Source: Macrostomum lignano
Lineage: Eukaryota
Length of the DNA: 64,000 nt
Reading direction: 5' to 3'
Assembly: GCA_002269645.1 (NCBI GenBank)
Contig: NIVC01002901.1
Span: 1 to 64,000 of the forward strand
Shown in pieces: positions 1 through 64,000 of the stretch. The notes below the pieces were generated by a model, which saw nothing but the letters and a program-made list of their open reading frames with translations, made no database searches and was not told the origin of the DNA. The number at the start of each line of letters is the position of its first letter. Position 1 is the first letter of the stretch. The position numbers were made by a program, and so were the translations under genes.

Positions 1-500
1 TTTTATTAATGAACAGCAACAAAGATACGTTGTCTGTCACGCAGGTCCTAAGGTAAATGAGAGCAGCGGTGCCAGACCGCACCTCAGGCTTGAGCGCAAA
101 CGCGAACATACTCGTAGGCAGCGTCGCCGACCAAATCCTGCTGAATGTGCGCCAGTCCTCGACGGTGGGGTGTCAAGGACCACTAGTGGTCTTGTAGTGC
201 ATGCGTCAGCAGCATACCGTCTACGGACAATAAGATTCGTCGTCGCTGATCTTAAGGGCATCTTTGAAAAAGGACAACTCACAAAAACGTAAGTATCGCA
301 GCGAAAGCGTAAGTAAGGTCGTTGGACTAAGCTCGTTCGTCAGCGTTCAAGTAGTACGGCCTCGACCACCAACTGGGTCAACGACACTACAGTATCATCC
401 TCGAAGGACTGGTGGTACTCGGACTGCAGGACCCACCCTCACAAAACTATAGGCAAGCCTCGAACGTCAGGAACCAGACCGACGAGGTAAACGAATAGCT
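1..500 (-). mobile_element. Highly degenerate non-LTR (RTE-like) retrotransposon 3' fragment, older copy
   Basis: 341-440 (cagcgttcaagtagtacggcctcgaccaccaactgg...ggactgcaggac) aligns by eye with 963-1055 of the neighbouring copy; minus strand reads SLTQLVVEAVLL; many stops. Confidence 0.45.
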
Positions 501-574
501 GACATTGCAAAACTTCTGTCGCTTGTACTCGTAAAGAATAACAAAGCTTGAACAACAAGCCAATGAGACAACTA

Positions 575-1170
575 GAGACAACAACAAAAACAACAACAAC
601 AACAGTAACAACAACCAAATAAGTAAAAATACACTGTCAGGGTCATTAGAAGGCAGCCTCGCAGGGCGCGCCTCTGGGATAGGTGGCGAACGATGACCAC
701 GCCGCCGACCGAATCCGGGGCGCCGGCGTCAGCCAGCAGGAAGTCGACGACATCCCAGCCAGTAGGGTGCCTGTAGTGGCGCGGATGAGGCGCCAGCTGG
801 AGTCGCCGATGGCACATCAGGTCGCTTGGGCGGACCAGACCGGGGTGGCGATACAGTGCCGCATTTGGTGACTCCCTCATCGCCGATCTTGATGGCAGCG
901 AGCAGCAGGAACGCCAAGGCCCGTCTAAGTGTTGCTCGAGTGCATCCGTCAGCCTCTAGGTTTCAGCGTTGTACAGCAGGACGGTCTCGACCACCACCTG
1001 GAACAACGCTGCCCACTGGCAGTCAGGTACAGGACAGGCCTCTGGACTGCAGGACTTCCCCCAAAGAACGACAGACAGCCCAGGCAAGCCCGCGGCGACG
1101 CCACAGATCCTTGCGGACGCCGGGAAGCAGATCCCGAGTTAGATAAACAAGAGTTCATCTCTGTGTGACA
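575..1170 (-). mobile_element. Degenerate non-LTR retrotransposon (RTE-like) 3' fragment with (TTG)n-type tail
   Basis: Minus strand gives DLLPGVRKDLWRRRGLAWAV and, after a frameshift, AALFQVVVETVLLYNAET*RLTDALEQHLDG, resembling the post-RT LF..VVESVLLYGAETW.LT...E..LDG region of RTE-type LINEs; ends in a caa/ttg trinucleotide tail at about 575-617. Confidence 0.65.
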
Positions 1171-1973
1171 GTATTAGAGACAATACAAAGAAACGATTCA
1201 TGTTATTGTTTTTGATACTAGAGCCTTGTCCCTAGATCCTTGATCCTTGTCCCTTGTTATGTGTTCTTTGTCGGGTTGTCAGTGGAGGCAAAGTTTTACT
1301 CGTTCACATCGCCGTCTAATAAGGCCAATTTTATGGCGATGAGAACGAGCCTTTGAAGCAGAAATAAACTCTTCTTAGTTTGCATTTTTCTTTGGAAACT
1401 TGAAATTTTAACGGATTCCAAGAAGCGACAAGTCCCGTTCCACTTCTTCTAGTGGTCCTCACAGTGTGGAAATTTGATGTCTGCTACAAATAATGCTACT
1501 GCTAGTAGTGTCAGGCATGTAGCTTCTGCCAGCTAGCTCGTCCAGCTCAATAGTAGCCATTGTGCACCGCAATGCTCCAACGTATACGCGAGGCAAGAGA
1601 AACTTCGCTTCTGTGTTTCAACGGGACGGGGCAAGACGCACGCAGCGAATATTTATTTGAGCTGAGTAAATTGTTCTTGAAAGGCTGCACTGCACATCTT
1701 CTGTGCGGTGAGCACGGTTAGAAACCCTTCTGCACCGCATATATTTAGTCTCTGCTTGCTAGACGGACTCAAAGTAAAACATACCACCGTGCATCGAGTA
1801 TTAAGAAAAACAATTTTCGAAAGACAGCATCCTCACTCTTGAAATTAGTTAGTAGGTAAACTGTCTACCTTCATGGCGACAAGAATTAGTAATCAATAAC
1901 TGTAAATATTTGGCAACATCAATATTTGGCACTCGTTATACGCTTTCTAAGTAGACGAACGCGCGCTCTAAAG

Positions 1974-3035
1974 ATGGATGCCACATCCGTTCTCCGAGTG
2001 GTTCTCAGCGTCCTGCTGGTGCCGGCTCTGGTGCTCAACATCACATTTCTGGTGTTCGGCGTCCGGCACAAGATTGGCAAGCCGCTTTGCTCGCATCTGC
2101 TCCGCAGTCAAGCGGTCATCGACTCGCTCCAGATGCTGCTCAATCTTCTTAACCTTCAGTACTTTGAGTTCTTCCCGCTGCCATCGCAGTCTCTTCCCGA
2201 CTCGATTTGGGAGGCCTACTGCAAGCTGGCCTACAGCGAGATTTTCCACTGGGCTCTGGTGTGCATGAGTGTCTACAACCTCGCATGCCTGGCCGTTGAG
2301 CGCTGCTGCTGTCTCTCCGCGCACAGCTGGTACAAGAGTCACCAGTGCCTGCTTGCGGGCTGCTTCATTGCGGCCGTGCTGGCAGCCCCATTCTTTGTGC
2401 AGGTGCCCTTCTGCTTCCTGGCGATGATACTGGTGAAGACACCGGACGATTCGCCGTTGCTTAGCAACAGCACATCAGTGAATACAACCGCCGAACCTGG
2501 CGTGTGGAAGCATTGCGAGTTTAGCCGAGAAAACCAGCAGATGGCGATCGCCTTTGGAATCAGCTACGTGATTCTGTTTTGGATTTTGCCAACAGTCCTG
2601 TCCATCAGCATGTACTTGGTGATCCTGCGAACGTTCCTGCGTTCCAGCAAGACGCAGGCCGAGATGTGCAGCCGCGGCAGCAGAATGGACGGCCCAACCA
2701 AACGACTGACCCTCATGACCTGCGTCACCAGCGGCGCCTTTGTCCTCCTGTTCGCCACGGACTCGATCAGCTTCCTGCTCTTCACCGTTGGAGTGCCGAT
2801 TGAGAGGCGAGGCGCCCTCGACAGCGTGGACTCATTCCTGCTCAGCCTCAACAGCGCCGTCAATCCGCTGCTCTACCTCATCTTCATGCCCAAGTTTCGC
2901 GAGTTCATCACCTGCGCCGGCTGGAGGGAGCAGCGCAGGCTGCGGCGCTATGATGCCGACGAGCCAGCAGACGGCAGGTCCGCGGCGACTGCGGCTTCGG
3001 AGAGCTCCGGTGAGGCAGGCACAGTGCCTGGGTAG
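1974..3035 (+). CDS. Intronless class A (rhodopsin-like) GPCR, 353 aa, probable peptide-receptor-like orphan
   Basis: ATG at 1974; seven hydrophobic segments; TM3 end LAVERC (DRY position), TM7 NSAVNPLLY (NPxxY), Cys at top of TM3 (YCKL) and in ECL2 (WKHCEF). Confidence 0.9.
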   Translation: MDATSVLRVVLSVLLVPALVLNITFLVFGVRHKIGKPLCSHLLRSQAVIDSLQMLLNLLNLQYFEFFPLPSQSLPDSIWEAYCKLAYSEIFHWALVCMSVYNLACLAVERCCCLSAHSWYKSHQCLLAGCFIAAVLAAPFFVQVPFCFLAMILVKTPDDSPLLSNSTSVNTTAEPGVWKHCEFSRENQQMAIAFGISYVILFWILPTVLSISMYLVILRTFLRSSKTQAEMCSRGSRMDGPTKRLTLMTCVTSGAFVLLFATDSISFLLFTVGVPIERRGALDSVDSFLLSLNSAVNPLLYLIFMPKFREFITCAGWREQRRLRRYDADEPADGRSAATAASESSGEAGTVPG

Positions 3036-3893
3036 TTGAGACTTACCTCGCTGCCGATGCAAAATGCAATTAGCCTTTAGTTTTTGTATATTCCCAACAT
3101 CTCACTCTCTGCACTGCTGAATTCCAAATGAATGAATTCCAATTTCAAGTGCTCCTGTGCAACATTCCCAAAGTAAGTCGACATCGGCTTGCTGGGCAAA
3201 AAGGCAAACCCACTATTCTAAAAATGAGTACGAGCTACTTTACTTCAATCACTTCACTTAAATGCTTTCTCGACCAATAGAATCTCTTCCCCACTCTACT
3301 CGGAAATTCCAAGCAATCGGACCCTCTACCCGTTGACCGATCACACTGAAACTCTGTCTTGCGTGTCACCACACACGGTAGAGGACACTCACCAATGGAC
3401 ACTCACTCGCATCTCGACACCCTTGGACACTCAGCCAGACACTCAGCTACCCGACCCCTCATCTGGCCTGCTCCCCACCTCTGGCTTGCCCGACCCCCAC
3501 TCTAGGCTTGCCCCACCCCTTCCTCCGGCCTGCCCCGCCCCGCCTCCGGGCCTCCTCATTGCTGATTGGCTCTCCCTCGCAGCGACGTGCGCCAAACTGT
3601 ACCATTTTCCTACTACAGCTGTGACATTTTAAATTTGTACAAGTTGCGAGTTCCGCTCGAGTCGTCCAACGCAACTGATTTCTGGCGCTAAAGTCGGCCA
3701 CAGAACAGCTGGATTCCAGCTGTTCTTTTATGTAAATATCATCATGCTTTTTGCTTACCTACCGTCTGCTACATGCCTGGAACGATTCGTGAAATAAACA
3801 AAAAGATACGCCTTGTTGCACTGATCTTGAAACTTCAATGCTATAATTGAATAATAATTTCATGGTGTAACTTTTGTTCGGTTAACAAACTAA

Positions 3894-3921
3894 TTAGGAT
3901 TAGGGTTAGGGTTAGGGTTAG
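3894..3921 (+). repeat. Short interstitial telomere-type repeat (TTAGGG)3 with degenerate flanking units
   Basis: ttaggattagggttagggttagggttag. Confidence 0.7.
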
Positions 3922-5922
3922 TCTTGTCTCGAGCAAATGTAAACTGGCTTATTGTCAAACACAAAAGCGAATTTGCACTGGCCCACGCAGCAGCGAACGT
4001 AAAAGTCGTCGCACGAAGTGCCCAGCGGAGCGCAGTACATGGTCTTGTCCGTGACGGCGGCCTCCGAAACTATAATGTAGTTGGTGCACAGGTGCAAGCT
4101 GGCTTTAATCTTTAGTTTTTTGACATATTGCAGCATGATGCATGAGCATAAGTTCACATGATCCTCTTCAGCAACAAAACTCTTAACTCGCGTTGGAATC
4201 TGGTGACAACTTGTATACCTCATTTAATCAATCATGTTTTGCAATTTCTATCATCAATGACTGGCAATTTCTTGAATAGCGTAAAAAAGCTAGCAAATCA
4301 TTCAATCAAACCAAGGACTCACCAAAACTGTCTGAGAGAATGAGAAACATCAGGAGAAGCTGCAGTTGCACCATTCCGTCGGACTCACACGGCAAGCGTC
4401 GGATAATGAAATAAATAATTCAATATCAAATGAAAGCTGCAAGACTGCTGAAGTAGACACACTATACCATAGAGTAAAGTGCGATAGCGTAATGGCGTAG
4501 GTTTCTAAAATAGCATCTGGAATGCATGCTGAGCAAGTTATTATAGACTAGCTTACTTGATCCTGAAACCTGAAAAGTAAGATGAGTTGGTTATATCTTA
4601 TACTTAACATACACATACGAATTCTCAAAGTAAATCTCTAGCCCTAACTAACTAAATACAAGCAATTTTTTACTAAAGTTACTACTTACATGCCTATTAC
4701 ATGAATTTTTGGAATACGACTTGTCTTGTGACACCGTAGCGGTCTGGAGTCGCAATGGTGACAGAATGAAGGCAGTATACTTTCAGCCTTCATCTTCCCT
4801 GTTCTACGAGCTAAAAGCACTTAACAGGTTTATAAATTATTTACCTTGCTCCCTCTGACTCTCACACTGCTCCCTCTTAACTCATTCATCCTAACTCCCC
4901 TTGCTCCCTGCTCAATCCTGACTCGCCCTGATCTCTCCAGGCTCTCCTCGCTCCCTCCTGACTCATCCGATAAAACGAATCAGCAGCCATGCGCGACCCA
5001 ACGACCCTTCATCCGTTGCTGGACTTTCTATCGCGCAAAAAGCCTCTCTTTACTACATTTGTGGTTGCATTGCGTCACAAAGAGAATCTGCCGACCGAAC
5101 GATTGAAACAAACTTGCCTGGTATGGATACTTCGACTGCTTGTAGCGAGTTCACCATGCCAGTGTCTCGAGGGAAGCTGAGTTTCAACTGAGTCTTGGTG
5201 CACATCCTCTTGACTCTGGGCAGCGCTGTGTTAACAGTTACGCGCTTGTGTTTGAGAACATCTTCGAGAATGTTTCGGATGTTTAGCTGCATCCTGATCA
5301 GCTGTGTCGAGTGTCTCGGAGGCTGGCTAAAGGAAACGCGCAGAGACTCCGAAACTTCGAGGCTTCACAAACTGAAACCTGTCTGGATGTGAAGGAACAC
5401 AGTAAATTTCAAGTTCCTGGCGACTGTCACTGAGATTTTTGCGAGTGTCAGTAGTATCAATGTATTTGATTCTCAATGCGGTTCAACGAAAAAACTGTTT
5501 CTTTCGAACAAAAACTTAACAGCATATCTCGTACGAGTGTGCTCCGACTTTTTATAGCCTTCTACGTTTGCTTTATACTCGTAGTTTTATACTGAGTAGC
5601 GACAAAATATATTTATAAAACACGAGGGCAAAAATTTTATGCCGGATGTAATTAGGTGGCGATATATGAAGCGTTCGCAGCTTTATTGAAAAGGGACTTC
5701 ATTGCCATAGACAGCTGAAGCAAGCGGCCTTTTCTAGAATTTCCACCATTCGTGAGTGTAACATCCTGAGTTGTTATGTTCAGTAGTCCTTGGATGGGGT
5801 AAATAGGAAAGGCAAGCAAACCAAATTCGCTGACAATTAGTAGCAGTGTGTTACTACATATTGCCTGGACCGAGAAACAAAGCTGGAACGCGAACCACCA
5901 GAGCACATAGTACAGCTCGTCC

Positions 5923-8900
5923 ATGACCCCGAGCGTCGAGTGCAAGCAATCGACCAGCATTCCAAACTGCATCCGTCAGTTTGGATTTCTGCTTCTGCTC
6001 CTACTGAAGCTGAAGGCATGGCGGAATGTCTTCATTGTTGTTCCGGTCCTGCTGCTGATTTCCAACCTGTACGTGCTGCCCTGGCAAATGAGCATGCGAC
6101 CTCGAACTCGTACCGCAGGAGATGGACGCCAAATTGTGTTCTATGGCACCCGAGAGTTCGCGGCAGCGCAGGTGAAAGTCCTGTTGGATCGTTCGGACGA
6201 GGAAAAGACGTCGAGCCTTATCCTGGCCAGCGGCGACGGCAGCTGGATCGAGGACTGCCGAGCGGAGACCGACTGCAGAGAGAGGCTCATTCATCAGTCC
6301 GATGCCTCAGTCGTTGCGCATCTGCGGTACTCAAGCAAATCGGAGAAGTCGCGACACGTCCTGGACTGTCTTAACGAAGGGAATTCTCATCTCATGTGCG
6401 CCTTTATCTACCAGGCCATGGTCCAGTCAGCACATTTGAGACCGCGAAATGAAACTGCGATAAACGTGCAGCTGTTTGAAGTGCACAACTTTGGACAGTC
6501 GGTGAAGCCTCAACAAGCCGAGAATTCGGAGAGAAGAAAAAATTTATCCCTACCGAACTCGGTTTGCGCCGACTGGATCAATAGCGGCGAGCTGTCCAGG
6601 CTCACTGAAAATGGCACACCTTTTACTGTCTCACTAGCAGCTTTTGGGGTGACTTTTTACCTGCTCATCTCCACCGTTTCCTGCGTTCACATTCTCAAAT
6701 CTGAGGGCTTCCTGCAGCAGCAGTTTCAATGCGGCCTGTCCGTGTCTGCCTACTGGCTTGTTGTCTGGCTCTTCACGCTCACCGAGTGCCTCGTGTTCGC
6801 CGGAGTATTCATGGTGTCCCACGCTATGCAGTGTCCTGGGCTTTATTCAGCCGCAGCCATTGCTCAAATGTATTTTTTTGTAACTCTTTTCAGCCTTAAC
6901 CTGTCGGCCCTATTGCTGCTTCTGGAGATGCTGCTGCCGTCAATGCTGCTTGTGTCTATCGTGGCGATCAAAATTAACGTCGGCCTTGTTTTGGCATTCT
7001 CATTCAGCGATTATTTGGCAAAAAAGGCGCCCTACGTGCTGTATTTCTTCCCGCCAATGTTCGCAAAGGAATTTGTTGCTGGGCGAATGAACTCTGCCGT
7101 TGAGCAGCTTTGGACTGAAATGAGCATCGGAGAAGACGACGCTTTGCGCTTCTCCAACATTCTGGCAGCCAATTTGGTTTCTCTTCTGCTTCAAATACTG
7201 CTGCTGGTGTACTTAGACTTTCTTCTGAAGACTGGCAACGGACTCTGCCTGGCGCCCTACTACCCAGTCACGGCCGAGTTCTGGTTTCCTCGAAACCTGC
7301 GAGATGAAAGTGTGGGAACAAAGAAAGCTACTGAAAGCGAACCGCACATCGAGCCTGTGATGCGGCTCAACCCTGTTGTTGTTGTTGAAGAGCTCAGCAA
7401 GAGTTACAGCAACGTCTGCCTTTGCTGCTCCGAAGCTCCGATTGTTTTAAACAAATTATCATGTAAGTAGCAAAGCTGGTCGCTCAGTATTAACGAGTTG
7501 AAAATATCTGTACCTGTAAACATGCCTCCCAAATTGTGTTGTAGGCACCATTTACCGAGGCCAGATCACGGCTCTCATCGGACACAACGGCGCTGGCAAT
7601 TCGACACTTATTAAGATCCTCACAGGCGAGGAGCTGCCAGACGAGGGAACGGCCCACATCGGCGGCTGTCTGGTGACGAGCCCGCTGCTCCGTCTGTCGC
7701 TCAGAGGTCGGATCAGCAAGTGTCCGCAGTTTGACGCCCTCTGCGACTCGCTCACCGTGATGGAGTGCATCCGAGTCACGCTGGTCAGCAGGGCGGCCAG
7801 CGACACCAGCCAGCTGGAGAGAGCTCGCGGAATGCTGCAGAGACTCGGTCTGGGAGACAAGGAGGATGTGCTGTCTTGCGACCTGAGCGGCGGTCAGAAG
7901 AGGAAGGTGAGCACGATCCTGGCTCTGCTGGGCGACCCGGACGTTGTGTTCCTCGACGAGCCAACGAGCGGACTGGACCCGGTGTCGAGGCGGCAGCTGT
8001 GGCAGCTGCTGCAGGAGGAGAAGAGCGTCCGCTCCATCATCCTGTGCACGCAGTTCATGGACGAGGCGGACATCCTGGCAGACCGCAAGATCTTCCTGTG
8101 CGGCGGCAAGATCGTGTGCGCTGGGTCTTCGATGTTTCTGAAGCGAGCGTTCGGCTGCAGCTTCACGCTGAATGTGTCGCTGAAGTCCAAGTCAGGCGCG
8201 GAGTCGCTGCTGGCCAAGCTGAAGCAGGTCCATGTGAAAAGCCATGAAGAAACCGAGCTTCGGCTGCAAGTTCCAGCTTTGGATTCGTCAATTTTAACGG
8301 AAGCAGTTCAGTTCTGGAGACCAGCACCGAGGTCGAGACTTTTGGCCTGTCGCAAGCATCTCTGGGCGACATCTTTATGAGGCTTAGTGGAATGGAATCC
8401 GACGAAGTTATCGAAGCCTTTAAGATGGGCACTCTTTTGGCACCGAACCATTTAGAATACTTGGGTGCGTCAGTTCAAGACACTGGAAACAAAGAGCCCA
8501 CAAAGCTCCACCAACGAAATTTACATTACGCATCGGTGACGAAGCAGTTTTTGGTACTTTTTTCCATGAACATCAAGCGGCAGCTACGCGTCACGTCCAG
8601 TTTAATGAGCAGGTTTCTGGTGCCCACGGCACTGTTGGCGCTCATATGCGCTGGCTCGCTTGTTTTTAAGGACACATCGATAAGCAGTCTGAATGACGCG
8701 GAAACAATCCAGATGGGCATGCTAACCACGGCCTCGGCGATTCGCAGTCGGGACTTCGGCGACGCCTCGCTGGCTACCGCCTGCATAGTTGATGGGAGCT
8801 CAGACAGCCTGTCGCACATAAAAATTTGCGAATCTCTGGCTTTGCACGATCCAGAGGAAGGCAAAATTCCTATCATTGTTTACAAGCCCGCTGCCCAAAG

Positions 8901-11155
8901 TCTGAAGGAGTTTCTGTCGAATGATACTACAAGGAAGGAAATTTTACGCCATCTCAAGTACAATGGCTGGATAAACAAAGACGGTTCCTTACCGCCTTGT
9001 GTGTTATATTATGCTTCGTCATGGTTGGAAAGCATACCCGATACACAGCGCTCCGTCACTGTTGGAGTACTGATTAGTGATGACACCCAGGGTGCCGCTG
9101 TTCATATATACCGCAGGGCGCTGGCAAAAGTATTTCGGGTGTTTGGAATTTCTGATGTCGAGAACACGACCGCCTTATCCTTTATTCGACCCGTGGGCGC
9201 GTCTGTACGCACTGGAATCTCCATGCAGGCCTTCTTCTACGCCATCTGCCTTTTCCCCGTCTCCTATTTGAACGATCCAATTGAAGACATGAGCAGCAGA
9301 GTGAGAAGCCATCTTATGTCCACCGGGATGGGCTTGTTCGCCTATTGGATGAACACATTTGCCATGCACTGGATTCAGTATGCGCTCTGCTTCATGTCTG
9401 CAGTTGCTCTTTTAATGATTTCGGAGGCGTACAGATCGGCGTATCTCACCCTGATGGCTTTTCTTCCGGCTTACATCTTTGGAATTGTATCTAACCTGCT
9501 GACGATCTATGCCATAGCGGCCGTCACTCGGACCAGGAGCACCATCGTCTCCGTGTTCTGCAACATGTTCGTGGTGATTATGCCCCTTGCCATCACACAT
9601 ATCAGCAACTCCATTGCTCTGCAGCTGTTAGTCTGGCTGGTGCCTCCCGCAGCGCCGCTCGGGCTGATCTACAGCTGCCTCGCTTATTTGTTTTACAAAC
9701 GGGAATACTATAACTCTCCGAGTGGCTCCGCACTGCCCGGTCTGATGGAAAGCATTAACAAAAATCCGGCCATATTTTACGCACTGCTAGCCATGCCAGT
9801 GCACATTGTGATCCTGAGCGGCATCATCTGTCTTGCCGAGAACAGTTCCATAATCAGAGTGACTTTTACTGGCGTCTGCTGCTCCGGAGCTCTTGACAAT
9901 GCAACGTACGAGTCAAATAGCGAAATGGACGAAGGTGCTCGAAATGAAGCGGAAAGAGTTCTTGTAGCACCTTTGAATAAGAGAAATGTGCTGGAAGTGC
10001 GGAACTTGCGCAAGACTTATGCAAACGGAGTTCACGCAGTTCGAGGAGTCACATACGGAGCCATGACTGACGAGATCTTCGGTCTGCTGGGCGCGAACGG
10101 AGCCGGAAAGTCCACCTCCATGTCGGTGATTGTCGGCGAGGAGGCCGCCACTGAAGGTGTCTGTAAGGTTCGTCTGCACTCGAACACGTGGATGCTCAGC
10201 CGGGAGGCTGCTCAGATCGGCGCCATCGGCTACTGCCCGCAGCACAACCCGCTGTTCAACAGCATCACCGTGGCCGAGCACATCCGCTTCTACGCGGACA
10301 TCCGCGGTCTCAACTCGATCGAGGCGGAGCGCCAGACTAACAGTTTGATTACGAGTCTGGGCCTGGCACAGCACTGGAACACGGAGGCCGGCCAGCTGTC
10401 GGCTGGCAGCAAGCGGCGTCTCTGCCTCGCCATCGCTCTGCTGGGCGACCCGGCGCTCATCGTCATCGACGAGGCCTCGACCGGCGTAGATCCCGAGAAC
10501 AAGCGCTTCATCTGGGGCGCCATCCGCCGCATGGTGCACAAGAAAAGGTCTGTCATGGTCACGACTCACAGCATGGAGGAGGTCGAGGCTCTGTGCAGTC
10601 GGGTCGGCATCATGAACAAGGGCAGGATGATCTCGGTGGGCACCGTGCAGCAGCTGAGGAGCCGGTGAGCTGACTTTTTGATTTCCAAATGTGCCGAATG
10701 GTTGCCATTTCTAACTGTTGAACACAAAGAGTTCCTCTGCTTTATAGATTCCATTTTATGTGTTAATATGCAGAATACTTTGTCCCCTTTGCACATTGAC
10801 ACTTTCTACTCCCATCTGCAGCCACGGTGACGCGTACACGCTGGACCTGCTGCTGGAGCCGGTGACCGAGTCGGCGATAAAACAGAGAAGACATTCGATC
10901 AAGACTGCGGTGCTGGAGCAGTTCAAAGGAGCGCAGACGCAGGAGGACCTCGGCCTGGGCCTGGTCATGCAGTTCTCAGTGCCGAAGTCGGCAGTGCGCA
11001 GCCTGTCGGACGCGCTGAGGTGGCTGGCGGCCAACCAGAGCCGTCTGGGGGTGAGCTACTGGGCCTTCTACCAGATGTCGCTGGACCAGGTGTTCGTGAA
11101 GCTGGTGAAGTCGTGCGATGAAATGGCTCAGAAAGCCAGCAAAGGTGCCCTGTAA
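5923..11155 (+). CDS. ABCA: Full-length ABCA-subfamily transporter (TMD1-NBD1-TMD2-NBD2), with one frameshift in this assembly
   Basis: Exons 5923-7462, 7545-10664 (frame change at 8312-8314), 10822-11155; GT-AG introns restore LSC|TIYRGQITALIGHNGAG and LRSR|HGDAYTL. NBD1: LSGGQKRK, FLDEPTSGLDP. NBD2: GLLGANGAGKST, LSAGSKRRL, IDEASTGVDP, TTHSMEE; C-terminal SLDQVFVKL. Confidence 0.9.
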
Positions 11156-11684
11156 CTCTTCACCGCAATATGGGAAATGCCATCACAACTGTCAAATTTT
11201 ATTGCAATTGCTTTTTCGTTTGTATGGCACTGAGCTGGTAAACAGGTCTCTTACTATCTATGTGCACTCCTATGACGCAGTGGAAGCCGAATAAATGAAC
11301 TAAAGTAATGCTAATGACATTAAGTATGTCGCTCCCTGTACACCAAAGTGTGTTGACCGTCTCACTTGTTTCATCTCTCGAGGTCAGTGAGCTCACAAAC
11401 TATGGTGGTGTTAAAGCTACCCATTCTCACTACTTTTTGGTTAAATGTGATCATGCTACTCTCATTTAGGCGTCTATGTAGCTCGCTTCGCATACAAACT
11501 GAAATTTTACCGAGAAAATTTCGCCACCGATTGCTGCCGAATAGTCTATGGCCGAAACTGCAGCTACTGGCATTCAATTTGCTCAAAAGAAAGCAGGCGA
11601 GATAGACAAGAGACTGGCTGATCGAAAAGCTTAGTTTGAAGAAATTGTAGCGTAGATCATTGCGATTAAATAGTTTTAACAGAA

Positions 11685-15321
<3,637 letters not shown>

Positions 15322-15639
15322 CGCACCGGACTCGGTCGCCTAGGAATTCTGCAAAATTCTGCATAGGATGTTGCTTTATCAACAAGCAGAACTTATTTTC
15401 TGTATTCTGTAGCGTGCTTGTCAGGGAAAATGCAACAAAAAGTTTTAGATCTTTTATAATTTTTTTTGACGAAAATATACACGTTATCCGCATTGAAGTT
15501 TGTAACAAAGAGCTAGATGTACTATAGTCTACTGGCAGCAAACTTGGACTTTTTTCTTATCGTCTGGCTCAAATGGAATGCAAATCGCCTGCTGAGTTTG
15601 GCTAGCGGGCAACTTTCCTGCCCATGGTATCAAGTTTGC

Positions 15640-16142
15640 GCCTCTTTTGTAGCTGGCGCCCTCTCTGTAACTAGCGCCCCTCTCTGTAGCTGGCGCCCCT
15701 CTCTGTAACTGGCGCCCCTCTCTGTAGCTGGCGCCCTCTCTGTAACTGGCGCCCCTCTCTGTAGCTGGCGCCCCTCTCTGTAACTGGCGCCTCTTTCTGT
15801 AGCTGGCGCCTCTCTGTAGCTGGCGCCTCTCTGTAGCTGGCGCCCCTCTCTGTAACTGGCGCCCCTATCTGTAGCTGGCGCCCCTCTCTGTAACTGGCGC
15901 CTCTTTCTGTAGCTGGCGCCTCTCTGTAACTGGCGCCCCTCTCTGTAGCTGGCGCCCCTCTCTGTAACTGGCGCCCCTATCTGTAGCTGGCGCCCCTCTC
16001 TGTAACTGGCGCCTCTTTCTGTAGCTGGCGCCTCTCTGTAACTGGCGCCCCTATCTGTAGCTGGCGCCCCTCTCTGTAACTGGCGCCTCTTTCTGTAGCT
16101 GGCGCCTCTCTGTAGCTGGCGCCCCCCTCTGTAACTGGCGGC
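15640..16142 (+). repeat. ~19-bp minisatellite (ctggcgcccctctctgtar)n; longer duplicate at about 18665-19535
   Basis: Direct reading. Confidence 0.95.
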
Positions 16143-16454
16143 AAGTTTTTCAAATGATTTTTTCGAGGTGAGAGCCAAGAGTTCTTTCTGTATTTTGCCC
16201 CCGCTTGATATCTTCAGACTTTGAGACAGATTGGAGTATTATTGATGACCATTTTCCAATTGCACACATCTCACACGGCTTGAGATGTGAAATCGCATTT
16301 CAAGACAAATTCTCCAATCTATGGCATATCAGATTTTGCTGATATATTGTACCCTAGCCAACTTGATCATTTTCCACTATTTTTCTGCATTTTCTTCATC
16401 TCTTGATAAAACAATTTTTGAATCATCAAAAAGTTTATTACAGACAGTCAAATA

Positions 16455-17199
16455 ATGTTTCAAATGCTAGCATGCCGACTGCACCTGATCCTGATTGCTC
16501 TCGCATGCGCTGCGCTGCTTGGTGAGTGTTCAAGCTGTGGTGTCACCCATGCTGCACCAGTCACTCACTGAGTCACCCATGCTGCACCAGTCACTCACTG
16601 AGTCTCACATGCTGCACCAGTCACTCACTGAGTCACCCACACTGCACCAGTCACTCACTGAGTCACCCACACTGCACCAGTCACTCACTGAGTCACCCAT
16701 ACTGCACCAGTCACTCACTGAGTCACCCATGCTGCACCAGTCACTCACTGAGTCACCCATGCTGCACCAGTCACTCACTGAGTCACCCACACTGCACCAG
16801 TTACTCACTGAGTCACCCACACTGCACCAGTCACTCACTGAGTCACCCACACTGCACCAGTTACTCACTTAGTCATCCACACTGCACCAGTCACTCACTG
16901 AGTCACCCACACTGCACCAGTCACTCACTGAGTCACCCACACTGCACCAGTCACTCACTGAGTCACCCACACTGCACCGGTTACTCACTTAGTCACCCAC
17001 ACTGCACCAGTCACTCACTGAGTCACCCACACTGCACCAGTCACTCACTGAGTCACCCACACTGCACCAGTCACTCACTGAGTCACCCACACTGCACCAG
17101 TCACTCACTGAGTCAGTTTCCCTCCCCACGGCAGTTGCGGCAGTTCCCACAGCAGCCAAATGCATCGAACGCTGGAAGCTGTGCAGCCGGTCAGCTTGA
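16455..17199 (+). pseudogene. Truncated copy of the knottin peptide gene
   Basis: Exon 1 16455-16521 (signal peptide), exon 2 from 17117 reads VSLPTAVAAVPTAAKCIERWKLCSRSA then TGA (17197-17199) created by the junction to the (TGAT)n array; 4 of 6 Cys lost. Confidence 0.8.
16545..17115 (+). repeat. 30-bp minisatellite (gtcacccacactgcaccagtcactcactga)n forming the knottin intron; duplicate at about 19943-20395
   Basis: Direct reading; bounded by GTGAGT donor and CAG acceptor. Confidence 0.95.
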
Positions 17200-17267
17200 T
17201 TGATTGATTGGTTGGTTGGCTGATTGATTGGTTGGTTGGTTGATTGATTGATTGATTGATTGGTTGG

Positions 17268-17354
<87 letters not shown>

Positions 17355-17375
17355 GTTGATTGATTGGTTGGTTGG

Positions 17376-17442
<67 letters not shown>

Positions 17443-17493
17443 GTTGGTTGATTGATTGGTTGGTTGGTTGATTGATTGATTTACGCATTCCAG

Positions 17494-18347
17494 TACGGCT
17501 CGTCAATCATCCTGGACGTGGTTTCCAGCTTGGCTCGCATCGTGGTGCTGCTGGCGTCAAGCGAGGAGTCCGGGATGGCGTACTTCCCCATACTGATTAG
17601 CTACCGCTGTGTCACCTTGGTGCTGGACGTGAGTGGCTCTGCTGGTCACAGGGATTTGGGGGCGATTCACAGCCATGAGAGCAAAGAGAGTACATGCGTG
17701 AAGATTAGAAAGTCAGGCTCGCTGTACACCTTGTGTGAGCGTGTGGGTGAGTGCCTGTCTTGGCTCAGAAGTCAGCGGAATGGGCAGAATCGCCTCATCG
17801 CTGGCTGTTGTGGGACCATGTCAACAGTCATAAGTTGTGAACTCAATCATAAGTTGTGAACTCAATCATAAGTTGTGAACTCAATCATAAGTTGTGAACT
17901 CAATCATAAGTTGTGAACTCAATTATAAGTTGTGAACTCAATTATAAGTTGTGAACTCAATCATAAGTTGTGAACTCAGTCATAAGTTGTGAACTCAATC
18001 ATAAGTTGTGAACTCAATCATAAGTTGTCAACTCAGTCATAAGTTGTGAACTCAGTCATAAGTTGTGAACTCAATCATAAGTTGTCAACTCAGTCATAAG
18101 TTGTGAACTCAATCATAAGTTGTGAACTCAATCATAAGTTGTGAACTCAATCATAAGTTGTGAACTCAATCATAAGTTGTGAACTCAATCATAAGTTGTC
18201 AACTCAGTCATAAGTTGTGAACTCAGTCATAAGTTGTGAACTCAATCATAAGCTCAACCAACCGGTTTCCAGGCAGCAATTCTCTACTCGGTCTACCTGC
18301 TGGTGTTCTCAGAGTCAACTCCGTTGAACGAGCCGCTGGACTACTGA
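17494..18347 (+). pseudogene. Duplicated exons 2 and 3 of the 4-TM gene lacking their own exon 1
   Basis: Exons 17494-17628 and 18273-18347 match 14487-14621 and 15247-15321 with intact splice sites. Confidence 0.7.
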
Positions 18348-19853
18348 CGCACCGGACTCGGTCGCCTAGGAATTCTGCAAAATTCTGCATAGGATGTTGC
18401 TTTATCAACAAGCAGAACTTATTTTCTGTATTCTGTAGCGTGCTTGTCAGGGAAAATGCAACAAAAAGTTTTAGATCTTTTATAATTTTTTTTGACGAAA
18501 ATATACACGTTATCCGCATTGAAGTTTGTAACAAAGAGCTAGATGTACTATAGTCTACTGGCAGCAACCTTGGACTTTTTTCTTATCGTCTGGCTCAAAT
18601 GGAATGCAAATCGCCTGCTGAGTTTGGCTAGCGGGCAACTTTCCTGCCCATGGTATCAAGTTTGCGCCTCTTTTGTAGCTGGCGCCCTCTCTGTAACTAG
18701 CGCCCCTCTCTGTAGCTGGCGCCCCTCTCTGTAACTGGCGCCCCTCTCTGTAGCTGGCGCCCTCTCTGTAACTGGCGCCCCTCTCTGTAGCTGGCGCCCC
18801 TCTCTGTAACTGGCGCCTCTTTCTGTAGCTGGCGCCTCTCTGTAGCTGGCGCCTCTCTGTAGCTGGCGCCCCTCTCTGTAACTGGCGCCCCTCTCTGTAG
18901 CTGGCGCCCCTCTCTGTAACTGGCGCCCCTATCTGTAGCTGGCGCCCCTCTCTGTAACTGGCGCCTCTTTCTGTAGCTGGCGCCTCTCTGTAACTGGCGC
19001 CCCTCTCTGTAGCTGGCGCCCCTCTCTGTAACTGGCGCCTCTTTCTGTAGCTGGCGCCTCTCTGTAGCTGGCGCCCCTCTCTGTAACTGGCGCCCCTCTC
19101 TGTAGCTGGCGCCCCTCTCTGTAACTGGCGCCCCTATCTGTAGCTGGCGCCCCTCTCTGTAACTGGCGCCTCTTTCTGTAGCTGGCGCCTCTCTGTAACT
19201 GGCGCCCCTCTCTGTAGCTGGCGCCCCTCTCTGTAACTGGCGCCCCTATCTGTAGCTGGCGCCCCTCTCTGTAACTGGCGCCTCTTTCTGTAGCTGGCGC
19301 CTCTCTGTAACTGGCGCCCCTCTCTGTAGCTGGCGCCCCTCTCTGTAACTGGCGCCCCTATCTGTAGCTGGCGCCCCTCTCTGTAACTGGCGCCTCTTTC
19401 TGTAGCTGGCGCCTCTCTGTAACTGGCGCCCCTATCTGTAGCTGGCGCCCCTCTCTGTAACTGGCGCCTCTTTCTGTAGCTGGCGCCTCTCTGTAGCTGG
19501 CGCCCCCCTCTGTAACTGGCGCCCCCTCTGTATCTGAGGGCAAGTTTTTCAAATGATTTTTTCGAGGTGAGAGCCAAGAGTTCTTTCTGTATTTTGCCCC
19601 CGCTTGATATCTTCAGACTTTGAGACAGATTTGAGTATTATTGATGACCATTTTCCAATTGCACACATCTCACACGGCTTGAGATGTGAAATCGCATTTC
19701 AAGACAAATTCTCCAATCTATGGCATATCAGATTTTGCTGATATATTGTACCCTAGCCAACTTGATCATTTTCCACTATTTTTCTGCATTTTCTTCATCT
19801 CTTGATAAAACAATTTTTGAATCATCAAAAAGTTTATTACAGACAGTCAAATA

Positions 19854-20562
19854 ATGTTTCAAATGCTAGCATGCCGACTGCACCTGATCCTGATTGCTCT
19901 CGCATGCGCTGCGCTGCTTGGTGAGTGTTCAAGCTGTGGTGTCACGCATGCTGCACCAGTCACTCACTGAGTCACCCACACTGCACCAGTTACTCACTGA
20001 GTCACCCACACTGCACCAGTTACTCACTGAGTCACCCACACTGCACCAGTTACTCACTGAGTCACCCACACTGCACCAGTTACTCACTGAGTCACCCACA
20101 CTGCACCAGTTACTCACTGAGTCACCCACACTGCACCAGTTACTCACTGAGTCACCCATGCTGCACCAGTCACTCACTGAGTCACCCACACTGCACCAGT
20201 CACTCACTGAGTCACCCACACTGCACCAGTCACTCACTGAGTCACCCACACTGCACCAGTCACTCACTGAGTCACCCACACTGCACCAGTCACTCACTGA
20301 GTCACCCACACTGCACCAGTCACTCACTGAGTCACCCACACTGCACCAGTCACTCACTGAGTCACCCACACTGCACCAGTCACTCACTGAGTCAGTTTCC
20401 CTCCCCACGGCAGTTGCGGCAGTTCCCACAGCAGCCAAATGCATCGAACGCTGGAAGCTGTGCAGCCGGTCAGCTGAGTGCTGCACCGGCTACTGCGGCT
20501 GGTACCTGGCGGGCAGCTTGGAGACGCACTGCGGTCCCAGCGACTTCATGCCTCCTCGCTGA
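19854..20562 (+). CDS. Secreted inhibitor-cystine-knot (knottin, C-C-CC-C-C framework) peptide precursor, 77 aa, 2 exons
   Basis: Exon 1 19854-19920 MFQMLACRLHLILIALACAALL, phase-1 intron 19921-20395 (GTGAGT..CAG), exon 2 20396-20562 VSLPTAVAAVPTAAKCIERWKLCSRSAECCTGYCGWYLAGSLETHCGPSDFMPPR*; spacing CX6CX5CCX3CX11C. Confidence 0.85.
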
Positions 20563-20864
20563 GTTCACCGTGCCTTTCGGCTTGGAGTCGTTCTCGGTTT
20601 GAATCGAAAAAGGGAACAAAAAATTGAGAAACCCATGGACTTTAAATTGAAAACAACCTCGTCAAATATTTTGTTAATTAAGTCACTTGATGTTCTTCTA
20701 TTCGATAGTTCTCAGTCATTATTTGTCTTTGCGTATCTGAAGCTGGTCATTTCCTGATGCAGAACCGCATGTTCTCTTGCTTACCAGATTAACTGTCAAA
20801 ATATGCTTCTTATGGCACTGAATTTTTAGCACGCTGAGAGAGCATCGAATAGCGCTGAGATGCT

Positions 20865-21404
20865 AAGGCTCAAGAGGGGAGTTGCTGAGAAGCCAAGGCT
20901 CAAGAGGGGAGTTGCTGAGAAGCCAAGGCTCAAGAGGGGAGTTGCTGAGAAGCCAAGGCTCAAGAGGGGAGTTGCTGAGAAGCCAAGGCTCAAGACGGGA
21001 GTTGCTGAGAAGCCAAGGCTCAAGAAGGGAGTTGCTGAGAAGCCAAGGCTCAAGAGGGAGTTGCTGAGAAGCCAAGGCTCAAGAGGGAGTTGCTGAGAAG
21101 CCAAGGCTCAAGAGGGGAGTTGCTGAGAAGCCAAGGCTCAAGAGGGAGTTGCTGAGAAGCCAAGGCTCAAGAGGGAGTTGCTGAGAAGCCAAGGCTCAAG
21201 AGGGGAGTTGCTGAGAAGCCAAGGCTCAAGAGGGGAGTTGCTGAGAAGCCAAGGCTCTAGAGGGGAGTTGCTGAGAAGCCAAGGCTCAAGAGGGAGTTGC
21301 TGAGATGCCAAGGCTCAAGAGGGAGTTGCTGAGATGCCAAGGCTCAAGAAGGAGTTGCTGAGAAGCCAAGGCTCAAGAGGGAGTTGCTGAGAGCCAAGGC
21401 TCAA
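20865..21404 (+). repeat. 28-30-bp minisatellite (gttgctgagaagccaaggctcaagagggga)n
   Basis: Direct reading. Confidence 0.95.
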
Positions 21405-22054
21405 AAGGGGAAGTGACGCAAAAGGACATGCCTTCCCGGACAACGGAGTCTGATGTCAGCAGTGCAAGTGACCAGTGCAACTCGTGAAAATTCGATTTGG
21501 ATCACTTTGGAAACAAGAATTGGAATAAGGAAAAAGCTGATTTCTCGAGAGCTTGCTTGAATACGCAACCGATACAACAAATTTGCATTCCCTACCGGCC
21601 TCCGGCACACTTCTAATACAGCCAAGTGTAGCTGCAGTGGTTCTGCTGCAGTTTTCCATGGATAAAAATGACCTTTTATCTACAACAAATGCGGTGCGAT
21701 AACATTTGTCGTAGCACCAAAGACACATTGAAGGCCGGTTCACATTATTACCGGTTGCTCCGCGGGTCAAATATTGCTCAAATCAATTATAAAATGGGTC
21801 TGAACAAACTGCACATTGAAGCTTTAAAGTGGTGTTTCGCTTCATCAGCGCTTACGTTACCAAGCCAATAAATATTACACAACAAGCCTTCTGGGGGAGG
21901 GGCCTGTTTGAGCACAGATGAGCAGCGGGATGCTCCAGATTTTACCTGTTGCCTCTTTCACCACAGTACGCACTGATTTTCAAGCATCCTTGCCAGCTAT
22001 CCTTCCGAGTTTTTGGGCCGAGCGGTCGAACATTGTAACGAGCTCCACGAAAAA

Positions 22055-22575
22055 CTGGAAGATTTGAAGACCGGAAGACCTCCGGAAGATTGGAAGAGTA
22101 GACTATAAGAGTGGAAAAGTGGAAGACCGGAAGACTGGAAAACCGGAAGACAGGAAGAGTGGAAGATTGGAAGACCGGAAGATTGGAAGATTGGAAGATT
22201 GAAGAGTGGAAGACTGGAAAAGTGGAATTCCGGAAGACAGGAAAAGTTGAAGACCGGAAGACTGGAAGAGTGAACGAGTGGAAGAATGGAAGAGTGGAAG
22301 ACTGAAAGAGTGGAAGAGTGGAAGAGTGGAAGAGTGGAAGAATGGAAGACTGAAAGAGTGGAAGAGTGGAAGAGTGGAAGAGTGGAAGAGTGGAAGAGTG
22401 GAAGAGTGGAAGATTGGAAGAGTGGAAGAGTGGAAGACAGGAAGATTGGAAATCGAAGAGTGGAAGAGTGGAAGAGTGGAAGATTGGAAGAGTGGAAGAT
22501 TGGAAGAGTGGAATTCCGGAAGACTGGAAAAGTTGAAGACCGGAAGACTGGATGATTGGACGACTGGAAGAGTGG
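22055..22575 (+). repeat. Purine-rich (GGAAGAGT)-type 8-bp degenerate repeat
   Basis: Direct reading. Confidence 0.93.
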
Positions 22576-22972
22576 GAAACCACACAGGTCGCTAAAACAG
22601 TGCATAGAAGTGGCATTATTGGCATGCATGAATGCTATCCATATGCGCTAATGCATGCCAACGCAGGGCCTCCGCACCATGCAAATTAATTCAATGTTTT
22701 ATACAATGAAAACAGATGCAAAACGCTTGGCTAGGAGCAGGGTCTGTCTGTCTCTCTCTCACTACTCTACTCTAGTCATTGGCATTCTGAATACGCCCTT
22801 GCGAGCGCAACGGCAGTGCAGCGCAACTGCACTTTTAGCCATAGAACTCGGTTTTACGCTTTCGGCTGCAGCAAAAGTGCCTGTTTGTCTCGTATTCGGG
22901 ACATCCGGTCCGGCTTATCATTATAAGAATCCATTAAAACGCTTCATTAGTGTCGCGTCTTCAGCTTCAACC

Positions 22973-23062
22973 ATGTCAGCAAACATGCGACAATGCCGGC
23001 ATTGCGGCGAATGGATAACTTTAAAAAATTATGCTCGCCACGTGAAGCGCCGCCACTGGAAG
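22973..23062 (+). CDS. Candidate first exon encoding a single C2H2/BED-like zinc finger
   Basis: ATG in ccATGt context; MSANMRQCRHCGEWITLKNYARHVKRRHWK (CX2CX11HX4H) followed directly by a GTAAGC donor; downstream exons not resolved. Confidence 0.5.
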
Positions 23063-23149
23063 GTAAGCAATGCCTACCATGATTTTATTTGATTTTTAAA
23101 AACCTGCTTATCAGTCAAATTAGCACACTAGATAATTGCCACTGCTCGA

Positions 23150-23425
23150 AGGGTGTGCAGCCTAGGGTGGTTAGAGCGTCGGACTTACGACTTAAAGGTC
23201 GGGGGTTCGACTCCTAATTCCACTGGAACAATTTGTCCTTGAGCAAGACACTCAAATTTGCATTGCTTCAGTTCACCCAGCTGTAAAATGGGTGCCAGCG
23301 CTTGCTGCGGTAATCGAGGGTGCGTGTGGCGCCCGGGCGCCCCCCCCCCCACCGTTCATTAGACTGAACAGCCGTACGCAGCCTTCAGATGCGCCGCGCA
23401 ATTGCTGCGGCTGAGCTGTCAGTTA
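23150..23425 (+). mobile_element. tRNA-derived SINE with CORE-like central domain (copy 1)
   Basis: A-box-like ...tggttagagc, B box ggttcgactcc, then ccttgagcaagacactcaa...cttcagttcacccagctgtaaaatggg, similar to the MIR/CORE motif; homologous to 31428-31700. Confidence 0.8.
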
Positions 23426-24241
23426 GGGCATATGTATTTAATTATGATTTATGTAACCACGCTCTGGTCGCGGGATATGGCAAGGGAAATTTTTCAAAAG
23501 TACCTCCGATCTCGGTGCACCTCCTGAGCAGACTGGGTCAGGTCCTTAACCCGGCCTGCTGACTCCCGCTCTGCTGCATCCCCCTGCTGCCTCGGCTCCG
23601 TCTCACACTCCCGCCACACGTGCCTTTCCGGAGCCCCTGTCTCCCTCTGCACCCACCAGCTACTCTATTTCCTATGCGCTCTACCCTATCTATTATGTAC
23701 TTCTTCCGATTCCCATCTTTTTGTCTCTTTTGTACTGTTTTCCTGCGCTGTTCCCCCTTTCTCGGTGCCTACTTACAGTACTTTGTGCACTCACCGTCAC
23801 CCCCACCCGTTAGTAAAGTCCCAAATGGTGACGCAAGTCTTGTGACCCCTCTTTCCCCTCGATTACTCATCGATGACTCACCACCCCCTCTTGCGCAACC
23901 TTTTCTCATGCTATTGTTCTCCTCCCCAAATTTCTCATGCGACACCCACCCCACCTCCGCTTCTATTGTTTTCGTTTTTGATTCTTTTGTTCTCCTTTTC
24001 GCACCCAATTATCACCTTTTCTCCAATGTTTGCTTTTCTATTGTTCTCTGTACTCCCCAATTATCCCCGATTTCCATTCCTTTGTTCTCGACCCCAGCCC
24101 TATTGTTCTCAACGTTTGCTTGCGCAACACTTTCCCGATCTCCCGCTGCGCCAATTATCCCCCACCCCACCTCCGGATTGCGCAATTTGTCCATTTCTCA
24201 TGTTGCTAATTCGTTCTCATGCTTCTCATCATGACTCATTC

Positions 24242-24322
24242 TGACGTCATTTCGCCGGCAGCCAATCAGAGAGAGGGAGTCATGGAAACGACCTTGGAGC
24301 GGCGGCTGGTAAGGCTATTTAA
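24242..24322 (+). promoter_or_regulatory. Compact Pol II promoter-like module: CRE palindrome, CCAAT box, TATA-like element
   Basis: TGACGTCA 24242-24249, gCCAATcag 24261-24269, TATTTAA 24316-24322. Confidence 0.35.
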
Positions 24323-24427
24323 GGAAGCGGTTTTCGGCATGAGAATCCTCAAACTCCTCCGTCCTTGTCTTACTTTGGACTTGTTGTCAGACGCTGCTCT
24401 GACCTATTCGTCCATAGGACGAACCTC

Positions 24428-24850
24428 TGCCGGTCCGCGGTCTGTTACCGCCAAGTTCCTTTCAGCTCCCCAAGTGAGCTCATCTGCCGGCCAGCGGTCT
24501 GTTACCGCCAAGTTCCTTTCAGCTCCCCAAGTGAGCTCATCTGCCGGCCAGCGGTCTGATACCGCCAACTTCCTTTCAGCTCCCCAAGTGAGCTCATCTG
24601 CTGGCCAGCGGTCTGATACCGCCAACTTCCTTTCAGCTCCCCAAGTGAGCTCATCTGCCGGCCAGCGGTCTGATACCGCCAACTTCCTTTCAGCTCCCCA
24701 AGTGAGCTCATCTGCTGGCCAGCGGTCTGATACCGCCAACTTCCTTTCAGCTCCCCAAGTGAGCTCATCTGCCGGCCAGCGGTCTGATACCGCCAAGTTC
24801 CTTTCAGCTCCCCAAGTGAGCTCATCTGCCGGCCAGCGGTCTGTTACCGC
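24428..24850 (+). repeat. 57-bp minisatellite, about 7 copies
   Basis: gccggccagcggtctgataccgccaacttcctttcagctccccaagtgagctcatct repeated. Confidence 0.95.
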
Positions 24851-26284
24851 CCAGCATCTTCAGCATCGCCTGAACTACATCAGCGCCTCGTCGCTCCAGC
24901 GCATCGCCGCTTCACTGTCTGCCTGTCTGCAGCCAACAGCCGTCGTCGGTCACTCCATCGCTCTCTTTCTCTGTGCAGCTGCCGGTAAGTTCCTGTTACT
25001 AATTTGTGCTCTTATTGCCTTGCTTGTCCGGGTTCGCCTATTTTTCCATTGCTTAATTAGAGAGCGGAGCCAATTGTGATACCATACCTTTTGCTGTATT
25101 ATATTCAATAGTGAAGCCGCTTAATTGCCTGATTATCTTGCCTAATGGCCTAATCGTTAACTATTACTAAACTCATCATTATTCACCTGTTCACCATCAT
25201 TTCATTCATGGCTTGCTAAGCCTTTCTCCCAGGGTGGCAAGGCATAAGGAAGTTCGGGTAAGCTAATGGCCTCTCCCCGTGCAAAGCCCGCCTGTGTGTG
25301 CGTGCTGCGGGGCCGTGTGTGCATGCAGTAGAGGGATTAGCGAGTCTTGGCACAGAATGGCAGTAGGAAGGTTGCAACCCCATGCTGACGCGTCCCTTCG
25401 CCCTGAGCAATCTAAACTGTAGACAGTACATGTTCGCCTCACCCTACTCTTAGTAATTGAAACCGCAAGTCAGCCTCGATCACAGCCACAAAGGATCCCC
25501 TGCTGAGAAATCCTCCAGATTGAGCCCAGAGTTCCCGATCATGCCCCAAGCAGAGTCCCTGTACTCGGCTGCATGCGTCTGATCCCCTGCATGTTAGCCT
25601 AAATCTCCTGGTAACCAATCCAGGCGGGGCTCTAGCCTCGAGAGGTCTGGTAGTAAGATCCAGGTGCGCCAGGTCACATAGAGTGGTGGCAGCCACTCGG
25701 TCATGCTATGGCCGAGTGACCAACTATTGCACCTTGGCTACAGGCGGGGTCCATGTGGGTCCTTGGCCCTCTGGTCACGAAAGCGCTACCAAAGCTATCA
25801 ATCATGTGGGCGGGACAGTCTGGTGCTGGAGGTCCGTCAGGTCATTGCCCGGTCATAGGCAGCCTACGGTCATTGCCCCCTTCTGGTCATGCGTTCGTCT
25901 CCCAGCGGAGCGGACAGGCGACAAGGGCGGTTACATCAATTATTATTATTACGAGCGTATTATCGCTGAGAGTTTCAAGAACAAAACTTATTTACGAGAC
26001 TGCAGTCACAGTGTGTTTATTTTTTCTTTCTCTGCCTCAACCGAGCTCCTATTCGACCTTCTCAATTGCTGAGTTTTCTTGGTTTCTGTGCTATTGCACT
26101 CCTGCATTAGATTCCTGTTTGATGTGTATTCGCGCTCAGACAATGATCCGCTAAGCTTCCTGAAACCAAGCAGCAACCAAAGTCAATGATAAGCGCCGAG
26201 CCGAGCGCCGAGCCGAGCGCCGCGCCGAGCGCCGCGCCGAGGAGCCAGGCCCCGCGCCCCGAGCCCGCCCGCCCGCCCGCGTTC

Positions 26285-26692
26285 ATGAGTAGCTCCCCGC
26301 TAAAGAGGTAATATCAAATTAATATCTAATAGAGATACCAAAGACATCGAAATAAATGCAAGCTCATGTTTCAACAAAGTCACTTGCGTCACGCCTAAAC
26401 TGCACTTTTCACTGCAGGCGGCGCGAAACACCAGAAGAAGAGGCCGAGGGCGAGCTCATCGCCAAGGTGCAAGCGGCCGCTAGGGTGAGTGCAGCCACTA
26501 GGAATATGGACTGTTTCTGACAAGTAACCTGATTACTACTCCATCAAGCTGACACACTTTACTCCATTCTGGAATCAATTTCAGGAGTTTTGCGAAAGAA
26601 AGAAACGAAAGATCGTAAAAGATCAGGCGACACAAACCTGGCTGGCACCTCTGGAAGTTCCCTGCCTATTGTGTCTCTGGCTCTCATCCTGA
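26285..26692 (+). CDS. Candidate 3-exon micro-gene, 65 aa, basic/acidic, unknown function
   Basis: Exons 26285-26307, 26418-26484, 26585-26692 join in frame through GTAATA..CTGCAG and GTGAGT..TTTCAG introns: MSSSPLKRRRETPEEEAEGELIAKVQAAAREFCERKKRKIVKDQATQTWLAPLEVPCLLCLWLSS*. Confidence 0.45.
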
Positions 26693-27957
26693 CAGGGGAT
26701 TGGCGTCCTGGGCTGGAAGTTCGTCTCGTACCGGGGATACCGGCTGAGTCCGGGTCCTCTTGCCCCGGGTGCCCCTCTCCCGACTCCTTGGCCTGGCCCC
26801 CAATATAGAGCTGGGTAGGTGATGCCCTTGGGCTTGAGCAATAGAGGTAGACGGTCTTCCTGCCTGGAGTCTCGCCCTCGGATACAAGCCTCCCAGACTC
26901 GCTCCAACTAAATTTTTCAAGCCTTTTCCGTAGACTCTGGGTTAACCCGCTCTCGGACCGCTTAGAGTAGTATCCCAAGCATTTCGCAATCCAATTTCTT
27001 TTTTCGCGCACACCCAAAGACTTGTCAGCTGGGGGGGGGGGTGGCCTGGGTGGACTCGGTCTTAGCACCGTCCCTGATTCGATTGTTGGTCAGCGGTGTC
27101 TTGTACCGCAGGTTTGGGCTAGTAGCACCAATGCTCCATGCTCTCCCCAGAGTCCTGAGCTCTGGTCCCAACCGTGGCCTCTCGAGCTATATATATGCTC
27201 CTGGTAGTATGGCCCACAAATAGCTCCTAGCGGCAGAGCCCCCTTAGGGCTGATCCGTGGGTAAGCCCAGCTTCTCACCCCAGTTTAACAACAACTAAAT
27301 AGTTTTGTCCTTGAGAGCAATTTCGACGAGCACCGGTTTTTGGTCGCATAATTTTATGTAAGTTAAGTTAAGTTAGTAAAGTTATGGCACGATACATATA
27401 CAGCCTACTTGTAGTAGTGTGGATTTGGATCATCTCAATATTAGATTTGGATTGGTCCTCAATAAGCAGGATAAAAGTGCATTGGATTCGGATCGGTATG
27501 CAATACCTAGTGTCCCTCGGAAGGTCTACGGTATTGGTAGCTCACAGAATATTTTTAGGACCTGTGGCCCCGTATAACAAATGTACTATTAGGATACTAT
27601 TGAGGTGGGTGTCTCATTTTCCCTCTTCCTCCGATGCAGGGCCGTCTACAGCTGCCGAACTATACAAAGCAAAAAGAAAGACTTTGTCTTTTAAGAGAAT
27701 CAAATTACTTTACTAAATAGTGCAAGATATGTTTTTTTACAATTGAGTTTTTACATTTTGTTTTACCGTACGACTGCAAGTATTTGTAGAATTCAGTTAT
27801 TGCCATCAGTGGCGGACCCACGATTTTAAAGTAGTGGGGGGGGGGGCGGTCCCGGGCGGATTGGCCCAACTTTTTGGGTTGGGCCAAAATAAGCTCTAAA
27901 TAAGCCTCAAATGGCAATGCTCCCCCCATATATGCAAGTCCAGCCACGGCAAAAGAG

Positions 27958-27968
27958 TGTCTGTCTTA

Positions 27969-28060
<92 letters not shown>

Positions 28061-28160
28061 TTCTGTCTGTCTGTCCGTCCGTCTCAGTATCCGTCTGTAT
28101 GTCTGCTTGATCTGTCTGTCTGTCTTAGTCTGTCTTAGTCTGTCTTAGTGTCTGTCTTAG

Positions 28161-28205
<45 letters not shown>

Positions 28206-28240
28206 CAGTGTCAGTCTGTCTGTCTGTTTGATCTGTCTGT
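27958..28240 (+). repeat. (GTCT)n microsatellite
   Basis: Direct reading. Confidence 0.95.
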
Positions 28241-28698
28241 CTTAGACGGGGACGGGGAACATTGGACTTGCGGAAGGGGCCGCAGCCTAGCGGTCTAAGG
28301 CGGCGCTCTGATCTGCCAGCGGCCGGGGCTCGATTCCAAAGTGCAGTCACATTAATTTAAAGCTAAATTAGAACCTCGGCTTGGCTCTACCTTTGCCATT
28401 AACCCCAAGGCACAGAGTAGTGCACATGCCTAAAGATAAAAGGTTAGAGCCGCTGTGTTCACTGATTCTCTGAACAGTGCTGCTGGTCTTGAAAAATTTA
28501 GTGACAATTTTCAGTGTGCCATTTTCACTTCCGACTTGCTTATCAAATAGCTACAAACTCGATCCGATAATTTGATAGCGCGGTTGTAAGCCAAGCAGTG
28601 TATTTATCAATTAAACAATTTGAAAAGTTCAAAAACCAACACTTAAACACGACTGCCCGTAAACACGACTGCCCATTTGCACTGTCAGCATCTGGGAT

Positions 28699-30298
<1,600 letters not shown>

Positions 30299-30448
30299 TC
30301 TTTCAGTTGCCAAAGTGTAGTGGACTCAATATGAATTGCAGAAGATGGACTAAACCTATGCAATTTTTTATTCAAAGTGAGTTCGTCGTGGGAGTTGACA
30401 GCATGTCTATGGTAAAATCTCACTGAAAAAGCATTAGGCGCAGAATGC

Positions 30449-30598
30449 ATTCCTGCACGGTTTTGTGCATTCCTGCACGATGAATCATCCGACAATGGAA
30501 TTCCTTCACGTTCACTCGTGCGTGAAGGACATCGTGCACTCGTGCGCTAGCGCGCACTCGTGCAGATGTCATTCCCGCACTCGTGACCGTGCAGGAAT
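30449..30598. mobile_element. ~150-bp MITE-like element
   Basis: 13-bp perfect inverted ends attcctgcacggt (30449-30461) and accgtgcaggaat (30586-30598); internal gcactcgtg repeats. Confidence 0.45.
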
Positions 30599-31427
30599 AT
30601 ATCAGTGTTTGGTGCTTGGATGGTTGGACCATAGACTATGGAATGAGCAACATAGAGACGGACAGAATAATAGCGAGCTCTCGATAGCAAGGACTCTGCG
30701 TGCTTTATTAGACTGAGTGAGGTAAACCAGGGTCAATATACAAGAATATATATATATTATTTTGTGGATCCTACTTGGTTTTTTATCCATTCAAATTGGT
30801 GCGTGGCTGACAGCTAACGGTCTGACGTGGCAGCGAGTTTACACAGACAAAGCATACAAAGCCATAGACAACAGAAACCAATCTGGTTCAAGTGCGATTA
30901 ATCTGGGCCATATAGCTGGAATGCATGGCTAAAGTACAGAATGGCACAGAGGACCACACGCTAAAGTCAGTCTGGTGGACAATGAGAGTGAGAGAGATGA
31001 CAGTGAATGCATTGGTGAGCGCTAGTTTGGAGTTTGATGTTGGTGAAACAATCTGCAGATAGTTTATGGTGAAGATGAACTCCGCTGGGCTCTTTGCAAC
31101 GCACCAACGTATATTAATCATCTACCAGCATGCCAGCAGACTCAGTTAAAAAATCAGATTGAAAAAAGTGACGACCTCTTTGCTCCCAGTGTCAAATTAA
31201 AGGTTTTTTTCAGTTCTGATCTGTCTTAAAGTTTCTGAGCGATATTTCCATATTCTGTGACAAAACTTCAGAAAGCTTATCTGATTATCGAAAGAATTTG
31301 GAAAAATGCATTAAATTTAATAGCTGAAAAAGCAAACGAAATATTTCGGTTAGGAGTTTAACAGTTATTTTATTCATACGTTACAGTAACATAAAATTGA
31401 TTAATATCAGTTTCAATTATTTATACA

Positions 31428-31700
31428 GGGTGTTGTAGCCTCCTGGTTAGAGCGTCGGACTTACGACTTGAAGGTCGGGGGTTCGATTCCCGATCCCATA
31501 CGAACAATTTGCGTCCTTGATTGAGCAAGACATTTAACTCTCTAAACTGCTTCAGTTCACCCAGCTGTAAATGCAAAATTGGTGCCAGCATTAGCTGGGG
31601 TAATTGAGGGTGTGTACCCCCCCCCCCAGTCCTTGGACTGAACAGCCATACGCAGCCTTCAGATGCGCCGGCAATAGCTGCGGCTGAGCTGTCGGTTGCA
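31428..31700 (+). mobile_element. tRNA-derived SINE with CORE-like domain (copy 2)
   Basis: tagcctcctggttagagcgtcggacttacgacttgaaggtcgggggttcgattcc...ccttgattgagcaagacattt...cttcagttcacccagctgtaaat; shared 3' part gactgaacagcc...cagccttcagatgcgccg...gctgagctgtc with copy 1. Confidence 0.8.
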
Positions 31701-32270
31701 CGTCTGTCAATTAGGGCAGGTGTAATCAGTTATTATTTATTATTATTGGTAGGAATAAAAATCATAAAATGTTAAGTGAGCCCTGCACTATTTGAGTGGC
31801 TGACGGTCAGACAGACAGGCAGTAGGTGTCGGCTCAAGATTACCCAAGATTTGAGCAGAAATAGTGCACAGAGCCGAAAGGCATATTTTGCATGTACATG
31901 TGAGTGCACTCCACGGAGAGTGATGCGTTTAATAGGGCCTTTGGCTGTACAGTCTTAGTGCGGCCTCTCCATCTTACGTCTATGGTCAGACTTCGAGAAA
32001 GATCCCTCTGATCTGCGCTCAAAACTTCCGTCACAGCCACTATGAGTTGGCTGTGGAGAAATGGACATTAATTATTAAAAAGCGTTCTAATATACTGTTA
32101 CGTTAATATCGCTAAATTTCCAAAGTGTTTCTTGATTCCTTTGACAAGCCAAACCAAATGAATATGGACCTGACTGAAATTCCATGATCAGAACTTGTTT
32201 TATTGTCATGCTGCTACCCAAGTAAACTTATAGTAGTATTTCATGCGCTTTCACGTTTCTTTTATATATT

Positions 32271-34225
32271 TTAATTGTCTGCATCCCAACTTGTGCCAGT
32301 CAGCCCAGCCTCAGTCCACACCCCGTCCGCTTCTTCATCAAACGGCGGAGGCGGCGGCCCCAGGCCGTTCAGCAGCTGCCGCACCGACTCCAGGAGGCCC
32401 GCCAGGCCGCCGCCACCACCGCCTTCTCCGCCCTCGGCACCCTGGGGCTGGGGCGGCGCGCTCGGGTCGAAGTTGGGCATCAGGGAGCGCAGGAAGGCGG
32501 TCAGCAGACCGTCGTCGGCAGCGGAGGCGCCGCCAGCGCCGGCGCGAAGTCGGCGCAGCCGGTCGAGGTCGTAGCCGCACACGGAGTCGGGCGGCGGCAG
32601 CGGGTCGAAGGCGTTCAGCCCGGCCGGGTCGACGTCCGCCGGCAGGTCGGCGAGGGCGTCGCGGACCTCGGAGACGACCAGGTGCCGGAGGACGTTCAGC
32701 GGGGTGCGCCGGTAGCGGCGGCGTCGCCGCTCGGCGGCCTCAGCGATGCGAGGATCCGGCGGGTGGCGGCGGCCGCTTCGGCGACGCGGGCGGCGCCGGA
32801 CACGAGGAAGGTGACGGCGGCGGCCTCCTTCCAGCAGTGGCCGCAGCGCTGCACGTAGAGGCCGCACAGCTGGCGAAGTCCCGGACTCGACTCCCGGTCG
32901 GCCTCGGCGGCGCTAAACAGGCGGCAGCCGGACACGGGAGGCGCGGCCTCCACGCTGAGGCGGGCGAGCAGCGGCGCCAGCACAGAGGGGAACTGGATGA
33001 GCGCAGCGTCCAGACCAGCGGCGGCATCGGGGCGGCCCAGGCGGAAGCGGGCGAGGGCGGCCGAGAAGGCCCAGTTGGGCAGCTGGGTCAGGTGCCTGGA
33101 CGGCTCCCAGGCGTGCAGCAGGCGGAGCAGGAACTCCTCCTGACCTGACATGAGGCAGGCGGCATCGATGAGCAGCAGGGAGCCCATGGGATCGGCGGTG
33201 GGGCTGAGGCTGAGCAGCAGCTTGCAGGTCTCCAAGCAGGCGCGGTGGCAGCAGCGGCCGGTCAAGGCGAGGGCGTGGCGCAGCAGCGCCGAGAACAGGG
33301 CGCGGTTCTCGCGCCGGGCGAAGCTGAGGCGGCAGCGGTCGCTGGCGAAGCTGAAGCCGGGCGCAGCGGCGCATTCCATGGCGTACAGGGCGCGCTCGAC
33401 CAGGTCGGCGGCGGTGGCGGCGTCCTCCTGCAGGCGGAAGACCTCGGCCAGCTGCAGCAGGGTGTCGACGTGGTAGGGCTGCCGGTGCAGGATCTCGGCC
33501 AGGCGGTCGGGCTGCCCGGACTCGACGGCGTCGGCGAAGGCCAGCTGGGTGCGCTGGTACTCGCGGCTGTGCTCAAACCGGTAGGCGGCGCTGCCGGCCG
33601 GAAAGCTGTCTGAGGCGAAGGTCTCCGCGTCCGGCGACATGGACAGGCCGAGGCGGACCACCGGCGGCCACGTGGGCTTCGGCTGGGCCAGCAGGCCGCG
33701 CCGCCAGCCGCCCGGCTGCTGCTGCTGGAGCCGCCTGGTGGACGGCTGGCGGGCCGCCGACTCCCCTGCCGCCTGGCCGAACAGCCGCCGCAGCTCCTGG
33801 CCGCCGTCCAGCAGGCGGAGGTCGACGCTGAGCAGCGGCTTGCCGCCTCCGCCGCTGACGTTCGACACCGCCGAGACCGTCGCTGGAGGTGCCGGGTTCG
33901 AGTCGGCGCTGGCCAGAGCCGCTGCGAACTCGTCCTCCTCATCCACTGCGGCCTCCCCGCCCTTCCGCTTGCCTGCCTTCTTGCTCTTCTTCTTTTTCTG
34001 CTTCTGCTGCCGCGGCTGCGGGCTGCTCGGCTCCGCATCCTCTCCGGCATCCTCAGCCTCCGACTGCGAGTCCTCCTGCGACATCAGCAGCGCGAACTGG
34101 TTGACCCGGCCAGCGGGCTCAGCATCCTCAGCTTCATCTTGAGCAGCCGCGTCCGCCTTCTCCAGCTCGGCCGCCTTGGCCGCGGCCTCCGCCTCCTGCA
34201 GCTTTCGTAAAACTCGACGGGACAT
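32271..34225 (-). CDS. TCF25: Transcription factor 25 / Rqc1 (ribosome quality control), intronless, one frameshift near 32765
   Basis: N-terminal MSRRVLRKL..RVNQFALL; core FEHSREYQRTQLAF..PYHVDTLLQL..DLVERALYAME; C-terminal RYRRTPLNVLRHLVVSE..FDPLPP lies in the second frame (ORF 32271-32867). Confidence 0.92.
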
Positions 34226-34369
34226 GGCGAGCTGCTGCCCGCCGCTCGAGTGCTGCGATCGGTAACGACTCCCGACTCAGGTCGGTGCGGATAATCTTCC
34301 CAACTTGGGAGAACTTTGCATGCACAAGAGGGCGACTCGATTGCATGGGATGGGAATCAGCCGAGCATT

Positions 34370-35420
34370 CTGATGGGGACCTGATGGGGATCTGGTTGGG
34401 ATCTGGTGAGGATTCTGGTGGGTATCTTATGGGTATCTGATGGGGATCTGATGGGTATCTGATGGGGATCTGATGGGGATCTGATGGGGATCTGATGGGG
34501 ATCTGATGGGGACCTGATGGGGATCTGATGGGGACCTGATGGGTATCTGATGGGGATCTGATGGGTATCTGATGGGTATCTGATGGGGATCTGATGGGGA
34601 CCTGATGGGTATCTGATGGGGACCTGATGGGGATCTGGTGAGGATCTGGTGAGGATTTTGGTGGGTATCTGATAGGTATCTGATGGGGACCTGATGGGGA
34701 CCTAATGGGGATCTGGTGGGGATCTGGTGAGGATTCTGGTGGGTATCTGATGGGGACCTGATGGGTATCTGATGGGGACCTGATGGGGATCTGGTGGGGA
34801 TCTGGTGAGGATTCTGGTGGGTATCTGATGGGTATCTGATGGGGACCTGATGGAGACCTGATGGGGATCTGGTGGGGATCTGGTGAGGATTCTGGTGGGT
34901 ATCTGATGGGGATCTGATGCGGATCTGGTAAGGATTCTGGTGAGGATTTTGGTGGGGATCTGGAGAGGATTCTGGTGGGTATCTGATGGGTATCTGATGG
35001 GGACCTGATGGGGATCTGGTGGGGATCTGGTGAGGATTCTGGTGGGTATCTGATGGGTATCTGATGGGGATCTGATGAGGATCTGATGCGTATCTGGTAA
35101 GGATTCTGGTGAGGATTTTGGTGGGGATCTGGTAAGGATTCTGGTGGGTATCTGGTGAGGATTCTGATGGGATTCTGATGGGGATCTGGTGAGGATTCTG
35201 GTGAGGATTTTGGTGGGGATTTTGATGGGGATCTTGATGGGGATTCTGGTTGGGATTCTGGTGAGGACTCTGATTGGGATTCTGGTGGGGATCCTTGTGG
35301 GGATTTATATAGTGACTCTGGTGGGGACTTTGATGGGGATCTTGATCGGAATTCTGCTGGATATTCTGGCGGGGATTTTGAAGAGGATTCTGGTGGGGAT
35401 TTTGGCGGGGATTTGATTGG
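34370..35420 (+). repeat. 11-12-bp degenerate minisatellite (tctgatgggga / gattctggtggg)
   Basis: Direct reading. Confidence 0.92.
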
Positions 35421-35992
35421 GATTCTAGTATGGATTTTTAGTATATTGGATTTTTATCTGGTGGGTTCCGCTTTTGAAATACCGATCCTCACCAATTATC
35501 ACCCCAGGCAGGAAATAAAACTCAAAACTCAAAATGCAAAACTTCTGCCCAGAGCAGCGCAGCTCAGAAGCAATGCGCCAAGCGTTTCCAATATTTTATT
35601 GTAGAGCAGCAGTGTATAAAATTGGGTCTGTGTTATAAACAGGTTAAGCAGGCAATGTAAAGTTAGCACAGACTAATAAAAGTGAATGAACAAAGTGAGG
35701 CATGCAGTCTGCAAGCACGTCGGCAGCAATAGGGAATCCATAAGATATCTAGCAAATATATTATTGAATATAAATATATCGAGTATAAATACAAAATAGT
35801 GGAATCTCATCAGTAATGAAAAGTAATTCTTATTGGCAGGTAAACAAACATTCCTAGCATGCGCCAGTACGCCTAGCATAGTGCGTGTGCAGCCGCCCGT
35901 TCCACGCAACTCTGGCGGCTCGCAAATGGGAAGACTCGAATGTTTGAATCGGGAGCAGAGAGCAAAACAGAAGGCTTAAACAATGGATTGTC

Positions 35993-36380
35993 TGCTCTCA
36001 CTCAGAGATCCGGGCAAGCCCTCACTCAGAGATCCGGGCAAGCCCTCACTCAGAGATCCGGGCAAGCCCTCACTCAGAGATCCGGGCAAGCCCTCACTCA
36101 GAGATCCGGGCAAGCCCTCACTCAGAGATCCGGGCAAGCCCTCACTCAGAGATCCGGGCAAGCCCTCACTCAGAGATCTGGGCAAGCCCTCACTCAGAGA
36201 TCCGGGCAAGCCCTCACTCAGAGATCCGGGCAAGCCCTCACTCAGAGATCCGGGCAAGCCCTCACTCAGAGATCCGGGCAAGCCCTCACTCAGAGATCTG
36301 GGCAAGCCCTCACTCAGAGATCCGGGCAAGCCCTCACTCAGAGATCCGGGCAAGCCCTCACTCGGAGATCTGGGCAAGCC
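35993..36380 (+). repeat. 24-bp minisatellite (ctcactcagagatccgggcaagcc)n
   Basis: Direct reading. Confidence 0.96.
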
Positions 36381-36759
36381 CACAATCTGCATAATAACCT
36401 ATCTGGGATAAAGACTGAGCAGCCATAACAAAGACACATGTAAATGTCGGCATCGGTGTGCCAGTGACAGGCGGGAACATTGAGGATGAACAGGAAGGCC
36501 CGCCATGCAGTTGGACAAAAACGCGCATTGGAAATCATAATAAAATGGGAAGTCAAAACAACCGGAGACAATTTTAATAAAAAAACAATACACAGACGGG
36601 CGCAGGAGTGACTTGAGTGGCAAGGGCGTTGCGTTGCCAAGGTGAAGCCGGCATGCTGAATATAAATTGAATTTGTCACTCCGGACTGTTGTCACTCAAT
36701 GTTTAACTAAGACTGTGCAACTATACAGAATGATCGCCCGCTGTCAATCCTTGGTAATG

Positions 36760-37125
36760 TCACTTAGAAATTCCACTCTATGGAATTGTCACTATAAAAT
36801 TGTCACTCTATGGAATTGTCACTCTATTAAATTGTCACTACAGAATTGTCACTCTATGGAATTGTCACTCTATAAAATTGTCACTCTATTGAATTGTCAC
36901 TATAAAATTGTCACTCTATTAAATTGTCACTACAGAATTGTCACTCTATGGAATTGTCACTCTATTAAATTGTCACTCTATGGAATTGTCACTCTAAAAA
37001 TGTCACTCTTCAGAATTCTCACTCTATAAAATTGCCACTCTATAGAATTGTCACTCTAACGAAGTTGTAACAGGTATGCCACTGTAAATATCACTACAGA
37101 ACTGTCACTCTATACAGACTTGTCA
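36760..37125 (+). repeat. 14-16-bp minisatellite (aattgtcactctat..)n directly 3' of the DOCK stop codon
   Basis: Direct reading. Confidence 0.92.
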
Positions 37126-37131
37126 CTCCGT

Positions 37132-40100
37132 TTAGACCTCCTCCGCGTGCTGCCGGCTGCTGCGGGGCGGCACAGCGGGCGGAGTGATCGGCAGGTTCGC
37201 CAGCGACGGAGGCGGAGGCGACGAGCTCAGCAGGACTGCCGGAGTCTCCGACTTGCGCTTCGGCGGCACCGCTGGCGGGACCTCGTCGCCAAAGCCGCGG
37301 GCTCCGCTGGAGCTGCTGGACACGGAGCAGCGCGGGTCGGACGGGCGGCGCTGAATGCCGCCGGCGCCTAGGGCGCCAGTTGGAGGTCGCGGCTTTCGCG
37401 GCATTGTGCTCCCGATGGCTGACGGGTCCAGCCGCTGCAGGCGCTGCTGAAGACTGCCGCCGCCGCCGACGGCAGCTCCGCCAGCGCCGGCGCCCTTTGG
37501 CTTGGCGAGCTTCTCCGCCAGCTGTCGAATCTCGGCCTGCAGCACCATGCCGGTGCAGCCCTGCACCATCTCCAGCTTCTCTAGCAGTAGGCCAGCGTAC
37601 GCCTGCACGTCCGTGCCGTGCTCTTTGCACAGGTCCAGGGCGCGCGCGCACAGGCTGAGCTGCTCGGCCAGCGCCTGGGCCAGCCGGCCGGTGTCCGCCT
37701 CCGCTCCGTCCGTGGTGTCCAAGCCGGTCTGGCGGCGGGTTTTCAGCAGGGGAACCGTTTTTTAATGTTAAATCGATACATATCGGCAGGTGTCCTGTGC
37801 ATAATCGAGAATCGATACATATCGGGAGTTCTGTACATAAACGAGAATCGATACATATCGGCAGGTGTCTGTGCATAATCGAGAATCGATACATATCGGC
37901 AGTTCTGTGCATAAACGAGAATCATACATATCGGCAGCTCTGTGCATAAACAAGAATCGATACATATCGGCAGTTCTGTACATAAACGAGAATCGATACA
38001 TATCGGCAGGTGTTCTGTGCATAATCGAGAATCGATACATATAGGCAGTTCTGTGCATAAACAAGAATCGATACATATCGGCAGTTCTGTGCATAAACGA
38101 GAATCGATACATATCGGGAGCTCTGTGCATAAACGAGAATCGATACATATCGGCAGTTCTGTGCATAAACAAGAATCGATACATATCGGGAGGCGAGTTC
38201 AACTTATAGCATCTCCCGGCAAAACTTCAGCTACCAACCTGAATATCGTCGAGCACCTGGAAGAACTCCATAAAGTTGTCAATTCCGCCGCCCACAGTGG
38301 CGCAGACGATGCCGCTGACGAGGCCCACGAGGCCCTGGCTGCTCTTGATGCGGCCAGTCACCAGCTGGTAGATGGAGTACTTCAGCTTCTTATTCATGGT
38401 CTCATTGTCGCGAACGGCGCTCTGCAGTGGCGTCTCGGTGGCGGACTTGACGTGACTGGCGGGCAGCAGGCGGAGCACGCTGGGGAACGGCTCCATGGAC
38501 TCGAAGGTGTCGATGGTGCACACCTTCTCGGTGACTTTCTCGGTGCGCACCTGCATTTTGCGCTGGATGAAATGCTGCACCTCGTTGTTCTCGTAGTACT
38601 GCAACACGTCGTACTGCGTGTCGCCGACGTTGGGCGGCGGCCGCGGCACGGCGGTCACCGCGCTGATCTCGATAAGGTTTGAGTAGTTCTCCCTGTCCTG
38701 CTTGTTCTGCGGGATCTTGGCGTAGGGGAACAGCGTCTCGAAGGTCTCGATCACGTCGGCCAGCTTCTTGCTGTCGATGCCGCAGTAGATGAACTTCCTG
38801 TCGCGCAGGAAATTGGGAAAGTCCGGGCCTTTGAACTCCACCAGGTAGTAGGAGTTGAATGCGTGCACCTGCTCCACGTTCGTGATGGACTGGCACAGGG
38901 CGGCCATGCGGTCCAGGGCCTCGCGCTCCTTGGCAAAGTCCACCAGGATGTCCTTGTAGTAGTGCCATAGCACCTCAGCCTGCTGCTTGGCCTTGTGGAA
39001 CAGATTGCCCTTCTCGAAGTAGCCGATGGCGTCCCAGATCAGCGTGCCCTGTTGACAGGAGGTTTCAGTGACTTTGAGGGCGATTGTCGGGTGTTTGAGG
39101 GCGACTGTCGGATCTTTGAGGGCGATATTCGGGTGTTTGATGGCGATTGTCGGGTGTTTGATGGCGATTCTCGGCGTGTTTGAGGGCGATTGTCGGGTGT
39201 TTGAAAGCGATATTGGGGTGTTTGATGGCGATTGTCGGGTGTTTGAGGGCGATATTGGGGTGTTTGATGGCGATTCTCGGGGTGCTTGAGGGCGAGTCTC
39301 GGTGTGCTTGAGGGCGAGACTCGGGGTGCTTGAGGGAGAGTCTCGGGCTGCTTGAGGGAGTCTCGGGGTGCTTGAGGGAGAGTCTCGGAGTGTTTGAGGG
39401 TGAGACTCGGGGTGTTTGAGGGCGAGACTCGGGGTGTTTGAGGGCGAATCTCGGGGTGCTTAAGGGCGAATCTCGGGGTGCTTGAGGGCGAGTCTCAGGG
39501 TGCTTGAGGGCGAGTCTCAGGGTGCTTGAGGGCGAGTCTCGGGGTGCTTGGGGGCGAGTCTCGGGGTGCTTGAGGGCGAGTCTCGGGGTGCTTGAGGGCG
39601 AGTCTCGGGGTGCTTGAGGGCGAGACTCGGGGTGCTTGAGGGAGAGTCTCGGGGTGCTTGAGGGAGTCTCGGGGTGCTTGAGGGAGAGTCTCGGGGTGCT
39701 TGAGGGCGAGTCTCGGGGTGCTTGAGGGCGAGTCTCGGGGTGCTTGAGGGCGAGTCTCGGGGTGCTTGAGGGCGAGTCTCGGGGTGCTTGAGGGCGAGTC
39801 TCGGGGTGCTTGAGGGCGAGTCTCGGGGTGCTTGAGGGCGATCGCACACGATTTGCTTTTGCCTCAGATCCTACTGGCGCCACTGCACCCCAAACCCCAG
39901 CGCACCTTCAGCTCTCCCTGGCTCCTGCAGATCTGATATTTCTTCTGTAGTGCGCCCTTGCTGATGCTCAGCGGCGAGTCGGCCCACTCCAGGTACTTGG
40001 CCTGCAGCAGCAGCACGCAGCCGGCCTCCGCCCAGTTGCCGGCCGACTCGTGCAGCTGGCACAGCTTGTACAGGTAGCGATTGCACATCTCCTCCTTGTT

Positions 40101-43100
40101 TATCTCCTTGTAGAATTTGTACAGATTATAGATGGCGAACATGCGGTTCTCTGGCAGCTCGTCTGCGATGAGGGTCTTGTACTCCAGCAGCAGGTCCATC
40201 TGGCGCCGCATCTCGCTTTGGAACATAAAGCCGTTCTGGATGAACTTGCCCTCCTTGGCCAGGGCATCGCTGAAGTACTGGCTAAAGTTCTCCACGTACT
40301 CTTTGCTGCCGAACTCCTCCACCAGCTTGTCCATGACGAATGTGATCTCCTTGCTGACTCCGAAGATGCTCTTCTCCTGGCTGAACTCGCAGCGAAGCAG
40401 CTCCACCAGCATGAAGGCGCACTCGCACCTCAGCTGCTCCTGCCGTTGCAGCGACACCTGCGAAACGAATGGGAGGGCAGCCGCTGTGACACCTGCTTGT
40501 CTGAGCTAGGATCTGGGAGGCTGGCCCAGCAACTGAGGATCTGGGAGGCTGGCCCAGCAACTGAGGATCTGGGAGGCTGGCCCAGCAACTGAGGATCTGG
40601 GAGGCTGGCCCAGCAACTGAGGATCTGGAAGGCTGGCCCAGCAACTGAGGATCTGGGAGGCTGGCCCAGCAACTGAGGATCTGGGAGGCTGGCCCAGCAA
40701 CTGAGGATCTGGGAGGCTGGCCCAGCAACTGAGGATCTGGGAGGCTGGCCCAGCAACTGAGGATCTGGGAGGCTGGCCCAGCAACTGAGGATCTGGGAGG
40801 CTGGCCCAGCAACTGAGGATCTGGGAGGCTGGCCCAGCAACTGAGGATCTGGGAGGCTGGCCCAGCAACTGAGGATCTGGGAGGCTGGCCCAGCAACTGA
40901 GGATCTGGGAGGCTGGCCCAGCAACTGAGGATCTGGGAGGCTGGCCCAGCAACTGGGGATCTGGGAGGGCAGCCCAGCAGCTGAAGGTCTGGTGGGGCGG
41001 CAGAAAGTTCTCCATGCACCCGTGACCACAAACGCAGGCCAGGCGCTCACCTGCAGCAGCAAGGTGATCAGAGGCATGGCCAGTTTCAGCTGGTCAGCGG
41101 GAGCCAGGCTGCTCCAAGCCCGCTTCACCAGCTCGAAGGCGGCCAGACGGGGGTCGCAGCCTTCCATCAGCCTGACATGGTGCTCCTTCTTGTCGGTGGG
41201 GAAGGTTTCGTAGATGAGGTGCGGCTGCCGCAGAAAGGCGAACACGCAGTTGAGAAAACTCTCCACCACGTTGAGCTGCAGAGGCTTGGCGAAGAGATAT
41301 AGCAGCTGCTCCTGTATCACGGTAAGGCTGCGCAGAATGATTCTGGACTCCAGCAGTTTGAGGTCGTGCCACTTCATCCAGCGGTCCTCAATGTTGATGA
41401 AGACGCCAGTGAGCAGCTGCAGCAGCTCGTTGGTCTGGTCGGCCAGCTCGCACTTGGCCACCAGGTCATCGGCGTTCACGGTCGGGCTGCTGTCGTTGGG
41501 CAGGTAGAAGTGCGAGCCGGCAAAGATGGCGGAGTCGATCCACAGCTGCCACAGGTCCGGCGACCGGTTCAGCAGCTCCAGGCAGGACACGATGGACACC
41601 ATGAATAGGCGGATGAACTTCGGCTCAGTGTTGGCTTTCACCTGCGGCGGGGCGAATAGGGGGCTCTGGAGACTTTCCTGGAAAGACTTTCCTAGAAATT
41701 TGGAGACTTTCACTAGAAATCCGGAGACTTTCCTAGAAATCTGGAGACTTTCCTAGAAATCCGGAGACTTTCCTAGAAATCTGGAGACTTTCCTAGAAAT
41801 CCGGAGACTTCCTAGAAATATGGAAACTTTCCTAGAAAGTTGAAGACTTTCCCTAGAAATCTTGCGACTTTCCTAGAAATCCTGAGACTTTCCCTAGAAA
41901 TCCTGAGACTTTCCCTAGAAATCCTGAGACTTTCCCTAGAAATCCTGAGACTTTCCCTAGAAATCCTGAGACTTTCCCTAGAAATCCTGAGACTTTCCTA
42001 GAAATCCTGAGACTTTCCCTAGAAATCCTGAGACTTTCCTAGAAAAACGGAGACTTTCCCTAGAAAAAATCCGGAGACTTTCCTCAGCATCAACAGCAGC
42101 ACCAACCTGGAAGTTCATCAGCGGCATCTCGAAGGCGATGGAGGCGCAGGTCTGCACCAGGGTGCGCAGGAACCGCTTCTCGCAGCAGACCAGCTGAACC
42201 TCCCGGGCCACAGAGGCCTCGTCCAGTCGGCTCAGGATGGCCAGCAGCTCGTTGAACGGCCGGAGCACCACCTCGTACATGCTGAGATTGCCGCGGTGCT
42301 TGCTGTCGGCCGGCTTGCGCTCCTCGGTGCGGATGAAGTCGCAGACGAATTTCACGACGCCGTCAACCAGCTGCGGCCGGAGTTTGGAGTTCCAGAAGGC
42401 CTCCTTGGCCACGATGCGGTCAAACTTGAACAGGCTGTGCGGCAGCCGGTCCTCCCGCTCCAGCACGCTGTTGATGAGGCGCAGAAGCTGGTCGCCAAGC
42501 CAGAGCGGCTCCAGCACCTGCAGGAACGACTCTAAAAAGTCGTCGAAGAACGAGCTGACTAGGCGGTACTGGGCCGCGTCGTTCACCTGCGGGGTGAGTA
42601 TTTAGCAGTGATTCTTAGCAGTTTGAGGGCGATTCTTAGCTGTTTGAGGGCGATTCTTAGCTGTTTGAGGGCGATTCTTAGCAGTCTGAAGGCGATTCTT
42701 AGCAGTTTGAGGGCGATTCTTAGCAGTTTGAATGCGATTCTTAGCAGTTTGAGGGCGATTCTTAGCTGTTTGAGGGCGATTCTTAGCTGTTTGAGGGCGA
42801 TTCTTAGCTGTTTGAGGGCGATTCTTAGCAGTCTGAAGGCGATTCTTAGCAGTTTGAGGGCGATTCTTAGCAGTTTGAATGCGATTCTTAGCAGTTTGAG
42901 GGCGATTCTTAGCTGTTTGAGGGCGATTCTTAGCTGTTTGAGGGCGATTCTTAGCTGTTTGAGGGCGATTCTTAGCAGTCTGAAGGCGATTCTTAGCAGT
43001 TTGAGGGCGATTCTTAGCAGTTTGAATGCGATTCTTAGCAGTTTGAGGGCGATTCTTAGCAGTTTGAATGCGATTCTTAGCAGTTTGAGGGCGATTCTTA

Positions 43101-46100
43101 GCAGTTTGAATGCGATTCTTAGCAGTCTGAGGGCGATTCTTAGCAGTTTGAATGCGATTCTTAGCAGTCTGAAGGCGATTCTTAGCAGTCTGAAGGCGAT
43201 TCTTTCAAACATTTCCAAGGCAGGAGCAGCTGTCTATTCGGCATGATTTAATAAGAAACTAATAAAGCTAAGCGTGTGGAAGATCTCACCTGAATCCGGT
43301 GAGTCTGCAGCAGGGTGAACAGCGGTTCGAACAGTCTCTGCGTGTACTCGGGCTGCTGCAGTCGCTCAGGTCGCAGTCGCAGCGAGTGCACGGCGATGCG
43401 CAGCAGCGACCTCGTCGCCTGGTACAGCCGATGCGACGGGTCCTCGCTGCCAGGCTGCTGTTGCTGGCCCCCTGATGCGGACTCCTTGGCTTTGAAGTCG
43501 GCCTTGAGCCCCTCGGCCAGGTGGCGCAGCACGGGCTCGTGCACGTCCGGCGGCAGATCGTCCGGCTTCAGGTCGGCCAGGACGGCCTCCAGCTCCTCGC
43601 CGGCGGCGGCGGTGGAGTAGGGCGCCAGCAGGCACAGCAGGGTGCCGAAGGCGGACGCCTCCAGCCGAGGGTCGGGGAGGAGGCCGAGCACGCAGCGGAG
43701 GAGGCGGGGGAAGAACGCGGCGGCGTCCCGCTGGTCATCCTGAGAGAAGTGCAGGTGCTCCCTCTGCACAGCTTCCAGTCGGAGGTGCAGCAGCGAGCTG
43801 ACCCGCCAGTTGGTGCTGAGCTCCGTGCTGCACTGGCCCAGGCTCACCGTCAGGCTGTTGCGCCGGGCCTTCGGGTCCTCGGGAGTCGGCGACAACAGGT
43901 AGCTGGGGGTTGAGGATGAGGCAGGTGAGCTAGATGAGGCACTGGGTAGATGAGGCACTGGGTAGATGAGGCACTGGGTAGATGAGGCACTGGGTAGATG
44001 AGGCACTGGGTAGATGAGGCACTGGGTAGATGAGGCACTGGGTAGATGAGGCACTGGGTAGATGAGGCACTGGGTAGATGAGGCACTGGGTAGATGAGGC
44101 ACTGGGTAGATGAGGCACTGGGTAGATGAGACACTGGGTAGATGAGGCACTGGGTAGATGAGGCACTGGGTAGATGAGACACTGGGTAGATGAGGCTCTA
44201 AATAGATGTGACAATGAGTAGATGAGGCACTGGGTAGATGAGGCACTGGGTAGATGAGACACTGGGTAGATGAGGCACTGGGTAGATGAGGCACTGGGTA
44301 GATGAGGCTCTAAATAGATGTGACAATGAGTAGATGAGGCACTGGGTAGATGAGGCACTGGGTAGATGAGGCACTGGGTAGATGAGACACTGGGTAGATG
44401 AGGCTCTAAATAGATGTGACAATGAGTAGATGAGGCACTGGGTCATACCGTCTAGTGAGATCCCTGTCCGTCATTAGTGGCGCCTTCTCAAACACGGTCA
44501 GCTTGTACTCGCCGTCCTTCTGCAGACAGGGCGTGGCGTTGAGCATCTCCTGGTGGAAGGTGTTGTGCAGGAACAGCACCGAGTACCCGATCGGCCGCTC
44601 GTCTCCGCGCGCCTTGGACGATCGGTGCCGAATCTCGAAGCGGACGTGATGGCTGGCCAGGTTGTCCATGATGGAGTCCAGGTGCAGTCGGATGAGCTCG
44701 TCCCAGCGCGGGTGGCCGTTGTGGTAGAAGATGACGCTGCGGTACTCGTCCCCGCTCTGCTGAGAGCGCAGCTGGCGCTGGTCGCCGTGCAGGGACAGCC
44801 GGTGGTTGCCAAGGACTCCGGAGACCGGCTTACCGGCTTTGTCGCACACCTGGACGGCCAGCTGTAGTAGGGAAAATGCGGGGACTACCGCTGTGCCTAC
44901 CGCAATAGGGAAACTGCTGAGTGAGGCTACCGCTGTGCCTACCGCAATAGGGAATCTGCTGAGTGAGGCTACCGCTGCGCCTACCGCAATAGGGAAACTG
45001 CTGAGTGAGGCTACCGCTGTGCCTACCGCAAACAGTCCCATATCAAGCAGTAGCAAACCCGGCTCACCTCCACATTGGGCTCCGAGTGCTTGTTGCTGGA
45101 CCGCTCGAGTTCGGCGGTGGCAAGTCGCAGGTAGGCCAAATTCCTGCGCTGCTCGGCCACCCGCGGCCCGGAGCCGAGTTCGAGCCGCCTGGCAACCACC
45201 AGGCTTGGCGGCGCATCGGCCGAGTCAGCGGACACGGCTGCAGCAGCGGTGGCGGCTCGAAAGGCCACCCGCTGAACGCGCAGCGCCAGACAGCCGTTCC
45301 GCTCGTCGCTCCGCTTTGCCGTCAGTTCATCGAGCGTCAGCCGCTCGTCCTTAGTGTCGGTGATGGGCACCAGGTTGGAGGTGAGCGTCACCGGCTCCCC
45401 GGTGCTGTCCGGCACCTGGCTCAGGTCGAATGTGGCCACGGCGAAAGGCCTGCGAAATAAGCCGCTGCCCGCTGGACCGCCGGCGTGCCCGCTGCCGCTG
45501 CCGCGTCCGCTGCCTATGATGCCACCGATGAGGGGCCGTGTAATCTTCGGCGGGTCCAGCTTGCCGTGGCGGCAAATCTACCGGGTGGTTTAGAAAAACT
45601 TTTGGAGTGCTTTGTGATACTGGGGACTCTGTGATGCAGGGGGCTCTGTGATGCTGGGGACTCTGTGATGCAAGGGGCTCTGTGATGCTGGGGACTCTGT
45701 GATGCAAGGGGCTCAGTGATGCAGGGACTCTGTGATGCAGGGGACTCTGTGATGCAGGGGGCTCTGTGATGCTGGGGACTCTGTGATGCTGGGGACTCTG
45801 TGATGCAGGGGGCTCTATGATGCTGGGAACTCTGTGATGCTGGGGACTCTGTGATGCTGGGGACTCTGTGATGCTGGGGACTCTGTGATGCTGGGGGCTC
45901 TGTGATGCTGTGAATTTTGGGCTCTGTGATGCTGGGGACTCTATGATGCTGTGGATGTTGGGCTCTGGATGCTGGGGCCACAAACGCGGTACAAAAACTT
46001 CAATTAAGCGCCAAGCGACCCACCTGGGCCACCAGCACGAAGTCGCTGCCATCCAGACGGAGCACCTCGCCGAACAGCGCCGATGCGGATGTTCGACAAC

Positions 46101-46902
46101 CGGAGGAGCGGGCGGCGGCCTCCGAGACAAAGGCGACGGGCTCCCAGGCGGAGGGCTTCAGGGTGCGGTTGTAGGAGGCGCGCAGGGTGAGGGTGATCTC
46201 CAGGGTCTCCGGGCAGGCGGACTCGAAGCGGACCGGGGTGGCCTGGAAGCCGAGGTCGCCGACGGTGAGGCGGGCGTCGGGAGCCGGGGTGATCATTACG
46301 GTCTTGGCCGTCTCGTCCATGTGTTTAAAGGCGCCGACAAAGGAGAATTCGAATGGATTGGCGACCTCTTCGAAGCGCGAGTTGCGCATGACGGTGTCGA
46401 ATCCGTAGGCCTGGTTGCCGGAGTCCAGCTTCCTGGTGGCCACGGCCGCCTGCTGGGTGGCCTCAGCCGCGGTGAGGCGCACAGACTCCAGGTGCTGCGC
46501 CATCTCGCGCAACTCGCGGAACAGCTCAGCGGCCTGGCCGAGGTCCGGCAGCGGCCGGCGAAGGTCCTCAAATTGGCGGCTGATGCAGTTCAGCCAGTTG
46601 GGGAGGGTCCGCTGGATCTCTGAGATCACGCCCGCTGCCGCCGGGCTCTGGAAACGGCGCTGGTGCGGCTCGGCGGCCTCAAGGAGACGAACGTGGCTCT
46701 TGGGGAAAACTCCTTTCTTAGAGGAATCGCTCCACAGGTGGCCGTAGTACCAGTTGGTGTACTGGCTGACCAGGGCGAGCTTGTCGCCAACCACAAGCCG
46801 GAGGTGCTGCTGCTGCTGCTCCTGGGGGCAATAGTTGTAGAGGGCGACAGCAACAGGCCGGCCGGAGTCAGCGCCGTCGAGGCCAATCCACGGCATGGAC
46901 AT
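37132..46902 (-). CDS. DOCK1: DOCK1/2/5-type (DOCK180/CED-5/Mbc) Rac guanine nucleotide exchange factor, about 1814 aa, 9 exons
   Basis: Exons 46902-46024, 45577-45068, 44861-44449, 43902-43290, 42586-42107, 41641-41051, 40457-39906, 39048-38239, 37728-37132, all GT-AG and in frame (5445 nt). SH3 (VALYNY..WYYG..KKGVFPKSHV), DHR-1 (YRSVIFYHNGHPRWDE), DHR-2 (RYLYKLCQLHESAGNWAEAG; SGIVCATVGGG), Pro-rich tail PPAVPPK. Exact paralog assignment uncertain. Confidence 0.92.
37770..38190 (+). repeat. ~36-bp minisatellite in DOCK intron 8
   Basis: gcataaacgagaatcgatacatatcggcagttctgt repeated. Confidence 0.93.
39075..39840 (+). repeat. ~21-bp minisatellite in DOCK intron 7
   Basis: gagggcgagtctcggggtgctt / gagggcgattgtcgggtgttt repeated. 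Confidence 0.93.
40507..40985 (+). repeat. 28-bp minisatellite in DOCK intron 6
   Basis: ctgaggatctgggaggctggcccagcaa repeated. Confidence 0.95.
41670..42085 (+). repeat. 20-21-bp minisatellite in DOCK intron 5
   Basis: actttccctagaaatcctgag repeated. Confidence 0.93.
42605..43205 (+). repeat. 21-bp minisatellite in DOCK intron 4
   Basis: gcgattcttagcagtttgagg repeated. Confidence 0.95.
43930..44443 (+). repeat. 16-bp minisatellite in DOCK intron 3
   Basis: ctgggtagatgaggca repeated. Confidence 0.95.
44885..45032 (+). repeat. 42-bp minisatellite in DOCK intron 2
   Basis: ctaccgctgtgcctaccgcaatagggaaactgctgagtgagg, about 3.5 copies. Confidence 0.9.
45620..45975 (+). repeat. 18-19-bp minisatellite in DOCK intron 1
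   Basis: gggactctgtgatgctgg repeated. Confidence 0.93.
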
Positions 46903-47599
46903 GGCGGGACTGGCCGGCTTATTTAACCAAACCGAGTATTATAATTAGCCCTGCACTGCTAAACCTGGCAAGCCGGAAGCCAATTATGCACGCCGCAGGG
47001 GCCAAGAATCCAATTCAAGCGGCTTAGACAGGAAGCCAAAGGTGTTCACTTGCTGCTGCTGCTTCTACTGCCGGGCCCAGCCGAGGCTGGAAATTCGCAA
47101 ATTTGCTCGGCAAGTTGCTTTTTTCTATCTTGAAATTCCCTCTTAACCCCCCCCCCCCTGCGCGCTGCTTTGCCGTCTGTCTGTGGCTGTGGCGGCGGGC
47201 CAGTGGCCAGCGCGGGGAGATAGCATTGGGGGTTGGGTCAGAGATGCAGGCTGTACACTCAGATAATGTACATTACAAACACGGACAGTGCGGCATTCTT
47301 CTCTACCCCTTCAGCTCTTTCACTCAAATTTCATAGTTAGCGCAATTTCTGTGCCCTATGCAGAACTTTGCTAGCCCTCTGGACTGAGCTTGTGCAGCGC
47401 CGGCTTGAAATGACATTAAATTCGAAATTAATAAGACAATTCGCAGTATCAAGGAAGAAATGCATTGGAGGCCTGCAAATTTAAATTGACTGAACCACTG
47501 GCCAAACATTTACGAGCGTAGCTTTGTTTTGATTATGCAAATGTGGCTTGCATTGGTCTGATCGATGATTCTTGGGACTGCCGACTCCAGTATTGGTAG

Positions 47600-48498
47600 A
47601 TAAACTGGTCATACTACTGCCAGTTGTGCATATAAACTGGTCATACTACTGCCAGTTGTGCATATAAACTGGTCATACTATTGACAGTTGTGCATATAAA
47701 CTGGTCATACTATTGACAGTTGTGCATATAAACTGGTCATACTATTGACAGTTGTGCCTATAAACTGGTCATACTATTGACAGTTGTGCATATAAACTGG
47801 TCATACTATTGACAGTTGTGCATATAAACTGGTCATACTATTGACAGTTGTGCATATAAACTGGTCATACTACTGACAGTTGTGCATATAAACTGGTCAT
47901 ACTATTGACAGTTGTGCATATAAACTGGTCATACTATTGACAGTTGTGCATATAAACTGGTCATACTACTGACAGTTGTGCATATAAACTGGTCATACTA
48001 TTGACAGTTGTGCATATAAACTGGTCATACTATTGACAGTTGTGCATATAAACTGGTCATACTATTGACAGTTGTGCATATAAACTGGTCATACTACTGA
48101 CAGTTGTGCATATAAACTGGTCATACTACTGACAGTTGTGCATATAAACTGGTCATACTACTGACAGTTGTGCATATAAACTGGTCATACTACTGACAGT
48201 TGTGCATATAAACTGGTCATACTATTGACAGTTGTGCATATAAACTGGTCATACTACTGACAGTTGTGCATATAAACTGGTCATACTATTGACAGTTGTG
48301 CATACAAACTGGTCATACTATTGACAGTTGTGCATATAAACTGGTGATACTACTGCCAGTTGTGCATATAAACTGGTCATACTATTGACAGTTGTGCATA
48401 TAAACTGGTCATACTAGTGCCAGTTGTGCATATAAACTGGTCATACTATTGACAGTTGTGCATATAAACTGGTCATACTAGTGCCAGTTGTGCATATA
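47600..48498 (+). repeat. 32-bp minisatellite (actggtcatactattgacagttgtgcatataa)n
   Basis: Direct reading; period 32. Confidence 0.96.
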
Positions 48499-49009
48499 CC
48501 AGTAAAATATAAATTGGTTGGGGGGGGGGGGACATGCCAATGCTTTGTCCTCCCACCCCCACCTTGTGACCTATTCTGGTAATCAATAATTTTTCTTCAG
48601 GGTGCCAAAATGAGTGCCTGTGGTGCTAAAAGGAATGCCTGTGGCGCCAAAATGAGTTCTTATGGCGCCAAAATGAGTGCCTGTGGCACTAAAATAAGTG
48701 TTTGTGTCACCAAAATGAGTACTTGCAATGCCAAAATGAGCATTCTGTTCATAATGACACCAAGAAGCTAGGTTTGGCAAAGTGACAAAGTTGGAAATGG
48801 GATAGGGGAGAATAAACAAAGAGATAATAAGGCTAGGACTCAACTTTATGAGCTTAAGTTGACATAATATTCTCAATTATCCCCTTGCTTGTTCTCCTAT
48901 ATCCCAAGTTCAACTTTTGTCACTGCCAAATCTACTGCAAACAGAATGATATATCGTTTGTATACATAGTAGATTACTTAGGCTCCATTTTATAAATAAA
49001 TTGATTTAA

Positions 49010-49649
49010 TAGTGTTCCGCTATAGCCATAGCTACGGCTACAGGATCCTATGGCAAATATGGTAAAATAGGTGCCTATGGCAACTACAGATATACCTACG
49101 ACGGTAGCTAGCTGCTCTTACGGCTATGACTATGGAAATATGGTAGTTGCTGTCACATTCCATAGATTCCCGTAGCCGTAGTTATTAATGTTAAAAATTG
49201 AAAAAATATTAGAAACAGGTAGAGTAAAACAAAGATACTTTTAGTAAACTATATTATCAACCTAGAAACTTATAAAATATACTTAAAAAAGTACAATAAA
49301 ACACTAGCAAACTCTAATTTTTATTAATGTGAAAAAGTTTAGCATTAGTACTTTCAATAACAATTAAGTATTGTTGCTCTGAAAAAAGATGAAATATAAT
49401 CTTACAAATACAATTAAGTGTTTCTTTTATTTTTATATTTAATTTGCAGTTGTTTAAGCACTAGGTTATCTTCTTGATTCAAAATATTTTGTTTTTTAGA
49501 CTTTTTGTTAAAACCATGGCTACAGCGACAGGAACTACGGGAATATGGTAATTTTGGGGTCCCTATGGCTACGGAATACGGAGAATTGGAGTAAGCCATA
49601 GTTTTGCTTATGGCTACGGTACATGGACCCTCCTTATGGCGGAACACTA
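49010..49649. mobile_element. MITE-like non-autonomous DNA element, about 640 bp
   Basis: Inverted ends tagtgttccgc (49010-49020) and gcggaacacta (49639-49649) including TA; subterminal inverted motifs ccatagattcccgtag and ctacgggaatatgg; repeated atggctacgg motifs. Confidence 0.6.
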
Positions 49650-49927
49650 ATTTAAATTGACAGGCTCTTTATATATTAAAAGTTCAAGAAGTTCAATTTG
49701 CATATTAAATAAATAGTGTTAGGGATATATCTTAATTTTTCAAATGATTCTTTTATCATTATAGTCCTTTAGGTAGCAGGTTATGTCCTCTTGGTCTTTT
49801 AAGTAGTATTCTTTATCCTTTTAGTCTTTTAGATAACACTTTTTATCCTTTTAGTCACAAATAAATGTATTATCTTGATACTTAGAATTAAGAGAAATTA
49901 TTAGTTTAGCTTGAAAAAAACATTTAT

Positions 49928-50715
49928 GGCCCATTCCATATAAGATAGACATATTTGGGAAATAGAAAAAAGTCAATATTTTTGCTTGTCATTGCCTTAT
50001 CAGCCATTTTTTTACCAAATCTTTTTTGTATGTAATGTATACAATCTAAGAATAAATAAATGATAAAATGTTGGATTAGTATGTTATCAATTGGCAAAAA
50101 GTTATTTTTTGTAAAAAATTGGACATTTTCTAAGCAAAAGACATCATTAAGTTTATTTACCTTTTAAAAACAAATAGAAAGCTTTAAAAGGTTAAAACAA
50201 ACTATATATAAAATTATAGTACTTGCATCATCAGATAAAAACATTATCAACCAAATAAACTATTATATTTTTAATATATTAGTACTTCAAAGTTACTGAA
50301 TTGACAGAAAAAAAATGTTACAAACATAATGTTATGACCATAAGGCTGCTTTTTCTTTTGTATCTTTGTTGCCTTTTTGAGTTTATATATTCTAATAAAA
50401 GAGTATGACTTCTAAAGATGTTCTTAGTCAAATTTAAAAAAAATTATTGCAAAATATCAAAAATGAAAAATGTTATAAGACTTTTACCTTTTAGTTTCTA
50501 TATGTCAAAAATCCTGTTGTTACGACCATAAGTGCCATTCAAGGTTTAATAGCATCTATACTAATGATGATATCTATATGAAACTTTATAAACATATTCT
50601 TGATAAATAGTCTTTTATTCAAAATATTGGTTTAGTATATTCTATTATTATTTCATTTCATTTTATAAGTAAGAATAGTCTGTCATGTTACGACCATAAT
50701 TATATGGAATGGCCC
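49928..50715. mobile_element. Second MITE-like non-autonomous DNA element, about 790 bp
   Basis: Inverted ends ggcccattccatataa (49928-49943) and ttatatggaatggccc (50700-50715, 1 mismatch); internal repeated gttaYgaccataa. Confidence 0.55.
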
Positions 50716-53700
50716 TTATACTATTTAAACCATAAGCCTTTAAATTAGTAGCAAAATTTTGCCTGATCTATATTCTAAAGTCTAATCAAATTAAATTGAG
50801 AAAAACTATTTGCTTATTATCAATATCATACCTTATTTTTAGGCCTTGTGTCATTTTAAAATTTTATTAAACAATTATATACTTATATTTTGTAATTTTG
50901 AAATAATAGACCCAAAATTAAATTGATTTCAAAGCTACAATACCTTTAAAATGTAATCTAGGGATTTATTAACTATGATTTTTTTGTGTGTAATTGGAAC
51001 TAGACTATATGTGAAACCATGCATGATTGTGAAATTTTTATAACATAGATTTTAATTTAAACACAGAACTATTAATATTAATACTACTAAGTCTAATATT
51101 TTTTATTTTTAAGCTTTGTTTTTTATGTTTTTTGTTTGATATTATTTTATTTTGAGGCTTTATTATATCTGCACTGATTTGTTACAATTTTGGTTTGGTT
51201 TGGTTTGGTTTTTGGTATTCTATGACTTAAAAAAGTAAGATTTAATTCAAGAAATTCATGAGTTATGATTGGCAAAATACTGTGAATGATTTTTTCCTTG
51301 TGACCATAGTTTTTATATGACCATATCGCAGTTGATCCTCAATGTAATCTAATAATAATGACTATAAATATGTAAGATTATTTGAGCATTATATATGAAT
51401 GAAATATTTAAAAAAACATGGCTTTCCAAAAATAGAAATATTGTATTTGCATAGCAAGTTTGGCTATTTTAGTGGCAATCTAAATCTAATAATTAAAATT
51501 AAAATACAAACTAAAATTCCAAACTAGAGCAAAAGATTAAATAAAAATTTAAAAAATGAAAATGTGTTAACCATAAAGAATTTTGGCATAATTATTTTGC
51601 TTGTATCATTTGCATAATATTATTTAAAAGTATCTAAATATAATTAAATAAAAAAATTCTTTATTTTAGAGGGCTAGCTAGGCCTACATTGTCTAGTTAT
51701 AGGGTATATTTATATGGTTTCAACTCCTAAACTAACCAAAACTAGGATCTAAGTTCATTTCTTGGAGTTTTAAGCTATTAGAATTGTCTTATTTAGTAGG
51801 CTAAATAAGTTTGTTTCTAATACTAATAGAAATATTGCATAATAAATTATAATGACCTGGCATTATTAATTAGGCCCTAGTACTACCAAAAAGAGTAGTC
51901 AAATAGAGTTGACTATAGAGTAGTTAAAAAGATAGTATAAAACCTAGGTAGCACATAAAGCAGCACATCTTTATATTTGTATAGTAGGCCCATGAAGGCC
52001 ATGATTGATTCATTGGCCATGAATAAGCCTAGCCTCCCTCAGACGCTCAGCAGCTCTTGCCTCTTGTCTTGGTATTGTATTTGACACATATAATAGTAAA
52101 AGAAGTTATAGTCTGGCAACGAATTAAAACGCAGATTTTCAACTCATGCATCCACTGTTCATTCAGAATTGTTGATCCACAGAATCAGAGGCTCATGCAG
52201 GGAGGCACGATGGTGTACGATCGAAGCAAACAAACCATTTTTTTTCACTTTCTAAGAAAATCGAAGAACTGAACTTCATTTGTATTTTTTACGATTGTAT
52301 TAACGAGATTAGTACCAAAGAGCTTCTTCGTTTCAAGTTTTGCTGTCTAAGATGTATACAGAATCTAAAACTAAGCAATGAATCGAGCGTCAAAAATGTT
52401 TCTTTTTTCTTATAACTCATTGCTAAACAAAGGCTGAACAACAAGTAGGCTTTTCATATTACCGATTTCAGAACCAGAATCGGTTCGGATCTTCCAAGAA
52501 AAAAGCAGTAGTGTAGCTATTTAACTTGGTTGAATGTTTGACTGCCTTAACAGCCTTACTTTGCACAATTTTTTGACTTTCTTCATGGCTATTCCCATTC
52601 AATAATTGCAACTTTATAGCACATATCTCTCTCTAGTTTAGGAGACAAAAGTTATACTTTACAAATTGGATCTGGCTCTAGAACCAGAACGAGCAAGCAA
52701 TATGAAAAGGTCCAAGGAAGTTCATTAATTCAAATCGTTCCCTGCAACTTGCAACAGTGCGACATATGAGACGGTACCCTATGAATTTTGTCCAGTCCAA
52801 GCTGATTTTGCCGTACATGACCTATTTTACCACCTGGTATATGTACACAGCACCCGGTAAAATTTATACAACACTATAACGTGTAGAACAGACAGTAATG
52901 CATGCATGTGCATAAGACCATCGTGTATACATGCTCATGTCAATGACTACTTATTTAATCAGCAATACTAATTGCATAGTGCAATTATATCGTCTAACAA
53001 ATTTATTTAACTAGTTCTAGCCTTTCGTGCCTTACGGGAACATATTAATTCTATGATATTTACATGTACATTTTATACATTAGATACGGTTTGGATTGCG
53101 GTTATTGTTAGTTTACTAGAGCTCTAGCATAATTCTATAGATTTTTTATACTTCAAATATATGATCATCTGTTATAGTGTAGGAGCAACGTCAATGAGCT
53201 AGGTCATTAGGGGGGGGGGGGTTGGAGAGGCTGTGTTTACCTCCTTTAGCTATATGCGTGCATGCTGATCGCTTCTTAATTTGTGAGTTAGGGATTCTTT
53301 TATTTCCATACTGGCCTGTTTCGATTTTATAATTGTACTTGTAAGTACAACACATGTAGTAGTTACTGCAAATGGAAGTGAGAATTGAAGTGCAGCTGAT
53401 CTCTGTGTGCAAGCAATTCCTATCGGCAGACGGTACCCACATGTAGCTCGCATGTTAGTTGTTTTGCTAATGCATAGATGATTCTAGCTCAGACAAAAGC
53501 GCAAATGAAAAATAATATCACGCCTGTACTTGATGTTGAAGCAAAAGAGAAATGGCGAAGAAACACAAAATACGCAGTGTGGTGAATCAGTTTTCAATAT
53601 GGGAAAACGGAGACACCAAAGCCAATCAAGACATCAAAATGCGCATCTGTCTGGCAACTTGTATTTGTCTGTTCGAAAAAGGGAATGAACCATAATATAA

Positions 53701-53955
53701 AATATAATATACTGACTGATGAAGCTGTAGACCTGGATGGTTGTGTGTATGCAACACAACTAAAAAAGAACAAAACTTCTCAAACAAATAGCTGCAAAAA
53801 GTGTAGGCAAAAAAAACAAAAGCAACGCAACAGCTGGCCAAAAAATGGCCTACCAACGAAAAATGAGCAAAAAAAATTTTCTTCATGCGAAATTGCATTA
53901 CTGCTGTTTTCAAAGCAAAACTAACTAAAAAAGTTTACTAGTAAGGCCTGTAACT

Positions 53956-56900
53956 CTACTCTTCCAGAATCGGTTCTTCATCATCCTCATCAGCAGCCAT
54001 GTCCCACAGCCCGGCAAAATCGCAGGGCAGGTCGCTCTGGCCTTCCACGAGGCTGTCACCGTCCAGAGCGGGGGCGGCGACCTCGAAGTCGCTGGCAACA
54101 ACGGGGAACACGCCCGACGTTAGCAGGGCTCGCTCCACCTGCAGAGACCAGTCGCTGATGCTGGAGACGGCTGGCACCGGCGGTGGTGGCGGCGGTGAAG
54201 GCGACCGTGGCAGCGGACTCGGCGGAGGCCCGGGCGACGGAGACCTCAGAGGAGGACTCAGCGGACTCGGCAACAGCGGCGGCAGGTGATTTGATTCCGG
54301 CGCAGCCGCTGTCTGATTGCGACGAGCCGACGAGAGGCTTTTGAACTGGAAGCGCTGCCCGCTGGAAGCGTTGGAAGTGGCAGACGACGCTGGGACGGGG
54401 GATTCCTGAAATCGCGACTCCTCAACACAGCCTCGAATGCTGGAGTCTTGCTCTGAGCAGCGGCTCGTGTATCCGTCATATTGCTCACTGCCTGCGGATG
54501 GGTCAGACTGGACAGCTTTAGGCTTGTCACGAGCTTGGCAGCTGCTGGAATCTTGAGATTCCAAATTGAGTAGCTGGTACTGAGGAGTCTCCGCCCAGGC
54601 ACGGTTGTGCATGTCAGCGGACCTGTTATTTGTCCCTGATTGGACTGTGCTTGCACCCTGACTGCCGCTTGCCGATCGCCTCTTGAAGGTAAATGCTCTT
54701 TTCTGGCTCGGCCGAGAATCTTTATCTTGGCTCTGGTACAGACTCTGGATGCCTGCTGGCTGGCACTGGCCTGGGCGATTGAGCGAGGGTTGAAGCTCTG
54801 CGACTGGCCGCTGAGGTTGGCCTGAGGGTTGAAGCTCTGCGACTGGCCGCTGAGGTTGGCCTGAGGGTTGAAGCTCTGCGACTGTCCGCTGAGGTTGGCC
54901 TGAGGGTTGAAGCTCTGCGACTGGCCGCTGAGGTTGGCCTGAGGGTTGAAGCTTTGCAACTGGCCGCTGAGGTTGGCCTGAGGGTTGAAGCTCTGCGACT
55001 GGCCGCTGAGGTTGGCCTGAGGGTTGAAGCTTTGCAACTGGCCGCTGAGGTTGGCTGGGGTTTTAGCTCTCAATGACCACGAATCGGACGTTGGTTCAAA
55101 GGCTGAACTCTGAGACTGCACGCTGGAGCGGCTTTGAGATGCGGAGCTTTTAAGTTGCCCATTGATACTCTGCTGGCTGCGGAAGTTCTGCACTTTTGGA
55201 CCAGATAGTGAACCGGGATATCCGGTATTTAAACCGCATTTGCTGGGCAGAGGTCGCAGTTGACTACCGAAACTAACTTGGTTGCTGGAGTTCTGAGTCT
55301 TTAAGCCCTGCAACTGTCCGCAATGGCTTCCGCTGAGGTTGGCCTGACTATTAAAGCCCTGAGGCTGACCGCTGAGGTTGGCCTGACTATTGAAGCCCTG
55401 AGGCTGACCGCTGAGGTTAGCCTGACCATTGAAGCCCTGAGGCTGACCGCTGAGGTTGGCTTGACCGTTGAATCCCTGAGGCTGACCGCTAAGGTTGGCC
55501 TGACCGTTGAATCCCTGAGGCTGACTGCTGAGGTTAGCCTGACCGTTGAAGCTCTGAGGCTGACTGCTGAGGTTAGCCTGACCGTTGAAGCTCTGAGGCT
55601 GACTGCTGAGGTTAGCCTGACTGTTGAAGCCCTGAGGCTGACCGCTGAATCCCTGAGGCTGGCCGCTAAGGTTGGCCTGACCATTGAAGCTCTGAGGCTG
55701 ACCGCTAAGGTTGGCCTGAGCGTTGAATCCCTGAGGCTGACCGCTAAGGTTGGCCTGACGGTTGAAGCCCTGAGGCTGACCGCTGAGGTTGGCCTGACTA
55801 TTGAAGTACTGCGACTGACCACTGGGATCTGCCTGAAAGCTGAAGCTCTGGGCCTGACCGCAGAGGTTTCCGGCAATGTCGACCTGACTGTTGCAGCCCT
55901 GGGCCTGACCGCTGAAACTGAAGCCAGTCTGGTTGCCAGGGGCTGGCAGCTGTCCGGCAGAGCAGGCCTGGCTTGCGAGAACCGGCTGCAGCTGAGGCTT
56001 GGCTCTGGGCTTGAACTCCAGCAAGCGGTTCTGTGGTGTCTGCTGCAAGCCCTGAGCGCCACCCTGAGCGGCCCTCTCAGACTCAGCTGTTCGTTTTTTC
56101 GCTGGCACCGGCGTGAAGCCAAAGTCGTCAAGCGCCGCCTGCTTGCCGCCCCGCTGGCGCTTGCCGTTCGGCCCTGACTGCGGCTGCGGCTTGCCGGGCT
56201 TGCCTGGACCGCTGGCGGCTTGAGCTGAGGGCAGAGTCGGTATCGGTAGTCATAGCAAAATCAGCAATGGGAGCAACTGACCCCCCTCTCTCTACTGGAA
56301 ACTCACCAGGCTGAAAGCACGGGCTCTGCACGCCCACGCCGCTTCCTCCGGCCTCGTAATTGACAAGCAGGTCGAAGCCGGCCCAGGTCTCGCTGAGCAG
56401 CGCGATGGTCAGCTGGAGCGCCGGGTCTTCCGGCCCGGCCGGCTGCGGCAGTCGCAGGCGGAACTGCGCCTCTAAACTGGCGCCAGCGTCGTCGGCGCCG
56501 CCCCAAATCAGCCGGTCGTCGCGCAGGCGGGCCCGCAGCAGCAGCCGGTTGCGGGCGTCACCGACCAGCAGGACGCAGGTGTGGCCGGGCCCGGCAGTCA
56601 GCGCCCGCCTGCCAGCCGGGGAGGCGGCGGTCCGGCGCAGCAGGTCGGGCCGATTGGCCAGGCTGATGGACAGGCGAATCTCGGAGCCGTCGCCGACCGG
56701 CGACTCCTCCAGGCCGAGCAGGTAGCGCGGCAGGCCGTTCACGGCTGACAGCACGGACGCGCCGAACGGCGGCCGGCGCCCAGCGGCTGCTTCAAGCTCG
56801 TGCGGCGCGGCCGCGGCCATCCGGGCGAAGCTGGCGAAGCCGGCAGCGGCCAGGGCGGCGGCCATGACGGGGCCGATGCCGGGCAGCTGGCGGGACACCT

Positions 56901-59900
56901 GGTCCGAGTTCTCCCACATGCGGGCCTGCGAGCCGGGGGTGTATGATCTGGGGTTTTTTTCTTTATAGCTTGCAGTACTGAGAATCGATGAGCCTGAGTA
57001 TTCTAGAAGCTAATTTCTTTTAAAATCTTTTAAAATTTCTTTAAATGCGCCTTAGAAGGACATCCCAGGTCACACTAAATAGAGCTACACAGCTAACCCA
57101 GCCTGACCCAGGGCTGAGCAACTCAAGGCTCCCTGCAGACCAACTGCCAAAAGCTCTCACCTTGAAGGACTTGTTGAGCAAAATGGCAGAGGTCAGAGTG
57201 CCAAAAGCGCCCCGGTCCCACCAGACATCCACAAGACAGCGGGCCAGCCTCCCGCCCAGCGCCATCATCCGCTGCGCGTCCTGCGCCAGCGAGAAGTCGG
57301 CGACAGTCGCGGAGGCGAGCTCCGCCTGCAGCAACACCAGCGCCTTGTCCGCTGCGGTCTTCACCCCGCCAGTTGCCGGCCGGAACCGCAGTCCCTTTGC
57401 CAGCTGGTTCAGCGGCCGCCTGTCCGACACCCGGAGGCCGCCGTCGCCGCCGCCGAAGCTGCCACCTTCCGCGGCCTCGAGCTGCAGGCACTCGGCGACC
57501 AGGCGGACCAGCGCCTCCAACGAGGCGTCCGGCTGCAGTTCGCAGATTCGGCGCATGCTGGCGAATTTCACGCAGTGCCGCGCCATCAGCCGGCCGGCGG
57601 GCCGCGAAGACACCTGGACGGCGCCGATGTCGCCGCTGCTGGCCAAGTCGCTGGCGGAGATGAGCTCCAGCTGAGCCAGCTGCTGCAGGCGCTCCATCAT
57701 CAGGCGCTCGGCCCAGCCAGCGGTCACGGAGATCTGCGAGCCTTCATTGATGGGTTTAAGGGCGTTTCCATGGGTTCAGGAGCGGTTCAATCTGTGGGTT
57801 CAGGAGCGGCTCAGTCTGTGGGTTCAGGAGCGGTACAGTCTGTGGGTTCAGGAGCGGCTCAGTCTGTGGGTTCAGGAGCGGCTCAGTCTGTGGGTTCAGG
57901 AGCGGTTCAGTCTGTGGGTTCAGGAGCGGTTCAGTCTGTGGGTTCAGGAGCGGCTCAGTCTGTGGGTTCAGGAGCGGTTCAGTCTGTGGGTTCAGGAGCG
58001 GCTCAGTCTGTGGGTTCAGGAGCGGTTCAGTCTGTGGGTTCAGGAGAGGTTCAGTCTGTGGGTTCAGGAGAGGTTCAGTCTGTGGGTTCAGGAGAGGTTC
58101 AGTCTGTGGGTTCAGGAGCGGTTCAGTCTGTGGGTTCAGGAGCGGTTGTCGATTAGAGAAGGCACAGAAGCTCTTGCTTGAGAAACAGAGCTCAAACAGT
58201 GAGCTCTCACCGTAGTAGGCGGGATTCTTCGGCAGCCGCACGCCCAGAAAAGTGTTGTGCAGCCAGCTGACGGCGGACGACACGCAGGTGATGGTCTGCA
58301 GCACAATCTCCGCGTTCAGATACTCGGTCAGATGATGGTGGAGGCTGGGTTGAAATAGGATTTTAAAATCGTTGGCAATTTTTGTTATAGCATGCCAGTG
58401 CTCAATGGGGAATGCTGAGATGCCTGTGCTCAGCTCAATGGGGAATGCTGAGATGCCTGTGCTCAGCTCAATGGGGAATGCTGAGATGCCTGTGCTCAGC
58501 TCAATGGGGAATGCTGAGATGCCTGTGCTCAGCTCAATGGGGAATGCTGAGATGCCTGTGCTCAGCTCAATGGGGAATGCTGAGATGCCTGTGCTCAGCT
58601 CAATGGGGAATGCTGAGATGCCTGTGCTCAGCTCAATGGGGAATGCTGAGATGCCAGTGCTCAGTTCAATGGGGAATGCTGAGATGCCTGTGCTCAGCTC
58701 AATGGGGAATGCTGAGATGCCTGTGCTCAGCTCAATGGGGAATGCTGAGATGCCTGTGCTCAGCTCAATGGGGAATGCTGAGATGCCAGTGCTCAGCTCA
58801 ATGGGGAATGCTGAGATGCCAGTGCTCAGATCAATGGGGAATGCTGAGATGCCTGTGCTCAGCTCAATGGGGAATGCTGAGATGCCTGTGCTCAGCTCAA
58901 TGGGGAATGCTGAGATGCCAGTGCTCAGATCAATGGGGAATGCTGAGATGCCAGTGCTCAGTTCAATGGGGAATGCTGAGACAAACAATCAACTTCAAGA
59001 GGTTGATGATTGACATGTGAAGCGGGAGAAAAATTCTCACCTGCTCTCAATCAGCTGCGTGCCGTTCACAATCTCCTCGTAGACTGGCTGCAATTGTAAA
59101 AAGTTGGAAAATTGGAGAATATTGTAAAAACAATTACAGTATGACGAAACGTGTAGCAAGTTTTTGTTTATCACGGAGTGTACCTGTTTGTCAGCAGAAG
59201 TCATGATGATGGCAGTGGCTGAAGTGTCAAACTGAAATTCGAATGTAAAAATGAGCAAGGGAATCGGTTTTTGTGGGAATTGTTAGCTAGTTGCCATCCA
59301 ATGCGCTTCAGGCGAACCGCTAGCTACCCTTTCAATGGCTTCAGGTGAACCGCTAGCTACCCTTTTCAATGCGCTTCAGGTGAACCGCTAGCTGCCCTTT
59401 CAATGCGCTTCAGGCGAACCGCTAGCTACCCTTTCAATGCGCTTCAGGTGAACCGCTAGCTACCCTTTCAATGGCTTCAGGTGAACCGCTAGCTACCCTT
59501 TCAATGCGCTTCAGGCGAACCGCTAACTCCCCTTTCAATGCGCTTCAGGCGAACCGCTAACTCCCCTTTCAATGCGCTTCAGGCGAACCGCTAACTCCCC
59601 TTTCAATGCGCTTCAGGCGAACCGCTAGCTACCCTTTCAATGCGCTTCAGGTGAACCGCTAACTCCCCTTTCAATGCGCTTCAGGTGAACAGCTAGCTGC
59701 CCTTTTCCCCATCGCAGCCAAACCTGACGCACCTGAGGCCGGCCAGCCCTGCCGATCATCTGGTGCACCTTGATGCTGTCATAGTCGTGCGTCTCAGAGC
59801 CGGCAATGAGCTGCGTGCCCTTGATGATGACCAGGTGAGCTGGCAGGTTGACACCCATGGCCAGGGTGCTGGTGCAGGCTGCAGGTTTTAGGATGGGTAG

Positions 59901-61550
59901 CTTAATTGGGTGACGGAGAATTCATATTTTCCTTGATTGCTTAACCTGTGCCGGCTGCACATTCTGCCCTGTCATTTTCTCATTCCGCCCTGTAAGTTTC
60001 TCATTCCGCCCTGTAAGTTTCTCATTCCGCCCTGTAAGTTTCTCCCATTCCGCCCTGTCAGTTTCTCATTCCGCCCTGTCAGTTTCTCCCATTCCGCCCT
60101 GTCAGTATCTCATTCCGCCCTGTCAGTTTCTCATTCCTCCCTGTCAGCTTCTCATTCCGCACTGTCAGTTTCTCATTCTGCCTTGTCAGCTTCTCATTCT
60201 GCCTTGTCAGCTTCTCATTCTGCCTCGTCAGTTTCTCATTCCGCCCTGTAAGTTTCTCCCATTCCGCCCTGTCAGTTTCTCATTCCGCCCTGTCAGTTTC
60301 TCATTCCGCCCTGTCAGTTTCTCATTCCGCCCTGTCAGTTTCTCATTCCGCCCTGTCAGTTTCTCATTCCGCCCTGTCAGTTTCTCCCATTCCGCCCTGT
60401 CAGTATCTCATTCCGCCCTGTCAGTATCTCATTCCGCCCTGTCAGTTTCTCATTCTGCCTTGTCAGCTTCTCATTCCTCCCTGTCAGCTTCTCATTCCGC
60501 ACTGTCAGTTTCTCATTCTGCCTTGTCAGTTTCTCATTCCGCCCTGTCAGTTTCTCATTCCGCCCTGTCAGTTTCTCATTCCGCCCTGTCAGTTTCTCAT
60601 TCCGCCCTGTCAGTTTCTCATTCCTCCCTGTAAGTTTCTCATTCCTCCCTGTCAGTTTCTCATTCCGCCCTGTCAGTTTCTCCCATTCCGCCCTGTCAGT
60701 ATCTCATTCCGCCCTGTCAGTATCTCATTCCGCCCTGTCAGTTTCTCATTCCTCCCTGTCAGCTTCTCATTCCGCACTGTCAGTTTCTCATTCCACCCCC
60801 AGCAATCTACGATTCCGATAAAACTCACCCAGCACAGGCAAGCAGCCGGTCAGGAAGGCCTCCTCCAGACATTTGCGGTCCTCCATGGACAGGCCGGCGT
60901 GGTGGAAGGCGACCCCGCTACTGAGCGAGTCTGAAGTTCAGAGTCAGTTTTTGAAACAATACTCGCTTTCTTATGAAACATCTGAATGCTGTCATAGGGA
61001 GGGAGATCTCTACACCAGCTAGGGGAATCTCTACCCCAGCTAGGGGAATCTCTACCCCAGCTAGGGGAATTTTTATCCTAGCTAGGGGAATCACTATCAA
61101 AGCTAGGGGAATCTCTATCCCAGCTAGGGGAATCTCTACCCAGGTTGGGGAATCTCTACCCCGGCTAGGGGAATCTCTACCCCGGCTAGGGGAATCTCTA
61201 CCCCGACTAGGGGAATCTCTACCCCGGCTAGGGGAATCTCTACCCCAGCTAGGGGAATCTCTACCCCGGCTAGGGGAATCTCAACCCTGGCTAGGTGAAT
61301 CTCTATCCCGGCTAGTGGAATCTCTACCCCAGCTAGTGGAATCTCTACCCCGGCTAGGGGAATCTCTACCCCGGCTAGGGGAATCTCTACCCCGGCTAGG
61401 CCAGCTCACCCCGCAGCTTCTTGTTGCTCAGCCGGGCGGAGAACTGCTGCAGCACGTCGCGGTCCAGACAGGACCCCGAGCCAGAATGGCCTGAAGATCC
61501 CGCTGCAGGACGGAGCACACCTGCTCAGTGCTCTTGCGGGAGATGCAGAA
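53956..61550 (-). CDS. HFM1: HFM1/MER3 meiotic Ski2-like DNA helicase, partial (RecA2, winged helix, Sec63 and C-terminal tail); N-terminal RecA1 exons not found
   Basis: Exons 61550-61410 (frameshift near 61475), 60930-60829, 59878-59733, 59231-59184, 59087-59041, 58344-58211, about 57741-57161 (AAG acceptor, uncertain), 56925-56307, 56224-53956 (probable further frameshift). Motifs FCISRK, GVAFHHAGL, CTSTLAMGVNLPAHLVIIKG, QMIGRAGRPQFD, ESSLHHHLTEYLNAEI, WENS..RQLPGIG. Confidence 0.85.
57770..58148 (+). repeat. 24-bp minisatellite in an HFM1 intron
   Basis: ggttcaggagcggttcagtctgtg repeated. Confidence 0.95.
58395..58980 (+). repeat. 33-bp minisatellite in an HFM1 intron
   Basis: gctcagctcaatggggaatgctgagatgcctgt repeated. 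Confidence 0.95.
59297..59700 (+). repeat. ~34-bp minisatellite in an HFM1 intron
   Basis: caatgcgcttcaggcgaaccgctagctacccttt repeated. Confidence 0.93.
59960..60795 (+). repeat. 21-bp minisatellite in an HFM1 intron
   Basis: tttctcattccgccctgtcag repeated. Confidence 0.95.
61005..61400 (+). repeat. 21-bp minisatellite in an HFM1 intron
   Basis: gggaatctctaccccggctag repeated. Confidence 0.93.
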
Positions 61551-62262
61551 CTGCAGGCGGCGGATGAGGCGGAAGGCAAGATGGGGCTTTTTATTAGAGG
61601 AGGGGCCTGTGTGCACCGTGCCGCACTTTAAGCGACATTGTCACACAACCGGCGAGAGGCATTACTGCCCATTTCGCCGACTCCCCTGAGCAGGCGCACA
61701 AGCGCTCGGATACGTACGCAGTCATACGCACAGGCACACACTCCCACAGGAGTGTACAGCAGCCCCAACTTTATTTATCGTTAGGCATGTACATTTCACG
61801 CCTTGCGGGTTGGCCCTCAAGGGTGCTAATTGCACGAGAGCAGAGCCAAGCCGAGATTCCGATTCAGCCCCAATTTGACTGCACTTGGAATCGAGCCTGG
61901 GCCGCTGGCACATCAGAGCGCAGCACTAGACTACTAGGCTACAGCCAAACCAATATGGGAGCTTTGGAACCTGCCATATAAAACCGGAAAACAAGCAGCC
62001 TTAATTGAAGGAGACAATTTTCCTGAGCTATTTTCGATGCATTCTAGAGCTTTAAAGGACTTCAGACAAAGCAGGTAGAATCCTCTTATTGTGCTTATTA
62101 TCTTTGAGAAAATATCAGTGCCGTAGGAACAATAACTGCAAGCGTGTAGTTACACTTTAGCATTGAAAGTAAGAGTTGCCAGGCAATGCAAAGTTACTTA
62201 GCAGCTACAGGCGAAAGTGAATGCTTTATGCCTAGTCTAGCAGCAAAGTCAGTTAGCTGCTG

Positions 62263-63235
62263 TCAAATGTCCGGCAGGCGGTAGAACTCCACATTCTTGT
62301 CCGGCCGGCAGCTGTATAGTGACTCAGCGCTGCCCTTGTCCTCCTCCTCATCCTCCTCCTCTGCCTCGTCCGCCGCGCCCCCCTCCGACTCTTCGTCCCC
62401 GGCCTCCCAAGCTACGCCGGCGGCCCGGCGCCGCCAGCGCCTAGCGGCAAACTTCTTCTTTAAGCGCCTGAGCGGCTTGGCTGCCTGCGAGGCGGACGAA
62501 CCGGTGGCGCCAGCTGCGGCGCCGACCTCGGTCTCGACGTCGCCTTCCGCCTCGCTGTCGTCCCGCTCCGGCGGGAACTCGACCTCCTCGCTGGGCAGGT
62601 CGAGCATCTTGGCCACCTCGGCGATCTCCTGCTGATCCAGGATGGGGCAGAGGTCCATGATCTCGGAGTCCGCGAACGCGCCGCTTCCGTCGCCGCCACC
62701 GCCGCCGGCGCCATCGTCGCCAACGAATTCGTCATCGCCCTCGCAGTCGGCCTCGCAGTCGCCGTCGCAGTCGGCCTCGCAGTCGTCGCTGTCCAAGTCC
62801 TCGATGCTGTCCTCGTCTTCTTCAACCAGCTGGTACTTGCCCGCGCGCTGGAGAAGAAACTTGTCGCTCGCCAGTGGCTCCTCATCATCGCCAGCGGCCT
62901 CTCGGCGGCTTCCGCCGCGGCTTCTGCTGCATTTTTGCTTCTGCTGCTGCCGCTGCTCCAGCTTGTCGAATTTGATGCGGCAATTTAAACAAAAAATTTC
63001 GGCGGGATGCGAGCTGACTGATTTTGTGCTCGGCAACTCAGGCTACTCACATGAGCGAAAGCAGCTGTTTCTCATTCCACAGCAATCGGCCATAGACTAC
63101 CACAGAGGGGAGGCGCAACTCTGTCTAGAAATGCTACTGACTACTGGCAGCAGTAGAGTTATTGGGATGTTGCTTTGGCTTCATTACGGCAAAGGCAGGA
63201 CAGAAATGTAGCTTTACCTGCTTGCAAGTTCGCAT
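62263..63235 (-). CDS. Acidic low-complexity orphan protein; main exon about 62961-62263, possible first exon 63235-63218 (MRTCKQ)
   Basis: GC3-rich 700-nt ORF with D/E tracts, basic KKKFAARRWRRR patch and stop at 62263; ATGCGAACTTGCAAGCAG|GTAAAG upstream joins in phase 0 to AAG|CTGGAG; AATAAA on minus strand at 61770-61775. Confidence 0.6.
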
Positions 63236-63404
63236 TCAAAGGTAGCAAGGGCTAATCGAGTACAAGTACATTGTGAGTTCAGAAATTTTTATTCAACCTA
63301 ATTGGAGGCCAATTTCACTATGAAGAAATCATGGTTTTTGTTCCAGCTTTAGCGATAAAAATAATGAAAAAACTGCCTATGAAATCTACCTGCCATGCTA
63401 GTGA

Positions 63405-64000
63405 CAATCAGGGGAGTCACTCAAGTCAGAGGAGTCACTCACAATCAGGGGAGTCACTCAAGTCAGAGGAGTCACTCACAGTCAGGGAATCATTCACAGT
63501 CAGGGGAATCACTCACAGTCAGGGGAGTCACTCACAGTCAGGGGAATCATTCAGTCAGGGGAATCACTCACAGTCAGGGGAGTCACTCACAGTCAGGGAA
63601 TCACTCACAGTCAGGGGAATCACTCACAGTCAGGGAAGTCACTCACAGTCAGAGGAGTCACTCACAGTCAGAGGAATCACTCACAGTCAGGGAATCATTC
63701 ACAGTCAGGGGAATCACTCACAGTCAGGGGAGTCACTCACAGTCAGGGGAATCATTCACAGTCAGGGGAATCACTCACAGTCAGGGGAATCATTCACAGT
63801 CAGGGGAATCACTCACAATCAGGGGAATCACTCACAGTCAGGGGAATCACTCACAGTCAGGAGAATCACTCACAATCAGGGGAGTCACTCACAATCAGGA
63901 GAATCACTCACAATCAGGAGAATCACTCACAATCAGGAGAATCACTCATAATCAGGGGAATCACTCACAATCAGGGAATCACTCATAATCAGGGGAATCA
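63405..64000 (+). repeat. 18-19-bp minisatellite (cactcacagtcaggggaat)n running off the window end
   Basis: Direct reading. Confidence 0.95.

Follow-up and report, generated by a model that had tools for sequence, protein, structure and literature searches.

The window, a stretch of DNA of 64,000 nucleotides, derives from the free-living flatworm Macrostomum lignano; a preliminary description had suspected a free-living flatworm, and the species has been confirmed. Its forward strand carries what is very probably a real gene for a secreted, cysteine-rich peptide (gene 1). A second gene of the same design (gene 2) is found on the reverse strand, and a truncated tandem duplicate of gene 1 lies on the forward strand. 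The features are as follows.

19837..19842, + strand: TTACAG, 11 nt ahead of the ATG, proposed as a spliced-leader trans-splice acceptor from its fit to [T/C]TNCAG
19854..19920, + strand: coding part of gene 1 exon 1, 67 nt, encoding MFQMLACRLHLILIALACAALL and the first base of codon 23
19854-19856, + strand: start codon ATG of gene 1
within exon 1 (19854..19920), + strand: predicted signal-peptide n- and h-regions of the gene 1 precursor
19921..20413, + strand: gene 1 intron, phase 1, 493 nt, GTGAGT...CAG; the public 71-aa product requires this junction
19951..20394, + strand: 30-bp minisatellite (CTGCACCAGTCACTCACTGAGTCACCCACA) inside the intron, 14.8 copies with 98% matches (TRF)
20393..20395, + strand: alternative in-frame acceptor CAG of the preliminary description, which would add VSLPTA and give a 77-aa product
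20414..20562, + strand: coding part of exon 2, with (V)AAVPTAAK, the 40-aa cysteine-rich peptide and a TGA stop
20437..20559, + strand: predicted mature peptide KCIERWKLCSRSAECCTGYCGWYLAGSLETHCGPSDFMPPR, 41 aa, pI 7.8, net charge about +0.8
20440..20532, + strand: six-cysteine framework CX6CX5CCX3CX11C (regex match)
3918..4374, - strand: gene 2, with exon 1 at 4374-4323, a phase-1 intron at 4322-4070 and exon 2 at 4069-3918
16455..17199, + strand: truncated tandem duplicate of gene 1, with exon 1 at 16455-16521, a minisatellite at 16542-17115 and exon 2 from 17135

The two-exon layout of gene 1, in which a phase-1 intron separates the signal-peptide exon from the cysteine-rich exon and is filled by a minisatellite, had been proposed in the preliminary description and is literally present. 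The donor GTGAGT at 19921 directly follows exon 1. In M. lignano, cis-splice sites have the donor motif GT[G/A]AG and the acceptor motif CAG (PMC8629364), and the gene 1 donor (GTGAG) and acceptor (CAG) agree with them. Exon 2 ends in AAK-CIERWKLCSRSAECCTGYCGWYLAGSLETHCGPSDFMPPR followed by the stop codon at 20560-20562. The framework starts with the first cysteine at 20440-20442 and shows the spacing originally reported.

The acceptor has to be revised. It had been placed at 20395/20396, and the CAG ending at 20395 does exist: joining 19920 to 20396 gives an in-frame product of 77 aa that ends in AAKCIERWKLCSRSAECCTGYCGWYLAGSLETHCGPSDFMPPR and the stop codon. This CAG is without a pyrimidine tract (CACTGAGTCAG) and is not used by the public model. 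The acceptor at 20413/20414 (preceded by TTTCCCTCCCCACGGCAG) lies 18 nt downstream and is likewise in frame; it comes with a true polypyrimidine tract, and its use yields a product of 71 aa. The donor at 19921 thus stands as first described, while the acceptor and the length of the precursor do not.

The gene had also been described as hidden and unannotated. It is already in GenBank: a word-indexed search with the gene 1 precursor returned a single match among 5.8 billion proteins, the 71-aa hypothetical protein BOX15_Mlig016487g2 of M. lignano, whose sequence is that of exon 1 joined to 20414-20562. Two contigs of GCA_002269645.1 (Mlig_3_7) carry the gene for this protein, with spans of 709 and 1009 bp. 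The GenBank annotation of this assembly was built from RNA-seq alone by means of StringTie, TACO, TBONE and TransDecoder, and its gene boundaries were cut by trans-splice and poly(A) reads (PMC5730564). Since RNA-seq was the only source of the annotation, the public model goes back to a spliced transcript in which the 20413 acceptor was used. On balance, the locus is taken to be the expressed two-exon M. lignano gene publicly named Mlig016487.g2.

The window shares about 97% identity with each of the two Mlig_3_7 loci (L001 and L002) and matches neither exactly, so it represents a third copy or another assembly. The gene is 709 bp long in the window and in L002 and 1009 bp long in L001. The exons are identical and the minisatellite varies in copy number between loci, with a difference of ten units in the intron array.

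The surroundings of gene 1 suggest that it is the second gene of a small operon-like unit whose upstream gene encodes a 142-aa membrane protein. This suggestion is drawn from the ‘g2’ suffix of the public name and from the TTACAG upstream of the start codon, which matches the motif [T/C]TNCAG of M. lignano spliced-leader trans-splice acceptors (PMC8629364). The gene order of knottin-2 (gene 2, minus strand), an ABCA-like transporter gene, the 142-aa gene and knottin-1 (gene 1) recurs on public contigs. Rfam and tRNA scans of the window gave no match.

Gene 2 encodes a product of 67 aa (MVQLQLLLMFLILSDSFVSEAAVTDKTMYCAPLGTSCDDFYVRCCVGQCKFAFVFDNKPVYICSRQD) with the framework CX6CX6CCX3CX13C. Its exon 1 (52 nt) comprises MVQLQLLLMFLILSDSF and one base and is followed by GTGAGT and an intron of 253 nt, and exon 2 encodes TDKTMY-CAPLGTSCDDFYVRCCVGQCKFAFVFDNKPVYIC-SRQD. 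The gene is 100% identical to the public BOX15_Mlig014969g3, which is present on four contigs. A Pfam scan of gene 2 gave no match. Genes 1 and 2 were considered as paralogues and rejected as such, as their products show no significant similarity (BLASTP E 0.10) despite the common design and framework. The 20-kb neighbourhood holds at least two such peptides, the gene 1 peptide among them, that look unrelated to each other. In the truncated duplicate of gene 1, the minisatellite has 19.1 units, and a (TTGA)n array interrupts exon 2 after CSRSA and contributes a TGA. The two 3-kb units agree at 99.8-100% over their unique parts. The tandem duplication with its truncated copy, which as assembled occupies 14475-17481, is absent from L001 and L002.

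The leader of gene 1 has a positive Arg8 and a hydrophobic core of 18 residues, followed by Pro and small residues. Kyte-Doolittle means over 11 residues reach 3.1 in the leader. The small-residue motifs VAA/V and TAA/K agree with the -3/-1 cleavage rule, applied here as a heuristic. The secretory precursor typical of ICK (inhibitor-cystine-knot) peptides is thus recognised in gene 1 by heuristic features of the leader. For a signal peptide that is cleaved, an h-region of 18 residues (LHLILIALACAALLVAAV) is long. The peptide left after the predicted cleavage has a mass of about 4.6 kDa, a pI of 7.8 and an aromatic stretch, GWYLAG. Its reduced mass is about 4643 Da, from which three disulfides would take 6 Da.

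The following route from gene to peptide is proposed. Exon 1 would supply the hydrophobic core of an ER signal peptide. The minisatellite-stuffed phase-1 intron would be removed via the GTGAGT at 19921 and the pyrimidine-tract acceptor at 20413, so that exon 2 would contribute the end of the leader (VAAVPTAAK) and the 40-residue six-cysteine peptide. Cleavage of the signal peptide, possibly with trimming at the single Lys, would release a product of roughly 41 residues, which may fold with three disulfides in the ICK arrangement (C1-C4, C2-C5, C3-C6). In ICK peptides, the third of these bonds threads the ring and the fold is a small beta-hairpin. The folded peptide might then be secreted by a gland cell and act externally, binding ion channels of other animals in a defensive or neuroactive manner. 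In this scheme we infer the cleavage site, the disulfide connectivity, the site of secretion and the target.

The fold was considered from several sides. The spacing of the cysteines falls within the ICK pattern C-X(3-7)-C-X(3-8)-CC-X(1-5)-C-X(4-13)-C, a domain of about 30-40 residues. Every small-protein similarity of the gene 1 peptide points to ICK toxins, and all of these similarities are sub-threshold. The Pfam family PF07740 (Toxin_12), which covers spider ion-channel inhibitory toxins, scored 17.9-18.7 bits (E 0.0028-0.0049), below its gathering cut-off of 21 bits, and the match covers profile positions 2-19 of 30 only. Toxin_21 scored 16-17.5 bits (E 0.004-0.011) and Dickkopf_N 15-16.5 bits. 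With 10.4-11.9 bits against a cut-off of 25.1, the gene 1 peptide falls outside the Conotoxin family (PF02950). The UPF0506 model gave no match at E up to 10, and the peptide has only six cysteines.

Among structures in the PDB, gene 1 matched Hi1a (E 0.0045-0.011), nemertide alpha-1 (0.066), and PcTx1 and Hc1b (both about 0.1). Against shuffles with the cysteines held fixed, the PcTx1/Hi1a family reached z 5.3-6.9 and the nemertide 3.4, values that are inflated, as the targets were the best PDB matches picked afterwards. A phmmer search of 1.84 billion representative proteins, run without filters, returned no genuine relative beyond the gene 1 protein itself. Two apparent relatives from this search, a bacterial repeat protein of 2312 aa and a low-complexity ORF of 190 aa, were rejected as spurious because they match only strings of the APTA..C..W type. 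Word-indexed searches with each precursor found only the M. lignano proteins themselves and no orthologue from another species, and a profile-building search seeded with PcTx1 returned only PcTx1.

The AlphaFold model of the 71-aa precursor, made from the single sequence, is helical over residues 2-36, with a pLDDT of 83-88 for the first 20 residues. The helix continues through the cysteine domain at a pLDDT of 55-67 and no knot is formed, a model too weak to speak either way. Since the similarities are sub-threshold and the AlphaFold model is of low confidence, we infer the fold from the cysteine framework, and on this basis the gene 1 peptide probably adopts the ICK fold. Of the earlier assignment to the knottins, the C-C-CC-C-C spacing is borne out, while for the cystine-knot fold itself the similarities to ICK toxins do not reach threshold.

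Several known systems resemble these peptides. The alpha-nemertides of the ribbon worm Lineus longissimus are ICK toxins that occur in its epidermal mucus and target voltage-gated sodium channels. They are made as precursors of an ER signal, a short pro-region and the mature peptide, and have been reported only in heteronemerteans (PMC5864730). Both animals are soft-bodied marine spiralian worms without a venom apparatus. The gene 1 peptide and nemertide alpha-1 (PDB 6ENA) have identical CX6CX5CCX3C spacing over the first five cysteines and align without gaps, with C-I, S, CCT and CGW in common (10/21 aligned residues match). They differ in the last loop, which has 5 residues in the nemertide and 11 in the flatworm peptide, and in the placement of the Pro-Pro tail. 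They also differ in how they are known: the flatworm peptide from sequence, the nemertides from mucus and channel activity.

The best statistical matches are the spider ICK inhibitors of ASIC1a, namely PcTx1 (a pi-theraphotoxin) and Hi1a and Hc1b (pi-hexatoxins). They have in common with the gene 1 peptide the start CI.(R/K)WK.C, the CC.G and a Trp after the fifth cysteine. The flatworm peptide is one residue shorter in each of loops 2 and 3 and has a longer last loop; YLAGSLETH stands in place of the basic cluster RRR of the PcTx1 hairpin, and the phylum is a different one. To our knowledge, mygalomorph toxin genes are without an intron of this kind. A phase-1 intron between leader and mature exon, as in genes 1 and 2, is found in the genes of scorpion toxins and invertebrate defensins. 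This likeness is an analogy of gene design and not membership of a family.

The O-superfamily conotoxins (framework VI/VII) have the C-C-CC-C-C framework as well, and their conserved signal sequence is absent from the flatworm genes. Within this superfamily, delta-conotoxin Am2766 has G.SCD.F...CCVG.C.F in common with the gene 2 peptide (E 0.011) and is similarly hydrophobic. Closer to home, UPF0506 is a functionally uncharacterised, platyhelminth-restricted knottin-fold family reported from Schistosoma and from the secretome of Schistocephalus (PMC8400842). Its members are likewise secreted cysteine-rich proteins of flatworms, and the second half of the UPF0506 motif, C-x6-C-x5-CC-x3-C-x4-C, has the same first four spacings as the gene 1 peptide. 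The full UPF0506 motif is a double domain of 12 cysteines, in contrast to the six of the flatworm peptide described here (PMC8400842).

It is improbable that the two peptides are true, very diverged homologues of nemertean, mollusc and arachnid ICK toxins, with gene 1 related to the alpha-nemertides or the PcTx1 family and gene 2 to the delta-conotoxins. If they were, a tiny diatom-eating meiofaunal flatworm would run a chemical defence based on peptide toxins, and ICK channel toxins would descend from an old spiralian or protostome stock of secreted peptides rather than from repeated convergence. ICK peptides are already well known, and a flatworm knottin-fold family (UPF0506) is already on record in parasites (PMC8400842). 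In the papers searched, knottin-type peptides were described neither from Macrostomum nor from any other free-living flatworm. The peptides of genes 1 and 2 are, as judged by their sequences, best filed as uncharacterised additions to the known ICK-type peptides.

What might such peptides do? Near-neutral, hydrophobic six-cysteine peptides resemble membrane-partitioning or gating-modifier channel toxins more than cationic antimicrobial peptides. Both peptides in the window are near-neutral (+0.8 for gene 1 and -0.3 for gene 2) and rich in aromatic or hydrophobic residues, as in the FAFVF stretch of gene 2. This character and the ecological parallel with the alpha-nemertides are the grounds on which a defensive or neuroactive role is favoured. 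By analogy, the gene 1 peptide may tentatively be regarded as an ion-channel or defensive peptide, the most likely of the roles considered. A toxin for prey capture is unlikely, since M. lignano feeds on diatoms. If the peptides were active channel ligands, a new phylum would join the sources of ICK pharmacology, with a bearing on the common ancestry of spiralian ICK toxins. As M. lignano can be made transgenic and is amenable to RNAi, the site of production and the role of the peptides are quickly testable.

The same knotted and secreted peptide could instead be an antimicrobial effector of mucosal immunity in epidermal or gut secretions. Invertebrate defence peptides typically include small secreted six-cysteine forms whose genes have a phase-1 intron following the leader, and the design of both genes fits this description. 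M. lignano inhabits microbe-rich sediment, and the presence of two dissimilar genes in one neighbourhood together with a truncated duplicate resembles fast-turnover immune genes. Antimicrobial knottins and defensins, however, mostly carry a clear positive charge, which the two peptides do not, and the best similarities are to channel toxins rather than to antimicrobial knottins. An antimicrobial role is thus considered unlikely, and a channel-directed or defensive role is preferred.

A role within the species is rated as quite unlikely. The peptide would then be a product of the seminal fluid or prostate, or an endogenous ligand such as an agouti-like antagonist or a neuropeptide-like factor. 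Two reports describe many fast-evolving, lineage-restricted secreted reproductive proteins in M. lignano (PMC5977470, PMC7336406), and the lack of detectable orthologues would fit rapid evolution of this kind. On the other side, Mlig016487 and Mlig014969 are both absent from the complete compiled table of in-situ results for M. lignano (prostate, antrum, gonads; file 16 of PMC7336406). Nor were they found in those parts of the M. lignano neoblast, germline and positional tables that were available, which is weak evidence against such a role. A full-text literature search for the gene id found nothing. An externally acting channel or defensive peptide is again the reading retained.

All of these roles presuppose that gene 1 encodes a protein. 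It is very improbable that the public model is an accident, a short ORF called by TransDecoder on a transcript that is non-coding or arises by read-through, with a cysteine pattern devoid of meaning. The protein is indeed very short and without homologues, and it lies in a region saturated with tandem repeats that are open in several frames. Such a reading would nevertheless require the coincidence of a leader-like exon, canonical splice sites, a junction in the correct phase and a six-cysteine framework. A strict knottin-type regex applied to all six frames found 2 matches in the window, where block shuffles predict 0.11. Codon usage is also specific to the frame: log-odds trained on the long conserved ORFs of the window were +15.9 bits for the annotated frame of gene 1, in contrast to -16.3 and -5.0 bits for the other frames. 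The in-frame value for gene 2, a second and independent gene of identical design, was +26 bits. GC content is 54-64% in the exons (64% in exon 2) vs 33-41% in the flanks.

The comparison of loci points in the same direction. The CDS of gene 1 shows 0/216 differences in both L001 and L002, whereas the unique flanks differ at 7/608 and 13/608 positions, a comparison that covers near-identical copies within one species. From the divergence of the flanks, roughly 2.5 and 4.6 changes would be expected in the CDS, and none was observed. With 20 changes in the flanks and none in the CDS across the three loci, there is modest evidence of constraint; the identity between loci could also reflect recent duplication, which would suit an accidental ORF. 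Taken with the frame-specific codon usage and the second gene, these data favour a protein-coding gene for a secreted peptide.

The ORF list, as the preliminary description had noted, shows exon 2 solely as the end of a repeat ORF, which is 222 aa long (19894-20562). That this ORF is itself translated without an intron, as a long repeat protein (LTESPTLHQ repeats) with a cysteine-rich tail, is hardly credible and was rejected: the frame of exon 2 is open back through the whole array, but the ORF opens with TTG, the first ATG in it falls within the intron and lacks a leader, the repeat number differs by 10 units between loci, an unspliced message from the ATG at 19854 would stop at 19968-19970, and the public product derived from transcripts is the spliced one of 71 aa. 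Short cysteine-rich genes whose minisatellite introns remain open in frame escape ORF-based scans. In the M. lignano genome, such genes have been recovered only from RNA-seq and are still labelled “hypothetical”.

The window contains a second gene for a secreted six-cysteine peptide, built to the same design as the two-exon knottin gene (19854-20562, +). It lies among the following features of the window:

1926-3035 (+), intronless 369-aa ORF matching the rhodopsin-type 7TM family (7tm_1, E 3e-10)
3918-4374 (-), second secreted six-cysteine gene, designed as the knottin gene and identical to public BOX15_Mlig014969g3
5923-10668 (+), ABCA-like transporter with long exons (ABC2_membrane_3 and ABC_tran)
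11685-11903, 14487-14621 and 15247-15321, gene for a small multi-pass membrane protein of 142 aa
14475-17481 and 17482-20562, the two halves of a tandem duplication of ~3 kb, unique parts 99.8-100% identical
32696-34225 (-), TCF25 homologue in one 509-aa ORF (Tcf25, E 4e-84)
54258-56108 (-), 616-aa ORF composed of Gln/Asn/Ser-rich repeat units 13 residues long (GQPQGFNGQANLS and variants)

In the second six-cysteine gene, a leader exon of 52 nt is followed by GTGAGT, a phase-1 intron and the cysteine-rich exon. The framework is CX6CX6CCX3CX13C, and its product is similar to delta-conotoxin Am2766 (E 0.011). At 3894-3920 (-), the stop codon of this gene leads directly into a short telomere-like repeat (TAACCCTAACCCTAACCCTAATCCTAA).

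The knottin gene itself has a copy at 16455-17199, within the duplicated unit. This copy ends early, as a (TTGA)n array after ...CSRSA provides a stop codon. The ~3-kb duplication is absent from both public copies of the knottin-gene region in GCA_002269645.1 (the Mlig_3_7 loci L001 and L002), and it is therefore either a very recent event or an assembly artefact. Exons 2 and 3 of the 142-aa gene occur again at 17494-17628 and 18273-18347. The 142-aa protein matched no Pfam family over threshold; its gene is probably the upstream member of a transcriptional unit shared with the knottin gene.

Introns consisting of near-pure tandem repeats were found three times in this region, once in the knottin gene and twice in the 142-aa gene, which has a 2.5-kb (ATTG)n microsatellite as its first intron and a 19-bp minisatellite as its second. 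In L002, an intron of another annotated small gene (58 aa, 17479-18437) is likewise a repeat, a (GTCT)n array whose counterpart in the window is the (TGTC)n array at 27958-28242. Tandem-repeat density is extreme throughout, with 48 TRF rows at a score of 200 or more in the 64 kb.

Among the remaining coding features, the 369-aa 7TM ORF may represent a pseudogene or a GPCR that lacks annotation or is not expressed, since the annotation of another public locus (L004) carries no gene at the matching position. Public models of the ABCA-like transporter comprise 1664 aa on one contig and fragments of 345 aa and 873 aa elsewhere. The TCF25 homologue sits within a block of 68% GC. The 616-aa ORF, whose repeats are encoded by 39-bp DNA repeats, had no Pfam matches. 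It might encode a secreted or structural protein of low complexity, or simply be a repeat whose frame stays open. An array of 28 copies of a 32-bp unit (47600-48498) comes before an AT-rich island at 48000-54000, where GC is 24-37% compared with ~50% elsewhere.
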